Part shown: piece after piece, positions 1-64,000 of the stretch | Position numbering within the stretch: the stretch's first letter is position 1 | How the letters are laid out: the number at the start of each line of letters is the position of its first letter | Source of the DNA: Escherichia coli | GTDB taxonomy: Bacteria; Pseudomonadota; Gammaproteobacteria; Enterobacterales; Enterobacteriaceae | Strand: one strand, 5' to 3' | Length of the DNA: 64,000 nucleotides | Assembly (NCBI RefSeq): GCF_003790525.1 | Contig: NZ_CP033635.1 | Translations under genes and position numbers: made by a program | The notes under the pieces: generated by a model | Databases searched by the model: none | Seen by the model: only the letters and a program-made list of their open reading frames with translations | What the model was told of the DNA's origin: nothing

Positions 1-128
1 ATGATGCGATCGCCTTCTTCAATCATATTGAAGTCAGCAATGGCTTCGCCCACGTTACGACGCAGACGTTTTTGTAATTTGTTCAGATTGTATTGTTCTT
101 TCTTACTAATTTCTTGATTTTGCGACAT
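1..128 (-). CDS. ttcA: tRNA 2-thiocytidine biosynthesis protein TtcA, N-terminal part only (gene runs off the window edge)
   Basis: Reverse complement of 1..128 translates [42 protein letters not shown], which I recognise as the TtcA N-terminus; start codon is complement of 126..128. Confidence 0.8.
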
Positions 129-303
129 TTAAAAGCGACTCAATTCGTTATATGGCATCAGAAGAGTATGCGTCATGCCGGAACGCCCAGCATAAGAAAT
201 CTGATATAAAAACTGTGGCGTGTATGGTACGGATTAGAGGGGAAAATGTCAGCACATTTGCGAAATGAATCAAAAAGCCCGCAGCAATGTGCGGGCGTTA
301 GTG

Positions 304-819
<516 letters not shown>

Positions 820-842
820 TTAGATCAAAGGAGGAAGAATAA

Positions 843-871
843 GCAGAAAAAGCCCGCCATAACAGCGGGCA
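843..871 (-). terminator. intrinsic terminator downstream of ompN
   Basis: GC hairpin (gcccg...cgggc) followed on the minus strand by a U-run (plus-strand aaaaag), just past the ompN stop. Confidence 0.6.
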
Positions 872-878
872 GGAGGAT

Positions 879-1997
879 TTAGAACTGATAAACCAGACCT
901 AAAGCGACAATATCATCGGTAGAGATGCCGTTGGCAGCGTAGAAGCTGTCATCTTCATCCAACAGGTTGATTTTATAGTCAACGTAGGTGGACATATTTT
1001 TGTTGAAATAGTAAGTCGCGCCAACATCGGCGTATTTAACCAGATCTTTATCACCGTCGGTACCGACCAAATCCTTGCCTTTAGACATCAGGAAAGAGAC
1101 TGCCGGACGCAGCCCAAAATCGAACTGATACTGCGCAGTAACTTCAAAGTTCTGGGTTTTGTTGGCAATCGTATTTGTTGAATCACCGTAAGGTGTCATG
1201 TTACGCGTTTCAGAATACATGGTCGCCAGGTAGATATTGTTAGCATCGTATTTTGCCCCGGCAGTCCAGGCGTCAGCCTTATCGCCTTTTGCGGTAGAGA
1301 ATTCAGCCTGCTGGTTAGTGCGATCGGAGCTGGTATAGGCGGCACCAAAACTCATGCCCATACCTAAGTCGTAGGTAGTGGAGATGCCAAAACCGTCGCC
1401 ATTGGCGTTCTTAATGTTTCGATCACCACCGTTTGCGGTACCTTCTTGCTCATGGGTGACCTGGTTTTCATTCGCGCCCTGGTACTGTAACGCAAAATTC
1501 AGACCATCAACCAGACCGAAGAAATCAGTATTACGATAGGTTGCTACGCCATTGGCTCGACCGGTCATATAGTTATCGGCTTTGGTATAAGAGTCACCAC
1601 CGAATTCCGGTAGCATATCGGTCCAGCCTTCGATGTCGTACATTACGCCATAATTACGACCATAGTCGAATGAACCCAGGTCACCAAATTTCAGACCGGC
1701 AAAAGCAAGACGAGTCCAGGAATCACCTTTATCACCTTCAGAGCCATTAGCCTGCACGTTATATTCCCACTGGCCATACCCAACCAGTTGATCCGTGATT
1801 TGCGTTTCACCCTTAAAACCAAAACGCACGTAAGTTTGATCACCATCACTATTGGTATTATCAGAAAAATAATGCAGGCCATCAACTTTGCCATACAGAT
1901 CTAATTTGTTGCCGTCTTTATTATAAACTTCGGCTGCATGTGCAGCACCTGCGGCGAGCAGGGCAGGAATTAAAAGTGCCAGAACTTTGCTTTTCAT
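879..1997 (-). CDS. ompN: outer membrane porin N
   Basis: 372-aa ORF with signal peptide [21 protein letters not shown] and general-porin C-terminus ending in F; position between uspF and ydbK as in K-12. Confidence 0.9.
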
Positions 1998-2224
1998 TGA
2001 ATAAATCCTTTAGTTATTTTATTTGCCTTTTATCCCCATTTCGGGGAGTGAAAACATCCTAAAGGAGAAGTTCAGTTAGCCGATAAATATCATTTGTTAC
2101 GCCTTAAGTAAAACCTTAATCAAATAATTCCTCTGAAATGATAATAAGTCTGGTGAATGTATCGAAGATAATACATACAAAATAAAAATTATACTTTTAA
2201 TTTGCTATACGTTATTCTTCGCGG

Positions 2225-2333
2225 GTTATATGCCTTTATTGTCACAGATTTTATTTTCTGTTGGGCCATTGCATTGCCACTGATTTTCCAACATATAAAA
2301 AGACAAGCCCGAACAGTCGTCCGGGCTTTTTTT
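2225..2333 (+). ncRNA. micC: MicC small regulatory RNA (represses ompC)
   Basis: Sequence gttatatgcctttattgtcacagattttattttctg...gcccgaacagtcgtccgggctttttttt matches MicC as I remember it, including the terminator hairpin and T-run; lies in the ompN–ydbK intergenic region. Confidence 0.88.
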
Positions 2334-2362
2334 TAGAATTGGATAATCCTTATCCAGAGCAT

Positions 2363-5300
2363 TTAATCGGTGTTGCTTTTTTCCGCTTTTCCGGCCATTT
2401 GTGCCAGGAAGTCATAGCGTTTTTGCAAATCAGCTGCAGCATCTTTCCATAACTGTTCTGCCACTTCTGGCTGCTGCGAATTCAGACGACGGAAACGTTG
2501 CTCATGAAGTAACGTTTCTTCCAGTGCTTCTGACGGCGGGCGTGAATCCAGTGCCAGCGGCAGTTTGCCTTCATCGGCTCGACGTGGATCAAAGCGATAT
2601 AGCGGCCAGAAGCCGGTAGCAGTGAGTTGGCGCATCTGGTCGTGGCTGAGAGCCAGATCGTAACCATGCTCTTCACACGGGCTATAAGCAATGATCAGCG
2701 ATGGTCCCGGATACGCTTCCGCTTCCTGAATCGCTTTCACCGTCTGGTTCAGCTGCGCGCCGAGAGAAATCTGCGCCACATAAACATGACCGTACATCAT
2801 CATACTGACGCCAAGATCTTTACGCGCTTTACGTTTGCCGTGCTCGCCGAACTTAGTTACTGCACCCAGCGGTGTCGCTTTCGACGCCTGACCACCAGTG
2901 TTGGAATAGCATTGCGTATCCAGCACCAGAATGTTGACGTTTTCCGTCAGGCTCAATACATGATCCAGACCGCCAAAGCCAATATCGTAAGCCCAGCCAT
3001 CGCCACCAATCAGCCAGATTGATTTTTCCACCAGAGCATCTGCGTCACGCAGCAGTTCATGTGCTTCGGCAACATCGTTGAGTTGCTGGCGTAAAGCTGC
3101 AACCTGTTCACGACGAATCTCTGGCGTAGCGTCTGATTTCAACGCAGTCAGTAATTCCGCCGGGATTTTATCGGCAAATTGATCCAGCAGACGCAGCACG
3201 CGGACACGGTGTTGATCGACCGTAAGGCGGAAACCAAGGCCGAATTCGGCGTTATCTTCAAACAGCGAGTTCGCCCATGCCGGTCCACGACCGTTGGCAT
3301 CAGTGGTATATGGTGTGGAGGGCAGGTTACCACCATAAATTGAAGAACAACCCGTAGCGTTAGCGATCAACATCCGATCGCCATAGAGCTGAGTCAGCAA
3401 TTTAATATACGGCGTCTCGCCACAACCGGAGCAAGCACCGGAATATTCAAACAGCGGTGTAATCAGCTGTGATGTACGAATATCAATACGTTCCAGTTTG
3501 CTACGGTCGATTTCTGGCAGGTTGAGGAAGAAATCGTAATTGATTTTCTCTTCTTCGACATGTTCCAGCCGCGACATCATATTGATGGCTTTAATCTCTG
3601 GATTCTGACGGTCTTTCGCCGGGCAAACTTCGACGCACAGGTTACAACCGGTGCAATCTTCCGGAGCCACCTGCAAGACATATTTCTGCCCGCGCATATC
3701 ACGCGATTTCACATCCAGCGAATGCAGGCTGGCAGGGGCGTTTTCCATCGCTTCAGGCGGTACCACTTTTGCGCGAATAGCTGAGTGTGGGCAAGCAGCG
3801 ACGCAGTGGTTACATTGGGTACAGAGTTCCTCTTTCCAGATGGGGATCTCTTCGGCGATATTGCGTTTTTCCCAGCGCGTGGTGCCCATCGGCCAGGTGC
3901 CGTCTGGCGGCAGCGCCGAAACGGGGAGGGCATCACCAAGCCCGGCGAGCATCGCCGCGGTTACGGTTTTCACGAAATCAGGGGCGGCATCGGAAACCAC
4001 TGGCGGTCGATTGGCGCTGTGCGGATTTACTGGTTGCAGCGGAACTTCTTCTACGGATTCACGTGCCAGCGCCAGAGCCTGCCAGTTGCGCTCCACCAGA
4101 TCCTGACCTTTGCTACTGTAACTTTTGGCAATCGCACCCTGCAATTCTGCGAGGGCGCTATCGCCAGGCAGAATTTGCGTCAGATGGAAAAAAGCCATCT
4201 GCATGACGGTATTAATTCGGGCCGCCAGGCCACATTCGCGGGCGATTTTCGCCGCGTTAATCACATAGAAGCGCGCTTTTTTCTGGTTTAACACGGCCTG
4301 AACTTCCTGCGGCAAGCGCGACCACACTTCATCTGCGCTGTACGGCGTGTTGAGCAGGAAAATGCCGCCAGGTTTTAAACGCTCAACCATCTGATATTTG
4401 TCGATAAACTGCAACTGGTGGCAGCCAACAAAATCAGCCTGGGAAATCAGATAAGCGGAACGAATCGGCTGCTCGCTCACGCGAAGGTGAGAAACCGTCA
4501 GGCCGCCCGCCTTTTTGGAGTCGTAAACAAAATAGCCCTGTGCGTACCACGGCGTGGAATTACCGATAATCTTGATATTGTTTTTGGTCGCGGAAACGCT
4601 GCCATCACTACCAAGGCCATAAAACAAGGCTTCAAGTTTCGCCGAGTTTGGCAGGGTGTTTTCCGGCAACGGCAGTGACAGATTGGTCACATCATCGTAA
4701 ATACCAACCGTAAAGCGCGCTTTCGGTTTAGCCGCGTTGAGCTCGGCAAATACCGCCAGTACACAGTCCGGGCCAAATTCTTTGGATGAAAGACCATAGC
4801 GCCCACCAATGACACGGGGCAGGGTTTCGCGCTCGCCATTATTAAAGGCTTCTGCCAGTGCGGTCATCACATCCAGATAGAGCGGTTCTGCCTGGGCACC
4901 GGGTTCTTTGGTTCTGTCCAGTACCGCCACGCTGCGTACGGATCCCGGCAGAGCTTGTAGCAAGTGTTTGGCGGAGAAGGGACGGTACAGGCGAACTTTC
5001 AGCACGCCGACTTTTTCGCCACGGGTTAGCAATTCATCAACCACTTCTTCACAGGTGCCAATGGCTGAGCCCATCAGGATAATCACCCGTTCCGCTTGCG
5101 GATGCCCATAATACTCAAATGGCTGATACTGACGACCTGTCGCGGCAGCGAAATCATTCATCGCCTGTTCAACATGGTCATAGACCGCGTTGTACCAGGG
5201 GTTGGTGGCTTCGCGAGACTGGAAATAAGTGTCAGGATTGGCGGACGTACCGCGGATCACCGGATGTTCCGGGTTGAGCGCCCGGGCGCGATGAGCATCA

Positions 5301-5887
5301 ATTTCGGCCTGCGGCATGAGATCAAGAATAGTGTCATCGGCCAGCGGGACAATTTTATTGATTTCGTGGGACGTGCGGAAACCATCAAAGAAATGAATAA
5401 ATGGCACGCGGCTCTTCAGCGTTGCGATGTGCGAAATGAGAGCAAAGTCTTGCGCTTCCTGGACGTTAGCCGCACACAACATCGCGCAACCCGTCTGGCG
5501 CACCGCCATAACGTCGGAATGATCGCCAAAAATAGAGAGTGCATGTGTGGCAACGGTACGTGCCGCTACATGCAGGACAAACGGTGTGAGTTCGCCTGCC
5601 AGTTTGTACAGCGTCGGGATCATCAGCAGCAAACCCTGCGATGACGTAAACGATGTTGAAAGGGCACCCGTCTGCAAAGCGCCATGCACGGTAGCGATAG
5701 CACCCGCTTCCGACTGCATTTCAACCACGCGTGGTGTGTCTCCCCAAACGTTCTTCAAGCCGTTTCCGGCCCAGGCATCAGCCTGTTCTGCCATCGTGGA
5801 ACTGGGGGTAATAGGGTAGATGGCGATAACTTCACTGGTGCGAAACGCCACCGAAGCAACCGCGCCATTACCGTCAATAGTAATCAT
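2363..5887 (-). CDS. ydbK: pyruvate:flavodoxin/ferredoxin oxidoreductase (PFOR, NifJ-like)
   Basis: 1174-aa ORF; two ferredoxin-type 4Fe-4S motifs visible (CTQCNHCVAACP, CTGCNLCVEVCP); TPP-binding C-terminal region. Confidence 0.93.
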   Translation of the reverse strand: MITIDGNGAVASVAFRTSEVIAIYPITPSSTMAEQADAWAGNGLKNVWGDTPRVVEMQSEAGAIATVHGALQTGALSTSFTSSQGLLLMIPTLYKLAGELTPFVLHVAARTVATHALSIFGDHSDVMAVRQTGCAMLCAANVQEAQDFALISHIATLKSRVPFIHFFDGFRTSHEINKIVPLADDTILDLMPQAEIDAHRARALNPEHPVIRGTSANPDTYFQSREATNPWYNAVYDHVEQAMNDFAAATGRQYQPFEYYGHPQAERVIILMGSAIGTCEEVVDELLTRGEKVGVLKVRLYRPFSAKHLLQALPGSVRSVAVLDRTKEPGAQAEPLYLDVMTALAEAFNNGERETLPRVIGGRYGLSSKEFGPDCVLAVFAELNAAKPKARFTVGIYDDVTNLSLPLPENTLPNSAKLEALFYGLGSDGSVSATKNNIKIIGNSTPWYAQGYFVYDSKKAGGLTVSHLRVSEQPIRSAYLISQADFVGCHQLQFIDKYQMVERLKPGGIFLLNTPYSADEVWSRLPQEVQAVLNQKKARFYVINAAKIARECGLAARINTVMQMAFFHLTQILPGDSALAELQGAIAKSYSSKGQDLVERNWQALALARESVEEVPLQPVNPHSANRPPVVSDAAPDFVKTVTAAMLAGLGDALPVSALPPDGTWPMGTTRWEKRNIAEEIPIWKEELCTQCNHCVAACPHSAIRAKVVPPEAMENAPASLHSLDVKSRDMRGQKYVLQVAPEDCTGCNLCVEVCPAKDRQNPEIKAINMMSRLEHVEEEKINYDFFLNLPEIDRSKLERIDIRTSQLITPLFEYSGACSGCGETPYIKLLTQLYGDRMLIANATGCSSIYGGNLPSTPYTTDANGRGPAWANSLFEDNAEFGLGFRLTVDQHRVRVLRLLDQFADKIPAELLTALKSDATPEIRREQVAALRQQLNDVAEAHELLRDADALVEKSIWLIGGDGWAYDIGFGGLDHVLSLTENVNILVLDTQCYSNTGGQASKATPLGAVTKFGEHGKRKARKDLGVSMMMYGHVYVAQISLGAQLNQTVKAIQEAEAYPGPSLIIAYSPCEEHGYDLALSHDQMRQLTATGFWPLYRFDPRRADEGKLPLALDSRPPSEALEETLLHEQRFRRLNSQQPEVAEQLWKDAAADLQKRYDFLAQMAGKAEKSNTD

Positions 5888-6160
5888 ATGACACCCTTAC
5901 ATTGCGCAAATGAGGGGCGCACGAAATTGCTGCGCGCCCAGTAGTTATCTTTCAATTTTAGCAAATGGCTTTCTTCTGCATTTTCGCTTTTGTGTCCCCC
6001 ACATCAGCGTAATGAATGTTTTGATCAAACAGAGGGCAAAAAAATAGCCATAAAAAAGTAAAAATGCGGGGCAACGCGCAGGACAGCTCTCGACGCCGCC
6101 CTCTGTGCTGCCTATTATTTATGGCGGTGTCGTTTGGCTTGAAGATCAGAGGAAGAAAAG

Positions 6161-6427
6161 ATGCGAGCAGCGTTTTGGGTAGGGTGTGCCGCTTTATTAT
6201 TGTCGGCGTGTAGTAGTGAACCTGTTCAGCAGGCGACTGCGGCGCACGTAGCGCCAGGTTTAAAAGCGTCGATGTCCAGTAGTGGAGAAGCAAATTGTGC
6301 AATGATCGGCGGTTCGCTTTCTGTTGCCCGTCAACTGGATGGTACGGCGATTGGGATGTGTGCATTACCCAACGGCAAACGCTGTAGCGAACAGTCACTT
6401 GCCGCCGGGAGCTGTGGCAGCTATTAA
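6161..6427 (+). CDS. ydbJ: small lipoprotein (DUF333 family)
   Basis: 88-aa ORF with lipobox LLLSACSS; divergent from ydbK, convergent with hslJ. Confidence 0.8.
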   Translation: MRAAFWVGCAALLLSACSSEPVQQATAAHVAPGLKASMSSSGEANCAMIGGSLSVARQLDGTAIGMCALPNGKRCSEQSLAAGSCGSY

Positions 6428-6846
6428 TTCATTAAATCCGCCAGCTTATAAGTTAATGTCTGTTTCGCGGTCGCCAGCGTTAACTGGTTCGCGGTCAGAT
6501 CCACTTGTGCACCTTCTTTCAGCATTTCGCTAATGGTGTTATCGAGTTCATTAAGCTGCGGGTTAGCGCACATCATACGGGTCATTGCCAGTCCTTTGGC
6601 TGTCAGTTCACCATTAGACAGTTTGCCTTCACCGCTAAAGCGGTTACACATGCTGCCGGAAATCATCATCTTTTCACCAAAGCTGATTTCTGGCGGATTT
6701 TTATCGCTGGTCACGGGCTTACCGTTTACGCTTTCCAGCACAAAGCGATGATGCTGTAGCTGTTCTGGGGTTACAGCAATTTTGTCATTACTTACACATC
6801 CCGCCATCAGCAGGCTTAGCGCAACAAACGCGGCTACTTTCTTCAT
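6424..6846 (-). CDS. hslJ: heat-shock lipoprotein HslJ
   Basis: ORF track 6424..6858; likely start at MKKVAAFVALSLLMAGC (lipobox) giving 140 aa. Confidence 0.85.
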   Translation of the reverse strand: MKKVAAFVALSLLMAGCVSNDKIAVTPEQLQHHRFVLESVNGKPVTSDKNPPEISFGEKMMISGSMCNRFSGEGKLSNGELTAKGLAMTRMMCANPQLNELDNTISEMLKEGAQVDLTANQLTLATAKQTLTYKLADLMN

Positions 6847-6924
6847 TGTGGTTCTCAATTACAGTTTCTGACTCAGGACTATTTTAAGAATAGAGGATGA
6901 AAGGTCTTTGGGGATTATCTGAAT

Positions 6925-6950
6925 AAGCTCCCCTGGAATGCAGGGGAGCG
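6925..6950 (-). terminator. putative terminator hairpin downstream of ldhA
   Basis: Perfect 9-bp stem gctcccctg / caggggagc with 5-nt loop; U-rich stretch follows on the minus strand. Confidence 0.5.
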
Positions 6951-6956
6951 GCAAGA

Positions 6957-7946
6957 TTAAACCAGTTCGTTCGGGCAGGTTTCGCCTTTTTCCAGATTGC
7001 TTAAGTTTTGCAGCGTAGTCTGAGAAATACTGGTCAGTGCTTCTGCTGTCAGGAATGCCTGGTGCCCGGTAAACAGCACGTTGTGGCAGGCAGACAGACG
7101 ACGGAATACGTCATCCTGGATCACGTCGTTGGATTTGTCTTCAAAGAACAGATCGCGTTCGTTCTCATACACGTCCATACCCAACGAACCAATTTTCTGA
7201 TTTTTCAGCGCTTCAATTGCTGCCTGAGAATTAATCAATGCACCGCGACTGGTATTGACGATCATCACGCCATTTTTCATCTGATCGAAGGCGGCTTCGT
7301 TCAACAGATGATAGTTTTCCGGTGTCAGCGGGCAGTGCAGAGAGATAACGTCTGATTCAGAGAACAGGGTTGGCAGATCGACATACTCCACACCGAGTTC
7401 CAGCGCCGCCGCACTTGGATACGGATCGAACGCCAGCAGACGCATACCAAAACCTTTCAGAATGCGCAGCATCGCCACACCGATTTTACCAGTACCGATA
7501 ACGCCTGCCGTTTTGCCATACATAGTAAAGCCGGTCAGACCTTCCAGAGAGAAGTTGGCGTCACGGGTACGCTGATACGCGCGGTGAATACGGCGGTTCA
7601 GCGTCATCATCATACCGATGGCATGTTCAGCAACGGCTTCTGGATCATAGGCTGGAACACGGACTACTTTCAGCCCCAGTTCTTTTGCCGCGTCAAGGTC
7701 GACGTTATTGAAACCGGCACAGCGCAGGGCGATATATTTAACGCCGTGCTTTTTCAGCTCTTCCAGCACCGGGCGGCTGCCGTCATCGTTTACGAAAATA
7801 CATACCGCTTCGCAGCCATTGGCAGTTTTAGCGGTTTTTTCCGTCAGCAGAAAGTCAAAAAATTCCAGCTCAAAGCCAAAGGACTCGTTCACCTGTTGCA
7901 GGTACTTCTTGTCGTACTGTTTTGTGCTATAAACGGCGAGTTTCAT
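6957..7946 (-). CDS. ldhA: fermentative D-lactate dehydrogenase (NAD-dependent)
   Basis: 329-aa ORF starting MKLAVYSTKQYDKKYLQQVNE; 2-hydroxyacid dehydrogenase family with NAD-binding GxGxxG (GTGKIG). Confidence 0.93.
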   Translation of the reverse strand: MKLAVYSTKQYDKKYLQQVNESFGFELEFFDFLLTEKTAKTANGCEAVCIFVNDDGSRPVLEELKKHGVKYIALRCAGFNNVDLDAAKELGLKVVRVPAYDPEAVAEHAIGMMMTLNRRIHRAYQRTRDANFSLEGLTGFTMYGKTAGVIGTGKIGVAMLRILKGFGMRLLAFDPYPSAAALELGVEYVDLPTLFSESDVISLHCPLTPENYHLLNEAAFDQMKNGVMIVNTSRGALINSQAAIEALKNQKIGSLGMDVYENERDLFFEDKSNDVIQDDVFRRLSACHNVLFTGHQAFLTAEALTSISQTTLQNLSNLEKGETCPNELV

Positions 7947-8153
7947 AAGACTTTCTCCAGTGATGTTGAATCACATTTAAGCTACTAAAAATATTTTACA
8001 AAATTTCAAATATAATTGAAAGCTATGGCGATATTGAAAAATTCATCAACAACTATGCTTAGTGTAGGCGCAACCTTCAACTGAACGGTTAAACATGCCA
8101 CAATACCCGTATTGAATGCTTAATTTTTCGCTAAATCAGGATATTAACTACCC

Positions 8154-10793
8154 ATGCTGGGTAAATATAAAGCCGTTCTCGCGCTGTTATTACTGATTAT
8201 TCTTGTGCCGTTGACGCTGCTGATGACGCTCGGGCTGTGGGTTCCTACGCTGGCGGGCATCTGGCTACCGCTCGGGACACGTATTGCATTAGATGAAAGC
8301 CCACGCATTACGCGTAAAGGTTTAATCATTCCCGATCTCCGTTATCTGGTGGGAGATTGTCAGCTTGCGCATATCACCAACGCCAGCCTTTCACATCCCA
8401 GCCGCTGGTTATTGAACGTCGGCACGGTAGAACTTGATTCTGCTTGTCTGGCGAAATTGCCGCAGACGGAGCAATCGCCAGCCGCTCCAAAAACCCTCGC
8501 GCAGTGGCAGGCCATGTTGCCTAACACCTGGATCAATATCGATAAACTGATTTTTTCTCCCTGGCAGGAATGGCAGGGAAAACTCTCTCTCGCATTAACC
8601 TCCGATATCCAGCAACTGCGTTATCAGGGCGAAAAAGTTAAATTTCAAGGCCAGCTGAAAGGGCAACAACTTACAGTCAGCGAACTGGATGTCGTCGCGT
8701 TTGAAAATCAGCCGCCGGTTAAACTGGTGGGGGAATTTACTATGCCGCTCGTGCCGGATGGACTTCCGGTAAGTGGGCATGCTACTGCGACGTTAAACTT
8801 GCCGCAGGAACCGTCACTGGTGGATGCAGAGCTGGACTGGCAGGAAAATAGCGGGCAATTGATCGTGCTGGCACGGGATAACGGCGATCCGTTGCTCGAT
8901 TTGCCGTGGCAAATTACTCGTCAACAATTGACCGTAAGCGATGGTCGCTGGAGCTGGCCGTATGCAGGTTTTCCTTTGAGTGGCCGACTGGGTGTCAAAG
9001 TCGACAACTGGCAGGCAGGGCTCGAGAACGCTCTGGTCAGCGGACGACTGAGTGTGCTGACCCAGGGGCAAGCGGGTAAGGGCAACGCGGTGCTTAATTT
9101 TGGCCCAGGAAAATTAAGCATGGATAACAGCCAGCTGCCTATGCAACTGACCGGTGAAGCGAAACAGGCGGACCTCATTTTATATGCCCGTTTACCTGCG
9201 CAGCTAAGTGGAAGTCTGTCTGACCCAACGTTGACCTTTGAGCCAGGCGCGTTACTTCGTTCAAAGGGAAGAGTCATTGATTCGCTGGACATCGATGAAA
9301 TCCGCTGGCCTTTAGCGGGTGTAAAAGTCACCCAACGTGGTATTGACGGACGTTTGCAGGCCATTTTGCAGGCGCATGAAAATGAACTGGGCGATTTCGT
9401 GCTGCATATGGATGGACTGGCGAATGATTTTCTCCCTGACGCTGGCCGCTGGCAGTGGCGCTACTGGGGAAAAGGCAGTTTTACACCGATGAATGCCACC
9501 TGGGATGTCGCAGGAAAGGGTGAGTGGCATGACAGCACGATTACGCTGACCGATCTCTCCACCGGTTTCGACCAGTTACAATACGGTACGATGACGGTAG
9601 AAAAGCCGCGACTAATTCTCGACAAGCCCGTCGTCTGGGTACGTGACGCACAGCATCCCTCCTTTAGCGGCGCGCTGTCACTGGACGCCGGGCAAACGCT
9701 GTTCACTGGCGGCAGTGTGTTACCGCCATCGACCTTAAAATTTAGCGTCGATGGACGCGATCCGACGTATTTCCTCTTTAAAGGCGATTTACATGCTGGT
9801 GAGATTGGCCCGGTTCGGGTAAATGGTCGCTGGGACGGTATTCGTCTGCGCGGTAACGCCTGGTGGCCTAAACAATCACTGACCGTATTCCAGCCGCTGG
9901 TGCCACCCGACTGGAAGATGAACTTACGCGATGGCGAACTATATGCCCAGGTCGCATTTTCTGCTGCGCCTGAACAAGGATTCCGCGCGGGAGGGCACGG
10001 CGTGTTGAAAGGCGGTAGTGCCTGGATGCCAGATAATCAGGTTAACGGTGTCGATTTTGTCCTGCCTTTCCGTTTTGCCGATGGAGCCTGGCATCTGGGG
10101 ACTCGCGGCCCCGTTACGTTGCGAATTGCCGAAGTGATTAATCTGGTGACAGCGAAAAATATTACGGCTGATTTGCAAGGGCGTTATCCGTGGAGTGAAG
10201 ACGAACCATTGTTGTTGACCGATGTTAGCGTCGATGTGTTAGGCGGTAACGTGCTGATGAAACAATTACGTATGCCGCAACATGACCCGGCGCTGTTGCG
10301 GCTGAATAATCTTTCCTCCAGCGAACTGGTTAGCGCCGTCAATCCGAAACAATTCGCCATGTCCGGGGCATTTAGTGGTGCATTGCCGTTATGGCTAAAC
10401 AACGAAAAATGGATAGTGAAAGATGGTTGGCTGGCAAATAGCGGGCCAATGACCTTGCGGCTGGATAAAGACACCGCAGATGCGGTGGTGAAAGACAATA
10501 TGACTGCGGGTTCAGCAATTAACTGGTTGCGCTATATGGAAATTAGCCGTTCATCGACAAAAATTAATTTAGATAATCTCGGTTTATTAACCATGCAGGC
10601 CAACATTACAGGTACCAGTCGCGTTGATGGTAAAAGCGGTACGGTAAATCTTAATTACCATCATGAAGAGAATATTTTTACGCTGTGGCGCAGTTTACGC
10701 TTTGGCGATAATCTCCAGGCATGGTTGGAGCAGAACGCACGTCTGCCGGGAAATGACTGTCCGCAAGGAAAAGAGTGTGAGGAAAAACAATGA
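8154..10793 (+). CDS. ydbH: AsmA-family inner-membrane-anchored protein (TamB/YhdP paralogue)
   Basis: 879-aa ORF with N-terminal TM anchor (MLGKYKAVLALLLLIILVPLTLLM); 4-nt ATGA overlap with ynbE. Confidence 0.88.
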   Translation: MLGKYKAVLALLLLIILVPLTLLMTLGLWVPTLAGIWLPLGTRIALDESPRITRKGLIIPDLRYLVGDCQLAHITNASLSHPSRWLLNVGTVELDSACLAKLPQTEQSPAAPKTLAQWQAMLPNTWINIDKLIFSPWQEWQGKLSLALTSDIQQLRYQGEKVKFQGQLKGQQLTVSELDVVAFENQPPVKLVGEFTMPLVPDGLPVSGHATATLNLPQEPSLVDAELDWQENSGQLIVLARDNGDPLLDLPWQITRQQLTVSDGRWSWPYAGFPLSGRLGVKVDNWQAGLENALVSGRLSVLTQGQAGKGNAVLNFGPGKLSMDNSQLPMQLTGEAKQADLILYARLPAQLSGSLSDPTLTFEPGALLRSKGRVIDSLDIDEIRWPLAGVKVTQRGIDGRLQAILQAHENELGDFVLHMDGLANDFLPDAGRWQWRYWGKGSFTPMNATWDVAGKGEWHDSTITLTDLSTGFDQLQYGTMTVEKPRLILDKPVVWVRDAQHPSFSGALSLDAGQTLFTGGSVLPPSTLKFSVDGRDPTYFLFKGDLHAGEIGPVRVNGRWDGIRLRGNAWWPKQSLTVFQPLVPPDWKMNLRDGELYAQVAFSAAPEQGFRAGGHGVLKGGSAWMPDNQVNGVDFVLPFRFADGAWHLGTRGPVTLRIAEVINLVTAKNITADLQGRYPWSEDEPLLLTDVSVDVLGGNVLMKQLRMPQHDPALLRLNNLSSSELVSAVNPKQFAMSGAFSGALPLWLNNEKWIVKDGWLANSGPMTLRLDKDTADAVVKDNMTAGSAINWLRYMEISRSSTKINLDNLGLLTMQANITGTSRVDGKSGTVNLNYHHEENIFTLWRSLRFGDNLQAWLEQNARLPGNDCPQGKECEEKQ

Positions 10794-10975
10794 AAATTTT
10801 ACTGGCTGCGTTGACGTCATCTTTTATGCTGGTTGGCTGTACGCCTCGCATTGAAGTCGCTGCCCCTAAGGAACCGATCACTATCAATATGAACGTTAAA
10901 ATTGAGCATGAGATCATCATCAAGGCAGACAAAGATGTCGAAGAGCTGCTTGAGACCCGTAGCGATCTTTTTTGA
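10790..10975 (+). CDS. ynbE: small lipoprotein YnbE
   Basis: 61-aa ORF with lipobox (MLVGCTP); start overlaps the ydbH stop. Confidence 0.85.
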   Translation: MKILLAALTSSFMLVGCTPRIEVAAPKEPITINMNVKIEHEIIIKADKDVEELLETRSDLF

Positions 10976-10979
10976 GGTG

Positions 10980-21324: not shown

Positions 21325-21930
21325 ATGACGCTCTACCAGATAAAACCGCTCTTTCAGTCGCTGTTAAGGCCGACGATGTTTTGGCTTAATAAGCACCATG
21401 TTACAGCGAATCACATCACTCTTGCTGCACTGGCGCTTTCTCTTCTTACCGGATTGCTGTTGATGTTGGTGGCACAACCCATCCTCTTTTTGCTATTGCC
21501 TATCGTGCTTTTTATCCGTATGGCGCTCAATGCGCTGGATGGCATGATGGCGCGTGAGTGCAATCAGCAAACACGTCTTGGGGCGATTTTGAATGAAACT
21601 GGCGATGTTATTTCCGATATTGCGCTTTATTTACCGTTTTTATTTTTACCGGAAAGTAACGCATCACTCGTAATACTCATGTTATTTTGCACCATATTAA
21701 CTGAGTTTTGCGGTTTACTCGCGCAGACGATTAACGGTATTCGCAGTTATGCCGGTCCATTCGGCAAAAGCGATCGTGCGTTAATATTTGGGTTGTGGGG
21801 GCTGGCTGTTGCCATTTATCCACAGTGGATGCAATGGAATAATCTTTTATGGAGCATTGCTTCAATTTTGCTTCTCTGGACTGCGATTAATCGTTGTCGA
21901 AGTGTGCTCCTGATGAGTGCTGAAAGATAA
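21325..21930 (+). CDS. ynbA: CDP-alcohol phosphatidyltransferase-family membrane protein
   Basis: ORF track 21319..21930; start chosen at the MTLYQIKPLF Met to give 201 aa; motif DGMMARE...GDVISD resembles the CDP-alcohol phosphatidyltransferase signature. Confidence 0.8.
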   Translation: MTLYQIKPLFQSLLRPTMFWLNKHHVTANHITLAALALSLLTGLLLMLVAQPILFLLLPIVLFIRMALNALDGMMARECNQQTRLGAILNETGDVISDIALYLPFLFLPESNASLVILMLFCTILTEFCGLLAQTINGIRSYAGPFGKSDRALIFGLWGLAVAIYPQWMQWNNLLWSIASILLLWTAINRCRSVLLMSAER

Positions 21931-22826
21931 TGCTGGAAAAATCTCTGGCAACACTTTTCGCGTTGTTAATTTTAGCAACGCTGATAAACCGTTTTCTGAT
22001 ATGGCGGTTACCGGAGGGAAAAGGGGGTGAGGTTACATTACGTATTCGTACCTGGTGGGGCATCGTCATTTGTTTTTCAATGGTGATTTCAGGTCCACGC
22101 TGGATGACGTTGACGTTTTTTGCGCTGATAAGTTTTCTGGCATTGAAAGAATATTGTACGCTTATATCCGTACATTTTCCGCGTTGGTTATATTGGGGTA
22201 TTCCTCTTAACTATTTGCTTATCGGTTTTAATTGCTTTGAGCTGTTTCTGTTATTTATACCTTTGGCTGGGTTTCTGATATTAGCCACCTGGCGAGTTTT
22301 AGTGGGTGACCCCTCTGGTTTTCTGCATACCGTGAGTGCCATTTTTTGTGGCTGGATAATGACCGTTTTCGCCTTGAGTCATGCCGCCTGGTTATTAATG
22401 TTGCCAACCACAAATATCCAGGGCGGGGCGTTACTGGTGTTATTTCTTTTGGCGTTAACCGAGTCAAACGATATTGCACAGTATTTATGGGGAAAATCCT
22501 GCGGCAGAAGAAAAGTGGTCCCCAAAGTCAGCCCGGGAAAAACACTGGAAGGTCTGATGGGCGGCGTAATCACCACCATGATAGCGTCGATGATCATTGG
22601 ACCGTTATTGACACCCTTAAACGCCTGGCAGGCATTATTGGCGGGGTTACTGATTGGGGTAAGTGGTTTTTGCGGCGATGTAGTGATGTCAGCCATCAAA
22701 CGAGATATTGGTGTTAAAGATAGTGGAAAACTATTACCAGGACATGGCGGACTCCTTGACAGGATTGACTCATTAATTTTCACCGCTCCGGTATTTTTTT
22801 ATTTTATTCGCTACTGCTGTTACTGA
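21930..22826 (+). CDS. ynbB: CdsA-like phosphatidate cytidylyltransferase-family membrane protein
   Basis: 298-aa polytopic ORF; start overlaps the ynbA stop (TAATG); C-terminal region resembles CdsA. Confidence 0.8.
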   Translation: MLEKSLATLFALLILATLINRFLIWRLPEGKGGEVTLRIRTWWGIVICFSMVISGPRWMTLTFFALISFLALKEYCTLISVHFPRWLYWGIPLNYLLIGFNCFELFLLFIPLAGFLILATWRVLVGDPSGFLHTVSAIFCGWIMTVFALSHAAWLLMLPTTNIQGGALLVLFLLALTESNDIAQYLWGKSCGRRKVVPKVSPGKTLEGLMGGVITTMIASMIIGPLLTPLNAWQALLAGLLIGVSGFCGDVVMSAIKRDIGVKDSGKLLPGHGGLLDRIDSLIFTAPVFFYFIRYCCY

Positions 22827-22841
22827 AGGAAAATAGAGAAA

Positions 22842-25905
<3,064 letters not shown>

Positions 25906-25958
25906 GCGGATTGAGATGTGGACTGAATATCTACAGTCCACATCAAAATAGTGTCCGG

Positions 25959-26573
<615 letters not shown>

Positions 26574-26764
26574 TTATAGATGTTTGAATGGGCGATGCCC
26601 CGTTGCTTGTTGACACTTTATTCACAATCCTGCCACAGAGATAGCGCAATAAATCGAAGCCTATGTTCGAATTTATTGAACAACGCATAGAAAGCCGCGA
26701 TGTGGTACTCTACATCTATCATTTAAAAGAAAATTAATCAGGCAGCCTACTGCCCACTAACGTT

Positions 26765-29700
26765 ATGACAGAACAACAAAAATTGACCTTTACGGCCTTG
26801 CAGCAACGGTTGGATTCGCTGATGCTGCGTGACAGACTGCGTTTTTCCCGCCGTCTGCACGGCGTGAAGAAGGTTAAAAATCCTGATGCACAACAGGCCA
26901 TTTTCCAGGAGATGGCGAAAGAGATTGACCAGGCGGCAGGGAAAGTCCTGCTGCGTGAAGCAGTACGACCGGAAATCACTTATCCAGACAATTTGCCGGT
27001 TAGTCAGAAAAAGCAGGACATTCTCGAAGCAATCCGTGATCACCAGGTGGTGATCGTCGCCGGGGAAACGGGTTCCGGTAAAACGACTCAGCTACCGAAA
27101 ATCTGTATGGAACTGGGCCGCGGGATTAAAGGGCTGATCGGCCATACCCAGCCGCGTCGTCTGGCGGCACGAACGGTGGCGAACCGTATTGCGGAAGAGC
27201 TGAAAACGGAGCCGGGCGGTTGCATCGGGTATAAAGTGCGTTTCAGCGATCACGTAAGTGATAACACGATGGTCAAGCTGATGACCGACGGTATCCTGCT
27301 GGCGGAGATCCAGCAAGACCGCCTGCTGATGCAGTACGACACTATCATTATTGACGAAGCGCACGAACGCAGCCTGAATATCGATTTTCTGCTCGGCTAT
27401 TTGAAAGAGTTGCTGCCGCGGCGTCCTGACTTAAAAATCATTATCACTTCCGCGACTATCGACCCGGAACGCTTTTCGCGCCACTTTAATAATGCGCCGA
27501 TTATCGAAGTCTCCGGTCGGACCTATCCGGTGGAAGTGCGCTATCGCCCGATCGTTGAAGAAGCTGATGACACCGAGCGCGATCAGTTGCAGGCGATTTT
27601 TGACGCCGTAGACGAACTGAGCCAGGAAAGCCCTGGCGACATTCTGATCTTTATGAGCGGTGAGCGGGAAATTCGCGATACCGCCGATGCGCTGAACAAG
27701 CTAAATCTGCGGCATACCGAAATCTTGCCGCTTTATGCGCGGCTTTCGAACAGCGAACAGAACCGCGTGTTCCAGTCGCACAGTGGACGGCGCATTGTGC
27801 TGGCGACCAACGTCGCGGAAACCTCGCTGACCGTACCGGGTATTAAATACGTTATCGACCCCGGTACAGCGCGTATCAGCCGCTACAGCTATCGCACCAA
27901 AGTGCAGCGTTTGCCGATTGAGCCCATTTCGCAGGCTTCAGCTAATCAGCGTAAAGGCCGCTGTGGTCGTGTGTCCGAAGGGATCTGTATTCGTCTCTAT
28001 TCCGAAGACGATTTCCTTTCGCGCCCGGAATTTACCGATCCGGAGATTCTGCGTACCAACCTGGCCTCGGTTATTTTGCAGATGACTGCGCTGGGGCTGG
28101 GCGATATCGCTGCGTTCCCGTTTGTTGAAGCACCGGATAAACGCAATATCCAGGATGGCGTGCGTCTGCTCGAAGAACTGGGCGCGATCACCACGGATGA
28201 ACAGGCCAGCGCCTATAAACTGACGCCGCTCGGTCGCCAGCTTTCGCAATTGCCTGTCGATCCTCGTCTGGCGCGTATGGTGCTGGAAGCGCAGAAACAT
28301 GGCTGCGTGCGTGAGGCGATGATTATCACGTCCGCGCTCTCCATTCAGGATCCGCGCGAGCGTCCGATGGATAAACAGCAGGCATCGGACGAAAAACATC
28401 GTCGCTTCCACGACAAAGAATCCGACTTCCTCGCGTTTGTAAATCTGTGGAATTATCTTGGCGAGCAGCAAAAGGCGCTTTCTTCCAACGCCTTCCGTCG
28501 CCTGTGTCGTACCGATTATCTCAACTATCTGCGCGTGCGCGAATGGCAGGATATCTACACCCAGTTGCGTCAGGTAGTGAAAGAACTTGGCATTCCGGTT
28601 AACAGCGAACCGGCGGAGTATCGCGAAATTCACATCGCCTTACTGACCGGTTTGCTTTCCCATATCGGCATGAAAGATGCCGATAAACAAGAATATACCG
28701 GCGCACGTAACGCGCGTTTCTCCATTTTCCCCGGTTCCGGCTTATTTAAAAAGCCGCCGAAATGGGTAATGGTGGCGGAACTGGTAGAAACCAGCCGCCT
28801 GTGGGGGCGCATTGCTGCGCGTATCGACCCGGAATGGGTAGAACCCGTTGCTCAGCATTTGATTAAACGCACCTACAGCGAACCGCACTGGGAACGGGCG
28901 CAGGGCGCGGTGATGGCAACGGAAAAAGTCACTGTTTATGGTTTGCCGATTGTTGCTGCGCGCAAGGTCAACTACAGCCAGATCGATCCGGCGTTATGTC
29001 GTGAACTCTTTATTCGCCACGCTCTGGTGGAAGGTGACTGGCAGACGCGTCACGCATTCTTCCGTGAAAACCTGAAACTGCGGGCCGAAGTGGAAGAGCT
29101 GGAACACAAATCACGTCGCCGCGATATTCTGGTTGATGACGAAACGTTGTTTGAGTTCTACGACCAGCGCATCCGCCACGATGTAATCTCCGCTCGTCAC
29201 TTCGATAGCTGGTGGAAAAAAGTCAGCCGCGAAACGCCTGATTTGCTCAACTTTGAAAAGAGCATGTTGATCAAAGAAGGGGCGGAAAAAATCAGCAAGC
29301 TGGATTATCCGAACTTCTGGCATCAGGGCAATCTCAAGCTGCGTTTGAGCTATCAGTTTGAGCCCGGCGCGGATGCTGACGGTGTGACTGTGCATATCCC
29401 GCTGCCGCGGCTTAATCAGGTAGAAGAGAGCGGGTTTGAATGGCAAATCCCCGGCCTGCGCCGCGAACTGGTGATTGCTCTGATTAAATCGTTGCCGAAA
29501 CCGGTACGCCGTAATTTTGTACCTGCGCCAAACTATGCCGAAGCGTTTTTAGGCCGCGTCAAACCGCTGGAGTTACCGTTGCTCGACAGTCTTGAGCGCG
29601 AGTTACGGCGGATGACCGGTGTTACCGTTGACCGCGAAGACTGGCACTGGGATCAGGTGCCTGATCACCTGAAAATCACCTTCCGCGTGGTGGATGACAA

Positions 29701-30667
29701 AAACAAGAAGCTAAAAGAAGGGCGCTCATTACAGGATCTGAAAGATGCGCTGAAAGGCAAAGTGCAGGAAACGCTGTCTGCGGTGGCGGATGACGGTATC
29801 GAGCAGAGCGGCTTACATATCTGGAGTTTTGGTCAGCTGCCGGAAAGCTACGAACAGAAGCGTGGCAACTATAAAGTGAAGGCGTGGCCAGCGCTGGTGG
29901 ATGAACGCGACAGTGTGGCAATCAAATTGTTTGATAATCCGCTGGAACAAAAGCAGGCAATGTGGAACGGTCTTCGCCGTCTACTGCTGCTGAATATTCC
30001 ATCGCCGATCAAATATTTGCATGAAAAGTTACCGAACAAAGCCAAGCTGGGGCTGTACTTTAACCCGTATGGCAAAGTGCTGGAGCTGATCGACGACTGT
30101 ATCTCCTGCGGGGTGGATCAACTGATCGACGCCAATGGTGGCCCGGTCTGGACGGAAGAAGGCTTTGCTGCGCTGCATGAAAAAGTCCGTGCTGAACTGA
30201 ACGACACGGTGGTGGATATTGCGAAGCAGGTCGAGCAAATCCTCACTGCGGTGTTCAATATCAATAAACGTCTGAAAGGGCGGGTGGATATGACTATGGC
30301 GCTGGGGCTTTCTGACATTAAAGCGCAGATGGGCGGGTTGGTATATCGCGGTTTTGTCACTGGTAACGGCTTCAAACGGTTGGGCGACACGCTGCGTTAT
30401 TTGCAGGCGATTGAAAAACGACTGGAAAAACTGGCGGTTGATCCGCATCGTGACCGTGCTCAGATGCTGAAAGTCGAAAACGTCCAGCAGGCGTGGCAGC
30501 AATGGATCAACAAACTGCCGCCCGCACGTCGTGAGGATGAAGACGTGAAAGAGATCCGTTGGATGATAGAAGAGTTGCGCGTTAGTTACTTCGCTCAACA
30601 ACTTGGTACGCCTTATCCGATTTCAGATAAGCGTATTTTGCAGGCGATGGAGCAGATTAGCGGTTAA
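26765..30667 (+). CDS. hrpA: ATP-dependent DEAH-box RNA helicase HrpA
   Basis: 1300-aa ORF; Walker A GETGSGKTTQLP and DEAH box (IIIDEAHERS). Confidence 0.95.
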   Translation: MTEQQKLTFTALQQRLDSLMLRDRLRFSRRLHGVKKVKNPDAQQAIFQEMAKEIDQAAGKVLLREAVRPEITYPDNLPVSQKKQDILEAIRDHQVVIVAGETGSGKTTQLPKICMELGRGIKGLIGHTQPRRLAARTVANRIAEELKTEPGGCIGYKVRFSDHVSDNTMVKLMTDGILLAEIQQDRLLMQYDTIIIDEAHERSLNIDFLLGYLKELLPRRPDLKIIITSATIDPERFSRHFNNAPIIEVSGRTYPVEVRYRPIVEEADDTERDQLQAIFDAVDELSQESPGDILIFMSGEREIRDTADALNKLNLRHTEILPLYARLSNSEQNRVFQSHSGRRIVLATNVAETSLTVPGIKYVIDPGTARISRYSYRTKVQRLPIEPISQASANQRKGRCGRVSEGICIRLYSEDDFLSRPEFTDPEILRTNLASVILQMTALGLGDIAAFPFVEAPDKRNIQDGVRLLEELGAITTDEQASAYKLTPLGRQLSQLPVDPRLARMVLEAQKHGCVREAMIITSALSIQDPRERPMDKQQASDEKHRRFHDKESDFLAFVNLWNYLGEQQKALSSNAFRRLCRTDYLNYLRVREWQDIYTQLRQVVKELGIPVNSEPAEYREIHIALLTGLLSHIGMKDADKQEYTGARNARFSIFPGSGLFKKPPKWVMVAELVETSRLWGRIAARIDPEWVEPVAQHLIKRTYSEPHWERAQGAVMATEKVTVYGLPIVAARKVNYSQIDPALCRELFIRHALVEGDWQTRHAFFRENLKLRAEVEELEHKSRRRDILVDDETLFEFYDQRIRHDVISARHFDSWWKKVSRETPDLLNFEKSMLIKEGAEKISKLDYPNFWHQGNLKLRLSYQFEPGADADGVTVHIPLPRLNQVEESGFEWQIPGLRRELVIALIKSLPKPVRRNFVPAPNYAEAFLGRVKPLELPLLDSLERELRRMTGVTVDREDWHWDQVPDHLKITFRVVDDKNKKLKEGRSLQDLKDALKGKVQETLSAVADDGIEQSGLHIWSFGQLPESYEQKRGNYKVKAWPALVDERDSVAIKLFDNPLEQKQAMWNGLRRLLLLNIPSPIKYLHEKLPNKAKLGLYFNPYGKVLELIDDCISCGVDQLIDANGGPVWTEEGFAALHEKVRAELNDTVVDIAKQVEQILTAVFNINKRLKGRVDMTMALGLSDIKAQMGGLVYRGFVTGNGFKRLGDTLRYLQAIEKRLEKLAVDPHRDRAQMLKVENVQQAWQQWINKLPPARREDEDVKEIRWMIEELRVSYFAQQLGTPYPISDKRILQAMEQISG

Positions 30668-30693
30668 CACTGCTATTTGCCTGATAAATCTAA

Positions 30694-30726
30694 AACCCGG
30701 TAAGCATTTAGCGCCGGGTTTTTTAT
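30694..30726 (+). terminator. intrinsic terminator of hrpA
   Basis: cccgg...ccggg hairpin followed by TTTTTT about 25 nt after the hrpA stop. Confidence 0.7.
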
Positions 30727-30939
30727 TAATTCTAAAAACGGTATGGGAAAAAATTCAGGAGTTCAGAAAAATACAATTCTCTGCTGCAAGATGAATAATG
30801 TTTATCTACAGCATTTCCTTAAAAGATATGTCAGGCTTGCGGAGTGGTAGTTAAGGAAATACGACTTCCTCCTTTCAGAGTGCTCCGCTTCTCACTATTA
30901 TCTCACGCAGTATTCTTAAGGGAACGATAAGGAGGAACC

Positions 30940-31740
30940 ATGAACATTACCCCGTTTCCGACGCTTTCGCCGGCAACCATAGATGCCATAAATGTTATCG
31001 GTCAGTGGCTGGCGCAGGATGATTTCTCCGGTGAGGTGCCGTATCAGGCCGATTGCGTGATCCTTGCAGGCAATGCGGTTATGCCGACTATCGATGCGGC
31101 ATGTAAGATTGCCCGCGATCAGCAAATTCCTTTACTGATTAGTGGTGGTATCGGTCACTCGACAACTTTTTTGTATAGCGCCATCGCACAGCATCCGCAC
31201 TACAACACTATCCGCACCACTGGCAGAGCTGAAGCTACCATCCTGGCGGATATCGCTCATCAGTTCTGGCACATTCCGCATGAAAAAATCTGGATTGAAG
31301 ACCAGTCAACAAACTGCGGTGAAAACGCACGCTTTAGCATCGCGCTATTGAATCAGGCCGTAGAACGAGTTCACACAGCTATCGTTGTTCAGGACCCCAC
31401 CATGCAGCGGCGCACGATGGCGACGTTCCGCCGTATGACCGGGGACAATCCCGATGCACCACGCTGGTTAAGTTATCCCGGATTCGTTCCTCAGTTAGGA
31501 AATAACGCAGACAGTGTAATCTTTATTAATCAGTTACAAGGATTATGGCCGGTTGAGCGTTATCTATCACTACTCACTGGCGAGCTGCCGCGTTTACACG
31601 ATGATAGCGATGGCTACGGTCCCCGCGGGCGAGATTTTATCGTTCACGTTGATTTTCCGGCAGAAGTCATCCAGGCATGGCAAACGCTGAAACACGATGC
31701 GGTGCTCATCGAGGCGATGGAAAGTCGCTCGTTACGTTAA
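30940..31740 (+). CDS. ydcF: DUF218-family protein
   Basis: 266-aa ORF starting [24 protein letters not shown]; position after hrpA as in K-12. Confidence 0.85.
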
Positions 31741-31936
31741 AAATTGCCCGTTTGTGAACCACTTGTTTGCAAACGGGCATAACTCCTGCCTTTTATTTCT
31801 GCCTCTTATTCCTTTTACACTTGTTTTTATGAAGCCCTTCACAGAATTGTCCTTTCATGATGCCGTCTCTCTGATGATTGATGTTAATTAACAATGTATT
31901 TACTAAAAACAAACATATAAATCACAGGAGTCGCTC

Positions 31937-33376
31937 ATGTCAGTACCCGTTCAACATCCTATGTATATTGATGGACAGTTTGTTACCTGGCGTGGAGACG
32001 CATGGATTGATGTGGTAAACCCTGCAACAGAGGCTGTCATTTCCCGCATTCCCGATGGTCAGGCCGAGGATGTCCGTAAGGCAATCGATGCAGCAGAACG
32101 TGCACAACCAGAATGGGAAGCGTTGCCTGCTATTGAACGCGCCAGTTGGTTGCGCAAAATCTCCGCCGGGATCCGCAAACGCGCCAGCGAAATCAGTGCG
32201 CTGATTGTTGAAGAAGGGGGCAAGATCCAGCAGCTGGCTGAAGTCGAAGTGGCTTTTACTGCGGACTATATCGATTACATGGCGGAGTGGGCACGGCGTT
32301 ATGAAGGCGAGATTATTCAAAGCGATCGTCCAGGAGAAAATATTCTTCTGTTTAAACGTGCGCTTGGCGTGACTACCGGCATTCTGCCGTGGAACTTCCC
32401 GTTCTTCCTCATTGCCCGCAAAATGGCCCCCGCTCTTTTGACCGGTAATACCATCGTCATTAAACCCAGTGAATTTACGCCAAACAATGCGATTGCATTC
32501 GCCAAAATTGTCGATGAAATAGGCCTTCCGCGCGGCGTGTTTAACCTTGTTCTGGGGCGTGGTGAAACCGTTGGGCAAGAACTGGCGGGTAACCCAAAGG
32601 TCGCAATGGTCAGTATGACAGGCAGCGTCTCTGCAGGTGAAAAGATTATGGCGACTGCGGCGAAAAACATCACCAAAGTGTGCCTGGAATTGGGGGGTAA
32701 AGCACCGGCTATCGTAATGGACGATGCCGATCTTGAACTGGCAGTCAAAGCCATCGTTGATTCACGCGTTATTAATAGTGGGCAAGTGTGTAACTGTGCA
32801 GAACGTGTTTATGTACAGAAAGGCATTTATGATCAGTTTGTCAATCGGCTGGGTGAAGCGTTGCAGGCGGTTCAATTTGGTAACCCCGCTGAACGCAACG
32901 ACATTGCGATGGGGCCGTTGATTAACGCCGCGGCGCTGGAAAGGGTCGAGCAAAAAGTGGCGCGCGCAGTAGAAGAAGGGGCGAGAGTGGCGTTGGGTGG
33001 CAAAGCGGTAGAGGGGAAAGGATATTATTATCCGCCGACATTGCTGCTGGATGTTCGCCAGGAAATGTCGATTATGCATGAGGAAACCTTTGGCCCGGTT
33101 CTGCCGGTGGTCGCATTTGATACGCTGGAAGAGGCTATCTCAATGGCGAATGATAGTGATTACGGCCTGACCTCATCAATCTATACCCAAAATCTGAACG
33201 TCGCGATGAAAGCCATTAACGGGCTGAAGTTTGGTGAAACTTACATCAACCGTGAAAACTTCGAAGCTATGCAAGGCTTCCACGCCGGATGGCGTAAATC
33301 TGGTATTGGCGGCGCAGATGGTAAACATGGCCTGCATGAATATCTGCAGACCCAGGTGGTTTATTTACAGTCTTAA
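31937..33376 (+). CDS. aldA: lactaldehyde dehydrogenase (NAD-dependent aldehyde dehydrogenase A)
   Basis: 479-aa ORF; aldehyde dehydrogenase family with catalytic Cys in QVCNCAERV. Confidence 0.93.
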   Translation: MSVPVQHPMYIDGQFVTWRGDAWIDVVNPATEAVISRIPDGQAEDVRKAIDAAERAQPEWEALPAIERASWLRKISAGIRKRASEISALIVEEGGKIQQLAEVEVAFTADYIDYMAEWARRYEGEIIQSDRPGENILLFKRALGVTTGILPWNFPFFLIARKMAPALLTGNTIVIKPSEFTPNNAIAFAKIVDEIGLPRGVFNLVLGRGETVGQELAGNPKVAMVSMTGSVSAGEKIMATAAKNITKVCLELGGKAPAIVMDDADLELAVKAIVDSRVINSGQVCNCAERVYVQKGIYDQFVNRLGEALQAVQFGNPAERNDIAMGPLINAAALERVEQKVARAVEEGARVALGGKAVEGKGYYYPPTLLLDVRQEMSIMHEETFGPVLPVVAFDTLEEAISMANDSDYGLTSSIYTQNLNVAMKAINGLKFGETYINRENFEAMQGFHAGWRKSGIGGADGKHGLHEYLQTQVVYLQS

Positions 33377-33386
33377 TGAGTGGAAG

Positions 33387-33409
33387 AGGCGGAGGTTTTT
33401 CCTCCGCCT
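33387..33409. terminator. hairpin between convergent aldA and gapC (possible bidirectional terminator)
   Basis: Perfect inverted repeat aggcggagg ttttt cctccgcct in the 40-nt gap between the two stop codons; no external U-run. Confidence 0.5.
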
Positions 33410-33416
33410 GTGTGCG

Positions 33417-34418
33417 TCAGAGTTTAGCGAATTTTTCGAGGGTGCGAATGAGCTGTGTGACGAAGCCATATTCGTTATCGTACCAGGCGACCGTTTTCAC
33501 CAGTTGTAAATCGCCCACGGCGGTAATTTCCGTTTGCGTGGCATCAAACACCGAACCGAAATGGCTGCCAATGATATCGGAAGAGACTATTTCTTCATCG
33601 GTATAACCAAATGACTCGTTATTGGTGGTTGCTTGTTTAAGTGCGTTATTCACCTCTTCGGCAGTCACTTTTTTTCCGAGAATGGACACCAGCTCAGTGA
33701 CCGAACCTGTTTTCACCGGCACGCGTTGCGCATGACCTTTCAGTTTGCCGCTCAGTTCCGGGATCACCAGACCAATGGCTTTTGCCGCACCTGTAGTGTG
33801 GGGAATGATATTTTCTGCCGCTGCACGTGAAGCGCGTAGATCTTTACCTCGCGGACCATCCACCAGTGACTGAGTGCCGGTATAGGCATGAATGGTCGTC
33901 ATCGTGCCGACTTCTATTCCGAAACTGTCGTGCAAGGCTTTGGCCATCGGTGCAAGACAGTTAGTGGTGCATGACGCCACGGAAACAATGGTGTCGTTGC
34001 CATCCAGTGTGTCGTCATTGACGTTATAAACGATGGTTTTCATTTCACCGGCAGGGGCGGAAATCAACACCTTCTTCGCACCAGCATCAAGGTGCGCCTG
34101 CGATTTCTCGGCGGAGGTATAAAAGCCAGTACATTCGACAATGATTTCTGCGCCTTTCGCTTTCCATGGAATATTTTTAGCCTCTTTTTCGGCGTAAACC
34201 GCGATACTTTTTCCATCAACGATAAGTGAATCTTCCGTAAAATCAACGCTCCAGGGGAACGGTCCGTAGTTTGAATCATGTTTCAACAGGTAGGCGAGAA
34301 TTTTTGGGGAAGTGAGATCATTAATAGCAACAATGTCTATGTTGCTTTTGACTTCAAGTAATCGACGCAACACCAGTCGACCGATACGACCAAAACCGTT
34401 AATACCAACTTTACTCAT
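33417..34418 (-). CDS. gapC: glyceraldehyde-3-phosphate dehydrogenase paralogue, intact ORF
   Basis: 333-aa uninterrupted ORF; NAD-binding [10 protein letters not shown] and active-site SCTTNCLAP present. Confidence 0.88.
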
Positions 34419-34606
34419 GGTCTTCTCCTGTCAGGAACGTTCGGATGAAAATTGATCCTTTCCAGGCTTAGACCAGGATGGCGGGATGGGCAATCTACAT
34501 TCTTGCCGTGAAACGTAACGTACTGAAAACGGGTGAACAATATTTAATGAAATTTTAAGAAAAGCTCGTTATGTTAACGGAAAATTATGTTAAAGCAGGA
34601 AATGTT

Positions 34607-35137
34607 ATGGAAAGTAAATATTCAAGGTTACAAATCGGCATTCACTGGCTGGTCTTTTTGCTGGTTATCGCAGCGTATTGCGCAATGGAGTTTCGTGGTT
34701 TTTTCCCACGTGGCGATAGGCCGCTTATCAACATGATTCATGTTTCCTGTGGCATCTCAATTCTCGTGCTGATGGTTGTTCGTCTTTTGTTAAGGCTTAA
34801 ATACCCAACTCCGCCGATTGTACCTAAACCAAAACCGATGATGACGGGACTGGCGCATTTGGGACATTTGGTGATCTATCTCCTGTTTATTGCGCTGCCA
34901 GTGATTGGTTTGGTGATGATGTATAACCGGGGCAACCCGTGGTCTGCGTTTGGTATGACAATGCCTTATGCAGCAGAGGCCAATTTCGAACGGGTTGATA
35001 GCTTAAAGTGGTGGCATGAGACGCTGGCGAATCTGGGATATTTTGTCATCGGGTTGCACGCTGCGGCTGCACTGGCACACCACTATTTCTGGAAGGACAA
35101 CACACTTCTACGCATGATGCCGCGTAAACGTTCCTGA
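34607..35137 (+). CDS. cybB: cytochrome b561 (superoxide oxidase)
   Basis: ORF track 34571..35137; start chosen at MESKYSRLQIGIHW to give 176 aa; polytopic with conserved His residues. Confidence 0.85.
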   Translation: MESKYSRLQIGIHWLVFLLVIAAYCAMEFRGFFPRGDRPLINMIHVSCGISILVLMVVRLLLRLKYPTPPIVPKPKPMMTGLAHLGHLVIYLLFIALPVIGLVMMYNRGNPWSAFGMTMPYAAEANFERVDSLKWWHETLANLGYFVIGLHAAAALAHHYFWKDNTLLRMMPRKRS

Positions 35138-35146
35138 AGGATATTT

Positions 35147-35211
35147 AAAGAAAACGCCTGTACTAAAACCGACCCGTGGTACAGGCGAAGAATACGGGTC
35201 TACATCGGAAG
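35147..35211 (-). ncRNA. rydC: RydC small RNA
   Basis: Reverse complement reads cttccgatgtagacccgtattcttcgcctgtaccacgggtcggttttagtacaggcgttttctt, matching RydC as I remember it; lies in the cybB–ydcA intergenic region. Confidence 0.75.
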
Positions 35212-35381
35212 CGCCTATTATATTTATTTGTATGACAAATAAAACCATAATCCTGGTCCATACGTCCATCTGGCTTATCTTTAATCAATTCACCCGATCT
35301 TTGATCTCATCAACGGTATCAAAATAAACCAGCGTATAACGTTCAAATCGAACATAAGATTCGATAAACCATGGAGGTTAT

Positions 35382-35555
35382 ATGAAAAAACTGGCACTTA
35401 TCTTGGTTATAGGAGCGCTTGTTTCCTTTTATGCCGATGCCGGGCGCAAACCCTGTTCTGGTTCGAAAGGGGGGATCTCACACTGTACGGCAGGCGGCAA
35501 ATTTGTCTGTAATGATGGTTCTATTAGTGCATCGAAAAAAACATGCACTAACTGA
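35382..35555 (+). CDS. ydcA: small secreted protein YdcA
   Basis: 57-codon ORF MKKLALILVIGALVSFYADAGRKPCSGSKGG...SKKTCTN with good RBS (ggagg); below the 60-aa track threshold. Confidence 0.8.
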   Translation: MKKLALILVIGALVSFYADAGRKPCSGSKGGISHCTAGGKFVCNDGSISASKKTCTN

Positions 35556-35627
35556 AGTGTAAAAGGGGTGCCATGAGAAAATGAATCTGCTAGTCAGATG
35601 CGCGGGGAAAATCCCCGCGCTTGCCCT

Positions 35628-35860
<233 letters not shown>

Positions 35861-36174
35861 TGGTCGGGGCCTTCGTCTTTCTGATTCCCGGTTAGCCTGA
35901 AAACAGAAAGTCTCAGGCACCCGTGAGCATCCTATGTGGTTTCCTTAAGGACGAAAATAATCACCTGACGAAATTGCGTGCTGTTTTCCAGAATTTTTCG
36001 TCATTCGGTTTAGCCAGTTTAATCATTCGTTACTCTCTTCATTCCAATGGCATTATTCTTCTCTGCCATAATTGTTGTAAAAATGTGACGCAAAGAGGTT
36101 TTTGGTCGTAAGAAATTACCGTCAAGTGCCGATGACTTTCTATCAGGAGTAAACCTGGAAGAGAGACAACGGTA

Positions 36175-37815
36175 ATGAATACAACTCCCTCACAGCGATT
36201 AGGTTTTTTGCATCACATCAGGCTGGTTCCGTTATTTGCCTGCATTCTTGGCGGTATCTTAGTTCTATTCGCATTAAGTTCTGCTCTGGCTGGCTATTTC
36301 CTCTGGCAGGCCGATCGCGATCAGCGTGATGTTACTGCGGAGATTGAGATTCGGACCGGGTTAGCGAACAGTTCAGATTTTTTGCGTTCAGCCCGGATCA
36401 ATATGATTCAGGCCGGGGCAGCGAGTCGTATTGCGGAAATGGAAGCAATGAAGCGAAATATTGCGCAAGCCGAATCGGAGATTAAACAGTCGCAGCAAGG
36501 TTATCGTGCTTATCAGAATCGACCGGTGAAAACACCTGCTGATGAAGCCCTCGACACTGAATTAAATCAACGCTTCCAGGCTTATATCACGGGTATGCAA
36601 CCGATGTTGAAATATGCCAAAAATGGCATGTTTGAAGCGATTATCAATCATGAAAGTGAGCAGATCCGACCGCTGGATAATGCTTATACCGATATTTTGA
36701 ACAAAGCCGTTAAGATACGTAGCACCAGAGCCAACCAACTGGCGGAACTGGCCCATCAGCGCACCCGCCTGGGTGGGATGTTCATGATTGGCGCGTTTGT
36801 GCTTGCCCTGGTGATGACGCTGATAACATTTATGGTGCTACGTCGGATCGTCATTCGTCCACTGCAAAATGCCGCACAACGGATTGAAAAAATCGCCAGT
36901 GGCGATCTGACGATGAATGATGAACCGGCGGGTCGTAATGAAATCGGTCGCTTAAGTCGTCATTTACAGCAAATGCAGCATTCACTGGGGATGACTGTAG
37001 GGACCGTTCGACAGGGCGCGGAAGAGATTTATCGTGGCACCAGCGAAATTTCAGCTGGCAATGCGGACCTGTCATCTCGCACCGAAGAACAAGCGGCGGC
37101 TATCGAACAAACTGCCGCCAGCATGGAGCAACTCACTGCGACGGTGAAACAGAATGCGGATAACGCGCATCATGCCAGCAAACTGGCGCAGGAGGCTTCT
37201 ATTAAAGCCAGCGATGGCGGGCAGATGGTTTCCGGTGTAGTAAAAACGATGGGCGCTATCTCCACGAGTTCGAAGAAAATTTCTGAGATCACCGCCGTCA
37301 TCAACAGTATTGCTTTCCAGACGAATATTCTGGCACTGAATGCTGCCGTTGAAGCCGCGCGAGCGGGTGAGCAAGGACGTGGATTTGCCGTTGTCGCCAG
37401 CGAAGTACGGACACTCGCAAGCCGCAGCGCTCAGGCGGCGAAAGAGATTGAAGGCTTGATCAGTGAATCAGTCAGGTTAATTGACCTGGGGTCGGATGAG
37501 GTGGCAACGGCAGGGAAAACCATGAGCACTATTGTTGATGCCGTCGCGAGTGTCACACATATCATGCAGGAAATCGCCGCCGCCTCGGATGAACAAAGTA
37601 GAGGCATAACGCAGGTTAGCCAGGCGATTTCTGAAATGGATAAGGTGACGCAACAGAATGCTTCTCTGGTAGAAGAGGCCTCAGCGGCGGCGGTGTCCCT
37701 TGAAGAACAGGCGGCACGATTAACTGAGGCGGTGGACGTATTCCGTCTGAACAAACATTCTGTGTCGGCAGAACCTCGCGGAGCGGGTGAACCAGTTAGT
37801 TTCGCTACGGTGTGA
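36175..37815 (+). CDS. trg: methyl-accepting chemotaxis protein III (ribose/galactose sensor)
   Basis: 546-aa ORF; two TM segments, HAMP, and conserved MCP signalling domain. Confidence 0.93.
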
Positions 37816-37826
37816 AAATGTTCAAG

Positions 37827-37848
37827 GAAGGGATCGACAGATCCCTTC
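37827..37848. terminator. hairpin between convergent trg and ydcI
   Basis: Perfect 9-bp stem gaagggatc gaca gatcccttc, 12 nt after the trg stop. Confidence 0.6.
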
Positions 37849-37853
37849 ACCTT

Positions 37854-38777
37854 TCAGAACGGCATTGATTTTCGAATAGCGTTAATCATCAACTGGCAAC
37901 CAGAAGAGAACGTCGCATCTACGCGGGTCAGTATTCCAATCGGTTCGCCTGCACCATGTCCCGGAACAGGCAGGGCCACCAGCGTGGCATGACGCAGGTC
38001 GTCTTTTACAGCGCCAGAAGGGACAAACCACACGTAGTCGTATTCAACCGTAAGTTGACGAGATAGCGAAGCAGACAGCGTTTCGATACAACCCGAAGGA
38101 ATTTTACATCCCTGGCTCTGCACTAATGCATCTGAATGCTGGCGTGGCGCAGTGCCTTCTGGTGATACAACGACCGGCCATTCCAGCACCCGGCTTAGCG
38201 TTACGTTCTCCTGAAGTAGCGGATGATTGGGGCGGACAACCAGCTTCAGCGATTCAAGAAACAGCAGTTCGTAATTAAGCCCGGTCATCAGTTCAGGATC
38301 TGACATCCGACCAATGCCGATATCGATTTCCCCGGTTTTTAAACCCGCCAGAATCATAGGGTTACTCATTGTCGCAACTTGCAAGGTCGTCTCTTTTTGT
38401 TGCTGATGAAACTGACCTATAACCGAAGGTAATATCCCCAGTGCCGCAGTAGGTAGTGCACCAACCCTGACGATATCATTATTAAGACCTTCTTTACGAT
38501 GAAGCGACTGTCCAGCAGTGTTGATGGCGTCAAGAACTCTGACTGCATGCGTTAAAAATTGTTCGCCGGGTAAGGTAAGTTGCGCCCCCTGACGACCACG
38601 CTCAAACAAGCGAGCGCCCGTCAGCTGCTCCAGTTCATTCAATGTCTTAGAGAGCGCAGGTTGACTCAAATTAAGGGTTTCAGCCGCGCGCCCCAAAGTT
38701 CCTTGTTGTGCGACAGCTACGAATGTATGAAGGTGGCGCAAACGGATGCGCTGACTAAACAGACTATTTTTTTCCAT
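37854..38777 (-). CDS. ydcI: LysR-family transcriptional regulator
   Basis: ORF track 37854..38918; start chosen at MEKNSLFSQRIRLRHLHTFVAV to give 307 aa; N-terminal HTH. Confidence 0.85.
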   Translation of the reverse strand: MEKNSLFSQRIRLRHLHTFVAVAQQGTLGRAAETLNLSQPALSKTLNELEQLTGARLFERGRQGAQLTLPGEQFLTHAVRVLDAINTAGQSLHRKEGLNNDIVRVGALPTAALGILPSVIGQFHQQQKETTLQVATMSNPMILAGLKTGEIDIGIGRMSDPELMTGLNYELLFLESLKLVVRPNHPLLQENVTLSRVLEWPVVVSPEGTAPRQHSDALVQSQGCKIPSGCIETLSASLSRQLTVEYDYVWFVPSGAVKDDLRHATLVALPVPGHGAGEPIGILTRVDATFSSGCQLMINAIRKSMPF

Positions 38778-38993
38778 AAGCGATGTTAAAAACGAAGCGG
38801 TGTCGCTGACAAGTGAAGTTGTTTGATTATGATAACTTGATTGCAAAATATTATTAACAATTAAAGCAATTATGTTACAGCAAAATGGATAATATTGATG
38901 TTTTCGCGGCGAGATCACAGTTTGTAAATTCTTCCCGCCGGAGTGAATGCGGTTACCTACACTCCAGATTACTGACCACTGGAGGCAGACACT

Positions 38994-40337
38994 ATGGCGA
39001 ACAGCATCACGGCGGATGAGATTCGGGAACAGTTTTCGCAGGCAATGTCAGCCATGTACCAGCAAGAAGTTCCGCAGTACGGCACGCTGCTGGAACTGGT
39101 AGCTGATGTGAATCTGGCTGTGCTGGAAAACAATCCTCAACTGCACGAAAAAATGGTAAATGCAGACGAGCTGGCGCGACTGAATGTTGAACGTCATGGG
39201 GCGATTCGTGTTGGGACTGCACAAGAGCTTGCTACTCTTCGGCGGATGTTTGCCATTATGGGGATGTACCCGGTGAGCTATTACGATCTCTCGCAGGCGG
39301 GAGTGCCGGTACATTCCACAGCATTTCGGCCCATTGATGATGCTTCTCTGGCGCGTAATCCCTTCCGCGTTTTTACCTCATTACTCCGCCTTGAGCTTAT
39401 CGAGAACGAATTTTTGCGCCAGAAAGCGGCGGAGATTCTGCGTCAGCGCGATATCTTCACCCCACGTTGTCGACAACTGTTAGAGGAGTATGAGCAGCGG
39501 GGCGGTTTTAACGAAACACAGGCACAGGAGTTTGTGCAGGAAGCCCTGGAAACGTTTCGTTGGCACCAGTCAGCAACGGTAGATGAAGAAACCTATCGCG
39601 CCTTGCACAACGAACATCGGTTGATTGCTGATGTGGTCTGTTTTCCTGGATGCCATATCAACCACCTGACGCCACGTACGCTGGATATTGACCGGGTGCA
39701 GTCGATGATGCCTGAATGCGGGATTGAACCCAAAATTCTGATCGAAGGGCCGCCGCGCCGCGAGGTATCTATTTTACTACGCCAGACCAGCTTTAAAGCA
39801 CTGGAAGAGACGGTGTTGTTTGCAGGGCAGAAACAGGGCACGCATACCGCGCGCTTTGGTGAAATAGAGCAGCGTGGCGTGGCATTAACGCCGAAAGGAC
39901 GACAACTGTATGATGATCTACTGCGGAACGCTGGAACCGGGCAGGATAATCTCACTCACCAAATGCATTTACAGGAAACCTTCCGCACTTTTCCTGACAG
40001 TGAGTTTTTAATGCGTCAGCAAGGGTTGGCATGGTTCCGGTACCGTCTGACGCCTTCAGGTGAGGCGCATCGTCAGGCGATTCATCCCGGAGACGATCCA
40101 CAGCCCTTAATTGAACGTGGTTGGGTAGTGGCGCAACCCATTACCTATGAAGATTTCTTGCCTGTTAGCGCGGCGGGGATCTTCCAGTCAAATCTGGGTA
40201 ATGAAACGCAGGCACGCAGTCACGGTAATGCCAGTCGCGAAGCATTTGAGCAGGCGTTGGGCTGCCCGGTTTTGGATGAGTTCCAGCTTTATCAGGAAGC
40301 GGAAGAACGCAGTAAACGTCGCTGTGGTTTGCTTTAA
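38994..40337 (+). CDS. ydcJ: DUF1338-family protein (putative metalloenzyme)
   Basis: 447-aa ORF starting MANSITADEIREQFSQAMSAMYQQEVPQYGT; divergent from ydcI. Confidence 0.85.
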   Translation: MANSITADEIREQFSQAMSAMYQQEVPQYGTLLELVADVNLAVLENNPQLHEKMVNADELARLNVERHGAIRVGTAQELATLRRMFAIMGMYPVSYYDLSQAGVPVHSTAFRPIDDASLARNPFRVFTSLLRLELIENEFLRQKAAEILRQRDIFTPRCRQLLEEYEQRGGFNETQAQEFVQEALETFRWHQSATVDEETYRALHNEHRLIADVVCFPGCHINHLTPRTLDIDRVQSMMPECGIEPKILIEGPPRREVSILLRQTSFKALEETVLFAGQKQGTHTARFGEIEQRGVALTPKGRQLYDDLLRNAGTGQDNLTHQMHLQETFRTFPDSEFLMRQQGLAWFRYRLTPSGEAHRQAIHPGDDPQPLIERGWVVAQPITYEDFLPVSAAGIFQSNLGNETQARSHGNASREAFEQALGCPVLDEFQLYQEAEERSKRRCGLL

Positions 40338-40561
40338 ATTCTGACCATCCGCCTTTGCAAAAATTTGCCTGATTTTACAAACGAATCAGGCTCATCCCAT
40401 CGACATAAAAAAATTGCCGATTTATGCATATTCTCTCAGTTCAACAATTGGATTATTAATAAATATTGTCTAGAGTGAGCGGTCATAAATAAGCACTTTC
40501 TTGCCGCTGAAAACGTTCAGCGCGGGACCATTCACAACACCAGAAGGACTCACTTTCAGGT

Positions 40562-42217
40562 ATGGATCGTAGACGATTTATTAAAGGTTCAATGGCTATG
40601 GCCGCCGTGTGCGGTACCAGCGGCATTGCTTCTCTTTTTTCTCAGGCGGCATTCGCGGCAGATTCTGATATTGCCGACGGGCAAACCCAGCGTTTTGACT
40701 TCTCCATTCTACAGTCAATGGCGCACGACTTAGCGCAAACAGCGTGGCGTGGTGCGCCGCGTCCGTTACCTGACACTCTGGCGACAATGACGCCGCAGGC
40801 TTATAACAGTATTCAATACGACGCCGAAAAATCGCTCTGGCATAACGTTGAGAACCGTCAACTGGACGCTCAGTTCTTCCATATGGGAATGGGATTCCGT
40901 CGCCGCGTTCGTATGTTTTCTGTAGATCCCGCAACACATCTGGCGCGTGAAATTCACTTTCGCCCGGAGTTGTTCAAATACAACGATGCGGGTGTTGATA
41001 CCAAACAATTAGAAGGGCAAAGCGATCTCGGTTTTGCCGGTTTTCGCGTGTTTAAAGCCCCCGAACTGGCGCGCCGTGATGTCGTATCATTCCTCGGTGC
41101 GAGTTATTTCCGCGCCGTTGACGACACATATCAATACGGTCTATCGGCTCGCGGCCTGGCGATCGACACTTACACCGACAGTAAAGAAGAGTTCCCCGAC
41201 TTTACCGCCTTCTGGTTTGATACGGTAAAACCGGGGGCAACCACCTTTACCGTTTATGCGTTGCTCGATAGCGCCAGCATTACTGGTGCCTATAAGTTCA
41301 CTATCCATTGCGAGAAAAGTCAGGTGATTATGGATGTGGAAAATCACCTGTATGCGCGCAAAGACATTAAACAGCTGGGCATTGCGCCGATGACCAGTAT
41401 GTTCAGCTGCGGTACTAATGAACGTCGGATGTGCGACACCATTCATCCGCAAATCCATGACTCTGATCGTTTGTCCATGTGGCGGGGCAACGGCGAGTGG
41501 ATTTGTCGTCCGCTGAACAATCCGCAAAAATTGCAGTTCAATGCTTACACCGACAACAACCCGAAAGGGTTTGGTTTATTGCAACTGGATCGTGATTTCT
41601 CCCATTATCAGGACATTATGGGCTGGTATAACAAACGCCCAAGTCTGTGGGTGGAACCGCGTAACAAGTGGGGTAAGGGCACCATCGGCCTGATGGAAAT
41701 CCCAACAACGGGCGAAACGCTGGATAACATTGTCTGCTTCTGGCAGCCAGAAAAAGCTGTAAAAGCGGGTGATGAGTTTGCATTCCAGTATCGTCTGTAC
41801 TGGAGTGCGCAACCGCCTGTTCATTGCCCATTAGCGCGCGTTATGGCGACGCGTACCGGCATGGGTGGTTTCCCGGAAGGTTGGGCTCCAGGTGAACACT
41901 ATCCCGAAAAATGGGCGCGTCGTTTTGCCGTCGATTTCGTTGGTGGTGATCTGAAAGCTGCCGCGCCAAAAGGCATTGAGCCGGTGATTACGCTTTCCAG
42001 TGGGGAAGCGAAGCAAATCGAAATTCTCTATATTGAACCCATTGATGGTTATCGTATTCAGTTTGACTGGTATCCGACTTCGGACTCCACTGATCCGGTC
42101 GATATGCGGATGTATCTGCGTTGTCAGGGCGACGCTATCAGTGAAACATGGCTGTATCAGTATTTCCCGCCAGCGCCCGATAAACGTCAGTATGTTGACG
42201 ACCGCGTGATGAGTTAA
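40562..42217 (+). CDS. opgD: glucans biosynthesis protein D (periplasmic, Tat-exported)
   Basis: 551-aa ORF with twin-arginine signal [18 protein letters not shown]...AFA. Confidence 0.92.
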
Positions 42218-42356
42218 TCGTTTTTTCTTCGGCACCTTCTTCGGGAGGTGCCGTCTGGTTAAACACGATCCCGCTCGCATTTTTCCCTAAGTTAAATGAG
42301 TAATCTGATGGTGTGTATTTCAGATACACCTTGTCAGCCACTAACAGGGAGTGCGT

Positions 42357-42581
42357 ATGTTTCCAGAATATCGAGATTTAATATCCCGTCTGAAAAACGA
42401 AAATCCTCGCTTTATGTCCTTGTTCGATAAACACAATAAACTTGATCATGAAATTGCCAGAAAGGAAGGTTCCGACGGTCGAGGGTACAATGCGGAAGTG
42501 GTCCGCATGAAAAAACAAAAGCTACAGTTAAAAGATGAGATGCTCAAAATCCTGCAGCAGGAGAGCGTCAAAGAGGTGTAA
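42357..42581 (+). CDS. ydcH: small DUF465-like protein YdcH
   Basis: ORF track 42351..42581; start at MFPEYRDLISRLKNENPRF gives 74 aa. Confidence 0.8.
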   Translation: MFPEYRDLISRLKNENPRFMSLFDKHNKLDHEIARKEGSDGRGYNAEVVRMKKQKLQLKDEMLKILQQESVKEV

Positions 42582-42589
42582 ACTTTCCT

Positions 42590-42616
42590 AAGCCGCCAGC
42601 TAGGCGGCTTTTTTAA
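42590..42616 (+). terminator. intrinsic terminator of ydcH
   Basis: agccgcc agcta ggcggct hairpin followed by TTTTTT. Confidence 0.8.
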
Positions 42617-42643
42617 CAACTGCATGGAGTGACTGGAGATAAG

Positions 42644-43183
42644 ATGACCGAAACGATAAAAGTAAGTGAATCACTTGAATTACATGCTGTTGCAGAAAGT
42701 CATGTCACACCTCTTTATCAGTTAATCTGTAAAAATAGAACCTGGCTACAGCAGTCGCTAAACTGGCCGCAGTTTGTTCAAAGTGAAGAGGACACGCGAA
42801 AAACGGTGCAGGGCAATGTAATGTTGCATCAACGCGGATATGCCAAAATGTTCATGATTTTCAAAGAAGATGAACTTATCGGCGTTATCTCGTTTAATCG
42901 TATTGAACCACTGAATAAAACCGCTGAAATCGGCTACTGGCTGGACGAATCTCATCAGGGGCAGGGGATCATTTCTCAGGCGCTGCAGGCATTGATTCAT
43001 CATTACGCTCAGTCTGGTGAACTTAGACGCTTCGTGATCAAATGTCGGGTGGACAATCCGCAAAGCAACCAGGTCGCTTTGCGCAATGGTTTTATCCTTG
43101 AAGGTTGCCTGAAACAGGCTGAGTTTCTGAATGATGCCTATGATGATGTGAACTTATACGCGCGTATTATCGATTCACAATAA
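42644..43183 (+). CDS. rimL: ribosomal-protein-L7/L12 serine N-acetyltransferase (GNAT)
   Basis: ORF track 42629..43183; start at [16 protein letters not shown] gives 179 aa. Confidence 0.88.
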
Positions 43184-44155
43184 CCCTGCCAGCGGCGTTC
43201 GCGTAATGCGCTCCTCGCCGTTAATGACTTTTGGACCACGGACATGAACCGTGTCGCCATCAAAGGCTTCAACGACGGCGTGGTCGGTTAACTCCACATG
43301 GTTTTCAATTATCACCGCACCTGTAATACGGCTCTCACCTTGTATGACAACGTGCTCGTCGAGCAGAATCGGTCCGCCACGTACCACGGCATTTCCGCCA
43401 ATCAAGACATGATGTTTTAACACACAATTACCTTCCACAATGGCATATTCCGCCACCTGCGAACTGTAATGAATCGTCGGAATGGCATCTTCTTCTATGC
43501 CAGCTTTCACCTGCGCGTGACCGTAGACTTTAGCACAATCGCATAGCCAGACGTTGTTCTCTTCATTACCCTCAATACTGGCAAAATCAAAAACTTCGGC
43601 GCGATGTTCAATAAAAGCATACCGGACGACGGCATCGCCATAAATTTGTGCCTGGTGGACAATCCGCGAGGCGCTAACCCTCGCGCGATCATAAATTTGT
43701 AGCAGGAGTTGATGGTCGGGCGTTAAGCCTTGTGCGGCGACGATCATAGAATGTTGATCAATTAAGGCGTGACCAAATATTCTACATTGACCGCAAACTA
43801 ATGAGTCACTAATGGTGACACTGTCACTTATATATGCACCCTGGCTGATTTCACTATTATCGATCCAGACATTATCCGTTGCGTAAACCTCTCCCCACAG
43901 CACGCTGGTGCCGGTGATACGCGTATTCCCGGAAATCACCGTTCCGCCGAACGCAATAGCATTCTGGTCGTAAATCCAGCAATTTCCTTCCTGTGCTAAC
44001 ACCGTTTCGCGATCGATCCAGCCGCCAGCGGTTCCTGCTATCACATCGTTAAAATCGCTAATGGCGATAATCTGCCGTAATAACACATTTTTTTTAGTGC
44101 CATCTTCCTGATAACTAAAGGCTCGCTGTTCTTCACTTAGACGATATTTGCGCAT
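43175..44155 (-). CDS. ydcK: hexapeptide-repeat (left-handed beta-helix) protein
   Basis: 326-aa ORF with repetitive hexapeptide-like pattern; 3' end overlaps the rimL 3' end by 9 nt. Confidence 0.85.
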
Positions 44156-44278
44156 AGCGTTTTCCCACAGGTGACTTACTATAACCGTAGCAAATTCTGC
44201 GGCTCTGGCTATGCTCGAGAAAATTCCATAAAATGCATTTCAAATATACTTTATAAATTAAACAAAATGAGTAAGAAG

Positions 44279-45271
44279 ATGCAGAGCGATAAAGTGCTCA
44301 ATTTGCCGGCAGGCTACTTTGGTATTGTGTTGGGGACGATAGGGATGGGATTTGCCTGGCGCTATGCCAGCCAGGTTTGGCAGGTCAGCCACTGGTTGGG
44401 GGATGGGCTGGTGATTCTGGCGATGATCATCTGGGGATTATTGACTGGCGCATTTATTACCCGACTCATACGCTTTCCGCATAGCGTGCTGGCAGAAGTG
44501 CGCCATCCAGTGCTGAGCAGTTTTGTGAGTTTGTTTCCGGCAACGACGATGCTGGTGGCGATTGGTTTTGTTCCGTGGTTTCGCCCACTGGCGGTGTGCC
44601 TGTTCAGTTTTGGTGTCGTGGTTCAGTTGGCTTATGCCGCCTGGCAAACTGCGGGATTATGGCGCGGATCTCACCCTGAAGAAGCTACCACGCCTGGACT
44701 GTATCTGCCGACAGTTGCCAACAACTTTATCAGCGCAATGGCCTGTGGTGCGTTGGGCTACACCGACGCCGGTCTGGTGTTTTTAGGCGCAGGCGTTTTC
44801 TCATGGCTAAGCCTGGAACCGGTGATCTTGCAGCGTCTGCGCAGTTCGGGAGAATTACCCACGGCACTGAGGACATCACTCGGCATTCAGCTCGCTCCTG
44901 CGCTGGTGGCCTGTAGTGCCTGGCTGAGCGTCAACGGCGGCGAGGGTGACACGCTGGCGAAAATGCTTTTCGGTTATGGACTGCTGCAACTGCTGTTTAT
45001 GCTACGTCTGATGCCATGGTATCTCTCCCAGCCATTTAATGCTTCATTCTGGAGTTTCTCGTTCGGCGTATCTGCACTGGCAACCACCGGTTTGCATCTG
45101 GGGAGTGGCAGCGATAATGGATTTTTCCATACGCTGGCGGTGCCGCTGTTTATCTTTACCAATTTTATTATTGCAATACTGCTCATCCGTACTTTTGCGC
45201 TTCTGATGCAGGGAAAATTGTTAGTCAGAACCGAGCGCGCCGTTTTAATGAAAGCAGAGGACAAAGAATGA
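44279..45271 (+). CDS. tehA: tellurite-resistance / dicarboxylate-transporter (TDT) family membrane protein
   Basis: ORF track 44171..45271; start at [20 protein letters not shown] gives 330 aa. Confidence 0.88.
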
Positions 45272-45861
45272 TCATTCGTGACGAAAACTATTTTACTGAT
45301 AAATATGAATTAACCCGCACACACTCTGAAGTGCTGGAAGCGGTGAAAGTGGTTAAACCGGGTAAAACGCTGGATCTGGGCTGTGGCAATGGTCGTAACA
45401 GTCTTTACCTGGCAGCCAATGGTTATGATGTTGACGCATGGGATAAAAATGCCATGAGTATCGCCAACGTCGAGCGCATTAAGTCCATTGAAAATCTGGA
45501 TAATTTACACACCCGGGTCGTTGATCTGAATAACCTCACATTTGATGGACAGTACGATTTTATTCTTTCGACTGTGGTGCTGATGTTCCTTGAGGCTAAA
45601 ACCATCCCAGGGCTGATTGCCAATATGCAACGTTGCACTAAACCTGGCGGTTACAACCTGATTGTGGCGGCGATGGATACCGCTGATTATCCATGTACCG
45701 TCGGCTTCCCGTTTGCCTTCAAAGAGGGAGAATTACGTCGATATTACGAAGGCTGGGAGAGGGTGAAATACAATGAGGACGTCGGCGAGCTGCACCGCAC
45801 CGACGCCAACGGTAATCGTATTAAACTGCGTTTCGCCACGATGCTGGCACGTAAAAAATGA
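45268..45861 (+). CDS. tehB: tellurite methyltransferase (SAM-dependent)
   Basis: 197-aa ORF; SAM-binding motif [14 protein letters not shown]; ATGA overlap with tehA. Confidence 0.92.
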
Positions 45862-46163
45862 TCCGGTAAGAACAAAGCGCGTGAAAATTCCCCACGCTGA
45901 GATGGTTTACTGTTCTTCTTTTCGGTAAGCATATTTTTAATCAAAAGGATGTGAAATTAATCACAGTAGTCGAAGTTTTTCATCAGATTAACGCACTGAT
46001 ATTTAACTACTGATGATTGACTTAGCCCCTTTTTCGGCATTGACTATGTCGTCTGTAAAGGGGCTGAAAAATTTATTTTCACCAACACTTTTTTTGCCAC
46101 AACACGAAGCGGCGCTTTTTGCTATAACTTAAAAAGTAATATAATCATCTCAGGAAACTATTC

Positions 46164-46832
46164 ATGCGTACCACATCATTTGCGAAAGTTGCAGCTTTAT
46201 GCGGCTTGTTGGCTCTGTCTGGTTGTGCCTCTAAAATCACCCAGCCAGATAAATATTCTGGTTTTTTAAACAATTACTCTGATTTAAAAGAAACAACCTC
46301 AGCAACAGGTAAACCTGTTTTACGTTGGGTAGACCCGAGTTTTGATCAAAGCAAATATGACAGCATCGTCTGGAACCCAATCACTTATTATCCGGTACCA
46401 AAACCTTCTACCCAGGTAGGGCAGAAAGTTCTGGATAAAATTTTGAACTATACCAACACCGAAATGAAAGAAGCGATAGCGCAGCGTAAACCACTGGTTA
46501 CCACCGCTGGGCCGCGTAGTCTGATTTTCCGTGGGGCCATTACCGGTGTAGATACCAGCAAAGAAGGGCTGCAATTCTATGAAGTGGTTCCTGTTGCATT
46601 AGTGGTTGCGGGGACGCAAATGGCTACAGGCCACCGTACCATGGATACTCGCTTGTATTTTGAAGGTGAGCTGATTGATGCAGCGACTAATAAACCGGTT
46701 ATCAAAGTCGTTCGTCAGGGCGAAGGTAAAGACCTGAATAACGAAAGTACGCCAATGGCTTTCGAAAATATTAAACAAGTTATTGATGACATGGCGACCG
46801 ATGCCACCATGTTTGACGTTAACAAAAAGTAG
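46164..46832 (+). CDS. ydcL: lipoprotein YdcL
   Basis: 222-aa ORF with lipobox (LALSGCAS). Confidence 0.85.
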   Translation: MRTTSFAKVAALCGLLALSGCASKITQPDKYSGFLNNYSDLKETTSATGKPVLRWVDPSFDQSKYDSIVWNPITYYPVPKPSTQVGQKVLDKILNYTNTEMKEAIAQRKPLVTTAGPRSLIFRGAITGVDTSKEGLQFYEVVPVALVVAGTQMATGHRTMDTRLYFEGELIDAATNKPVIKVVRQGEGKDLNNESTPMAFENIKQVIDDMATDATMFDVNKK

Positions 46833-46837
46833 TTCCA

Positions 46838-46868
46838 GACGCGCCATCGTTAGATGGCGCTTTTTATT
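46838..46868 (+). terminator. intrinsic terminator of ydcL
   Basis: gcgccatc gtta gatggcgc hairpin followed by TTTTT; the T-run overlaps the ydcO stop codon on the other strand. Confidence 0.8.
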
Positions 46869-47156
46869 ATCGGTTTCTGTCAGCGATTAAATTCAACACC
46901 ACGTAACAAACGCCTCCGGCAATTAATCCCCAAAACGCAGAACCAATCCCGACCAGCGTCAATCCACTTGCCGTTACCAGAAATGCCACCACCGCCGCGT
47001 CGCGCTCACGCTCATTATGCAGCGCCTGATACAAACTGCCGCCAATGGTACTCAACAGCGCCAGACCTGCCAGCATCTGGATCCAACTTACGGGCAGGGT
47101 AGTCATCATCCCGGTAATGGCACTACCAAACAGACCTGCGAGCAAATAGAAAATGC

Positions 47157-47168
47157 CTGCAACGGCAG
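47157..47168. repeat. left copy of 12-bp target-site duplication CTGCAACGGCAG
   Basis: Identical 12-mer directly abuts both IS4 ends. Confidence 0.85.
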
Positions 47169-48593
47169 TAATGCCGATCAGTTAAGGATCAGTTGACCGA
47201 TCCAGTGGCTGTGTAAGAATCCGGAAACGCTCACTTGTTTCCGGATTTTTTATGCACATTGGACAGGCTCTTGATCTGGTATCCCGTTACGATTCTCTGC
47301 GTAACCCACTGACTTCTCTGGGGGATTACCTCGACCCCGAACTCATCTCTCGTTGCCTTGCCGAATCAGGTACTGTAACGCTACGCAAGCGCCGTCTTCC
47401 CCTCGAAATGATGGTCTGGTGTATTGTTGGCATGGCGCTTGAGCGTAAAGAACCTCTTCACCAGATTGTGAATCGCCTGGACATCATGCTGCCGGGCAAT
47501 CGCCCCTTCGTTGCCCCCAGTGCCGTTATTCAGGCCCGCCAGCGCCTGGGAAGTGAGGCTGTCCGCCGCGTGTTCACGAAAACAGCGCAGCTCTGGCATA
47601 ACGCCACGCCGCATCCGCACTGGTGCGGCCTGACCCTGCTGGCCATCGATGGTGTGTTCTGGCGCACACCGGATACACCAGAGAACGATGCAGCCTTCCC
47701 CCGCCAGACACATGCCGGGAACCCGGCGCTCTACCCGCAGGTCAAAATGGTCTGCCAGATGGAACTGACCAGCCATCTGCTGACGGCTGCAGCCTTCGGC
47801 ACGATGAAGAACAGCGAAAATGAGCTTGCTGAGCAACTTATAGAACAAACCGGCGATAACACTCTGACGTTAATGGATAAAGGTTATTACTCACTGGGAC
47901 TGTTAAATGCCTGGAGCCTGGCGGGAGAACACCGCCACTGGATGATACCTCTCAGAAAGGGAGCGCAATATGAAGAGATCAGAAAACTGGGTAAAGGCGA
48001 TCATCTGGTGAAGCTGAAAACCAGCCCGCAGGCACGAAAAAAGTGGCCGGGACTGGGAAATGAAGTGACAGCCCGCCTGCTGACCGTGACGCGCAAAGGA
48101 AAAGTCTGCCATCTGCTGACGTCGATGACGGACGCCATGCGCTTCCCCGGAGGAGAAATGGCGGATCTGTACAGTCATCGCTGGGAAATCGAACTGGGAT
48201 ACAGGGAGATAAAACAGACGATGCAACTGAGCAGGCTGACGCTGAGAAGTAAAAAACCGGAGCTTGTGGAGCAAGAGCTGTGGGGTGTCTTACTGGCTTA
48301 TAATCTGGTGAGATATCAGATGATTAAAATGGCAGAACATCTGAAAGGTTACTGGCCGAATCAACTGAGTTTCTCAGAATCATGTGGAATGGTGATGAGA
48401 ATGCTGATGACATTGCAGGGCGCTTCACCGGGACGTATACCGGAGCTGATGCGCGATCTTGCAAGTATGGGACAACTTGTGAAATTACCGACAAGAAGGG
48501 AAAGGGCCTTCCCGAGAGTGGTAAAGGAGAGGCCCTGGAAATACCCCACAGCCCCGAAAAAGAGCCAGTCAGTTGCTTAACTGACTGGCATTA
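47169..48593 (+). mobile_element. insertion sequence IS4 (about 1425 bp)
   Basis: Imperfect 18-bp terminal inverted repeats (TAATGCCGATCAGTTAAG left; TAATGCCAGTCAGTTAAG at right, reverse-complemented), a single 442-aa transposase ORF, and flanking 12-bp direct repeats. Confidence 0.92.
47252..48580 (+). CDS. insG: IS4 transposase (DDE family)
   Basis: 442-aa ORF starting [35 protein letters not shown]; contains the IS4-family YREIK motif ([14 protein letters not shown]). Confidence 0.92.
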
Positions 48594-48605
48594 CTGCAAC
48601 GGCAG
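48594..48605. repeat. right copy of 12-bp target-site duplication CTGCAACGGCAG
   Basis: Identical to 47157..47168. Confidence 0.85.
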
Positions 48606-49567
48606 CGGCCAGCCAACGTTGATCTTTATCCGGATGCGCTTCCGGGCTTTGGCAAATAGCCGCGGTGATTGCCGCAATACCGACGGAATAAACGCCGAAA
48701 GGGGAAAAAACCAGTGCCAGCAATCCAGTAAATACAATTAATGGCGAAACAGGAGCCGAATATCCGGCTGCTTTCATTGCTGCGATACCCGGTGCGTTTT
48801 GCGATGCCATCGTCACCAGAAAAAGGGGGAGTGCAACGCTCAGGCTGTGAGCAAACGAAAAATCAGGGCTAATATAAGTGGGGAGAACGGGTTTAAAGAC
48901 AACATCAGTTGTGACAATGTCACCTTGCGCGATAACGATCACGACCCCAATAATCATCGCGGCAATTACCGCATAGCGCGGCGCAACGGCCCTGGTTGCC
49001 AGCCATACCAGCAACATACTGCCACACAACGTAAATTGACCATCCAGGCTCGCAAACGCCTGTAAACCAAAGCGTAATAAAATCCCGGCAAGCATTGCCG
49101 CCGCAAGCGAGTGCGGAATAATGCGCATCAGATGAGCAAAGAGTCCCGTTATGCCGCAGAGGACTATTAACGCGTTGGTGACAATAAAAACGCCGATGGT
49201 TTCGTTAAGTGTTAGTCCCTGCAATCCGGTGACCAACAAAGCCGCGCCAGGCGTTGACCATGCGGTGAGAACAGGTACGCGATACCATAATGTCAGAGCC
49301 AGCGTACTGACGCCCATTGCCAGCCCCAGCGCCGTCATCCAGCCAGAGATTTGTGCAGTGGTGGCTCCGGCGACAATCGCTGCTTGCCAGATTATTGCCG
49401 CTGAACTGGCGTAGCCAATTAATACCGCCAGAAACCCCGCCAGTAGCGTGGGTGGAGGAATAGAAAACAGACGCATAGTCACCTCGTGCGTTATAGCGTA
49501 CAGGCACCGTAGCATTTGTCCGTTATAACGCACAAGTGATAAACTTCCGTTTTGCCGGAGGAGTCGC

Positions 49568-50104
49568 ATGGAAAATCTCGCTCGCTTTTTATCCACCACA
49601 CTTAAACAACTACGCCAGCAGCGCGGCTGGAGTCTTTCGCGACTGGCCGAAGCGACGGGCGTTTCTAAAGCAATGTTAGGGCAGATTGAGCGTAATGAAT
49701 CCAGCCCGACGGTCGCGACATTATGGAAAATTGCCACCGGGTTGAACGTACCATTTTCAACATTTATTTCTCCGCCGCAGTCCGCTACACCTTCAGTTTA
49801 TGATCCACAACAGCAGGCGATGGTGATCACTTCGCTGTTTCCTTATGATCCACAACTCTGCTTTGAACACTTCTCGATTCAGATGGCATCTGGTGCAATA
49901 AGCGAATCGACGCCCCATGAGAAGGGGGTAATCGAACATGTCGTCGTCATTGATGGACAACTTGATCTGTGCGTTGATGGTGAATGGCAGAGCCTTAATT
50001 GTGGGGAAGGCGTTCGATTTGCTGCAGACGTCACGCATATCTATCGTAATGGTGGGGAGCAAACCGTACATTTTCATTCCCTCATCCATTACCCGCGCAG
50101 TTAA
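49568..50104 (+). CDS. ydcN: XRE-family HTH plus cupin-domain transcriptional regulator
   Basis: 178-aa ORF; N-terminal HTH (RQQRGWSLSRLAEATGVSKAMLGQIERNESSPT); divergent from ydcO. Confidence 0.85.
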   Translation: MENLARFLSTTLKQLRQQRGWSLSRLAEATGVSKAMLGQIERNESSPTVATLWKIATGLNVPFSTFISPPQSATPSVYDPQQQAMVITSLFPYDPQLCFEHFSIQMASGAISESTPHEKGVIEHVVVIDGQLDLCVDGEWQSLNCGEGVRFAADVTHIYRNGGEQTVHFHSLIHYPRS

Positions 50105-50176
50105 GCGGGAAAACTATTTCGCAACGTCGCGCTTGTGGCTAAAATAGCAGCCATTTTTCAGCTACTGGATAAGAAT

Positions 50177-52138
50177 GTGACCGTATCTTCTCATCGACTT
50201 GAACTGTTAAGCCCGGCACGCGATGCCGCCATTGCCCGCGAAGCTATTTTGCACGGTGCCGATGCTGTTTATATCGGCGGACCTGGTTTTGGTGCCCGTC
50301 ATAATGCCAGTAATAGCCTGAAAGATATTGCCGAGTTGGTGCCGTTTGCCCATCGTTATGGTGCAAAAATTTTCGTCACGCTTAACACCATTTTGCATGA
50401 TGATGAGCTGGAACCCGCACAACGGCTGATTACCGACCTCTATCAGACCGGCGTCGATGCGCTGATTGTTCAGGATATGGGGATTCTGGAACTTGATATT
50501 CCGCCGATTGAACTGCACGCCAGTACGCAGTGCGACATTCGTACAGTAGAAAAAGCGAAGTTCCTCTCTGATGTTGGCTTCACGCAGATTGTGCTGGCGC
50601 GAGAGCTGAATCTTGAGCAGATCCGCGCGATTCACCAGGCCACGGACGCGACCATTGAATTCTTTATTCATGGCGCACTGTGCGTGGCCTATTCGGGTCA
50701 GTGCTACATTTCTCATGCGCAAACAGGGCGTAGCGCCAACCGTGGCGATTGCTCGCAGGCGTGCCGTTTGCCATACACATTGAAAGACGATCAGGGGCGG
50801 GTGGTTTCCTATGAAAAACATCTGCTGTCGATGAAAGATAACGATCAGACTGCCAACCTCGGCGCGCTGATTGATGCTGGCGTACGCTCCTTCAAGATTG
50901 AAGGGCGTTACAAAGATATGAGCTACGTGAAGAATATCACCGCCCATTATCGTCAGATGCTGGATGCCATTATTGAAGAACGTGGCGATCTAGCGCGCGC
51001 TTCATCAGGTCGTACTGAACATTTCTTTGTTCCATCGACGGAAAAGACTTTCCACCGTGGTAGCACAGATTATTTTGTGAATGCCCGTAAAGGCGATATT
51101 GGCGCGTTCGATTCGCCGAAATTTATCGGCCTGCCGGTGGGTGAAGTATTGAAAGTGGCGAAAGATCATCTCGATGTTGCCGTTTCCGAACCACTGGCAA
51201 ATGGCGATGGCCTGAACGTGATGATTAAACGTGAAGTCGTCGGTTTTCGTGCCAATACGGTAGAGAAAACCGGAGAAAATCAGTACCGCGTCTGGCCCAA
51301 TGAAATGCCAGCAGAGTTGCACAAAATTCGCCCGCATCACCCACTAAACCGTAATCTTGATCATGACTGGCAGCAGGCACTGACAAAAACCTCTAGCGAA
51401 CGTCGGGTGGCGGTAGACATTGAACTGGGCGGCTGGCAGGAACAACTGATTCTGACCCTCACCAGTGAAGAGGGTGTCAGCATCACGCATACGCTGGACG
51501 GGCAGTTCGACGAAGCCAATAACGCCGAAAAAGCAATGAACAATCTAAAGGATGGTCTGGCAAAACTGGGGCAAACCATCTATTACGCCCGCGATGTGCA
51601 AATTAATTTGCCGGGTGCGCTGTTTGTACCAAACAGTCTGCTAAACCAGTTCCGCCGTGAAGCCGCCGATATGCTTGATGCTGCGCGTCTTGCCAGTTAC
51701 CAGCGCGGCAGCCGTAAACCGGTTGCTGATCCTGCGCCGGTTTATCCGCAAACGCATCTGAGTTTCCTCGCGAACGTATACAACCAGAAAGCGCGTGAAT
51801 TTTATCATCGCTATGGTGTGCAACTGATTGACGCGGCGTATGAGGCACATGAAGAGAAGGGCGAAGTCCCGGTGATGATCACCAAGCATTGTCTGCGCTT
51901 TGCCTTCAATCTGTGCCCGAAACAGGCGAAAGGCAATATCAAAAGCTGGAAGGCAACGCCAATGCAACTGGTTAACGGTGATGAAGTGTTAACGCTGAAA
52001 TTTGATTGCCGCCCATGCGAGATGCACGTCATTGGCAAAATCAAAAATCACATACTGAAAATGCCGTTACCGGGAAGCGTAGTGGCATCCGTAAGTCCGG
52101 ATGATCTGCTGAAAACATTGCCGAAGCGAAAAGGGTAA
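50177..52138 (+). CDS. rlhA: U32-peptidase-family protein (RlhA, 23S rRNA C2501 hydroxylation factor)
   Basis: ORF track 50135..52138; GTG start chosen to give the 653 aa I recall for YdcP/RlhA. Confidence 0.8.
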   Translation: MTVSSHRLELLSPARDAAIAREAILHGADAVYIGGPGFGARHNASNSLKDIAELVPFAHRYGAKIFVTLNTILHDDELEPAQRLITDLYQTGVDALIVQDMGILELDIPPIELHASTQCDIRTVEKAKFLSDVGFTQIVLARELNLEQIRAIHQATDATIEFFIHGALCVAYSGQCYISHAQTGRSANRGDCSQACRLPYTLKDDQGRVVSYEKHLLSMKDNDQTANLGALIDAGVRSFKIEGRYKDMSYVKNITAHYRQMLDAIIEERGDLARASSGRTEHFFVPSTEKTFHRGSTDYFVNARKGDIGAFDSPKFIGLPVGEVLKVAKDHLDVAVSEPLANGDGLNVMIKREVVGFRANTVEKTGENQYRVWPNEMPAELHKIRPHHPLNRNLDHDWQQALTKTSSERRVAVDIELGGWQEQLILTLTSEEGVSITHTLDGQFDEANNAEKAMNNLKDGLAKLGQTIYYARDVQINLPGALFVPNSLLNQFRREAADMLDAARLASYQRGSRKPVADPAPVYPQTHLSFLANVYNQKAREFYHRYGVQLIDAAYEAHEEKGEVPVMITKHCLRFAFNLCPKQAKGNIKSWKATPMQLVNGDEVLTLKFDCRPCEMHVIGKIKNHILKMPLPGSVVASVSPDDLLKTLPKRKG

Positions 52139-52229
52139 AACGTCAGTTTTCGGGTTACTCACCACTCATCAAATCTGCATGATATTGCCTGGCGGGTAAG
52201 GCGTCATGCCGCATCCGGCAACAAATGAC

Positions 52230-52460
52230 TCAACGCTGTCCCGCTTCTGGTTTGCGCGATTTTTGCCAGTAAAAATGCTCGCGCAAACCTTCCGCCGACT
52301 CTTCCGCCACAGCACGCAATTCATCGCTGTCCGCTTCATGACGCAGCTGATGATCCACATTCTTTACCCACATAAATTCATGTCCTTTGTGCCCTGCCAT
52401 GAGTTGTCCTGAGAACAGTGCACACGTTAATAAGACAACCGATAACGCCTTCGAAAACAT
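52230..52460 (-). CDS. yncJ: small secreted protein YncJ (DUF2554)
   Basis: 76-aa ORF with signal peptide MFSKALSVVLLTCALFSGQLMA. Confidence 0.8.
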   Translation of the reverse strand: MFSKALSVVLLTCALFSGQLMAGHKGHEFMWVKNVDHQLRHEADSDELRAVAEESAEGLREHFYWQKSRKPEAGQR

Positions 52461-52681
52461 CCCGCCACCTTTTTCTAACCTTTTGCCGCTATGATGCCAA
52501 TCGTTTCTTGAGGTTATTATTCAGTTTTGCAAATTAGCGCAAAGAAATTCTGGAATCTTCCTTCCTGATTTTGCATTGCATTCTGCCGTTGCGGCGATTT
52601 AGTGCTATTTTCGAGCAAATTACACACGGAGGTAAACACTAATGTTTACTTTGTTGATATACTCAGCGGCAGGGAGGCGAT

Positions 52682-52858
52682 GTGAAACAAAGCGAGTTCA
52701 GACGTTGGCTCGAATCTCAGGGCGTCGATGTAGCGAATGGCAGCAACCATTTAAAACTGAGGTTTCATGGGAGGCGCAGTGTCATGCCGCGTCACCCCTG
52801 CGATGAGATTAAAGAACCATTGCGTAAAGCAATCCTGAAACAACTCGGTTTGAGTTAA
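52682..52858 (+). CDS. hicA: type II toxin HicA (mRNA interferase)
   Basis: GTG-initiated 58-codon ORF MKQSEFRRWLESQGVDVANGSNHLKLRFHGRRSVMPRHPCDEIKEPLRKAILKQLGLS, immediately upstream of hicB; below the track threshold. Confidence 0.8.
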   Translation: MKQSEFRRWLESQGVDVANGSNHLKLRFHGRRSVMPRHPCDEIKEPLRKAILKQLGLS

Positions 52859-52882
52859 TCGCCAATTAAAAAGGTTAATGAC

Positions 52883-53320
<438 letters not shown>

Positions 53321-53398
53321 TAACAGTTAATGAAAAGTTGTCATTTTTAACAACTGATATAGACTGCCGAATCACCTGCACATAATAACGATTCGATA

Positions 53399-54805
53399 AT
53401 GAAAAAATACCAGCAGCTTGCAGAACAATTACGCGAGCAGATTGCGTCGGGTATCTGGCAACCCGGAGATCGTTTGCCTTCGTTGCGTGACCAGGTGGCA
53501 CTTTCTGGCATGAGCTTTATGACCGTGAGCCATGCCTATCAGTTGCTCGAAAGTCAGGGATATATTATCGCACGACCGCAGTCGGGTTATTACGTTGCGC
53601 CACAGGCAATAAAAATGCCGAAAGCGCCAGTCATTCCAGTCACTCGAGATGAAGCAGTCGATATCAACACTTATATTTTTGATATGTTGCAGGCCAGTCG
53701 CGATCCGTCGGTCGTTCCGTTTGCCTCGGCCTTTCCCGACCCGCGACTTTTCCCCCTCCAACAACTAAACCGCTCGCTGGCGCAGGTAAGCAAAACCGCC
53801 ACAGCGATGAGCGTGATTGAAAACTTACCGCCAGGAAACGCAGAACTGCGTCAGGCTATTGCTCGTCGCTATGCCTTACAGGGCATCACTATTTCTCCAG
53901 ATGAAATTGCCATTACCGCCGGGGCGTTAGAGGCATTAAACCTCAGTTTGCAAGTGGTAACTGAACCGGGCGATTGGGTGATAGTAGAGAATCCTTGTTT
54001 CTACGGCGCTTTGCAGGCGCTGGAGCGGTTACGGCTGAAGGCGTTATCGGTGGCGACGGACGTTAAAGAAGGGATCGATCTTCAGGCGCTGGAACTGGCG
54101 TTGCAGGAGTATCCGGTGAAAGCGTGCTGGCTGATGACTAATAGCCAGAATCCACTCGGATTTACCTTAACACCGCAAAAAAAAGCACAACTGGTGGCGT
54201 TGCTCAATCAGTACAACGTAACGCTGATTGAAGATGACGTTTACAGCGAACTTTATTTTGGACGGGAAAAACCGCTGCCTGCGAAAGCGTGGGATCACCA
54301 CGATGGTGTTTTGCATTGCTCTTCGTTTTCGAAATGTCTGGTGCCTGGTTTTCGTATTGGTTGGGTCGCCGCCGGAAAACATGCACGTAAAATTCAACGC
54401 TTGCAGTTGATGAGTACGCTTTCCACCAGCTCACCGATGCAGCTTGCGCTGGTGGATTACCTTTCTACTCGCCGATACGATGCTCATCTTCGTCGTCTGC
54501 GTCGCCAGCTTGCGGAACGTAAACAACGCGCCTGGCAGGCTTTGCTGCGTTATCTGCCTGCGGAAGTCAAAATTCATCACAATGACAGCGGTTATTTTCT
54601 CTGGCTGGAGCTCCCCGAGCCGTTAGATGCAGGAGAATTAAGCCTGGTGGCACTGACGCATCATATCAGTATTGCGCCGGGTAAAATGTTTTCTACCGGT
54701 GAAAACTGGTCACGTTTTTTTCGTTTTAATACCGCGTGGCAGTGGGGAGAACGTGAAGAACAGGCGGTAAAACAATTAGGCAAACTTATTCAAGAACGGC
54801 TGTAA
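53399..54805 (+). CDS. ydcR: MocR/GntR-family regulator (HTH fused to aminotransferase-like domain)
   Basis: 468-aa ORF; N-terminal GntR HTH, C-terminal fold-type I PLP domain. Confidence 0.88.
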   Translation: MKKYQQLAEQLREQIASGIWQPGDRLPSLRDQVALSGMSFMTVSHAYQLLESQGYIIARPQSGYYVAPQAIKMPKAPVIPVTRDEAVDINTYIFDMLQASRDPSVVPFASAFPDPRLFPLQQLNRSLAQVSKTATAMSVIENLPPGNAELRQAIARRYALQGITISPDEIAITAGALEALNLSLQVVTEPGDWVIVENPCFYGALQALERLRLKALSVATDVKEGIDLQALELALQEYPVKACWLMTNSQNPLGFTLTPQKKAQLVALLNQYNVTLIEDDVYSELYFGREKPLPAKAWDHHDGVLHCSSFSKCLVPGFRIGWVAAGKHARKIQRLQLMSTLSTSSPMQLALVDYLSTRRYDAHLRRLRRQLAERKQRAWQALLRYLPAEVKIHHNDSGYFLWLELPEPLDAGELSLVALTHHISIAPGKMFSTGENWSRFFRFNTAWQWGEREEQAVKQLGKLIQERL

Positions 54806-55049
54806 TAGCGTTTAATTTAATTCCTCTCAGGATGGGTAATATGAATTTCGAATAGCAGTCATATTTCCTAACTCCTTGTCTATACTCCAGAATATAACCT
54901 TACAGAGGGCATAATGCGCGGTAGCTCACAACCTGATTAAATTTTCTCAGGGGCGAAGGTGTGCCTGCTAGCCGCCGTCTATGGTTAAACAAGGAGATAT
55001 TTTTACGGCACGGCGGCTGAACAATTAATTACGACAGGAGTAAGACCTT

Positions 55050-56195
55050 ATGAGCAAGATTTTTGCCCGCAGCAGCCTGTGTGCGCTCACCATGACAATA
55101 ATGACCGCTCACGCCGCCGAACCGCCTACCAATTTAGATAAACCGGAAGGGCGACTGGATATTATCGCCTGGCCGGGATACATCGAACGCGGACAAACTG
55201 ATAATCAATACGACTGGGTAACGCAATTCGAAAAAGAGACAGGCTGCGCGGTGAATGTGAAAACCGCCGCGACTTCCGATGAAATGGTCAGTCTGATGAC
55301 CAAAGGGGGTTACGATCTGGTTACGGCATCCGGCGATGCCTCGCTGCGCCTGATTATGGGCAAACGCGTGCAGCCGATTAATACCGCATTGATTCCCAAC
55401 TGGAAAGCGCTCGATCCGCGCGTGGTTAAAGGCGACTGGTTTAACGTTGGCGGCAAAGTTTACGGCACACCTTACCAATGGGGGCCGAACCTGCTGATGT
55501 ACAACACTAAAACCTTCCCGACGCCGCCGAATAGCTGGCAAGTGGTTTTTGTTGAGCAGAATCTGCCGGACGGCAAGAGCAATAAAGGCCGCGTTCAGGC
55601 TTATGATGGCCCTATCTACATTGCGGACGCTGCGTTGTTCGTTAAAGCCACTCAGCCGCAGTTGGGCATCAGCGATCCGTATCAACTCACCGAAGAACAG
55701 TACCAGGCGGTGCTGAAAGTGCTGCGCGATCAACATAGTTTGATCCATCGCTACTGGCATGACACTACCGTGCAAATGAGCGATTTCAAAAACGAGGGTG
55801 TAGTTGCTTCCAGTGCATGGCCCTATCAGGCCAACGCCCTGAAAGCCGAAGGCCAGCCTGTCGCTACCGTTTTCCCGAAAGAGGGCGTTACCGGTTGGGC
55901 TGACACCACCATGCTACATAGCGAAGCGAAACATCCGGTTTGCGCCTACAAATGGATGAACTGGTCATTAACCCCAAAAGTGCAGGGCGATGTGGCGGCC
56001 TGGTTTGGCTCGCTACCAGTAGTGCCGCAAGGGTGTAAAGCCAGTCCGTTATTAGGCGAGAAAGGTTGTGAAACAAACGGTTTTAACTATTTCGATAAAA
56101 TCGCCTTCTGGAAAACGCCTATAGCAGAAGGGGGCAAGTTTGTTCCCTACAGTCGCTGGACGCAGGATTACATTGCCATTATGGGTGGTCGCTAA
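55050..56195 (+). CDS. ydcS: periplasmic polyamine-type ABC substrate-binding protein
   Basis: 381-aa ORF with signal peptide; first gene of a four-gene ABC transporter cluster. Confidence 0.88.
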   Translation: MSKIFARSSLCALTMTIMTAHAAEPPTNLDKPEGRLDIIAWPGYIERGQTDNQYDWVTQFEKETGCAVNVKTAATSDEMVSLMTKGGYDLVTASGDASLRLIMGKRVQPINTALIPNWKALDPRVVKGDWFNVGGKVYGTPYQWGPNLLMYNTKTFPTPPNSWQVVFVEQNLPDGKSNKGRVQAYDGPIYIADAALFVKATQPQLGISDPYQLTEEQYQAVLKVLRDQHSLIHRYWHDTTVQMSDFKNEGVVASSAWPYQANALKAEGQPVATVFPKEGVTGWADTTMLHSEAKHPVCAYKWMNWSLTPKVQGDVAAWFGSLPVVPQGCKASPLLGEKGCETNGFNYFDKIAFWKTPIAEGGKFVPYSRWTQDYIAIMGGR

Positions 56196-56212
56196 CTTCG
56201 CTGGGGTGTTTT

Positions 56213-57226
56213 ATGACGTACGCAGTGGAGTTTGACAACGTCTCACGGTTGTACGGTGACGTGCGCGCAGTAGATGGCGTCAGTATTGCGATAAAAGATG
56301 GTGAGTTCTTCTCTATGCTGGGGCCGTCCGGTTCCGGCAAAACCACCTGCCTGCGCCTGATTGCTGGATTCGAACAACTTTCCGGCGGGGCTATCTCTAT
56401 CTTTGGTAAACCCGCCAGCAATCTGCCACCGTGGGAGCGGGACGTGAATACTGTCTTCCAGGACTACGCGCTATTTCCGCATATGTCGATTCTTGACAAC
56501 GTCGCCTACGGGCTGATGGTCAAAGGCGTGGATAAAAAACAGCGGCATGCGATGGCGCAAGAGGCGCTGGAGAAAGTGGCGCTGGGTTTTGTTCAGCAAC
56601 GTAAACCGTCACAACTTTCTGGTGGTCAGCGCCAGCGGGTTGCTATCGCCAGAGCACTGGTGAATGAACCGCGCGTATTGCTGTTGGATGAACCGCTCGG
56701 CGCACTGGATCTCAAATTGCGTGAGCAGATGCAGCTGGAACTGAAAAAACTGCAACAGTCTCTCGGTATCACTTTTATCTTCGTTACCCACGATCAGGGC
56801 GAAGCGTTATCGATGTCCGATCGTGTGGCGGTTTTCAATAATGGACGCATTGAGCAGGTCGATTCCCCGCGCGATCTCTATATGCGCCCGCGCACGCCGT
56901 TTGTTGCCGGGTTCGTTGGTACATCGAATGTTTTTGATGGACTGATGGCAGAGAAACTTTGTGGCATGACGGGAAGCTTCGCCCTGCGACCGGAACATAT
57001 CCGCCTCAACACCCCTGGTGAACTGCAGGCCAATGGCACGATCCAGGCGGTGCAATATCAGGGCGCGGCAACTCGTTTTGAACTGAAATTGAACGGCGGT
57101 GAAAAACTGCTTGTGAGTCAGGCCAATATGACAGGCGAAGAACTGCCTGCCACGCTCACGCCCGGACAACAGGTGATGGTTTCCTGGTCGCGTGATGTGA
57201 TGGTGCCGCTGGTTGAGGAGAGGTGA
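56213..57226 (+). CDS. ydcT: ABC transporter ATP-binding protein
   Basis: 337-aa ORF; Walker A GPSGSGKTT, ABC signature LSGGQRQRVAIARAL, Walker B LLLDEP. Confidence 0.92.
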   Translation: MTYAVEFDNVSRLYGDVRAVDGVSIAIKDGEFFSMLGPSGSGKTTCLRLIAGFEQLSGGAISIFGKPASNLPPWERDVNTVFQDYALFPHMSILDNVAYGLMVKGVDKKQRHAMAQEALEKVALGFVQQRKPSQLSGGQRQRVAIARALVNEPRVLLLDEPLGALDLKLREQMQLELKKLQQSLGITFIFVTHDQGEALSMSDRVAVFNNGRIEQVDSPRDLYMRPRTPFVAGFVGTSNVFDGLMAEKLCGMTGSFALRPEHIRLNTPGELQANGTIQAVQYQGAATRFELKLNGGEKLLVSQANMTGEELPATLTPGQQVMVSWSRDVMVPLVEER

Positions 57227-58168
57227 ATGGCGATGAATGTATTGCAATCACCTTCACGTCCAGGTCTGGGTAAGGTGTCCTGTTTCTTCTGGCGTAATCC
57301 GGGGCTGGGGCTGTTTTTACTGCTGCTTGGCCCGCTAATGTGGTTTGGCATTGTCTATTTCGGCTCGCTGCTGACGCTGTTATGGCAGGGCTTTTATACC
57401 TTTGACGATTTCACCATGTCGGTAACGCCGGAACTGACGCTGGCGAATATCCGTGCGCTGTTTAATCCGGCGAATTACGACATCATTCTCCGCACGCTGA
57501 CTATGGCTGTGGCAGTCACTATCGCCAGCGCCATTCTGGCTTTTCCAATGGCGTGGTATATGGCGCGCTATACCAGCGGGAAAATGAAAGCGTTTTTTTA
57601 TATTGCGGTAATGTTGCCGATGTGGGCGAGCTACATTGTTAAAGCCTATGCCTGGACGTTATTGCTGGCAAAAGATGGCGTGGCTCAGTGGTTTTTACAA
57701 CATCTTGGGCTGGAACCACTGCTGACTGCGTTCCTTACATTACCTGCGGTGGGCGGCAATACGCTGTCAACTTCCGGGCTGGGGCGCTTTCTGGTGTTTC
57801 TCTATATCTGGCTGCCGTTCATGATCCTCCCGGTGCAGGCGGCGCTTGAGCGTTTGCCGCCGTCATTGTTGCAGGCGTCAGCTGATCTCGGCGCACGTCC
57901 ACGACAAACCTTTCGCTATGTGGTGCTGCCGCTGGCGATCCCGGGTATTGCCGCTGGCTCTATCTTTACCTTCTCACTCACACTGGGCGATTTTATCGTC
58001 CCGCAGCTGGTTGGCCCGCCAGGATATTTTATCGGCAATATGGTTTATTCCCAGCAGGGGGCGATTGGCAATATGCCGATGGCGGCGGCATTCACCCTGG
58101 TGCCGATTGTTCTCATCGCACTGTACCTGGCGTTCGTGAAACGTCTGGGAGCGTTCGATGCACTCTGA
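57227..58168 (+). CDS. ydcU: ABC transporter permease
   Basis: 313-aa polytopic ORF; start directly follows the ydcT stop (TGAATG). Confidence 0.9.
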
Positions 58169-58952
58169 ACGCGCACCGTTTTTCCTTAAACTGGCGGCCT
58201 GGGGCGGCGTGGTTTTCCTACATTTTCCCATCCTGATTATCGCCGCTTATGCGTTTAACACTGAAGATGCGGCGTTTAGTTTTCCACCGCAAGGCCTGAC
58301 GTTGCGCTGGTTTAGCGTGGCAGCACAGCGTAGTGACATTCTTGATGCCGTGACACTGTCACTTAAGGTGGCGACGCTGGCGACATTAATCGCGCTGGTG
58401 TTAGGGACGCTGGCTGCTGCCGCACTATGGCGACGAGACTTTTTCGGTAAAAACGCCATTTCGTTGTTACTGCTGCTGCCCATTGCGCTGCCGGGCATTG
58501 TCACTGGTCTGGCGCTATTAACCGCTTTTAAAACCATCAATCTGGATCCGGGATTTTTCACCATCGTGGTCGGTCATGCGACTTTTTGCGTAGTGGTGGT
58601 GTTTAACAATGTCATCGCCCGTTTTCGCCGCACCTCGTGGAGTCTGGTTGAGGCGTCAATGGATCTTGGGGCTAATGGGTGGCAAACCTTCCGCTACGTA
58701 GTGTTGCCGAATCTCAGTTCGGCGCTACTGGCAGGAGGAATGCTGGCATTTGCCTTGTCGTTCGATGAAATCATCGTGACGACCTTTACGGCAGGTCATG
58801 AACGAACGTTACCGTTGTGGTTGCTCAATCAGCTTGGGCGACCGCGTGATGTACCGGTAACCAACGTGGTGGCACTGCTGGTTATGTTGGTAACAACCTT
58901 GCCGATCCTGGGGGCCTGGTGGCTAACCCGCGAAGGCGACAATGGTCAATAA
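58158..58952 (+). CDS. ydcV: ABC transporter permease
   Basis: 264-aa polytopic ORF; overlaps ydcU by 11 nt. Confidence 0.9.
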
Positions 58953-58973
58953 CCACTGATACAGGAATATGCT

Positions 58974-60398
58974 ATGCAACATAAGTTACTGATTAACGGA
59001 GAACTGGTTAGCGGCGAAGGGGAAAAACAGCCTGTCTATAATCCGGCAACGGGGGACGTTTTACTGGAGATTGCCGAGGCATCCGCAGAACAGGTGGATG
59101 CTGCTGTTCGCGCGGCAGATGCAGCATTTGCCGAATGGGGGCAAACCACGCCAAAAGCGCGTGCGGAATGCCTGCTGAAACTGGCGGATGTTATCGAAGA
59201 AAATGGTCAGGTTTTTGCCGAACTGGAATCCCGTAATTGTGGCAAACCGCTGCATAGTGCGTTCAATGATGAAATTCCGGCGATTGTCGATGTTTTTCGC
59301 TTTTTCGCGGGTGCGGCGCGCTGTCTGAATGGTCTGGCGGCAGGTGAATATCTTGAAGGTCATACTTCGATGATCCGTCGCGATCCGTTGGGGGTTGTGG
59401 CTTCTATCGCACCGTGGAATTATCCGCTGATGATGGCAGCGTGGAAACTGGCTCCGGCGCTGGCGGCAGGGAACTGCGTAGTGCTTAAACCATCAGAAAT
59501 TACCCCGCTGACCGCGTTGAAGTTGGCTGAGCTGGCGAAAGATATCTTCCCGGCAGGCGTGATTAACGTACTGTTTGGCAGAGGCAAAACGGTGGGCGAT
59601 CCGCTGACCGGACATCCCAAAGTGCGGATGGTGTCGTTGACGGGCTCTATCGCCACCGGCGAGCACATCATCAGCCATACCGCGCCGTCCATTAAGCGTA
59701 CTCATATGGAACTTGGTGGTAAAGCGCCAGTGATTGTTTTTGATGATGCGGATATTGAAGCAGTGGTCGAAGGTGTACGTACTTTTGGCTATTACAATGC
59801 TGGACAGGATTGTACTGCGGCTTGTCGGATCTACGCGCAAAAAGGCATTTACGATACGCTGGTGGAAAAACTCGGTGCTGCGGTGGCAACGTTAAAATCT
59901 GGTGCACCGGATGACGACTCTACGGAGCTTGGACCTTTAAGCTCGCTGGCGCATCTCGAACGCGTCAGCAAGGCGGTAGAAGAGGCGAAAGCGACAGGGC
60001 ACATCAAAGTGATCACTGGCGGTGAAAAGCGCAAGGGTAATGGCTATTACTATGCGCCGACGCTGCTGGCTGGCGCATTACAGGACGATGCCATCGTGCA
60101 AAAAGAGGTATTTGGTCCGGTAGTGAGTGTTACGCTCTTCGACAACGAAGAACAGGTGGTGAACTGGGCAAATGACAGCCAGTACGGACTTGCATCCTCG
60201 GTATGGACGAAAGATGTGGGCAGGGCGCATCGCGTCAGCGCGCGGCTGCAATATGGTTGTACCTGGGTCAATACCCATTTCATGCTGGTAAGTGAAATGC
60301 CGCACGGTGGGCAGAAACTTTCTGGTTACGGCAAGGATATGTCACTTTATGGGCTGGAGGATTACACCGTCGTCCGCCACGTCATGGTTAAACATTAA
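58974..60398 (+). CDS. patD: gamma-aminobutyraldehyde dehydrogenase
   Basis: 474-aa ORF; aldehyde dehydrogenase family with catalytic Cys in [11 protein letters not shown]. Confidence 0.92.
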
Positions 60399-60437
60399 GG
60401 ATAATATTGCAGATCGTAATAGTATGAGATGATCTTG

Positions 60438-60472
60438 CGTACTGTCAGAGCACTGATTTCTCTGACAGTACG
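60438..60472. terminator. long perfect hairpin between convergent patD and yncL
   Basis: 13-bp arms cgtactgtcagag / ctctgacagtacg with a 9-nt loop; no flanking U-run on either strand. Confidence 0.5.
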
Positions 60473-60494
60473 TGCTGCGTGCAAAATCACTACA

Positions 60495-64000: not shown

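Follow-up and report, generated by a model that had tools for sequence, protein, structure and literature searches.

The first 303 nucleotides of the analysed window, a stretch of 64,000 nucleotides of Escherichia coli DNA, contain the 5' end of ttcA and the short spacer up to its direct neighbour uspF, and are best explained as an intact attB of the Rac-type lambdoid phages, situated in the 5' part of ttcA and unoccupied in this near-SMS-3-5 strain (we put the probability of this reading at about 0.93). An empty Rac-type attB in ttcA is an ordinary polymorphism that is already known and was published in 2015.

Rac-type phages integrate by means of IntR, a tyrosine integrase, which recombines a 26-bp core in codons 9-17 of ttcA with its counterpart in attP. 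The first 17 codons of ttcA are also present on the phage, as an imperfect copy. Once the phage has integrated, ttcA remains intact, but its N-terminus (MQENQQITKK in the case of K-12) and the DNA upstream of it come from the phage, and the original codons 1-17 together with their upstream region are displaced to the distal prophage end, beside uspF, as the ttcC pseudogene. In the window this integration has either never occurred or been exactly reversed, and ttcA has its chromosomal codons 1-8, its own 175-bp upstream region and uspF as its neighbour.

Organization of the ttcA-uspF locus

The features of the locus are listed in Table 1. The window contains the first 42 codons of ttcA and two further nucleotides, with the start codon at 126-128. 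The opening codons, read from the reverse complement of window 1..128, are ATG TCG CAA AAT CAA GAA ATT AGT AAG AAA. This part of the gene is 96.7% identical to K-12 ttcA on the DNA level over window 1..121. Its translation matches positions 5-44 of the NCBIfam TtcA equivalog model with an E-value of 4e-11 and 42.7 bits, a score obtained by 42 codons only and to be read against a whole-protein cut-off of 272. The full TtcA protein of SMS-3-5 (311 aa) has six residue differences from K-12 TtcA, at residues 2, 3, 6, 8, 95 and 290. The UspF protein is 99.3% identical to K-12 UspF, and its score of 303.3 bits is above the NCBIfam UspF equivalog cut-off of 166.

Table 1. Features identified at the ttcA-uspF locus (window coordinates)
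Feature	Position	Strand	Evidence
ttcA 5' end, tRNA 2-thiocytidine(32) synthetase	1..128	-	translation, K-12 identity, NCBIfam, SMS-3-5 annotation
Predicted attB core of Rac-type IntR integrases, 26 bp, TTGTTCAGATTGTATTGTTCTTTCTT	79..104	.	K-12 attL/attR identity; Rac-SA53 attP annotation; megablast breaks at 79
ttcA codons 1-8, segment swapped by Rac-type phages for their own copy	105..128	-	0 mismatches to K-12 attR/ttcC side
uspF-ttcA spacer, 175 bp, without foreign DNA	129..303	.	collinear with K-12 ttcC-uspF spacer
Terminator-like hairpin 3' of uspF, GCCCGCACATTGCTGCGGGC then TTTTTG	277..296	-	7-pair stem, 6 G-C pairs, T-run
uspF, universal stress protein F, 144 aa	304..738	-	NCBIfam, K-12 identity

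The initial annotation described ttcA as directly adjoining uspF at a distance of about 175 bp, and the spacer is indeed exactly 175 bp long. Beyond uspF, the window continues with ompN, micC and ydbK, the same gene order as to the right of Rac in K-12. The 64-kb window aligns with the reverse complement of the SMS-3-5 genome (NC_010498.1, about 1730633-1794632) with three SNPs and one single-base indel, and in the RefSeq annotation of SMS-3-5 ttcA likewise adjoins uspF. Another strain, E. coli 2016C-3878, is 100% identical to the window over positions 1-900 but only 96.75% identical over positions 1-11294, and was rejected as the strain of the window.

The native ttcA promoter is presumably located within 129-303. 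A single consensus promoter match, weak and not above the shuffled expectation, was found in the spacer (minus strand 252..224, CTGACA-17-TACCAT); the promoter consensus scan of the K-12 attL / intR 3' region gave no match. An Rfam scan of window 1-3000 at E<=1 gave no RNA element in 1-303, its sole hit being MicC at 2222-2342.

Comparison with the Rac junctions of K-12 MG1655

In MG1655, ttcA is located at 1411013..1411948 and uspF at 1435185..1435619. The interval annotated as 'cryptic prophage Rac' (1411899..1434958) and the 51-nt ttcC pseudogene (1434958..1435008) lie between them, in agreement with the earlier statement that K-12 has Rac and ttcC at this place. The distance from the ttcA start to the uspF stop is 23,236 bp in K-12 and 175 bp in the window. 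An equally short K-12 interval would have contradicted the initial annotation; at 23.2 kb it is nothing of the kind. The annotation had also placed ynaE between ttcA and uspF in K-12, which is correct, and beside Rac, which is not, as ynaE sits inside the annotated Rac interval.

A base-by-base three-way alignment showed that window 1-104 is identical to the ttcA/attL side of K-12 except at position 87, with no difference at all in 1-78. Window 79-211 is identical to the ttcC/attR side of K-12, again except at position 87 and with no difference in 105-211. The match to the attR side runs on to uspF (position 303) past one extra A in K-12, where the ttcC-uspF spacer is 176 bp long compared with 175 bp in the window.

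The K-12 attL and attR are identical to each other over exactly window 79-104 (TTGTTCAGGTTGTATTGTTCTTTCTT). Beyond this core they retain imperfect homology, with seven mismatches, to position 129. The 26-bp core spans ttcA coding nucleotides 25-50, which belong to codons 9-17. Window 105-125, located immediately next to the core, has seven mismatches relative to the attL side of K-12 and none relative to the attR/ttcC side. The core of the window matches the K-12 core at 25 of 26 positions, the difference being an A for G at 87, which is synonymous in an Asn codon. Since window 1-104 corresponds to the attL side and window 79-303 to the attR side, the window has exactly the attB sequence expected from recombination between attL and attR. 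The alignment to ttcA, ttcC and the att junctions of K-12 proposed in the initial annotation thus gives an unoccupied attB with the core at 79-104, and no observation speaks against this structural reading.

Origin of the TtcA N-terminus

The TtcA N-terminus in the window is identical to that encoded by K-12 ttcC at 17 of 17 residues and at 49 of 51 nucleotides, and both nucleotide differences are synonymous. The Rac-supplied N-terminus of K-12, MQENQQITKK, differs from the window form at residues 2, 3, 6 and 8. The ttcC match, the lack of a match to MQENQQITKK and the outgroup support bear out the earlier claim that the N-terminus is native rather than Rac-supplied. These data support the view that the MS-type N-terminus of the window is the chromosomal form and that the MQ forms are phage-supplied.

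The location of Rac between ttcA and ttcC in K-12 was described by Liu et al. (2015, Sci Rep 5:16074, PMC4632033). In that work, Rac excision altered four N-terminal residues of TtcA, resulting in a variant termed TtcA' (PMC4632033). The TtcA' N-terminus is shared by strains without a rac-like prophage and was named the 'ancient copy' by Liu et al. (PMC4632033). The TtcA variants differ in fitness under carbenicillin, the TtcA' form being linked to lower fitness (PMC4632033). These findings on Rac and ttcA were restated in a 2019 review (PMC6379469).

Occupancy of the site in complete E. coli genomes

An empty, uninterrupted ttcA-uspF junction, defined as window 1-303 covered by at least 80% in one piece, was found in 2,488 of 5,426 complete E. 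coli genomes (46%). The site is occupied in 2,908 of these genomes (54%), as judged by the K-12-type ttcA-intR junction with the K-12 attL junction used as the query. The empty and occupied counts sum to 5,396 of the 5,426 genomes.

Megablast matches in occupied genomes stop at window 79. The genomes with a break at this position and an intact attR/ttcC side number about 1,863 (34%), calculated as the 4,351 genomes with at least 80% coverage of window 1-900 minus the 2,488 empty ones. In about 1,045 genomes (19%; 2,908 minus 1,863) the attR/ttcC side is lost, and the match breaks at window 232. These decayed remnants at ttcA, present in about 19% of genomes, consist of an integrase fragment and assorted pseudogenes, with the attR/ttcC side deleted up to window 232. 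As a result of this deletion, the phage-supplied TtcA N-terminus is locked in. For example, in strain 83972 (NZ_CP058220.1, locus 20129-22453) the interval from ttcA to uspF contains pseudogenes, among them a 231-nt integrase fragment, and TtcA retains MQENQQITKK. We take strains 83972 and CFT073 to be close B2 relatives. A remnant state like that of 83972 probably explains the 'exception' that CFT073 represents in the data of Liu et al. (PMC4632033).

The abundance of such attR-deleted remnants raises the question of whether the short ttcA-uspF interval of the window could itself be the product of deletion of a decayed prophage, as in the B2 strains, rather than an intact attB. About 1,045 E. 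coli genomes, 83972 with its break at window 232 among them, demonstrate that deletions of this kind happen. The remnants, however, keep MQENQQITKK and an intR fragment, whereas the window has the chromosomal N-terminus, and its spacer is collinear with the K-12 ttcC-uspF spacer throughout. A deletion origin of the short interval is hardly credible in the light of the alignment, and we rejected it in favour of an intact attB.

Usability and history of the site

The G>A difference at position 87 of the core might, in principle, make integration less efficient. In its extreme form, this argument holds that the window has an attB look-alike made unusable by a substitution that blocks strand exchange, the strain being refractory to Rac-type integration. 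Tyrosine integrases require identity in the overlap, and the core of the window does have one mismatch to that of K-12 among its 26 positions. An occupied genome with the same allele argues the other way. Strain 22AR0750 (NZ_CP195454.1, about 2551079-2604983) has a Rac-like prophage of about 54 kb with intR, xisR, recET, kilR, and head and tail genes. Over the whole of window 79-303, A87 included, the attR of this full-length prophage shows 100% identity, which would mean that the core allele of the window has already served in an integration; the attL core of the prophage has G87. This pattern would be expected if a phage with G87 had entered an attB with A87 and strand exchange had taken place to the left of 87, within 79-86, the leftmost 8 bp of the core. 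In addition, the Rac-SA53 core has three further differences in its central part, which the phage tolerates. We consequently regard an unusable site as very improbable and infer from the junction sequences that the A87 core allele of the window would be a functional integration target. The use of A87 as a marker of refractory sites was considered and rejected, the same allele being present at the attR of a lysogen, 22AR0750.

The history of the site can have followed either of two courses. A Rac-like prophage may once have been present and been precisely excised by IntR and XisR, in which case the N-terminus should be called 'restored' and not 'pre-integration'. In K-12, precisely this TtcA' sequence is restored when Rac excises (Liu et al. 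2015, PMC4632033). Moreover, with approximately 54% of E. coli genomes occupied, gain and loss must be frequent, and one occupied strain has the A87 core allele at its attR. On the other hand, the annotation of the near-identical SMS-3-5 reveals no Rac-derived DNA across the 64-kb window, and scarless excision is an event about which the sequence favours neither side; it concerns the history of the locus only and leaves its identity unchanged. We consider past occupancy a possible but rather unlikely history. Never-occupied and excised sites are not separable from sequence, since precise excision leaves no scar. The word 'pre-integration' in the initial annotation is therefore justified as far as it denotes the chromosomal ttcC form, but not as a statement on history, as precise excision yields the identical sequence.

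Under either history of the unoccupied attB, the strain has no Rac at ttcA and consequently does not have the recET, kilR, ralR and trkG genes that Rac carries there. The strain is a potential recipient for Rac-type phages, and it has the TtcA variant that was tied by Liu et al. to lower fitness under carbenicillin (PMC4632033).

Related integration systems

The closest known system is the Rac site of K-12. The two have in common the target gene, the position of the 26-bp core, and residues 2, 3, 6 and 8, which in the window are those of the post-excision TtcA'; the neighbouring genes uspF, ompN and ydbK are the same as on the attR side of K-12. In contrast to K-12, the window has the synonymous G>A at 87 and comes from a natural SMS-3-5-type isolate, not from cured K-12.

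The target core of several Rac-like phages was found in the window, namely of Rac-SA53 (KU052037), CP-933R and Sp10 of O157:H7, and vB_EcoS-683R6. In Rac-SA53 (KU052037), the same 26 positions are annotated as attP, beside intR and a ttcA fragment. The Rac-like phages at ttcA carry intR/xisR beside a mimic of the ttcA 5' end; the window itself contains no DNA of these phages. Each of these phages brings its own N-terminal variant, for instance MQENQKNTKKEIYNLNK in the case of Rac-SA53.

The e14 element integrated in icd is similar in principle: one end of icd is duplicated in its attP, so that icd remains functional, with a pseudo-copy at the opposite junction (PMC6379469). The difference is that e14 swaps the 3' end of icd, whereas Rac swaps the 5' end of ttcA plus upstream regulatory DNA. 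More broadly, ttcA exemplifies the rewriting of the 5' end of a host gene by prophages, with phage-supplied TtcA N-termini and integrase scars in many genera; our observations extend the published work and overturn none of it.

TtcA N-termini and integrases across Enterobacterales

A degenerate-codon scan with one genome per species yielded at least 120 ttcA loci. From the loci listed, we used the 87 whose N-terminus could be read and whose upstream sequence extended over 450 nt or more. Among these listed loci, a gene or gene fragment of an IntR homologue ending about 50 nt upstream of the ATG was observed at 36 of the 47 MQ-type loci and at 3 of the 29 MS-type loci; conversely, the upstream integrase is absent from 11 of 47 MQ-type and 26 of 29 MS-type loci. 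The contrast between MQ and MS types gives a Fisher p of 1.3e-8, a value uncorrected for phylogeny. A full-length integrase is present at 8 of the 87 loci, seven of these being MQ-type.

The same contrast is observed within single genera. Enterobacter has 13 MQ-type loci with an integrase versus four MS-type loci without it, and the respective numbers in Serratia are three and three. It is also seen inside Pluralibacter, Superficieibacter and Pantoea. In Kosakonia cowanii and Escherichia sp. E1V33, the first ten TtcA residues are identical to those in the window and the integrase is absent; in E1V33, ttcA is also adjacent to uspF.

Taken together, we tentatively favour a joint reading in which the 5' end of ttcA is an Enterobacterales-wide hotspot for IntR, the differences between species within TtcA residues 1-8 are for the most part phage leftovers after prophage decay, the MS type is ancestral, and about 19% of E. 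coli have permanently fixed the phage version via loss of attR.

The taxonomic range of the upstream homologues is broad. IntR homologues, as genes or short fragments, were found about 50 nt upstream of ttcA in many genera, among them Enterobacter, Salmonella, Klebsiella, Serratia, Pantoea, Erwinia, Dickeya, Brenneria, Mixta and Symbiopectobacterium.

Other features of the window

The ompN gene (879-1997, minus strand, 372 aa) encodes a protein with 82% identity to K-12 OmpN, compared with 99% for the flanking uspF and ydbK. Its product is named OmpC-subfamily by both NCBIfam and RefSeq. Window 1-2400 is matched at 99% or more in 35 of the 5,426 complete E. coli genomes and at 95-99% in eight; nearly all others match at 80-95%. 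This distribution suggests that the ompN allele is a rare porin allele, either imported or diversified. Between ompN and ydbK, the small RNA micC (2222-2342, plus strand) is found at its K-12 position (Rfam RF00121, 125 bits, E=9e-21).

The block feaR-feaB-tynA-paaZ-paaA..K-paaXY, about 19 kb long in K-12, is missing between ydbL and the ydbA homologue (window approximately 11295-17718). The ydbA homologue (11764-17718, plus strand) encodes an intact autotransporter of 1,984 aa, whereas in K-12 insertions of IS2 and IS30 disrupt ydbA.

The ydbD gene (18844-21155, plus strand) reads as two separate ORFs (18844-19590 and 19590-21155) due to one A missing from an A-run near 19549-19554 relative to the RefSeq sequence of SMS-3-5, in which the gene is intact (2,307 nt). 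Either the reading frame is truly shifted, or the indel reflects a sequencing difference in the homopolymer. The ydcO gene, encoding a BenE-family transporter, is interrupted by an IS4 element at approximately 46867-49515, with the transposase ORF at 47252-48580 on the plus strand. The gapC gene for a type I glyceraldehyde-3-phosphate dehydrogenase (33417-34418, minus strand) is an intact ORF in the window; in K-12 it is, as we take it, a pseudogene.

Follow-up and report, generated by a model that had tools for sequence, protein, structure and literature searches.

The small RNA MicC of Escherichia coli, 109 nt long, pairs directly with the 5' untranslated region of ompC and so represses OmpC; its gene is read in the direction opposite to that of ompN, a quiescent porin gene (PMC5745476, citing Chen et al. 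2004). MicC also lowers OmpC in the ExPEC strain UTI89, further targets have been proposed, and a relevance to ExPEC fitness has been reported (bioRxiv 10.64898/2026.07.27.741068, a 2026 preprint). The reference copy is the ncRNA gene micC (b4427, Rfam family RF00121) of K-12 MG1655, annotated at 1437121-1437231 between ompN (b1377, minus strand) and ydbK (b1378, minus strand). A comparable system is MicF, which like MicC is Hfq-dependent, is encoded divergently from a porin gene and represses a different porin by pairing near the ribosome-binding site (PMC5745476). MicF differs in that it belongs to an unrelated sequence family and has ompF as its target, with a gene that adjoins ompC, about 0.9 Mb away in K-12.

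The DNA analysed here, referred to as the window, is a stretch of 64,000 nucleotides of E. coli contig NZ_CP033635.1, of which positions 1-49932 are 99.992% identical to E. coli SMS-3-5. An initial annotation, made from the letters alone, had recognized MicC at 2225-2333 and proposed a search with the Rfam MicC model as a check. When the whole window was scanned with Rfam 15, positions 2222-2342 on the plus strand matched RF00121 with 125.3 bits (E = 2e-19), well above the gathering score of 90 and over model positions 1-123 of 123, i.e. the full model, which is far beyond chance. Because the model takes in a few flanking bases, the RNA itself is shorter than this match. We consider it about 98% probable that 2225-2334 on the plus strand represents micC on an SMS-3-5-like chromosome of E. 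coli, with its own promoter, with pairing to the ompC leader and with repression of OmpC as its function. The elements of the RNA are the following.

2225-2334, plus strand: micC gene for the MicC sRNA of 109-110 nt (RF00121 match, identity to K-12 b4427), with the 3' end inside the U-run 2327-2334
2225-2240, plus strand: 5' seed, nt 1-16, GUUAUAUGCCUUUAUU, the exact Watson-Crick complement of the ompC leader from -30 to -15
2262-2296, plus strand: middle stem-loop GUUGGG ... UCCAAC with a variable loop (Rfam consensus helix, pair counts)
2305-2334, plus strand: Rho-independent terminator, the expected Hfq-binding 3' module (ViennaRNA fold, Rfam, pair counts)

In an alignment with b4427, the RNA of the window is the same from +1 through the terminator stem, with the same seed and the same neighbours, and the sole difference within it is a run of 8 instead of 9 T at the tail. 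Over the whole intergenic region, two differences were found in 366 bases, the other being a T for G at 2219, and the K-12 locus differs furthermore in its ompN allele. The RNA opens with GTTATATGCCTTTATTGTCACAG and reads GTTATATGCCTTTATTGTCACAG...AAGCCCGAACAGTCGTCCGGGCTTTTTTTT at 2225-2334; the hairpin AAGCCCGAACAGTCGTCCGGGCTT closes the sequence of 2225-2333, and the T-run 2327-2334 comes after the hairpin. The start of K-12 micC falls on window position 2225, exactly where the initial annotation had placed it, while the K-12 end falls on 2334, the last T of the run. With an end at 2333 the RNA has the 109 nt that have been published, one base less than in RefSeq; both positions lie inside the U-tail, of which the real 3' end is likely heterogeneous. 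Model score, K-12 identity, seed-target complementarity, structure and synteny, which are all the sequence-level features of MicC that were tested, were each found in this copy. It is an already known gene in its known place, an ordinary textbook copy that holds no new biology and departs in nothing from the known micC gene.

The pairing with the target is explicit. The leader of K-12 ompC from -30 to -15, directly 5' of the GAGGG Shine-Dalgarno sequence, pairs over 16 nt with MicC nt 1-16, all by Watson-Crick pairs, and the 5' seed recognized earlier is thereby borne out. This was computed against the K-12 leader, as ompC lies outside the window, and not against the strain's own copy. Of the 5370 E. 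coli genomes in which a 120-nt segment of the ompC leader is present, 5358 show 99% identity or more in this segment, and the target is therefore almost certainly present in the window strain as well. Within the window, no other occurrence of the 16-mer complementary to the seed was found. An RNAduplex run with 40 nt of MicC over-extended the duplex, and one in 1000 shuffles did as well, a shuffle control that should be taken as a rough guide; the firm pairing result is the exact 16-nt complement rather than this run.

The RNA has the anatomy of MicC, consisting of the seed, a U-rich linker, the middle stem-loop with its variable loop, a G+C-rich hairpin and 8 U. This layout is standard for an Hfq-dependent trans-acting sRNA. 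The terminator, which had also been noticed beforehand, is confirmed both by folding and by comparison: it has seven G+C-rich pairs, a 1x1 A·C mismatch, two more pairs and a 4-nt loop before the U-run, and its helix is 99.6% paired across 32 sequences. With the Rfam structure placed on a plain MAFFT alignment of these 32 sequences, which come from Escherichia, Salmonella, Citrobacter, Superficieibacter, Pseudocitrobacter and others, 93.3% of the cells are paired, as compared to 26.9-55.6% when the partners are slid; five pairs show two-sided changes, and none of 500 shuffles reached the observed covariation score. RNAalifold, applied to the same plain alignment, recovered the terminator and missed the middle helix, as the alignment is poor in the variable middle. 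An explicit count of pairs for the Rfam middle helix bore it out, with 84% (83.8%) of cells paired and two-sided changes at four of its six pairs in the unrefined 32-sequence alignment.

In most minimum-energy folds of the orthologues some 15 nucleotides at the 5' end stay unpaired and the middle helix is formed. The minimum-energy fold of the window copy lacks this helix and pairs part of the seed with nt 67-73; this fold has a 1.3% share of the ensemble and is not that of most orthologues. For the whole RNA, a folding z of -2.14 was obtained, with 8 of 200 shuffles folding at least as well, which is a modest signal. Modest values are usual for an sRNA with an open seed.

The gene is widespread in the species. 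A 109-nt query gave matches in 4910 of 5426 complete E. coli genomes, with at least 95% identity in 4908 of them (at least 99% in 3709 genomes and 95-99% in 1199). As to the micC region, 14 of the 5426 genomes are without any match, five matches lie on plasmid-labelled records, and a few genomes have two copies. Beneath the micC matches RefSeq lists 'none' or only nifJ, and it follows that the gene is left unannotated by PGAP in most E. coli genomes.

For a wider comparison, an exact-match scan with the 21-nt seed in one genome per species yielded 30 loci, from Escherichia, Salmonella, Citrobacter, Superficieibacter, Pseudocitrobacter and some metagenome-assembled genomes. Since the loci were retrieved with the seed 21-mer, conservation of the seed in this set is circular; outside the seed, the loci vary in the middle of the RNA and hardly at all in the terminator. 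Nine of 12 rescanned loci score above the Rfam MicC threshold, and those below it (Superficieibacter, UBA5654 and Pseudocitrobacter) are the most divergent of the 12. The porin-micC-ydbK order is kept in the loci with enough flanking sequence, with ydbK convergent downstream and an OmpN-like porin gene divergent upstream; in the two Salmonella loci no porin gene adjoins micC.

The window carries the K-12-type allele of micC, and a second allele occurs at the same locus in strains RIVM_C039629 and ETEC4068 (L002 2626-2730 and L003 3903-4007, respectively). Its first 23 nt and its terminator are those of the window, except that ETEC4068 (L003) differs at one base of the terminator's 3' arm; it is set apart from the window by a diverged middle with a 5-nt deletion and by a diverged upstream region from -65 to -13. 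Both examples pass the Rfam threshold, with 105.7-107.5 bits. On the basis of identity bands, and with two examples read, the frequency of this allele among complete E. coli genomes would be about 9%: 484 records fall at 80-90% identity with a 301-nt query, and 516 genomes are without a megablast match to the RNA. The differences are ordinary population variation. In ETEC4068 (L003 3185-4608), an IS1 element separates ompN from micC, inserted either within the promoter region of micC or upstream of it, and an IS200C element with an STnc490 RNA directly follows micC, before nifJ.

The neighbouring genes place the locus between ompN and ydbK, in agreement with the initial annotation, with the qualification that the porin allele is divergent. 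Three features are relevant here.

879-1997, minus strand: porin gene at the ompN position, divergent from micC and adjoining uspF (NCBIfam OmpC-subfamily porin, 568.5 bits)
2363-5887, minus strand: ydbK/nifJ, pyruvate:flavodoxin oxidoreductase, convergent with micC (TIGR02176, 1633.6 bits; 99.5% identical to K-12 YdbK)
2295-2328, minus strand: the micC hairpin read on this strand, with a T-rich tail, GTCTTTTTAT (terminator scan: 2328-2305, 10 pairs)

The gene order uspF-porin-micC-nifJ is found in both SMS-3-5 and K-12. The porin encoded at 879-1997 is 82% identical to K-12 OmpN, with both ends identical and the differences and indels located in internal blocks. The porins that occupy the same position in Escherichia whittamii and two other Escherichia species are closer to it, at 95-96.5% identity, and the SMS-3-5 porin at the ompN position is named 'ompC' by PGAP. 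The intergenic region and ydbK beside this divergent porin gene are at least 99% K-12-like. From these identities, the porin-micC-ydbK locus looks like a mosaic.

The convergent orientation of ydbK raises the question whether the region is merely the 3' end and terminator of the ydbK/nifJ transcript, its resemblance to MicC being without function in the window strain. The hairpin 2305-2328 was indeed called as a terminator, and on the minus strand only, 35 nt past the ydbK stop codon (2363-2365). The same hairpin on the plus strand was missed as a consequence of the scan rule (loop of at most 8), since the A·C mismatch present there is a G·T wobble on the minus strand; it is shown by both ViennaRNA and Rfam. 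A terminator for ydbK accounts for just about 35 nt, however, and leaves unexplained the invariant seed 80 nt further on, the conserved -10 sequence and the full-length Rfam match, in an RNA that is identical to an experimentally characterized K-12 gene. We therefore regard a purely ydbK-related origin as highly improbable. The two roles are compatible, as the terminator looks bidirectional: it is probably common to the convergent micC and ydbK genes.

The remaining alternative is that the interval encodes a small protein, instead of or besides a non-coding RNA. The initial annotation held that no ORF call explains the interval; this calls for a minor correction, since two mechanical ORFs overlap it, of which the shorter one is not kept open across orthologues.

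2202-2336, plus strand: mechanical ORF of 44 aa with a TTG start (ORF list)
2261-2452, plus strand: mechanical ORF of 63 aa with a TTG start (ORF list)

That the 44-aa ORF at 2202-2336 (plus strand) is translated has next to no probability and was rejected, since its frame, although mechanically present here and open in 8 of 32 orthologues, has stop codons within the RNA in the other 24 and is shifted to unrelated C-terminal peptides in the second E. coli allele and in strain E69, while its TTG start precedes the conserved start of transcription by 23 nt, with no Shine-Dalgarno-like sequence seen in the 20 nt before the TTG, and the pattern of conservation (invariant seed, variable middle with compensatory changes, invariant hairpin) fits an RNA rather than codons.

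With the interval read as micC, the sequence in front of it can be examined for promoter elements. An upstream alignment of 160 nt, covering 29 sequences from six genera, brings out two elements.

2213-2218, plus strand: putative -10 hexamer TATTCT, at -12 to -7 from 2225 (conservation and spacing)
2179-2194, plus strand: near-invariant block AAAATAAAAATTATAC, at -46 to -31 (conserved in 29 sequences)

In the hexamer, the T, the A and the final T are invariant in all 29 sequences. Position 2219 (-6), just beyond it, is T in the window and also in the second E. coli allele, and G in K-12 and most other species. The block AAAATAAAAATTATAC may be either a regulator site or a weak -35 element (TTATAC) that follows an A-tract and is separated from the hexamer by an 18-bp spacer. 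A scan with the sigma-70 consensus called no promoter on the plus strand at its threshold. Conservation of the putative -10 sequence and of the upstream block supports position 2225, the G of GUUAUAUG, as the probable real start, and would fit with independent transcription of micC.

Between the porin gene and micC, further invariant or nearly invariant blocks occur across the six genera, viz. TGTTAC at 2095-2100, TTAAGTAAAACCTTAA at about 2104-2119 and GAAT at 2155-2158. The conserved blocks within 2086-2194, including AAAATAAAAATTATAC, are candidates for sites at which micC, ompN or both are regulated. It is around the conserved upstream sites, and in the middle of the RNA, that the two E. 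coli alleles of micC differ. It is conceivable, though we consider it unlikely, that AAAATAAAAATTATAC and the further boxes form the operator of a regulator that co-controls micC and ompN, and that the two alleles are regulated differently. H-NS and sigma-E have been described as negative, probably indirect, influences, and the sigma-E core motif is absent from this intergenic region (PMC5745476). A sigma-E promoter for micC was considered and dropped in view of the lack of a sigma-E motif in the region according to that source.

The Rfam 15 scan gave three matches above the gathering scores in the whole window. Besides MicC, these are two known E. coli features, the sRNA RydC at 35148-35211 (minus strand, 92.5 bits) and, at 35771-35922 (minus strand, 105 bits), the antisense RNA sok, which belongs to the type I toxin-antitoxin locus hokB/sokB. 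Directly after ydbL, at the ydbA position, the SMS-3-5 annotation has an intact autotransporter gene of 5955 nt, which corresponds to about 11760-17720 of the window. In K-12, ydbA is presumably interrupted by insertion sequences, with the fea/tynA/paa genes in the same interval; if this is right, it would explain the spacing of 33 kb between micC and rydC in the window. At the position of about 47250-48600, the nearly identical record of SMS-3-5 has ydcO broken into two pseudogene fragments by an IS4 transposase gene.

Taken as a working gene, micC would be transcribed from its own promoter, away from the ompN-type porin gene, up to the Rho-independent terminator, giving an RNA of about 109 nt that would keep a single-stranded 5' end. 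Together with the chaperone Hfq, this 5' end would pair with the leader of the ompC mRNA just upstream of the ribosome-binding site, which would block translation initiation and lower the level of the OmpC porin. For the window copy, expression, Hfq dependence and repression of OmpC are taken from the literature; identity with the K-12 RNA makes Hfq binding and repression very likely. The finding is of value mainly as a correct annotation, the gene being one that is usually missed by automated pipelines. Since MicC controls OmpC levels, the gene is of relevance to outer-membrane permeability and antibiotic uptake.

What the first reader, a model, noticed from the sequence alone, without database searches (positions are those of the whole stretch)
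6424..6427. Convergent genes with overlapping or abutting stop codons and no intervening terminator (ydbJ/hslJ; also ydcY/ydcZ at 61277/61278)
The ydbJ and hslJ stop codons overlap on opposite strands, and the ydcY and ydcZ stops abut with zero spacing. Convergent transcripts must therefore overlap, which allows antisense interference or terminators embedded in coding sequence.
Basis: seen in the sequence. Interest (0 to 1): 0.2.

Follow-up and report, generated by a model that had tools for sequence, protein, structure and literature searches.

The report
Back-to-back E. coli genes sharing stops
Two pairs of E. coli genes that face each other end to end really do share or touch stop codons, so their RNAs overlap, but this is a common and already catalogued arrangement in E. 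coli.

Summary
ydbJ (+, 6161..6427) and hslJ (-, 6424..6846) share the tetramer TTAA. ydcY (+, ends 61277) and ydcZ (-, starts 61278) abut with no spacer. RefSeq annotation of SMS-3-5 and of K-12 agrees, and all four proteins match Pfam families over nearly their full length.

Published K-12 data show:
- a ydcY 3' end 37 nt inside ydcZ;
- Rho-sensitive regions on the + strand downstream of both small genes;
- antisense RNA at or above sense RNA over hslJ and ydcZ;
- an RNase III-cut duplex in the ydcY 3' end;
- ydbJ-hslJ listed among 165 convergent "excludons" (2025).

E. coli has 58-75 convergent overlaps, and four nucleotides is the modal length. In this window, 4 of 11 convergent junctions have spacing of zero or less.

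New detail found here:
- Both tight junctions are conserved across Enterobacteriaceae.
- Strong hairpins without U-tracts lie in the partner's last codons (-25 kcal/mol, 15 nt after the hslJ stop).
- C-rich, Rho-loading-like tracts follow.

The 3' ends are therefore probably made by Rho termination plus hairpin-protected ends inside the partner gene. A regulatory role is untested. This is ordinary, low-interest biology.

The parts
6161..6427 (+). ydbJ CDS (88 aa, DUF333 lipoprotein), stop TAA at 6425-6427
6424..6846 (-). hslJ CDS (140 aa, META-domain lipoprotein). The stop TAA is read from 6426 down to 6424 and is followed in frame by TAG.
6424..6427 (.). TTAA tetramer that holds both stop codons (4-nt convergent overlap)
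   Evidence: This class is described in PMC2174442.
6368..6409 (-). Strong hairpin in hslJ-sense RNA, 15 nt past the hslJ stop. It has 18 pairs, 4 of them G.U, and folds at -25 kcal/mol. It is encoded by ydbJ codons LPNGKRCSEQSLAAG. There is no U-tract. It is the predicted hslJ 3'-end hairpin.
   Evidence: It is in the top 0.02% of 45-nt windows in the 64 kb, and folds at only -18 on the other strand. It is conserved in Escherichia, Citrobacter and Cedecea. Covariation is inconclusive.
6458..6500 (+). Hairpin in ydbJ-sense RNA, 31 nt past the ydbJ stop (-18.4 kcal/mol here, -16.9 in K-12), inside hslJ codons. There is no U-tract. It appears to be leaky.
   Evidence: hslJ antisense RNA exceeds sense RNA in K-12.
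6104..6223 (-). C-rich, G-poor (rut-like) tract on hslJ-sense RNA, 201-320 nt past the hslJ stop. C/G is 2.5-2.9, above the window's 99th percentile.
6040..6112 (-). Hairpin of -24.9 kcal/mol followed by a U-rich tail (GCAUUUUUACUUUUUUAU) in the ydbJ-ydbK intergenic region. It is a possible back-stop terminator for - strand read-through across ydbJ.
   Evidence: Conservation is patchy. No K-12 3' end was found.
6957..7030 (+). Approximate window equivalent (about 6992) of the K-12 Rho-sensitive region at 1441889 (+). It lies 565 nt past the ydbJ stop, antisense to the ldhA 3' end.
61044..61277 (+). ydcY CDS (77 aa, DUF2526), stop TGA at 61275-61277
61278..61727 (-). ydcZ CDS (149 aa, DMT_YdcZ), last gene of mnaT-ydcZ. 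The stop is read from 61280 down to 61278.
61284..61311 (.). Palindromic hairpin encoded by the last ydcZ codons (GAWLVARR, with the rare Arg codon AGA). It folds at -13.5 kcal/mol on ydcY-sense RNA and is stronger (-17 to -22) in Lelliottia, Trabulsiella, Yokenella and Kosakonia.
61314..61314 (+). Window equivalent of the K-12 Term-seq 3' end at 1517918 (the primary 3' end of ydcY). It is 37 nt past the stop and 5 nt after the hairpin, inside ydcZ.
61275..61286 (-). Short U-rich tail (UCAUUUUAAUCA) after the hairpin on ydcZ-sense RNA. It contains the Phe codon and the stop codon, so it makes a marginal intrinsic-terminator-like element.
   Evidence: inference
61235..61256 (.). Window equivalent of the p19-captured, RNase III-cut 22-bp dsRNA in the ydcY 3' end (K-12 U00096.2 coordinates 1515862-1515884).
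61478..61617 (+). C-rich, G-poor tract (C/G 2.0-2.3) on ydcY-sense RNA inside ydcZ. It coincides with the K-12 Rho-sensitive region at 1518196, which is 315 nt past the ydcY stop (window about 61592).

Best explanation
These are two ordinary, evolutionarily old, maximally compact convergent gene junctions of Enterobacteriaceae.

The spacing between the stops drifts around zero through stop-codon movement. Because there is no spacer, each mRNA has to end inside the partner's coding sequence.

Transcription from the better-expressed small genes (ydbJ and ydcY, + strand) runs antisense into hslJ and ydcZ. That RNA is untranslated, so Rho terminates it a few hundred nucleotides downstream, after C-rich tracts. 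Stable 3' ends then sit just after G+C-rich hairpins that lie in the partner's last codons. These ends arise either by hairpin-assisted pausing or collision, or by exonuclease trimming back to the hairpin. The - strand transcripts (hslJ and mnaT-ydcZ) behave in the same way at lower levels.

The complementary 3' regions can pair, and RNase III cuts the duplex.

What is shown: the gene geometry, the hairpins, the C-rich tracts and the conservation (shown here), and the K-12 3' end, Rho sensitivity, antisense levels and dsRNA (from the literature).

What is inferred: which mechanism forms each 3' end, and whether any of this has a regulatory consequence.
For: Geometry and annotation.

Conservation of the tight junctions:
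- hslJ and ydbJ are convergent in all 47 related loci recovered. These are nearly all Enterobacteriaceae, and the two that carry other genus names look like contamination. Stop spacing is -7 to +13 nt in 43 of them. The -4 class appears as TTAA, CTAG or TTAG.
- ydcY/ydcZ spacing is 0-4 nt in 6 of the 7 other loci sampled that carry ydcZ.

Hairpins in the partner's coding sequence:
- -25 kcal/mol on the - strand, 15 nt after the hslJ stop. This is in the top 0.02% of windows and is strand-asymmetric.
- -18.4 kcal/mol after the ydbJ stop.
- -13.5 kcal/mol after the ydcY stop.
- None has a U-tract.

The scan for canonical terminators finds nothing above chance.

C/G-rich tracts lie downstream.

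K-12 experiments:
- Term-seq 3' end 37 nt into ydcZ, 5 nt after the hairpin.
- BCM-sensitive regions at +315 (ydcY) and +565 (ydbJ).
- Sense/antisense RPM of 13.5/28.3 for hslJ and 10.1/11.8 for ydcZ, against 43.8/1.4 for ydbJ and 112.4/1.3 for ydcY.
- p19 dsRNA in the ydcY 3' end.
- ydbJ-hslJ in the excludon list.

Generality:
- 276 of 370 convergent operons overlap, by 286 nt on average.
- 58-75 convergent CDS overlaps exist, with embedded terminators already discussed.
Against: - No 3' end has been mapped for hslJ, ydbJ or ydcZ in the datasets I could read.
- The Rho-sensitive + strand RNA over hslJ and ldhA could start at an internal antisense promoter rather than at ydbJ.
- Rho scores use 800-nt windows, so the positions are coarse.
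- Covariation does not prove that the hairpins are selected as RNA. For hslJ, 84% of cells pair but only 3 pairs show double changes. For ydcZ there are none. Conservation of the encoded peptides could explain the hairpins.
- The experimental data are from K-12, not from this strain.
Confidence: 0.8

Rival explanations
1. Selected excludon. The zero or negative spacing is maintained by selection because mutual antisense repression makes hslJ and ydbJ (and ydcY and mnaT-ydcZ) mutually exclusive in expression. The repression would work through transcriptional interference or RNase III cleavage of the duplex.
For: - ydbJ-hslJ is in the MG1655 excludon list, being present in at least 50% of 58 transcriptomes.
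- Antisense exceeds sense over hslJ and ydcZ, and there is p19/RNase III dsRNA at the ydcY 3' end.
- The tight junction is conserved across genera.
- The hslJ-sense hairpin is strand-asymmetric.
Against: - In the total-RNA table, hslJ and ydcZ sense levels do not rise in the rnc-14 or rnc-38 mutants (hslJ 13.5, 13.4 and 9.3; ydcZ 10.1, 5.5 and 3.2).
- Exact spacing is not conserved. It ranges from -7 to +13, with occasional values of 45-124 nt, and 90 nt in one Citrobacter for ydcY/ydcZ.
- ydcY-ydcZ is not in the excludon list.
- Overlap is the rule for about 75% of convergent operons, so it needs no special selection.
- Mutual exclusivity has not been tested for these pairs.
Confidence: 0.15
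2. Collision-driven bidirectional termination. Head-on RNA polymerase collisions at the embedded stem-loops release both polymerases independently of Rho and U-tracts, as proposed for E. coli convergent pairs (Ju et al. 2019; Wang et al. preprint).
For: - The stem-loops lack U-tracts and sit right at the junctions.
- The ydcY 3' end lies 5 nt after the hairpin.
- The class is described as not resembling intrinsic terminators and as needing a stem-loop.
Against: - That class is described as Rho-independent, but both loci show BCM-sensitive read-through on the + strand.
- Collisions need frequent simultaneous transcription, and hslJ and ydcZ are weakly expressed (10-14 RPM).
- I could not read the SEnd-seq site list.
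Confidence: 0.2
3. Annotation artefact. One of the small ORFs (ydbJ or ydcY) is not a real gene, or a stop is misplaced, so there is no true overlap.
For: Both are small and poorly characterised (88 and 77 aa).
Against: - Both match Pfam families over nearly their full length (DUF333 at 1.1e-13, DUF2526 at 1.1e-46).
- YdbJ is 75-99% identical across genera, with the same C-terminus.
- YdcY has 679 homologues, mostly of exactly 77 aa.
- Both have abundant sense RNA.
- Curated K-12 and PGAP annotations agree.
Confidence: 0.02

Closest known systems
Short convergent (tail-to-tail) gene overlaps of prokaryotes, 4-nt stop/stop class (Lillo & Krakauer 2007, PMC2174442; Huvet & Stumpf 2014, PMC4161906)
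   Same: ydbJ/hslJ uses TTAA, one of the four possible tetramers (CTAA, TTAA, CTAG, TTAG). Orthologous junctions use TTAA, CTAG and TTAG. The 2007 paper already notes that terminators of such genes must lie in the partner's coding sequence.
   Different: ydcY/ydcZ is not an overlap. It is an exact abutment (spacing 0), although orthologues vary from 0 to 4 nt.
Convergent excludons and overlapping convergent operons in E. coli (Sesto et al. 2013; Conway et al. 2014, PMC4161252; ExcludonFinder 2025, PMC12288877)
   Same: The 3' transcript ends are complementary. ydbJ-hslJ is explicitly listed among the 165 convergent excludons. dsRNA and antisense reads exist for both loci in K-12.
   Different: The defining functional feature, mutually exclusive expression, has not been shown for either pair. 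ydcY-ydcZ is not in the published list. Here the overlap includes coding sequence, not only UTRs.
Rho-dependent termination of untranslated antisense RNA, with exonuclease trimming to a protective stem-loop (Dar & Sorek 2018, PMC6061677; Adams et al. 2021, PMC7815308)
   Same: There are BCM-sensitive regions downstream of both small genes, C-rich and G-poor tracts, and a stable ydcY 3' end 5 nt after a hairpin that has no U-tract.
   Different: Trimming has not been demonstrated at these sites. No data exist for the - strand transcripts.
Overlapping bidirectional terminators driven by RNA polymerase collisions (Ju et al. 2019; Wang et al. preprint 10.1101/2022.10.23.513370)
   Same: There is a stem-loop at a convergent junction, with no canonical U-tract.
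   Different: That class is reported to be Rho-independent and to lie between genes. Here the stem-loops lie inside coding sequence, and read-through is Rho-sensitive.

Membership tests
4-nt convergent stop/stop gene overlap | Two genuine protein-coding genes on opposite strands, tail to tail | tested here: met
   Pfam matches for all four proteins, conserved orthologues, and two independent annotations.
4-nt convergent stop/stop gene overlap | Stop codons share one of the tetramers TTAA, CTAA, TTAG or CTAG | tested here: met
   ydbJ/hslJ share TTAA at 6424..6427. This is NOT met for ydcY/ydcZ, which reads TGA|TTA with spacing 0. That pair abuts and does not overlap.
Convergent excludon | The 3' regions of the two transcripts overlap in vivo | tested here: inconclusive
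   This cannot be measured with these tools. Published K-12 data support it through the excludon list, the Term-seq end inside ydcZ, antisense reads and p19 dsRNA. No data exist for this strain.
Convergent excludon | Expression of one gene represses the other (mutually exclusive expression; RNase III or interference dependence) | not testable with these tools
   There is only an indirect hint against it. hslJ and ydcZ sense RPM do not rise in rnc mutants.
Canonical intrinsic (Rho-independent) terminator | G+C-rich stem-loop | tested here: met
   Hairpins of -25, -18.4 and -13.5 kcal/mol lie just past the hslJ, ydbJ and ydcY stops.
Canonical intrinsic (Rho-independent) terminator | U-tract (about 5 or more U in 8 nt) immediately after the stem | tested here: not met
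   The tails are TAATGCAC, CCACTTGT and ACCACAAG. The consensus scan finds no more sites than shuffled sequence does. Only the ydcZ-sense side has a marginal tail, UCAUUUUAAU.
Rho-dependent terminator | C-rich, G-poor untranslated RNA upstream of the termination zone | tested here: met
   C/G is 2.5-2.9 on the - strand after hslJ and 2.0-2.3 on the + strand after ydcY (the window's 99th percentile is 2.2). It is only 1.5-1.8 on the + strand after ydbJ.
Rho-dependent terminator | Read-through increases when Rho is inhibited | not testable with these tools
   Published K-12 BCM data give Rho score 15.8 at 1518196 (+) and 4.2 at 1441889 (+). There are no - strand entries.
Collision-type overlapping bidirectional terminator (SEnd-seq class) | Both transcripts end at the flanks of one stem-loop, independently of Rho | tested here: inconclusive
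   One 3' end (ydcY) fits. Rho sensitivity argues against it.
Structured RNA element under selection (dual coding/RNA constraint) | Compensatory base-pair changes across species | tested here: inconclusive
   For the hslJ-sense hairpin, 84% of cells pair, 3 of 18 pairs show double changes, and 16 cells show a change on both sides against 7.1 expected from shuffling. For the ydcZ hairpin there are no compensatory changes in 8 sequences. There is no Rfam match.

The most novel reading that the evidence does not exclude
The hairpins in the last 10-20 codons of ydbJ and ydcZ may be dual-purpose elements kept by selection. [quoted passage not shown] The hslJ-sense hairpin is stabilised by four G.U pairs that work only on that strand, and the ydcZ hairpin keeps a rare AGA or CGA Arg codon. 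On this reading, the spacer-free junctions persist across Enterobacteriaceae because they couple the expression of envelope/stress genes (hslJ with ydbJ, mnaT-ydcZ with ydcY) through reciprocal antisense control.
Probability: 0.15. Interest if true: 0.35.

Novelty: already known. Interest (0 to 1): 0.12.

Why it matters
It matters little beyond housekeeping. The result confirms that these stop positions are real, and that annotation pipelines should not "fix" such overlaps.

It also gives two clean, conserved examples where an mRNA 3' end must be made inside a neighbour's coding sequence. These could serve as convenient test loci for three questions: Rho versus collision termination, embedded hairpins, and whether convergent overlap ("excludons") has any regulatory effect.

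The general phenomenon is established, as is the listing of ydbJ-hslJ, so no open question is newly unlocked.

Tried and rejected
1. Canonical intrinsic terminators near either junction. The consensus scans gave only weak sites at the shuffle expectation, and my own hairpin plus T-tail scan found none after the stops.

2. RNA-level selection on the embedded hairpins. The covariation counts are weak or absent, so I do not claim selection.

3. The strong - strand hairpin with a U-rich tail upstream of ydbJ (6040..6112), considered as the "real" hslJ terminator. Conservation in other genera is patchy and no K-12 3' end matches it. I kept it only as a possibility.

4. Mapped 3' ends for hslJ or ydbJ. 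There are none in Adams 2021, TERMITe or SMRT-Cappable-seq. Supplements of ExcludonFinder, Dar & Sorek and Conway are not held. Ju et al. 2019 is not held.

5. Annotation artefact. Rejected.

6. Known RNA families or tRNAs at the junctions. None found.

7. Further literature on antisense RNA at hslJ. Nothing beyond ExcludonFinder.

Full report
**Where the window comes from.** The window is a chromosomal segment of E. coli that is almost identical to strain SMS-3-5 (NC_010498.1, about 1,730.6-1,794.6 kb, reverse complement). Both queried regions hit that record at 100%. Across the whole window there are only three SNPs and one 1-nt deletion.

**The observation.**
- ydbJ is 6161..6427 (+) and ends ...AGC TAT TAA, with the stop at 6425-6427.
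- hslJ is 6424..6846 (-) and ends ...ATG AAT TAA, read from 6426 down to 6424, followed in frame by TAG.
- The two ORFs share TTAA at 6424..6427, and the stop codons share two bases.
- ydcY is 61044..61277 (+) and ends in TGA.
- ydcZ is 61278..61727 (-), and its stop begins at the very next base.
- PGAP annotation of SMS-3-5 and the curated MG1655 record give the same -4 and 0 spacings.
- The four products match DUF333, META, DUF2526 and DMT_YdcZ, with profile coverage that runs to the C-termini.
- Orthologues in other genera end at the same residues.

The 60-nt ydbJ/hslJ junction is identical in 5128 of 5426 complete E. coli genomes.

**Is it unusual?** No.
- In this window, 4 of 11 annotated convergent junctions have spacing of zero or less.
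- Of the other seven, one is a 14-nt junction created by an IS4 insertion in ydcO. The remaining six are 34-96 nt, too short for two separate terminators.
- Lillo & Krakauer (PMC2174442) counted 58 convergent overlaps in E. coli. They named TTAA, CTAA, CTAG and TTAG as the tetramers behind the modal 4-nt class. They also noted that Rho-independent terminators of such genes must lie in the partner's coding sequence.
- Huvet & Stumpf counted 75 convergent overlaps.
- Conway et al. found that 276 of 370 convergent operons overlap at their 3' ends, by 286 nt on average.

**Evolution.**
- A genome-collection scan with HslJ returned 47 related loci, nearly all from Enterobacteriaceae. ydbJ is convergent with hslJ in every one.
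- The stop spacing is -7 (3 loci), -4 (15 loci, as TTAA, CTAG or TTAG), 0-13 nt (25 loci), and 45-124 nt in only four.
- For ydcY/ydcZ the spacing is 0 in Kosakonia, 2 in Trabulsiella and Yokenella, 3 in Enterobacter and Lelliottia, 4 in Salmonella enterica subsp. indica, and 90 in one Citrobacter.
- In a Salmonella bongori-like genome ydcZ is absent.

The spacer-free arrangement is therefore old. The exact overlap simply drifts by stop-codon movement.

**Anatomy around the junctions.** There is no canonical terminator. There are strong hairpins just past each stop, inside the partner's last codons.
- On the - strand, 15 nt after the hslJ stop, 6409..6368 folds at -25 kcal/mol with 18 pairs. 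It is one of the half-dozen most stable 45-nt windows in the whole 64 kb (top 0.02%). Because it uses four G.U pairs, the complementary strand reaches only -18.
- This hairpin is retained in Escherichia, Citrobacter and Cedecea-like genomes (-18 to -32). It is weaker and symmetric in Klebsiella, Raoultella and Kluyvera.
- Covariation for it is modest: 84% of cells pair and 3 of 18 pairs carry double changes. The encoded peptide is conserved, so RNA-level selection is unproven.
- On the + strand, 31 nt after the ydbJ stop, 6458..6500 folds at -18.4 (-16.9 in K-12).
- At the other locus, a palindromic hairpin encoded by the last ydcZ codons (61284..61311) folds at -13.5 in E. coli and at -17 to -22 in four other genera. 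It keeps a rare AGA or CGA arginine codon.
- On the ydcZ-sense strand that hairpin is followed by a short U-run that contains the Phe and stop codons.
- C-rich, G-poor tracts typical of Rho loading sites follow. C/G is 2.5-2.9 on the - strand, 201-320 nt after the hslJ stop. It is 2.0-2.3 on the + strand, 201-340 nt after the ydcY stop. The window's 99th percentile is 2.2.

**Experimental evidence from K-12.** K-12 has the same geometry and differs by a single SNP within +-150 nt of the ydbJ/hslJ junction.
- Adams et al. (PMC7815308) list a Term-seq 3' end at 1517918 (+), classed as primary for ydcY and antisense to ydcZ, in two of the growth-condition sheets. It lies 37 nt past the ydcY stop and 5 nt after the hairpin.
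- Their bicyclomycin experiment gives Rho-sensitive regions at 1518196 (+), 315 nt past the ydcY stop (score 15.8). It gives another at 1441889 (+), 565 nt past the ydbJ stop and just inside the ldhA 3' end (score 4.2).
- Huang et al. (PMC7373196) report sense/antisense total-RNA RPM of 43.8/1.4 for ydbJ and 13.5/28.3 for hslJ, and of 112.4/1.3 for ydcY and 10.1/11.8 for ydcZ. Most neighbours have antisense at 1-8% of sense.
- p19-captured dsRNA is enriched over hslJ, ydcY and ydcZ relative to neighbours.
- A 22-bp RNase III product maps 21-43 nt upstream of the ydcY stop (window 61235..61256). ydcZ-sense RNA therefore runs at least 45 nt past its own stop and pairs with ydcY mRNA.
- ExcludonFinder (PMC12288877) lists ydbJ-hslJ among the 165 convergent excludons of MG1655, but not ydcY-ydcZ.

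**Most likely mechanism.** The small, better-expressed + strand genes read through into their partners. Normalising the RPM values by gene length gives a rough estimate: about 40% of the ydbJ signal continues over hslJ, and about 5% of the ydcY signal continues over ydcZ.

That RNA is untranslated, so Rho terminates it after the C-rich tracts. The stable ends sit just 3' of the embedded hairpins, as seen for ydcY. These ends arise either by trimming or by hairpin-assisted, non-canonical termination. The - strand transcripts do the same at lower levels.

Collision-driven termination is a possible contributor, but it fits the Rho sensitivity and the low expression less well. Regulatory "excludon" behaviour is possible but undemonstrated. 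In the rnc mutants, hslJ and ydcZ sense levels do not rise.

**Verdict.** The feature belongs to a well-described, common class, and one of the two pairs is already catalogued. It is low interest. The only mildly new points are the cross-genus persistence of the spacer-free junctions and the strong, strand-asymmetric hairpin in the ydbJ coding end.

Noticed in passing
rimL (+, ends 43183) and ydcK (-, starts 43175) overlap by 9 nt. K-12 has a Rho-sensitive + strand region antisense to ydcK (1499587).
   Followed up: partly
window 35581..35922: The hokB toxin gene (-, 35627..35776) overlaps the small ORF yncP (+, 35581..35649) by 23 nt. The sokB antitoxin RNA (Rfam sok, 35771..35922, -) and the RydC sRNA (35148..35211, -) lie next to it.
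   Followed up: no
window 2222..2363: The MicC sRNA (+, 2222..2342) converges on the ydbK/nifJ stop (- strand ORF, ending at 2363) with only 20 nt between them. This is another very tight convergent junction.
   Followed up: no
window 6040..6112 (- strand): A strong hairpin (-24.9 kcal/mol) followed by GCAUUUUUACUUUUUUAU lies in the ydbJ-ydbK intergenic region, overlapping a promoter-like site for ydbJ (TCGACG-17-TATTAT, 6090..6118). It could stop - strand read-through from hslJ before the ydbK promoter. Conservation is patchy, and no K-12 3' end was found.
   Followed up: partly
window 5895..5945 (- strand): A G+C-rich hairpin followed by a T-containing tail (GGGCGCGCAGCAATTTCGTGCGCCCC TCATTTGCGC) lies just upstream of the ydbK/nifJ start. 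A similarly placed hairpin with a CTCTTTTTGCGC tail occurs in Citrobacter loci. It may be a 5'-UTR regulatory structure.
   Followed up: no
window 19554 (also 7232, 19393, 29409): The window differs from NC_010498.1 by three SNPs and by a 1-nt deletion in an A-run (A6 to A5). The deletion splits ydbD, which is 768 aa in RefSeq, into two ORFs (18844..19590 and 19590..21155). This is either a frameshifted allele or a sequencing difference in a close relative of SMS-3-5.
   Followed up: partly
window 47252..48580: An IS4 transposase is inserted in ydcO, which is annotated as two pseudogene fragments. The insertion creates an artificial 14-nt convergent junction.
   Followed up: no
window 11764..17718: An intact 1984-aa autotransporter ORF sits at the ydbA position. 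It contains internal repeats that are about 85-87% identical (around 12094..12444).
   Followed up: no
L051 and L033: Some public assemblies are probably contaminated or mislabelled. A 413-bp contig of 'Alkalicoccobacillus porphyridii' is 100% identical to E. coli hslJ/ydbJ. A 'Chryseobacterium sp. 18061' contig carries an enterobacterial hslJ-ydbJ locus.
   Followed up: no
window ~4168, 35644, 46435, 55846 (- strand); 9028, 35773, 40720 (+ strand): These are the other most stable 45-nt local structures in the window (-24 to -27 kcal/mol). They were not examined and may be REP elements or terminators.
   Followed up: no

Follow-up and report, generated by a model that had tools for sequence, protein, structure and literature searches.

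Introduction

The genome of Escherichia coli K-12 holds gapC as a pseudogene, and MG1655 indeed annotates it in this way (gapC b4493, 1001 bp), as an initial annotation of the DNA studied here had stated. The locus therefore raises the question of whether a strain in which the reading frame is whole has a second working glyceraldehyde-3-phosphate dehydrogenase (GAPDH) besides GapA, and of how such a strain compares with the rest of the species. The DNA was a stretch of 64,000 nucleotides from the E. coli contig NZ_CP033635.1, here called the window, meaning the whole stretch at its full length. Our main reading, to which we assign a probability of about 0.9, is that the reading frame in question is an intact gapC that would encode a working NAD-dependent phosphorylating GAPDH (EC 1.2.1.12) in addition to GapA, as judged from its sequence.

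The first gapC sequence came from Hidalgo et al. 1996, as cited in PMC10614358, and the gene serves as an E. coli qPCR marker (PMC10614358). In a table of CpxR targets it was entered merely as a pseudogene (PMC9600279), while PMC5610209 contains no statement on E. coli gapC, the 'GAPC' of that article being the plant cytosolic enzyme. Intact GapC is itself already known, from natural isolates in 1998, from UniProt entry P58072, from the RefSeq name, and from crystals of 2020-2021; an intact gapC is thus the common, published state in E. coli, and its finding in the window is correct but ordinary. What is added here is only a description of the K-12 allele as three mutational events, and a count of that allele in nature.

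The gapC reading frame and its neighbors

An uninterrupted frame of 333 codons had been claimed for this locus, and it was borne out on the minus strand, with a single terminal stop. The features to which the text refers are listed below with their window coordinates and strand.

33417..34418, minus strand: gapC coding sequence, with ATG start, 333 codons and one terminal stop (open reading frame listing)
34377..34406, minus strand: Rossmann-fold dinucleotide-binding motif, codons 5-14, including Arg11 and Ile12 (translation)
33948..33974, minus strand: SCTTNCLAP active-site motif, codons 149-157 (translation and GapA alignment)
33969..33971, minus strand: codon of the catalytic Cys150, within SCTTNCLAP
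33888..33890, minus strand: codon of the catalytic His177 (residue check on the translation)
34302..34304, minus strand: codon 39, AAA (Lys) in the window and a TAA stop in K-12 (lesion 1)
33669..33675, minus strand: A7 run, gene nucleotides 744-750, codons Gly248-Lys249-Lys250; A6 in K-12 (lesion 2)
34425..34429, minus strand: Shine-Dalgarno sequence AGGAG, 6 nt 5' of the gapC ATG (read directly)
34419..34606, no strand: divergent intergenic region between gapC and cybB, 188 nt, expected to contain the gapC promoter
33387..33409, no strand: GC-rich hairpin with a 9-bp stem and a 5-nt loop, between the convergent aldA and gapC stops
31937..33376, plus strand: aldA (aldehyde dehydrogenase A), the convergent neighbor
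34607..35137, plus strand: cybB (cytochrome b561 / superoxide oxidase), the divergent neighbor

The identity of the gene as gapC, also part of the initial annotation, was confirmed by its position between aldA and cybB and by its nucleotide identity to E. coli gapC loci. The aldA-gapC-cybB placement, with gapC convergent with aldA, was also seen in 14 of 14 sampled loci (the sample is described below), and the order beyond cybB, namely RydC, ydcA, hokB/sok and trg, is that found around gapC b4493 in K-12. The GC content of gapC is 47.9% (0.45-0.51 in local windows), with no clear contrast to its neighbors; thus, the composition is neutral on the published label of 'laterally acquired'.

The hairpin between the aldA and gapC stops has a computed stability of -18.2 kcal/mol and a z-score of -4.8, and none of 200 shuffles reached equal stability. 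It is kept in K-12, where its loop is 6 nt as against 5 nt in the window. A terminator scan did not report it, since no proper T-run follows the hairpin on either strand; on its folding energy, it is a candidate two-way terminator.

Assignment of the protein to the type I GAPDH family

The translated protein scored 446.7 bits on TIGR01534, the type I GAPDH model, for which the curated cut-off is 367.2, and the match covered residues 3-325 of the protein and profile positions 1-330 of 330. Both Pfam domains were found, namely PF00044 (Gp_dh_N; 122.7 bits, residues 3-102) and PF02800 (Gp_dh_C; 195.2 bits, residues 155-313). The protein is exactly RefSeq WP_000048646.1, a type I GAPDH, which falls in a cluster at 90% identity with 4797 members, a Citrobacter freundii sequence among them.

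It had been noted initially that the NAD-binding motif and SCTTNCLAP are kept, and both are indeed present, at residues 5-14 and 149-157, respectively. The GxGxxG signature reads G8-F-G10-R-I-G13, and Asp34, the usual NAD-specificity residue, and Ser120 are in place. The Ps site (Thr180, Thr182, Arg232) and the new Pi site (Ser149, Thr151, Thr209, Gly210) are each complete. Overall, the window protein keeps all 15 residues to which PMC8615399 assigns a part in catalysis or in the binding of phosphate or NAD: Arg11, Ile12, Asp34, Lys78, Ser120, Ser149, Cys150, Thr151, His177, Thr180, Thr182, His207, Thr209, Gly210 and Arg232.

Compared with GapA (b1779), the window protein has the same fold and reaction, an identical active-site block and an identical motif at residues 5-14, and the two share His177, Thr180, Thr182, Thr209, Gly210, Arg232 and Asp34; nonetheless, they are only 48% identical. 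Neither a premature stop or frameshift nor the loss of a catalytic residue relative to GapA was seen in the window gene, and no sequence feature that contradicts enzymatic competence was found in the protein. Membership in the GapA type itself was rejected on the 48% identity to K-12 GapA and on a score of 301.9 bits, below the cut-off of 662, on PRK15425, which we take to be the model of GapA-type GAPDH. In a structure search, the best 60 matches included 3K73 at 408 bits and 1GD1 at 307 bits, and no E. coli GapA entry was recognized among the 60. These two structures are the GAPDHs of S. aureus and B. stearothermophilus, respectively (PMC8615399). The window protein thus scores higher on the S. 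aureus enzyme (408 bits) than on PRK15425 (301.9 bits), an order that agrees with the textbook view of GapA as an unusual, eukaryote-like enzyme (PMC5610209).

The family scores also bear on the notion that the protein is intact but has shifted in function, to an Epd/GapB-like erythrose-4-phosphate (E4P) dehydrogenase, an NADP-using gluconeogenic enzyme, or the GAPDH of an ArsJ-coupled arsenate-resistance system. E. coli already has one diverged GAPDH paralogue, epd, and the Epd/GapB proteins of gamma-proteobacteria have the superfamily and the domain pair in common with GapC. GapC is not a member of that group, however, as it scored 276.5 bits against a cut-off of 530.55 and 279.8 bits against 539 on the two E4P-dehydrogenase models (TIGR01532 / PRK13535). 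The ArsJ-associated model NF033735 was likewise rejected at 307.3 bits (cut-off 450), and the neighbors of the gene are aldA and cybB, not arsJ. It is to be noted that gapC-1 and gapC-2 have been grouped with gluconeogenic or putative gluconeogenic genes (PMC2759082), but the presence of Asp34, the NAD contained in the crystals of the near-identical enzyme, and the published kinetics of its V29 variant on glyceraldehyde 3-phosphate (G3P) (PMC8615399) all speak against a shift, which we regard as very improbable.

Relation to a crystallized and kinetically characterized enzyme

The structure search retrieved the PDB 7C5F series, 14 entries comprising wild type, C150A, C150S, H177A and a double mutant, in which the protein is identical to window GapC at 332 of 333 residues. 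The sole difference is Ile29 in the window as against Val29 in the 7C5F protein. Val29 is the commoner residue in E. coli GapC, the change is conservative, and Ile at position 29 is also found in GapA. E. coli GapC, which is UniProt P58072 for O157:H7 (as cited in PMC10614358) and the 'EcGAPDH1' of the 7C5F series, is thus the gene found in the window, with its locus and all functional residues in common.

The V29 enzyme catalyzes NAD-linked oxidation of G3P; at 50 C and pH 10, its KM was 0.73 mM and its turnover very high (PMC8615399). Its activity was abolished in C150A and in C150A+H177A, and was lowered roughly 8000-fold in H177A and 38,000-fold in C150S (PMC8615399). Crystal complexes were obtained with NAD, phosphate, G3P, the thioacyl intermediate and 1,3-BPG, and the NAD contacts include Arg11 and Ile12 (PMC8615399). 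From the V29 variant, we infer that the I29 allele of the window would also reduce NAD+ in dependence on G3P and phosphate. A potentially functional second GAPDH, as first proposed for this strain, is thereby supported, and the original wording appears too cautious, given that an active variant differing only by I29V is on record.

The reaction in the window enzyme would follow the course seen for the V29 variant. Cys150, activated by His177, would attack the aldehyde of G3P, the C3 phosphate of which would be held in the Ps site by Thr180, Thr182 and Arg232. Hydride would then pass to NAD+, bound through the motif at residues 5-14, Asp34 and Ser120, to give a thioacyl enzyme, and phosphate at the new Pi site (Ser149, Thr151, Thr209) would cleave the thioester to release 1,3-bisphosphoglycerate.

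Census of gapC in complete genomes and selection on the protein

By megablast, 5417 of the 5426 complete E. coli genomes contain the gapC locus, and 5409 have it at full length, defined as at least 80% coverage; the latter were 96-100% identical, and every matching record was at least 90% identical. The window gene is a minority haplotype at the DNA level, as only 87 of the 5417 matching records were at least 99% identical to it. By comparison, gapA was present in 5425 of the 5426 genomes, and at 99% identity or more in 5424, whereas most gapC alleles lie at 95-99%. Since gapA is nearly universal, GapC is an additional, second enzyme. A few matches in the complete genomes carried plasmid labels (5 for gapC and 2 for gapA), and these are probably mislabeled replicons or large chromosomal segments on plasmids.

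For a closer view, 39 full-length matches were sampled at even spacing down the megablast ranking, of which 32 cover 1002 bp and the other 7 cover 1001 or 1000 bp. All 12 of the 1002-bp alleles that were fetched are annotated as intact and translate cleanly, while both fetched shorter alleles are annotated 'frameshifted; internal stop'. When the window gene is taken together with these 12, third positions account for 72 of the 83 segregating sites; mean dS is 0.113, with values up to 0.16, and mean dN 0.0038, for a ratio of 0.033. As an individual example, the allele of strain Nord1 differs from that of the window by 27 synonymous changes and no non-synonymous change. The dN/dS of 0.033 shows strong purifying selection on the GapC protein.

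These alleles also address whether the intactness of the window gene could be an artefact, either of assembly at the A7 homopolymer or of a chance reading frame. Some sequencing chemistries are prone to errors in homopolymers, and an extra 1-bp deletion in one long-read assembly of the sample (L016) is possibly such an error. Against this, the 1002-bp gene is 100% identical in the independent complete genomes of strains 2016C-3878 and SMS-3-5, the exact protein is present on at least 1000 contigs, and the A7 state was seen in all 12 sampled intact alleles, so that we give an artefact hardly any credence.

The K-12 allele

The initial annotation had proposed alignment to K-12 gapC as the way to find the K-12 lesion, and this alignment did locate the lesions: A115T, which turns Lys39 from AAA to TAA, and the loss of 1 bp in the A7 run. 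K-12 gapC (b4493; formerly gapC_1/gapC_2) lies at the same locus with the same flanks and is 97% identical in nucleotides to the window gene, from which it differs by 28 substitutions and one deletion. Compared with the nearest intact allele sampled, that of strain LD39-1 (L005), it differs by three events only. The first is C52G, giving R18G; the second is A115T, the Lys39 stop; and the third removes one A of the A7 run, so that the frame changes after Lys249-Lys250. None of the three is synonymous, and C52G and A115T are the sole sites that separate K-12 from all 13 intact alleles. With a gap of three events and no synonymous change among them, K-12 gapC has descended only very recently from a common working allele. 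The idea that the K-12 flanking haplotype is always frameshifted was ruled out, since the LD39-1 allele has that flank together with an intact A7.

The two states were then counted in the 5426 complete genomes with allele queries in which every 28-mer seed spans the diagnostic site. The TAA39 allele of K-12 was found in 1155 genomes and the AAA39 allele in 3717; genomes matched by neither codon-39 query probably have nearby SNPs that break the seeds. The K-12 A6 haplotype was found in 1050 of the 5426, and the lack of matches to the corresponding A7 query for the K-12 flank is most probably due to low-complexity masking of A7 but not of A6. Taken together, gapC appears intact in roughly 79-82% of complete genomes and of the K-12 type in about 21%.

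The sources of the K-12-type matches listed include humans, pigs, cattle, poultry, beach water, sediment and soil, and the gapC of a Korean chicken isolate equals that of MG1655 base for base. Laboratory strains have been said to 'accumulate mutations in gapC' (PMC2949598); because wild isolates carry the K-12 lesions, these lesions are not laboratory artefacts, and the wild K-12-type alleles refine that statement. With about 21% of genomes, wild ones included, having an inactivated gapC, the gene must also be dispensable in some niches at least.

Expression and probable role

An intact reading frame may still be effectively silent, in which case gapC in the window would be cryptic, would contribute nothing to the cell at present, and would be heading for the pseudogene state that K-12 has reached. 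Several observations lean in this direction. A promoter scan of 33300..34650 returned one weak sigma-70-like site on the minus strand, against 1.9 expected by chance. The codon adaptation (CAI) of gapC is average at 0.317, close to aldA (0.336) and ydcF (0.303) and far from gapA (0.835); with the weights used, after Sharp and Li 1987, only the large contrast between gapA and gapC is trustworthy. Moreover, about one-fifth of complete genomes do without the reading frame and are apparently unpenalized, wild isolates among them. On the other hand, the dN/dS of 0.033 over 13 divergent intact alleles requires selection on the protein, and the 12 full-length alleles sampled were all intact. The translation signal and the upstream region are also conserved, in that the Shine-Dalgarno sequence is identical in K-12 and in 14 of 14 sampled alleles, and the 188-nt region between gapC and cybB differs from that of K-12 by 8 substitutions and no indel. 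Finally, an active, environment-responsive promoter has been reported even in K-12 (PMC2949598, PMC2759082). On balance, we consider silence of the gene unlikely and retain the reading that it encodes a working enzyme.

As to when the enzyme is made, the study of Espinosa-Urgel and Kolter 1998, as cited in PMC2949598 and PMC1796617, found gapC intact in environmental isolates, with preferential expression in fresh water. In K-12, the gapC fragments are transcribed, and their transcription goes up in slow-growing PTS-minus strains and down on rpoS inactivation (PMC2759082). In view of these published data and of the ordinary codon usage, GapC would be a low-level or conditional isozyme (RpoS-dependent, under carbon limitation, in fresh water) and not the main glycolytic enzyme.

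Other features of the window

Positions 1..37708 of the window align to E. coli SMS-3-5 (NC_010498.1) at 99.989% identity, with 3 mismatches and 1 gap, which places the window in the SMS-3-5 lineage or a very close relative of it. In strain 2016C-3878, gapC is identical to that of the window but the flanks are only 96.7-99.7% identical, a pattern of sequence identity that suggests a recombination mosaic around the gapC locus.

Between ydbL and pdxI lies an intact autotransporter reading frame of 1984 amino acids (11764..17718, plus strand), which was full length in 174 of the 5426 complete genomes; on the BigA adhesin model it scored 1911.5 bits, below the cut-off of 3400. The site lacks any paa, tynA or fea cluster. 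The ydbL-pdxI interval would be the place at which K-12 has ydbA, an IS-disrupted pseudogene; if so, the autotransporter joins gapC as a gene that is interrupted in K-12 but complete in the window.

An IS4-family element of about 1.43 kb (47157..48605) splits ydcO, which encodes a BenE-family transporter. Inverted repeats of 22 nt form the ends of the element, a 12-bp target-site duplication, CTGCAACGGCAG, accompanies it, and its transposase frame (47252..48580, 442 amino acids) scored 304.5 bits on NF033592. Two frames on the plus strand, 52682..52858 (58 amino acids) and 52883..53320 (145 amino acids), are presumably an intact hicA-hicB toxin-antitoxin pair, going by their position, their sizes and the K-12 layout; at that place, a HicB antitoxin remnant is all that is annotated in 2016C-3878.

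Three small RNAs scored above the Rfam gathering score, namely MicC (2222..2342, plus strand), RydC just 3' of cybB (35148..35211, minus strand), and sok, the antitoxin RNA at hokB (35771..35922, minus strand). An IS150 lies between hokB and trg in 2016C-3878 and is absent from that place in the window.

Significance

The strain of the window has two working GAPDH genes, gapA and, on the sequence comparisons given above, in all likelihood gapC, as is normal for E. coli. It follows that metabolic models and gapA knock-out designs based on K-12 do not transfer automatically to strains with intact gapC.

More broadly, gapC could be seen as a natural functional polymorphism of E. coli and not as a gene lost in laboratory domestication, a proposal we make tentatively and would place somewhat below even odds. 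Under this proposal, most lineages would keep a strongly constrained, conditional second GAPDH, while one recently inactivated haplotype (R18G, K39stop, A7>A6) has spread to about one-fifth of sequenced strains, with K-12 among them, and is in circulation in humans, livestock, water and soil. The lesions shared between K-12 and these strains correct the common assumption that gapC decayed in laboratory culture, which is a refinement and not a discovery. If intact GapC is advantageous outside the host, which is putative, the gapC locus would serve as a marker and a test case for adaptation of E. coli to its secondary habitat.

Follow-up and report, generated by a model that had tools for sequence, protein, structure and literature searches.

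An intact rydC gene with a probable YieP operator in the cybB-ydcA intergenic region of Escherichia coli

The stretch of Escherichia coli DNA analysed here, a window of 64 kb, contains on its minus strand a gene of 65 nt at 35147..35211, which was assigned as rydC on the basis of a match to the Rfam family RF00505 and of its identity to the rydC gene of E. coli K-12 (b4597). Transcription of the gene starts at position 35211 and ends at 35147/35148, so that nucleotide k of the RNA corresponds to window position 35212-k, and the minus-strand reading of 35211..35147 yields the RNA CTTCCGATGTAGACCCGTATTCTTCGCCTGTACCACGGGTCGGTTTTAGTACAGGCGTTTTCTTT. On its 3' side, rydC faces the convergent gene cybB (34607..35137, plus strand), which encodes the cytochrome b561 / superoxide oxidase and whose stop codon is separated from the 3' end of rydC by 9 nt. 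On its 5' side, it is flanked by the divergent gene ydcA (35382..35555, plus strand), encoding a secreted small protein of 57 residues. The cybB reading frame extends to an upstream in-frame ATG (34571..35137, plus strand, 188 residues), while the protein annotated in K-12 and by PGAP comprises 176 residues with a start equivalent to 34607.

Several other features were recognized in the same stretch. Upstream of cybB, gapC is found as an intact open reading frame of 333 residues (33417..34418, minus strand), which in annotations of O157:H7 and SMS-3-5-like strains is described as type I glyceraldehyde-3-phosphate dehydrogenase and in K-12 MG1655 as pseudogene. Beyond ydcA, the genes hokB (35627..35776) and mokB (35667..35834) are both located on the minus strand. 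A match to the Rfam family sok (RF01794) with a score of 105 bits covers 35771..35922 and has the orientation of the hokB/mokB mRNA leader (minus strand). Since sokB of K-12 is annotated on the opposite plus strand, in the equivalent of window positions 35824..35880, the model seems to correspond to the hok-mRNA side of this hokB/sokB type I toxin-antitoxin locus. Finally, a distant region (2222..2342, plus strand) gives a full-length match to the Rfam family of the small RNA MicC (RF00121), scoring 125.3 bits compared to a gathering score of 90.

The assignment of rydC is founded on two comparisons. In a search of the entire window with Rfam 15 at gathering thresholds, which returned three matches, RydC among them, the RF00505 model aligns to 35211..35148 on the minus strand with a score of 92.5 bits (E 5.2e-17), almost twice its gathering score of 48. 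The match extends over model positions 1-64 of 64, with zero non-canonical pairs flagged, and the model is 1 base shorter at its 3' end than the 65-nt annotation in K-12. The second comparison concerns K-12 MG1655 itself, where the ncRNA rydC (b4597, 65 nt) is annotated on the minus strand at 1491442..1491506, flanked by cybB (b1418) and ydcA (b1419), both on the plus strand. Window positions 35147..35211 are identical to this gene at 65 out of 65 positions (100%), again on the minus strand and between cybB and ydcA, and the same 65 nt are found in the window, in K-12 and in an O157:H7 strain in an alignment of 301 nt, where rydC occupies columns 190-254. Both results bear out an initial annotation that had recognized RydC from the sequence at 35147-35211 of the minus strand between cybB and ydcA, as the model is matched over its full length, the proposed span coincides exactly with the K-12 annotation, and the location is bounded by the end of cybB at 35137 and by ydcA. 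Over a wider region (33000..38000), E. coli SMS-3-5 and several further strains match the window at 100% identity.

When 5426 complete E. coli genomes were queried with 64 nt of rydC, 5411 of them yielded a single copy of the gene. The copy is identical to the query in 4063 cases, and the remaining ones show 95-99% identity, with the exception of two. This distribution places the match far beyond chance. Five of the approximately 5411 copies reside on records labelled as plasmids, which could reflect wrongly labelled replicons or artefacts of assembly. Taken together, we regard it as practically certain that 35147..35211 of the minus strand is rydC, encoding the Hfq-dependent trans-acting small RNA of about 65 nt found in Escherichia, Salmonella, Citrobacter and related enterobacteria. 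It is thus an already known gene in its canonical locus, with all described functional elements intact. Among the records that were listed for the matches or opened, a rydC feature is annotated only in the K-12 reference and it is absent from the automatically annotated (PGAP) RefSeq records, including the three that were opened, and its recovery in a scan is therefore useful annotation work. Beyond correct annotation, the importance of the finding is small. RydC is a textbook Hfq-dependent small RNA: its complex with Hfq has been solved, and its target cfa, by which it influences cyclopropane fatty acids of the membrane and the tolerance of stress, is well mapped.

For a comparison across genera, a collection of genomes was scanned for homologues with the pattern CTTCCGATGTNGACCCGT, resulting in 13 loci. 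Ten of them contain true RydC, nine with Rfam matches and a tenth (L014) that is truncated where the locus ends. The nine complete copies originate from Escherichia, Salmonella enterica subsp. arizonae, Citrobacter koseri, C. amalonaticus and three other Citrobacter species and were, together with two divergent E. coli alleles, combined into an alignment of 11 sequences. The other three loci (L007, L010 and L016), from metagenome-assembled genomes labelled Clostridia, Terrabacteria and Kiritimatiellae, show neither an Rfam match nor any similarity beyond the 17-mer and are chance matches rather than instances of horizontal transfer. In all nine homologous loci, cybB is found on the 3' side of rydC, at a distance of 11-172 nt in eight cases and of about 1.65 kb in C. 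amalonaticus (L013). Conversely, ydcA is the divergent neighbour in Escherichia only, as also described in a published study (PMC11340327). In the locus of C. koseri NCTC10786 (L008), a tblastn comparison aligns cybB (8765..9295) with the E. coli protein only as three separate pieces, suggesting a frameshifted or decayed copy in this strain.

The fold of the RNA can be described by two helices (S1 and S2) and two unpaired ends. The first 11 nucleotides (CUUCCGAUGUA, 35201..35211, minus strand) constitute the seed, which is unpaired in both helices and thus single-stranded. Helix S1, as defined in the Rfam consensus structure, is formed by nucleotides 12-18 (GACCCGU, 35194..35200) and 35-41 (ACGGGUC, 35171..35177), the latter arm containing G37 and G39. 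Helix S2, as obtained from the minimum free energy structure, pairs nucleotides 25-33 (CGCCUGUAC, 35179..35187) with 49-57 (GUACAGGCG, 35155..35163) and is followed by the U-rich 3' tail UUUUCUUU (35147..35154), which is evident from the sequence and marks the end of an intrinsic terminator. Calculated separately, the energies of both helices amount to -10.5 kcal/mol for S1 and -13.8 kcal/mol for S2. Since the 5' arm of S2 is contained within the loop of S1, both helices together form an H-type pseudoknot. The initial annotation had described the 3' end as terminator with a run of uridines and, with respect to a stem of 9 bp that precedes UUUUCUUU, this description is accurate. The hairpin is, however, not a plain terminator but one of the two helices of the pseudoknot. 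In this arrangement, S2 and the tail double as intrinsic terminator, with the fold leaving the 11 nucleotides at the 5' end single-stranded. A consensus terminator scan missed the real rydC terminator, the loop of which comprises 15 nt. Two hairpins that were flagged in the scan, at 35186..35172 and 35128..35107, are regarded as chance or partial matches.

The minimum free energy structure of the single RydC sequence is no stabler than that of shuffled sequences (z = -0.48) and shows the terminator helix only, and the fold is thus supported by covariation and by the published crystal structure instead of the energy. In the alignment of 11 sequences from three genera, the pseudoknot is formed by standard pairs in 98.4% of cells, compared to 27-43% in a control where the 3' partners were shifted by 1-3 columns. 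Helix S2 is paired in 100% of cells, and four of its nine pairs display two-sided changes across Escherichia, Salmonella and Citrobacter (G-C to A-U, U-A to C-G, A-U to G-C and C-G to U-A). In S1, whose 5' arm was fixed by the pattern used for the homologue search, pairing is found in 96.6% of cells with 0 two-sided changes. This helix is almost invariant, and its only substitutions, A-U to G-U and U-A to U-G, occur in two natural variants of E. coli, where pairing is kept by wobbles; they are compatible with the helix but do not prove it. The pseudoknot was described to be conserved in previous work, where its disruption by the mutations G37C/G39C destabilized the RNA in vivo (PMC4337610).

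The crystal structure obtained for RydC bound to Hfq has defined how the RNA is held, with the 3' U-tail located on the proximal face of the protein and two UU steps, U23/U24 and U46/U47, touching its rim (PMC4337610). The equivalent residues are found in the window at 35188..35189 (the conserved UU loop step U23/U24) and 35165..35166 (U46/U47, the second conserved UU step) on the minus strand, and together with the tail and the two guanines G37 and G39 the described determinants are thus all present. In the proposed mechanism, Hfq would hold the RNA by its 3' U-tail and both UU steps.

The seed region was compared with the 212-nt leader of the K-12 cfa mRNA. Nucleotides 3-11 of RydC are complementary to positions -107..-99 of the cfa 5' untranslated region, forming 9 bp with one G-U pair, and the best duplex, encompassing nucleotides 2-11 of RydC and -108..-98 of cfa (5'-CUACGUCGGAU-3'), has an energy of -12.6 kcal/mol. 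For the longer segment of nucleotides 1-16, the energy of the interaction with cfa amounts to -18.3 kcal/mol, a value that only 11 out of 1000 shuffled seeds reach. The predicted site spans G-101 and the position between G-100 and A-99, where the E. coli cfa mRNA is cleaved by RNase E, and the pairing was proved by the mutation G-101C in combination with a compensatory mutation in RydC (PMC6755755). On the side of the target, 5398 out of 5426 E. coli genomes share an identical segment of 41 nt that encloses the site. On the side of the small RNA, the pattern used for the scan fixed nucleotides 1-18, and the homologues thus do not gauge the conservation of the seed independently. According to the same study, only the long sigma-70 isoform of cfa is regulated by RydC, which masks the cleavage site and thereby stabilizes the mRNA (PMC6755755), and RydC was in addition shown to inhibit Rho-dependent termination at cfa (PMC11340327). 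A weaker repression by RydC has been published for yejABEF, csgD, trpE and pheA. The initial annotation had also described RydC as an Hfq-dependent regulator of cfa, in agreement with the literature (PMC4337610, PMC6755755, PMC11340327) and with the computed complementarity between seed and target.

Upstream of the transcription start, the promoter of rydC contains a sigma-70 -10 box with the sequence TATAAT at -11..-6 (35217..35222, minus strand). A -35 box is not recognizable upstream of the start, and a scan for consensus promoters consequently returned no hit. The same organization of a promoter with a -10 and no -35 box was described previously (PMC11340327). The TATAAT sequence is kept in the rydC homologues, except for C. 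koseri, where it is replaced by TATACT. Next to this box, at -29..-15 of rydC, we find a palindrome of 15 bp (35226..35240) that reads ATTTGTATGACAAAT on the plus strand and lies in the intergenic stretch separating rydC from the divergent ydcA. The palindrome matches 15 out of 15 positions of atTTGTaTGAcaAAT, the motif determined by ChIP-exo for YieP, a regulator of the GntR/FadR type (PMC7642389), and it is the sole site in the entire window with fewer than three mismatches to this motif. In contrast to the flanking sequence, the two half-sites have been retained in Salmonella and in most of the Citrobacter copies. Within E. coli, the half-sites ATTTGT...ACAAAT of the window are perfect, whereas K-12 carries a G-to-A substitution that converts one of them into ATTTAT. 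Three other substitutions distinguish the upstream sequence of the window from that of K-12, at -69, -47 and -45. The version of -1..-36 found in the window is the majority form, present in 3989 of the 5415 E. coli genomes, or about 74%.

Two further observations concern the occurrence of related sequences. In C. koseri NCTC10786, the rydC palindrome reads ATTTGTATGACAAAT on the strand of rydC. The window harbours three more cores of the form TTGTnnnACAA (26481..26491, 43340..43350 and 56066..56076), amounting to a total of four compared to about one expected from base composition, and the core at 43340 (TTGTATGACAA) corresponds to that of the YieP motif without the flanking AT/AT.

YieP probably represses rydC by way of this palindrome, which would then constitute its operator. 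Both rydC and ydcA were listed in 2020 as targets of YieP (PMC7642389), and in later work the repression of rydC by YieP amounted to about 20-fold in E. coli and to 7.5-fold in Salmonella (PMC11340327). The latter study, published in 2024, found no known sites for transcription factors in the rydC promoter and did not place a YieP site (PMC11340327). Upstream of K-12 yieP and yohJ, we find no strict match to the generic FadR-type operator TnGTnnnACnA and no near copy of the rydC palindrome with fewer than three half-site mismatches, and our assignment of the operator therefore rests on the published MEME motif rather than on a comparison of YieP targets. We lean towards the view that the palindrome is a direct YieP operator of rydC, and probably of ydcA as well, whose natural variation would set different basal levels of RydC and Cfa in different E. 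coli lineages. Since targets and motif were already contained in the ChIP-exo data from 2020, this reading refines known biology only slightly. The one small addition is that a perfect YieP consensus can be placed exactly in the promoter, which offers a concrete site for the repression reported in 2024.

The strong repression by YieP also bears on the question of whether the locus might be silent. The stretch could be viewed as a mere terminator or 3' structure of cybB or as a decayed and silent relic of rydC, in line with the short distance of 9 nt that separates the rydC 3' end from the cybB stop codon and with the observation that under standard conditions wild-type cells contain hardly detectable amounts of RydC (PMC11340327). 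On the plus strand, however, the S2 hairpin is followed by GAAGAAUACGG, which does not contain a run of uridines, and it would thus make a poor terminator for cybB. Similarly, a relic is difficult to reconcile with the intact sequence, -10 box and probable operator and with an RNA that is identical to that of the functional gene in K-12, and the low expression is explained by repression instead of decay, since on Northern blots RydC was detectable only upon deletion of yieP (PMC11340327). We thus consider either version of this proposal very improbable. Even less credible, and in our view nearly negligible, is an assignment of the stretch to a small protein gene on the minus strand with a secondary resemblance to RNA, for although a mechanical list of open reading frames contains two candidates of 53 (35108..35269) and 41 residues (35163..35288), no coding sequence is annotated there in the records of K-12 and O157:H7 (PGAP), both frames begin upstream of the -10 box in sequence that is unconserved outside Escherichia, the larger one enters the coding region of the convergent cybB, conservation starts at the promoter and stops at the U-tail, and changes within the RNA compensate pairs instead of following a codon pattern.

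The features of the locus are consistent with a mechanism where Hfq dependence, protection from RNase E, the increase of Cfa and repression by YieP are taken from the literature and where the expression of this particular copy is predicted from its sequence. Under ordinary conditions, YieP would keep the rydC promoter nearly silent, presumably by occluding the spacer and the -35 region when bound to the palindrome. Once transcribed, the free seed of RydC would pair with the long isoform of cfa, which is transcribed from a sigma-70 promoter and contains the 212-nt leader, at about -107..-99. By covering the RNase E site, it would stabilize the cfa mRNA and in this way lead to the production of more cyclopropane fatty acid synthase.

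The described gene can be compared to three known systems. Its closest counterpart is RydC of K-12 MG1655, which shares the same 65 nt, the orientation relative to its neighbours, the flanking genes cybB and ydcA and the -10 box, with no difference in the RNA. RydC of Salmonella enterica, the copy that was crystallized in complex with Hfq (PMC4337610), has the seed, S1, the UU steps, the U-tail and the convergent cybB in common with the gene of the window, but its 5' neighbour is not ydcA (PMC11340327). In the homologue from Salmonella enterica subsp. arizonae (L012), the arms of S2 are GCCUGCGU/ACGCAGGC, compared to GCCUGUAC/GUACAGGC in the window, and thus differ by three compensatory changes of base pairs, and two single-base insertions are found in loops. 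The third system, ArrS, is the other small RNA known to activate cfa, and it acts at a site on the long cfa leader that overlaps with the one of RydC, following the same logic of protection from RNase E (PMC6755755). Despite this functional likeness, ArrS is unrelated to RydC as a gene and in its sequence, it is subject to a different regulation, and it is encoded outside of the rydC locus.

Follow-up and report, generated by a model that had tools for sequence, protein, structure and literature searches.

The junction between the convergent genes ydcL and ydcO in the stretch of Escherichia coli DNA analysed here (hereafter the window, 64,000 nucleotides) raises the question of why insQ, the tnpB gene of an IS609-type element that parts the two genes in K-12, is missing between them, and of whether an element was lost from the site or never reached it. 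The first-pass annotation had noted the direct adjacency of ydcL and ydcO, which is borne out by the sequence, by the list of open reading frames (ORFs) and by blastn and tblastn searches of the 64-kb window. The junction is organized as follows.

46164..46832, + strand: ydcL (DUF3313 lipoprotein), complete; from the ORF list and from RefSeq, as annotated for SMS-3-5 (identical sequence).
46833..46866, no strand: convergent intergenic spacer of 34 bp between the ydcL and ydcO stop codons; from the sequence and the ORF ends.
46841..46865, + strand: hairpin with T-run resembling an intrinsic terminator; from a terminator scan and folding z-scores (-3.6 and -4.0).
46864..46867, + strand: TTAT target tetranucleotide, unoccupied and without footprint; from the BLAST break point, the junction strings and the split at query position 45|46 in ~3,300 genomes.
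46867..46869, - strand: ydcO stop codon TAA; from the C-terminal translations, with the K-12 IS609 insertion point inside the triplet.
46867..47168, - strand: 3' fragment of ydcO (BenE-family transporter), truncated by IS4; from the RefSeq pseudogene annotation and alignment to K-12 ydcO.
46868..46887, + strand: TATCGGTTTCTGTCAGCGAT, the same 20 nt as the right flank of IS609 in K-12; from the identical flanks.
48594..49515, - strand: 5' fragment of ydcO; from the RefSeq annotation converted to window coordinates and BLAST to K-12.

The sequence and the ORF list give ydcL as an ORF of 222 codons whose TAG stop codon occupies positions 46830-46832. Gene names are those of RefSeq for the SMS-3-5 record (NC_010498.1), in which ydcL, two ydcO pseudogene fragments and an IS4 transposase between the fragments are annotated, with sutR and rlhA as downstream genes. 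The 4.3-kb region 45900-50200 of the window is 100% identical to SMS-3-5 and to 13 other complete genomes, and at least 99.9% identical to 10 more. The two convergent stop codons are indeed close to each other, but the spacing of 35 bp first reported (46833-46867) has to be reduced to 34 bp (46833-46866) because one base of the ydcO stop codon, at 46867, had been counted in. Neither IS609 DNA nor an InsQ-like coding sequence was found in the 64-kb window by blastn and tblastn, and no IS609 ends or relic were found at the window junction. IS609 is thus missing from the ydcL-ydcO junction. The absence of insQ applies to this locus and does not extend to the genome. With the 4.3-kb region alone SMS-3-5 is matched at 5 places; with a chimeric query, extended by 1 kb of insQ and searched at megablast sensitivity, it is matched at 8, and three insQ-like places therefore exist elsewhere in its chromosome.

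The spacer contains one hairpin with a stem of 8 bp (GCGCCATC-GTTA-GATGGCGC, 46841-46860) that is directly followed by TTTTTATTAT, the T-run being positions 46861-46865. Folding of the hairpin RNA is good on either strand, with z = -3.6 for + and -4.0 for -, while a terminator-like score was obtained in the consensus scan on the + strand only, which is that of ydcL. On the ydcO (-) strand GUCUGGAACUAC comes after the stem, without a U-run, so that the G+C-rich hairpin with a U-run on both transcribed strands, which defines a bidirectional intrinsic terminator, is not found. The proposal that ydcL and ydcO share a terminator is only half supported by these sequence features: one hairpin folds on both strands, and its predicted function as terminator is confined to ydcL.

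The gene content given for K-12 in the first-pass annotation is correct. In NC_000913.3 (K-12 MG1655) IS609 is annotated at 1503161-1504908 (1,748 bp) between ydcL (b1431) and ydcO (b1433), which excludes direct adjacency of the two genes there. What separates them is not a lone insQ but a complete IS609 that holds yncK, a dead tnpA annotated as pseudogene, and an intact insQ (b1432). Pairwise alignment of the window with the K-12 locus by BLAST breaks at 46867|46868 and gives three aligned blocks. The first (window 43001-46867) extends up to the last K-12 base before IS609, the second (window 46868-47168) starts at the first K-12 base after IS609, and the third runs from window position 48594 onward with a 12-bp overlap. 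The window reads ...GATGGCGCTTTTTAT|TATCGGTTTCTG..., the left junction in K-12 ...GATGGCGCTTTTTAT|CCGGTGCGCC... and the right junction ...GGAGGATGTCAA|TATCGGTTTCTG.... No base is gained, lost or duplicated, the two flanks joining at TTAT|TATCGG. The flanks of the occupied allele are therefore exactly contiguous in the window, with neither target duplication nor footprint, and the insertion is at the same chromosomal site, whose exact TTAT target (46864-46867) and both flanks are present here. The insertion point overlaps both the terminator T-run and the ydcO stop codon. YdcO ends in ...DRNR* (TAA) in the window and in ...DRNRY* in K-12, where the TGA is provided by the right end of IS609. The window, without the element, keeps the native TAA, and its YdcO is one residue shorter than that of K-12. 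Note that the ydcO stop codon is split by IS609 in K-12 (5900-5912 of the extracted K-12 locus), which leads to the gain of the C-terminal Tyr, and that ydcO of K-12 lies 1.75 kb from the hairpin that adjoins ydcO in strains with an unoccupied site.

Elements of the IS200/IS605 family excise precisely and without scar, and single-strand elements mobilized by Y1 transposases typically cause no target duplication. Transposons of the IS608/ISDra2 type insert 3' of TTAC or TTGAT, with no target duplication and seamless excision, and IS608 ends in TCAA. IS609 is assigned to this family by its RefSeq annotation (an IS200/IS605 family transposase pseudogene and an InsQ/TnpB family protein). It has TTAT at the end of its left flank and TCAA at its own end, an arrangement characteristic of single-strand transposons of the IS200/IS605 family such as IS608. 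TTAT directly precedes the left end in K-12, 2016C-3878, 99_0288 and N51 and also the relic found in MOD1-EC7003 (see below), as a conserved tetranucleotide target would. Potential hairpin-forming sequences are visible by eye at the IS609 ends. The site therefore resembles those of the IS608/ISDra2 type in its tetranucleotide directly 5' of the insertion point, in the lack of duplication and in the TCAA end of the occupied allele. It differs from them in the TTAT target and in a tnpA that is a pseudogene.

To assess the frequency of the two states, a probe of 90 bp with the window junction at its centre was matched to complete E. coli genomes. Of the 5,416 genomes with the locus, 2,047 (about 38%) match it without a break and have the unoccupied junction, O157:H7 and ST131 strains being among them, and in most remaining genomes the probe match is split exactly at 46867|46868. 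Probes for the K-12 ydcL/IS609 and IS609/ydcO junctions are contiguous in 3,268 and 3,265 genomes, respectively, which places the occupied share at about 60%; in about 100 genomes the site content is neither. Presence or absence of IS609 between ydcL and ydcO is thus an ordinary polymorphism, already annotated and already known. Two less common configurations were seen. E. coli E28 carries a copy of IS200C (tnpA annotated; 560-1275 of the extracted locus) in the terminator T-run, at the equivalent of window positions 46863-46865, which puts it 2-3 bp away from where IS609 inserts. The hairpin with its T-run has therefore been used by two distinct elements of the IS200/IS605 family. In E. coli HH45 (340-390 of the extracted locus) TTAT is followed by 23 G and then by a right-end remnant of IS609 (AGCCAGGGCGTGGAGGATGTCAA), a junction suggestive of either an artefact (of assembly or sequencing) or an element in decay.

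The state of the site outside E. coli was examined in a collection of species-representative genomes, where a degenerate pattern of the YdcL C-terminus retrieved ten loci. In four divergent Escherichia lineages (E. whittamii, Escherichia sp. E1V33, 'E. coli' E69 and SCPM-O-B-8794) ydcL directly adjoins ydcO, with zero bases between flanks that are 87-91% identical to those of the window. The loci of E. albertii, Citrobacter, Enterobacter and Raoultella, where ydcL is not next to ydcO, are uninformative on the state of the site. Flank polymorphisms were compared among seven E. coli alleles. Position 46655 of the window is C in all four occupied alleles (K-12, 2016C-3878, 99_0288 and N51) and G in the window, in O157:H7, in ST131 and in the three outgroups aligned there, a link with IS609 that rests on 11 sequences and leaves out E. 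whittamii, whose locus begins too late in ydcL. Collection-wide, 61-mers over the SNPs at 46653 and 46655 are identical in 1,479 cases, to be set against 2,047 unoccupied sites as separate and not joint counts. The window lies on the ancestral haplotype because it shares its G with the outgroups while the occupied alleles have C. From the outgroup state and this haplotype we infer that the unoccupied junction is most likely ancestral rather than excised and that K-12 probably carries the derived state.

A relic of the element is present in Escherichia sp. MOD1-EC7003, whose ydcL is 95% identical and which is closer than the outgroups. It consists of 46 bp of IS609, made of left- and right-end sequence, placed 3' of the same TTAT (reverse complement of 8046-8106 of the extracted locus). 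It is followed by ~25 bp of ydcO 3' sequence and then by the sutR 3' end, most of ydcO and sutR being deleted. MOD1-EC7003 has G at 46655. Occupation of the site may accordingly be older than E. coli proper, or it may be recurrent.

The IS609 copies found at the site differ between strains at 17-31 of 1,748 bases. This is similar to the divergence of their flanks, and the element is therefore old and vertically inherited. Its tnpA is a pseudogene in 4/4 occupied alleles inspected (K-12, 2016C-3878, 99_0288 and N51), which argues against excision by the element's own transposase. The inactivating stop lies in ...GVSGR*L in K-12 and in ...LLIN*PP in the other three copies, 99_0288 having an additional frameshift (tnpA regions 4219-4650 of the extracted locus in K-12 and 1151-1657, 2228-2729 and 2228-2734 in the others). 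The different stops imply that tnpA was intact early in the history of the element. In the same four alleles insQ (1,209 nt) is intact, with pN/pS of 0.19-0.58 from small counts. The allele of 2016C-3878 is occupied by IS609, yet its ydcL flank differs from that of the window at only 2/1,168 bases, and recombination has therefore shuffled alleles at the site. Sequence comparison of the copies and flanks would thus point to one old IS609 insertion, passed on vertically and shuffled by recombination.

We consider it highly probable that the window shows the native, never-occupied ydcL-ydcO junction, that IS609 inserted in another E. coli lineage and that IS4 was acquired independently. The sequence of events would be the following. 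The 34-bp spacer with the ydcL intrinsic terminator would have offered TTAT|TA, formed by the T-run and the ydcO stop codon. IS609, as a member of the IS200/IS605 family, would have integrated 3' of this TTAT in the lineage of K-12 and of about 60% of complete genomes, presumably as single-stranded DNA through a Y1 HUH transposase and without target duplication. It would since have been inherited as a resident with a dead tnpA and an intact insQ (tnpB). The window strain, of SMS-3-5 type, would have kept the ancestral unoccupied allele and separately gained IS4 in ydcO.

The alternative that survives best, and that we still regard as unlikely, is former occupation of the site in the ancestry of this strain followed by loss of IS609 through precise TnpA-mediated excision, with scarless restoration of TTAT|TATCGG. 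A seamless junction is what excision of an IS200/IS605 element is expected to leave, the three insQ-like places elsewhere in SMS-3-5 might supply TnpA in trans, an occupied allele is found on a near-identical ydcL haplotype (2016C-3878), and the differing tnpA stops imply an early intact gene; this is countered by the four unoccupied outgroup lineages, by the ancestral G at 46655 in the window versus C in four occupied alleles, and by a tnpA that is dead in every copy examined at the site. Still less credit is given to the exchange of an occupied for an unoccupied allele by homologous recombination with DNA of another E. coli lineage. The mosaic of flank SNPs among strains (2016C-3878 compared to the window) shows that recombination occurs at the locus, but the lineage of the window bears no sign of past occupation and its flanks have no K-12-like block around the junction. 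An assembly artefact, in which a collapsed or skipped repeat would hide IS609, has nothing specific in its favour beyond the odd poly-G junction of another genome, HH45, and was rejected as next to impossible, since the same contiguous junction recurs across thousands of genomes (2,047 independently assembled complete ones) and the 4.3-kb region is shared at 100% identity by SMS-3-5 and 13 other genomes and at 99.9% or more by a further 10.

Assignment of the window to the native junction matters little beyond correct strain bookkeeping: this is the unoccupied, probably ancestral allele of a common polymorphism. K-12, the usual reference, would carry the derived state, in which the ydcO stop codon is changed and ydcO is parted from the ydcL terminator hairpin. 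The ydcL-ydcO site is a possible lineage marker and a clean natural target for testing InsQ as an RNA-guided nuclease. The guide RNA of a TnpB is expected at the 3' end of insQ and the right end of the element. By analogy with published TnpB work, the right end of IS609 in K-12 would presumably yield a guide RNA that uses the flanking TATCGGTTTCTGTCAGCGAT as its guide. If InsQ is active, TTAT followed by TATCGGTTTCTGTCAGCGAT in the window (46864-46887) would then constitute a TAM plus a perfect target for the K-12 InsQ guide RNA. A search of the IS609 right end in K-12 for an Rfam guide-RNA family gave sub-threshold matches only (HgcC, 22 bits versus a gathering score of 50, E = 0.019; RAGATH-18, 25 versus 45). 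The weak HgcC match (5803-5919 of the extracted K-12 locus) runs from the insQ 3' end across the right end of IS609 to 10 nt into the flank. The literature found for IS609, insQ and TnpB consists of mobile-element surveys and one paper in which IS609 TnpB is among the purified proteins, with nothing on this locus.

It is conceivable, as a speculation to which we attach little weight, that the ~60/38 polymorphism has been shaped by InsQ-guided cutting of unoccupied alleles where DNA of the two chromosomal states comes together after horizontal transfer, as a natural homing drive within E. coli in which mild purifying selection preserves InsQ and tnpA is left to decay, and that the terminator T-run is a recurrent hotspot for IS200/IS605 elements. 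With respect to such a hotspot, note that IS609, the IS200C copy and the relic of the sister lineage all lie within 3 bp of one another.

The presence of IS4 inside ydcO, reported in the first-pass annotation as the other difference in IS content from K-12, is confirmed by the RefSeq annotation and by a 12-bp target duplication. The insertion is composed of the following features.

47157..47168, no strand: left copy of the IS4 target-site duplication, CTGCAACGGCAG; from the sequence, single copy in K-12.
47169..48593, + strand: IS4, 1,425 bp long between these limits and bounded by the terminal inverted repeats TAATGCC.../...GGCATTA; from the ORF list, annotation and sequence.
47252-48580, + strand: IS4 transposase CDS, 442 aa; from the ORF list and the annotation 'IS4-like element IS4 family transposase'.
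48594..48605, no strand: right copy of the target-site duplication, CTGCAACGGCAG; from the sequence.

IS4 encodes a DDE transposase and generates duplications of 11-13 bp. The copy in the window conforms to this in its transposase of 442 aa, in its terminal inverted repeats and in its 12-bp CTGCAACGGCAG, and has nothing unusual. The insertion in ydcO (47157-48605) is lineage-specific, being found in only 24/5,426 complete E. coli genomes, SMS-3-5 included, and is usable as a lineage marker. Its carriers include isolates from humans, chickens, dogs, water and a pangolin.

Follow-up and report, generated by a model that had tools for sequence, protein, structure and literature searches.

IS4 interrupts ydcO, a BenE-family transporter gene, in the SMS-3-5 / ST354 group of Escherichia coli

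IS4, the type element of the IS4 family, is represented in Escherichia coli K-12 MG1655 by a 1426-bp copy (insG, NC_000913.3 4502090-4503515) that is flanked by a 12-bp duplication of its own, CAGAACCAAGAT. The family is characterized by a transposase with the spacing D(60-110)D(100-150)E and the signature Y(2)R(3)E(6)K (PMC2266710), and its IS4 subgroup by (i) a size of 1400-1650 bp; (ii) the end signature -AATR--------WTW; and (iii) a target duplication of 10-13 bp (PMC2266710, Table 1). The locus described here, in which an IS4 copy lies within ydcO, is already known: IS4 and its target specificity have long been described, and in the RefSeq annotation of E. coli SMS-3-5 (NC_010498.1; ECSMS35_RS08790 / RS08795 / RS08800) two ydcO pseudogene pieces are found around an 'IS4-like element IS4 family transposase'. 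SMS-3-5 belongs to ST354 (PMC9174282). The window (the whole 64-kb stretch of DNA that was analysed) was found to be the reverse complement of SMS-3-5 positions 1730632-1794631 except at three SNPs and a 1-bp indel, none of which lies near IS4, and the two sequences are identical across the whole ydcO::IS4 locus. The SNPs are located at 7232, 19393, and 29409, and one A fewer is present in an A-run near 19553; identity of the window with SMS-3-5 itself was rejected on the basis of these differences, which point to a very close relative.

The IS4 element and its transposase

The initial annotation had described a complete IS4 with imperfect 18-bp terminal inverted repeats and a 442-residue DDE transposase, and this description was borne out in each of its parts. 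The element extends over 47169..48593 on the plus strand (1425 bp) and was aligned to the MG1655 copy, which is labelled 'insertion sequence:IS4' and served as a stand-in for the ISfinder record. The match to this reference, on which the identification had been made to depend, covers the full length at 99.5% nucleotide identity (1418 identical positions, 6 substitutions, and 1 gap in the window copy). By ISfinder practice, elements that diverge by less than about 5% in nucleotide or 2% in amino acid sequence bear the same IS name, and the window element lies inside these limits. The left terminal inverted repeat, TAATGCCGATCAGTTAAG (47169..47186, plus strand), carries the end signature of the IS4 subgroup; the right repeat, TAATGCCAGTCAGTTAAG (48576..48593, minus strand), differs from it by 2 mismatches, such that 16 of 18 positions match. 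Both repeats are the same as those of the K-12 copy. When the window was searched with the IS4 end pattern, two matches were obtained, both at the ends of the element, compared with 0.02 expected by chance.

A single long, unframeshifted ORF is present inside the element (47252..48580, plus strand) and corresponds to the intact 442-residue transposase, found in the ORF list and annotated in RefSeq as WP_000547185.1. The protein matched the NCBIfam model NF033592 ('IS4 family transposase') at 304.5 bits, where the cut-off is 115, and was found to include the Pfam domains Nterm_IS4 (residues 18-109) and DDE_Tnp_1 (residues 126-352). The YREK motif, Y(2)R(3)E(6)K, starts at residue 307, and the putative catalytic residues, as assigned by motif, are D133, D209, and E314, with spacers of 75 and 104 residues that fall inside the published ranges. 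Compared with the transposase of K-12 IS4, 440 of 442 residues are identical, and the two changes (G304A and R326L) arise from two of the six nucleotide substitutions. With the size, end signature, and duplication length of the IS4 subgroup, the element is IS4 (IS4 family, IS4 subgroup). The intact ORF and both intact ends are compatible with transposition activity of this copy.

The window copy is 1 bp shorter than that of K-12 (1425 versus 1426 bp) due to one T fewer in a T-run (about 47245) located just 5' of the transposase ATG. With this run (47241-47246) one T short, the product called in RefSeq is 442 residues long, compared with 448 residues from an upstream start in the 1426-bp copies. 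The 1425-bp variant is known at other loci, including nimR of strain 675SK2 (L010). Copies that are 100% identical to the window element were found in SMS-3-5 and 14 other genomes, and at least one IS4 copy was detected in 2686 of 5426 complete E. coli genomes.

The interrupted gene and its target-site duplication

The IS4 element separates two parts of a minus-strand gene, which are listed in RefSeq as pseudogenes: a 5' fragment 'missing C-terminus' (48594..49476; codons 1-294 counted from MRLFS, as defined by translation) and a 3' fragment 'missing N-terminus' (46867..47168; codons 295-390 and the stop codon, as defined by reconstruction). RefSeq places the start of ydcO at 49515, which is 13 codons upstream of MRLFS. 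Deletion of 47169-48605 in silico generated an uninterrupted ORF on the minus strand, with 390 codons when read from MRLFS and 403 when read from the RefSeq start, in agreement with the earlier proposal that the fragments would sum to a full-length gene once one copy of the duplicated 12-mer was removed. The continuity that had been predicted thus held, while the predicted length of about 391 codons proved to be that of the K-12 gene, with 390 codons found here. The uninterrupted ydcO of CE10 is equal in length to the reconstruction and aligns to it with no gaps. In K-12, ydcO has 391 codons with a different last codon, and the end of the gene abuts IS609, which is absent in the window; the A35 gene likewise has one extra terminal codon. 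When compared with TIGR00843 (BenE family), the reconstructed 390-residue YdcO scored 694.8 bits (cut-off 203.4), with profile positions 14-395 of 395 covered. The gene split by IS4 is ydcO, which encodes a BenE-family transporter, and its identification in the initial annotation was correct.

As read from the window, the interrupted gene encodes 294 native residues followed by VMPVS and a stop codon inside IS4, for a product of 299 residues. The 96 C-terminal residues that are lost were found by a crude hydropathy scan to contain at least three hydrophobic segments. Without its C-terminal quarter, ydcO::IS4 is almost certainly a null allele; truncation after codon 294 of 390 supports the inactivation that had been proposed, and transport function would presumably be lost. 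A literature search on the function of E. coli YdcO yielded only its mention among the SELEX targets of SutR.

The 12-mer CTGCAACGGCAG was reported at both junctions in the initial annotation, and exact copies are indeed present on the left (47157..47168) and on the right (48594..48605), neither assigned to a strand. The copies are 1437 bp apart and are the only two occurrences in the 64 kb on either strand. Because the bases that flank them differ (C/A before and T/C after), the duplication is exactly 12 bp. The 62-bp empty-site context of the uninterrupted CE10, A35, and K-12 alleles contains exactly one copy of CTGCAACGGCAG, and the reconstructed junction is identical to the empty site of A35 and K-12, with one flanking base different in CE10. 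Since the flanks are contiguous and the uninterrupted alleles carry a single 12-mer in matching context, the event is a simple insertion of IS4 into ydcO, as first suggested, and not an IS-mediated rearrangement.

The region 3' of ydcO was also compared among strains. No IS609 is present between ydcL and ydcO in the window (46833-46866), whereas in K-12 MG1655 a 1748-bp IS609 (insQ) abuts the ydcO stop codon, and in strain A35 tnpA/insQ genes of the IS200/IS605 type are located at the ydcL-ydcO position. With IS609, tnpA-insQ, and IS4 all found around ydcO, this small region has been struck by different insertion sequences in different lineages.

Target-site preference and transcription signals

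Thirteen other IS4 insertions (L002, L006-L011, and L014-L019) were compared with the ydcO site. These included (i) seven sites retrieved independently of their flanks, namely K-12, bcsG, upstream of cueR, ynbB/ynbC, a DUF4049 gene, nimR, and downstream of bamD; and (ii) six further sites from a search ranking that favoured query-like flanks and are biased in this respect. The insertions are found in lacY, bcsG, nimR, frvR, and a phage tail gene, among others, as well as at intergenic terminators near rraA/zapB, ygcG/eno, and bamD. Across the 13 sites the duplications are 11-14 bp in length, and a pseudo-palindrome was evident that consists of an A-run, (T)GC, CAGC...GCTG, GC(A), and a T-run. 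When a half-site matrix built from few sites (the seven unbiased ones) was used to scan the IS-free window, the left arm of the ydcO site, TAGAAAATGC|CTGCA, ranked 1st of 125,098 positions, and dropping the six biased sites left this rank unchanged. The right arm (CGGCCAGCC...) has no T-run and is ordinary at -2.4 bits. A target of this form is preferred by IS4 but is no condition for assigning an element to the subgroup. Scored as a full site, ydcO ranked 22nd of 62,563 positions with the unbiased seven-site matrix and 5th with the biased sites included. Most other IS4 sites have both arms, whereas ydcO and lacY are without a good right-hand T-run; the K-12 copy, which occupies a different locus, provides a further contrast to the ydcO target, which fits the consensus on one arm only. 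Thus, the position of the insertion in ydcO is probably explained by the preference of IS4 for such targets, with only one good arm available. At the DUF1482/exonuclease site (AAAAATGC cagcaatggcag GGATTTG), only 2 of the 12 duplicated bases depart from the ydcO core.

An 'AAA-N20-TTT' target rule for IS4 was also considered; the K-12 site fits this rule, but ydcO has the A-run and no T-run at the required spacing, and the empirical half-site matrix was used instead. The consensus resembles a bidirectional intrinsic terminator, with an A-run, a GC-rich stem-loop (which becomes the duplication), and a T-run, and the intergenic insertions at rraA/zapB, ygcG/eno, and downstream of bamD sit on terminator-like hairpins. 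Two free targets of this kind were noted in the window. The ynbB/ynbC junction (22847-22877; AAATTCACGC atccctgggga ACATTTTTTT) is unoccupied here and occupied by IS4 in FDAARGOS_1260 (L008); it ranks among the top predicted sites in the window and was itself used in the matrix. The best-scoring free target (about 60731-60763; CAAAAAATGA cgcatatttgcgc GCGTTTTATT) is a terminator-like palindrome between an A-run and a T-run.

Signals that could influence transcription were identified at both ends of the element. On the plus strand, a consensus scan revealed a promoter-like site 5' of the transposase gene (47193..47220; TTGACC, a 16-nt spacer, and TG-AAGAAT), which may serve as the transposase promoter. 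It is followed directly before the transposase ATG by a strong plus-strand hairpin with a T6 run (47215..47250; inverted repeat I5; -23.9 kcal/mol, z = -5.2), which probably prevents outside transcription from reading in and masks the start region. At the other end, a terminator scan identified a minus-strand hairpin (48564..48589; -19.6 kcal/mol, z = -3.4) with an 11-bp stem that overlaps the right inverted repeat and is followed by TCTTTTT. This hairpin is terminator-like and, judged from its sequence, would stop transcription that starts at the ydcO promoter once it has proceeded a few tens of bases into IS4. Outside the element, the divergent neighbouring regulator gene sutR (ydcN) is located at 49568..50104 on the plus strand according to RefSeq, and the spacer between ydcO and ydcN was identified by SELEX as a target of SutR (PMC5934670). 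The initial annotation had pointed the outward-reading end of IS4 at ydcN. The transposase gene is indeed oriented toward sutR, but 975 bp separate the end of the element from the sutR start codon, the 91-bp region upstream of sutR is retained, and a promoter scan for outward promoters toward sutR returned three promoter-like sites versus 2.1 expected, which is chance level.

Distribution of the insertion and alternative explanations

Of 5426 complete E. coli genomes, 24 share the identical ydcO::IS4 structure and 5384 have a contiguous empty site; among the 5411 genomes with a match, about 3 besides the 24 carriers were not contiguous at the site. When genomes were ranked by identity to the 9.2-kb left flank, the carriers made up precisely the top 24 (100.0%), and the next genomes, at 99.8%, are non-carriers. 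According to their host and source fields, the carriers were derived from humans, chickens, dogs, a pangolin, and surface or river water. Because the insertion is common to exactly these 24 closest genomes, it predates their common ancestor, and it is a clade marker of the SMS-3-5 / ST354 group that is not private to the isolate. The earlier description of the insertion as recent was therefore supported in part: the duplication, the inverted repeats, and the transposase are undecayed, but the event is older than the common ancestor of the 24 genomes.

We consider it highly probable that a single IS4 copy transposed into ydcO in an ancestor of the SMS-3-5 / ST354-like clone by ordinary DDE transposition. 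In this event, the transposase would have made cuts staggered by 12 bp and joined the ends of the IS to the target, after which gap repair would have duplicated CTGCAACGGCAG; the cut-and-paste chemistry is suggested by analogy with IS10, IS50, and IS231. The site was probably chosen for its left arm and core (GAAAATGC-CTGCAACGGCAG), which resemble the preferred pseudo-palindrome of IS4 (A-run, GC, CAGC...GCTG, GC, and T-run). The insertion would have cut ydcO after codon 294 of 390, to leave 294 native residues with 5 IS-encoded residues, and would since have been inherited vertically by the clone.

The remnants of ydcO carry four substitutions (R115H, V187I, A313T, and A314T) that are absent from CE10, A35, and K-12, and all four are G-to-A changes on the coding strand and non-synonymous. 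By comparison, 7 of the 21 other variable ydcO sites among the window, CE10, A35, and K-12 are non-synonymous (hand-calculated hypergeometric p of about 0.03 for 4 of 4 versus 7 of 21). This pattern fits relaxed constraint after inactivation, although four substitutions are too few for proof and may predate the insertion.

The same data bear on other explanations of the locus. Every one of the 24 clone members sampled, from several hosts and sources, has the insertion, and such fixation would fit an adaptive event, either since loss of YdcO was beneficial or since IS4 altered sutR through transposase read-out or an early end of divergent ydcO transcription; yet clonal inheritance alone accounts for this fixation, and a single event against 5384 of 5426 intact sites does not suggest that loss of ydcO has been selected repeatedly. 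As for sutR, the transposase reads toward the gene, the right-end hairpin on the plus strand has no T-run such that read-out is not obviously blocked, and SutR targets the spacer between ydcO and sutR (PMC5934670). Against an effect by this route are the distance of 975 bp from the IS end to sutR, the lack of outward promoters above chance, and the preserved sutR upstream region. On balance, we regard an adaptive insertion as very unlikely. It would be similarly surprising if IS4, by ydcO truncation at the IS-end hairpin or by transposase read-through, altered the SutR sulfur-utilisation regulon and thereby conferred a heritable phenotype on the ST354-like clone.

That the finished ydcO::IS4 allele was acquired from a different E. 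coli lineage through homologous recombination appears less plausible still. The reconstructed ydcO does differ from every uninterrupted allele in the collection, with a best match to the reconstructed junction of 99.5% over 400 bp, and the donor could therefore be unsampled; however, among the 5426 genomes none outside the clone carries the insertion, and the carriers share a 9.2-kb left flank with a uniform identity of about 100%, with the next lineages following smoothly at 99.8%. An origin of the 12-bp repeat or of the interruption by chance or through an assembly artefact is already refuted and has a negligible probability: nothing was found in its favour, the window contains the 12-mer at the two junctions and nowhere else, the same structure is present in 24 separately listed complete assemblies, and the single-copy empty site of uninterrupted alleles matches base for base in A35 and K-12 and with one flanking base off in CE10. 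Vertical inheritance of one ordinary IS4 transposition is thus the preferred reading. As a consequence, ydcO is a pseudogene in the carrier lineage, the significance of which is otherwise small and a matter of bookkeeping. Because the insertion is present in 24 of 24 near-identical genomes and in none outside them, it could be used to recognize the SMS-3-5 / ST354-like clone by simple PCR or in silico, and the site is a clean example of an IS4 target that matches one arm only of the preferred palindrome.

Elsewhere in the window, other features were noted. An Rfam scan gave no match in or adjoining the IS4 element and identified the small RNAs MicC (2222-2342, plus strand), RydC (35148-35211, minus strand), and sok (35771-35922, minus strand), the last adjoining hokB; all are expected for the region. 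A 5955-nt autotransporter gene at about 11760-17720, annotated as intact in SMS-3-5, has as its K-12 counterpart ydbA, a pseudogene broken by insertion sequences. This gene contains an internal repeat in which a 60-mer recurs about 231 bp away, near position 12351.

Follow-up and report, generated by a model that had tools for sequence, protein, structure and literature searches.

Dar and Sorek (2018, PMC6061677, NAR 46:6797) described Rho-dependent transcripts of E. coli with precise steady-state 3' ends, which lie directly past stable stem-loops devoid of U-rich tails, while termination occurs farther downstream; PNPase and RNase II trim the RNA to the stem-loop, and C is enriched over G in the sequence after these structures. 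Adams et al. (2021, PMC7815308), who cite Wang et al. (2019, PNAS) for protective 3' stem-loops as well, state that Rho-terminated transcripts are typically processed by 3'-to-5' exonucleases. The collision-type overlapping bidirectional terminators form another class, which was proposed for convergent genes of E. coli and is described as unlike the intrinsic terminators and independent of Rho (Ju et al. 2019; Wang et al. 2022, bioRxiv 10.1101/2022.10.23.513370).

The hairpin between the patD and yncL genes of E. coli is a real, conserved and functional-looking element and an ordinary member of a described class; its probable role is that of a protective 3' stem-loop on a Rho-terminated yncL mRNA. 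A stable stem-loop just before a sharp mapped end, the lack of a U-tail or A-tract, and read-through into a downstream Rho region that is sensitive to bicyclomycin (BCM) are the features that the yncL hairpin shares with the transcripts of Dar and Sorek, and these are the grounds on which we read it in this way; the composition of the sequence after it (C/G 1.86) tends in the same direction, with a mild bias. It is unlike them in that its stem is longer and more perfect than needed, that it is palindromic between convergent genes and could serve both strands, and that the exonuclease dependence of its end is presumed.

The window, i.e. the whole stretch of E. coli DNA that was analysed (64,000 nucleotides), contains the gene order patD-yncL-ortT-ydcY, and the 141 nt that span the patD-yncL intergenic region are 99.3% identical to K-12 MG1655. 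Published coordinates were transferred by anchoring the window on the patD stop (60398 = 1517002), so that a window position plus 1,456,604 gives the position in NC_000913.3. The features discussed below are collected in the table.

Table. Features of the patD-yncL intergenic region and its surroundings (positions in the window)
Feature	Position	Strand	Remarks
patD CDS	58974-60398	+	convergent with yncL; its stop precedes the hairpin by 39 nt (+ strand)
Read-through tail antisense to the patD 3' end	60149-60437	-	ends at the peak of the bicyclomycin-sensitive Rho region
Steady-state 3' end of the yncL transcript	60435 (NC_000913.3 1517039)	-	Term-seq; 3 nt past the stem, ...CUCUGACAGUACGCAA-3'
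Left arm of the hairpin	60438-60450		CGTACTGTCAGAG; read on the yncL (-) strand, the 3' side of the stem
Loop of the hairpin	60451-60459		+ strand, CACTGATTT; yncL strand, AAAUCAGUG
Right arm of the hairpin	60460-60472		CTCTGACAGTACG; read on the yncL strand, the 5' side of the stem
yncL CDS	60495-60590	-	31 aa, stress-response small membrane protein; its stop precedes the hairpin by 22 nt (- strand)

A reading of the window made from the sequence alone had noticed a long perfect hairpin with 13-bp arms in the gap between two convergent genes, had called its stem unusually long and perfect, and had remarked on the missing U-tract. The opposite orientation of patD and yncL was confirmed, and the rest of this description was borne out by the repeat finder, which returned two arms of 13 nt, 100% complementary and separated by a spacer of 9 nt, and by the sequences past the stem: the 8 nt that follow it contain 1 U on the yncL strand (CAAGAUCA) and 3 U on the patD strand (UGCUGCGU), so that neither strand carries a U-tract by the criterion used for intrinsic terminators (at least 5 U among the 8 nt past the stem). 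Among perfect hairpins of at least 13 bp with loops of 3-12 nt it is the sole one in the 64-kb window, and 30 dinucleotide shuffles yielded none. Folded alone, the hairpin reaches -19.7 kcal/mol (+ strand) or -20.5 kcal/mol (- strand). Compared with its dinucleotide shuffles, the whole 96-nt intergenic region has the better fold, with z = -2.4 (+) and z = -3.4 (-); none of the 200 shuffles matched the - strand fold. Thus, the hairpin is beyond what would be expected by chance, because the intergenic fold beats the shuffles and the stem has no equal either in the window or in shuffled sequence. The G+C content of the stem is 54%, the scan for terminators gave no match at the hairpin, and no A-tract precedes the stem, the 5' flank being GCAGCA. 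Downstream of the hairpin on the yncL strand the first 60 nt are rich in C and poor in G (C/G 1.86, with values of 1.0-1.85 across 400 nt), which amounts to a mild bias. Two other candidate features of this segment were discarded: a 35-aa open reading frame across the palindrome (MILRTVRALISLTVRAACK..., 60429-60536, + strand), whose ATG is replaced by AAG in most other lineages of E. coli and Escherichia and which is almost certainly no gene, and a promoter within the hairpin, for which the 9/12 match on the - strand (60448 to 60421) is weak and no better than expected from shuffling.

Mapping of 3' ends, which had been proposed as a check of the sequence-only reading, is available in published form and shows a strong end at the hairpin on the yncL strand. 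The Term-seq data of Adams et al. (PMC7815308, Supplementary file 1) contain a 3' end at 1517039 (-) with average counts of 75,264.6 in LB at OD 0.4 and 536,300 in LB at OD 2.0, and the same end is present in the M63 sheet too, i.e. in all three conditions. The end is thus about 7-fold higher in stationary phase, a rise that fits the induction of yncL in stationary phase or stress known from published work. Adams et al. label it 'antisense to patD'; it sits 60 nt from the yncL stop, beyond what we take to be the 50-nt limit for a 'primary' 3' end. On the + strand the Term-seq lists (PMC7815308) contain no 3' end between 1517000 and 1517099; patD may be poorly expressed under the three conditions. 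A region of Rho termination was reported in the same work on the - strand, with its peak at 1516753 (= 60149), about 286 nt downstream of the hairpin (PMC7815308, Supplementary file 2). Its score, from DirectRNA-seq with and without BCM, is 16.6 (p = 5e-21), and the reads upstream and downstream number 220 and 9 without BCM, and 106 and 72 with BCM; as the score is derived from windows of 800 nt, it is coarse and the start of the read-through cannot be placed.

The mechanism that we propose on this basis is as follows. Polymerase coming from yncL would run past the hairpin, which offers no U-tract for release, and would continue antisense into the 3' end of patD until terminated by Rho within roughly 300 nt. 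Exonucleases acting from the 3' end, which in the published model are PNPase and RNase II, would then trim the unstructured tail up to the 13-bp stem, leaving a uniform end with a 3-nt overhang, too short for an exonuclease to engage again, and the yncL mRNA would be stabilised. Accepting this scheme implies that the read-through RNA begins at the yncL promoter, that the end at 1517039 is created by exonucleases and that the stem stabilises the yncL mRNA, all of which we regard as plausible deductions. The antisense-patD RNA induced by bicyclomycin could alternatively originate from a cryptic promoter and not from yncL. Judging from a putative -10-like element, CTATAC at about 60621-60626 (-), the yncL transcript would be ~180 nt long. 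Owing to its symmetry, the palindrome could in addition cap RNA from the opposite strand, namely patD transcripts at times of patD expression. Among the functions suggested for the hairpin by the sequence-only reading was an RNase III or processing site, and this is the suggestion that came closest to the evidence, with one half of it retained: the hairpin fits as the stop point of 3'-to-5' trimming, not as a site cut by RNase III.

In Escherichia the stem is maintained by compensating substitutions. An alignment of 10 distinct sequences (4 alleles of E. coli and representatives of 6 Escherichia species) has 96.7% of its stem cells in standard pairs, a share that drops to 21-57% once the partner columns are shifted by 1-3 positions. 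Compensatory double changes across the Escherichia species were found at 4 pairs, three of them basal and one internal; examples include CGT/ACG replaced by CAC/GTG, and an internal U-A replaced by A-U in E. albertii. None of 500 shuffles reached the observed covariation score, which, given a small sample of related sequences, is supportive and not a statistical proof. The loop varies in sequence and the aligned spacer varies between species from 9 to 11 nt, the stem being kept throughout and reaching 14-16 bp in other Escherichia species. Such a combination of changing loop length and compensatory changes in the arms is expected of an RNA stem, and argues against a binding site for a dimeric DNA-binding protein. 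In the sampled E. coli genomes the left arm of the stem is invariant except for the rare strain E29, where two uncompensated changes at the base of the stem leave 10 bp. A GATC (Dam) site at 60431-60434, part of AGATCT, lies 3 nt left of where the stem starts (60438) and is kept in all aligned Escherichia except E. albertii.

The same alignment bears on the question of which strand is served. In three columns (six cells) the substitutions yield G-U pairs for the patD strand and leave the yncL strand with C-A mismatches; in all species the + strand version of the hairpin is the more stable one, by 1-5 kcal/mol. RNA of patD sense may therefore be under selection as well, or the G-U positions may simply be tolerant. 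Because the G-U changes preserve the pairing on the patD strand and the stem exceeds what protection needs, there is room for another reading, namely that the palindrome is a selected two-strand element that pauses polymerases both ways (a programmed collision or excludon control of yncL versus patD), or a 3' recognition module that makes the yncL RNA dual-function and is bound by a chaperone such as ProQ; we hold this to be unlikely.

The collision-type reading, in which the hairpin pauses both polymerases and head-on and trailing collisions release them without Rho or a U-tract, so that patD and yncL would both end at the palindrome, can be confronted with the genomic context. Like the bidirectional terminators of Ju, Li and Liu (2019), the yncL hairpin lacks intrinsic features and lies between convergent genes, where it reads the same on both strands; moreover, the patD-yncL pair is included in the ExcludonFinder list of convergent pairs with overlapping transcription, and the patD strand, too, gains in pairing from the G-U substitutions. 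Unlike that class, it exhibits a 3' end on one strand, Rho dependence and persistence after its partner has been replaced: the Term-seq end is on the yncL strand only, the downstream read-through on that strand is sensitive to Rho, and the hairpin is retained in genomes without patD or where the upstream + strand gene has a canonical terminator. A segment that encodes a CatB-related O-acetyltransferase stands in place of patD in ~1,100 complete E. coli genomes, the hairpin and yncL being intact; Escherichia sp. MOD1-EC7003 likewise has a CatB-type segment instead of patD, and keeps the hairpin next to yncL. The breakpoint of homology falls in the last codons of patD (TAAACATTAAGG vs TAAATATTAAGG), at about 60390-60425 (loci L002-L005 and L009), and the intergenic stretch beside it diverges more than the hairpin. 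In patD-less E. coli the stem is invariant, and three bases of the loop differ in some genomes (CAC replaced by AGT). In E. albertii the hairpin is preceded on the + strand, at a distance of ~30 nt, by a canonical intrinsic terminator; since the + strand gene has its own terminator, it does not need the hairpin there, and yet the hairpin is retained. Release by collision therefore seems improbable to us, and the sequence-only suggestion of a bidirectional variant of a Rho-independent terminator is, as stated, unsupported, considering the lack of a U-tract, the end on the yncL strand only, at 3 nt, and the Rho region downstream.

The linkage of the protective stem-loop to yncL was followed further by a genome scan that covered one genome per species and used YdcY as the query, YncL (31 aa) being too short for this purpose. 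yncL was found beside ydcY only in six Escherichia species; in other genera the ydcY-ydcZ pair is kept, but yncL, ortT and patD are absent there. A phmmer search with YncL returned 9 matches, and revealed that yncL and ortT, which encodes a toxin of the GhoT/OrtT family (the two genes occupy 60495-60958 here), occur together as a divergent pair in Salmonella-like and Klebsiella-like loci (L090-L093). The behaviour of the yncL-ortT pair is that of a small mobile module. In the Salmonella-like locus L090, which is classified as such by its neighbouring genes only (a srfB-type neighbour), 42 nt past the yncL stop there is a non-homologous perfect 11-bp hairpin, TCGATTATCCG, with a 6-nt loop and no U-tract. 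In the Klebsiella-like loci L091-L093 yncL is followed by a canonical terminator with an A-tract, a GC stem and a U-tract. Among these orthologs it is thus the need for a 3' hairpin that is conserved, and not its sequence or type; the pattern fits the switching between terminator types proposed by Dar and Sorek (PMC6061677). Salmonella STnc1110 is yncL itself, described as an RpoS-dependent 'coding sRNA' (Lago et al. 2017, PMC5437024). It is an orthologous short transcript that encodes YncL, and in the Salmonella-like L090 a long hairpin without a U-tract follows; the hairpin of L090 is not homologous in sequence to that of E. coli. Two database entries deserve a comment. P0002 is an 82-aa variant of YncL, present in at least one public assembly, which has lost its stop, so that translation continues across the 3' UTR with the hairpin and on into antisense patD. 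P0006, one of the 9 matches (L094 and L095; Logan SRR3359617 and ERR1356766), was rejected as a diverged homolog of YncL, as it represents E. coli with essentially every C replaced by T, apparently from bisulfite-converted reads.

The Klebsiella-like terminators raise the question of whether the E. coli stem might itself be a weak, non-canonical intrinsic terminator, which, perhaps with NusA/NusG, releases some polymerases, with Rho as a backstop. The strength of the stem (about -20 kcal/mol), the sharp and abundant 3' end and the canonical terminator of the Klebsiella-like ortholog at the equivalent place would agree with this explanation, and mixed intrinsic/Rho cases are possible transition states according to Dar and Sorek (PMC6061677). 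With a canonical intrinsic terminator the yncL hairpin shares the stem-loop at the end of a gene, but it is unlike one in having no U-tract (1 U among the 8 nt past the stem on the yncL strand), a 9-nt loop, 54% G+C and Rho read-through downstream; the mapped end is 3 nt past the stem and not 7-9 nt, and the scan with the terminator consensus was empty. We therefore find partial intrinsic release rather doubtful.

According to the next explanation, RNase III would cleave either the stem or a duplex arising where the transcripts of patD and yncL overlap. The abundance of yncL mRNA was altered in RNase E and/or RNase III mutants by tiling array and northern (Stead et al. 2011), in a text that names neither the mutant nor the direction, and the listing of patD-yncL as a convergent excludon would be compatible with such a duplex. 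On the other hand, a stem of 13 bp is a short one for this enzyme, the mapped end is found beyond the stem with no staggered cut within it, and the hairpin is kept in genomes free of patD, all of which make cleavage by RNase III very unlikely.

Finally, the possibility of a repeat was addressed by counting copies, the search for the same palindrome elsewhere in the genome having been suggested together with a REP-like element. Queries of 141 nt and 51 nt located the hairpin in 5,411 of the 5,426 complete E. coli genomes, with a median of 1 place per genome and a maximum of 2, always beside yncL in the genomes that carry it; within the window the sequence of the arms has no second exact copy, and all other matches have 2 mismatches. 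Like REP/BIME elements, the yncL hairpin is an extragenic palindrome able to stop 3' exonucleases; unlike them, it is locus-specific, present in a single copy and matches no REP consensus. The sequence-only reading had itself named multiple genomic copies as the sign of a REP-type repeat, and because the element is single-copy the REP interpretation, or that of any other repeat, was dropped. An element acting at the level of DNA (a palindrome or cruciform bound by a protein, or a REP-like or mobile-element repeat) is hardly credible: it would account for the perfect palindrome in the DNA and for its position adjoining the recombination breakpoint at the end of patD, but not for the single copy, the compensatory changes in the arms, the spacer varying from 9 to 11 nt, or an RNA 3' end that maps exactly at the base of the palindrome. 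Each arm contains TACTGT/ACAGTA, which we take to resemble half-sites of LexA; a LexA box was rejected, as the CTG-CAG spacing is 20 nt instead of 10. A scan of the segment 59800-61200 against Rfam with a permissive E-value gave chance matches only, e.g. SNORD41 with E = 5.7, far under the gathering score.

The interpretation of the hairpin as a protective 3' stem-loop of the yncL mRNA has some consequences for annotation. An abundant Term-seq end known only as 'antisense to patD' is now assigned to the yncL mRNA, the 3' boundary of which is thereby defined; this assignment of the 1517039 end appears not to be stated explicitly in the literature that we found. The yncL locus provides a clean example, backed by covariation, of a Rho-type 3' protective stem-loop, and the occurrence of a hairpin or a terminator at the equivalent position in orthologs illustrates how easily the two types of terminator are interchanged. 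Beyond annotation the importance of this finding is small, although it could help anyone who engineers or deletes yncL, patD or ortT.

Another small hairpin is present in the 5' leader of ortT, ~30 nt before its start codon, where ACGCATATTTGCGCGCGT is followed by TTTTATT (60740-60757); this palindrome gives a match on the - strand in the scan for terminators. The Term-seq data of Adams et al. include a weak 'orphan' 3' end on the + strand at 1517357 (about 60753; 848 reads, LB OD 0.4), which falls inside the leader hairpin. An attenuator in the leader of this orphan toxin gene is one possible role of the structure, a processing end another.
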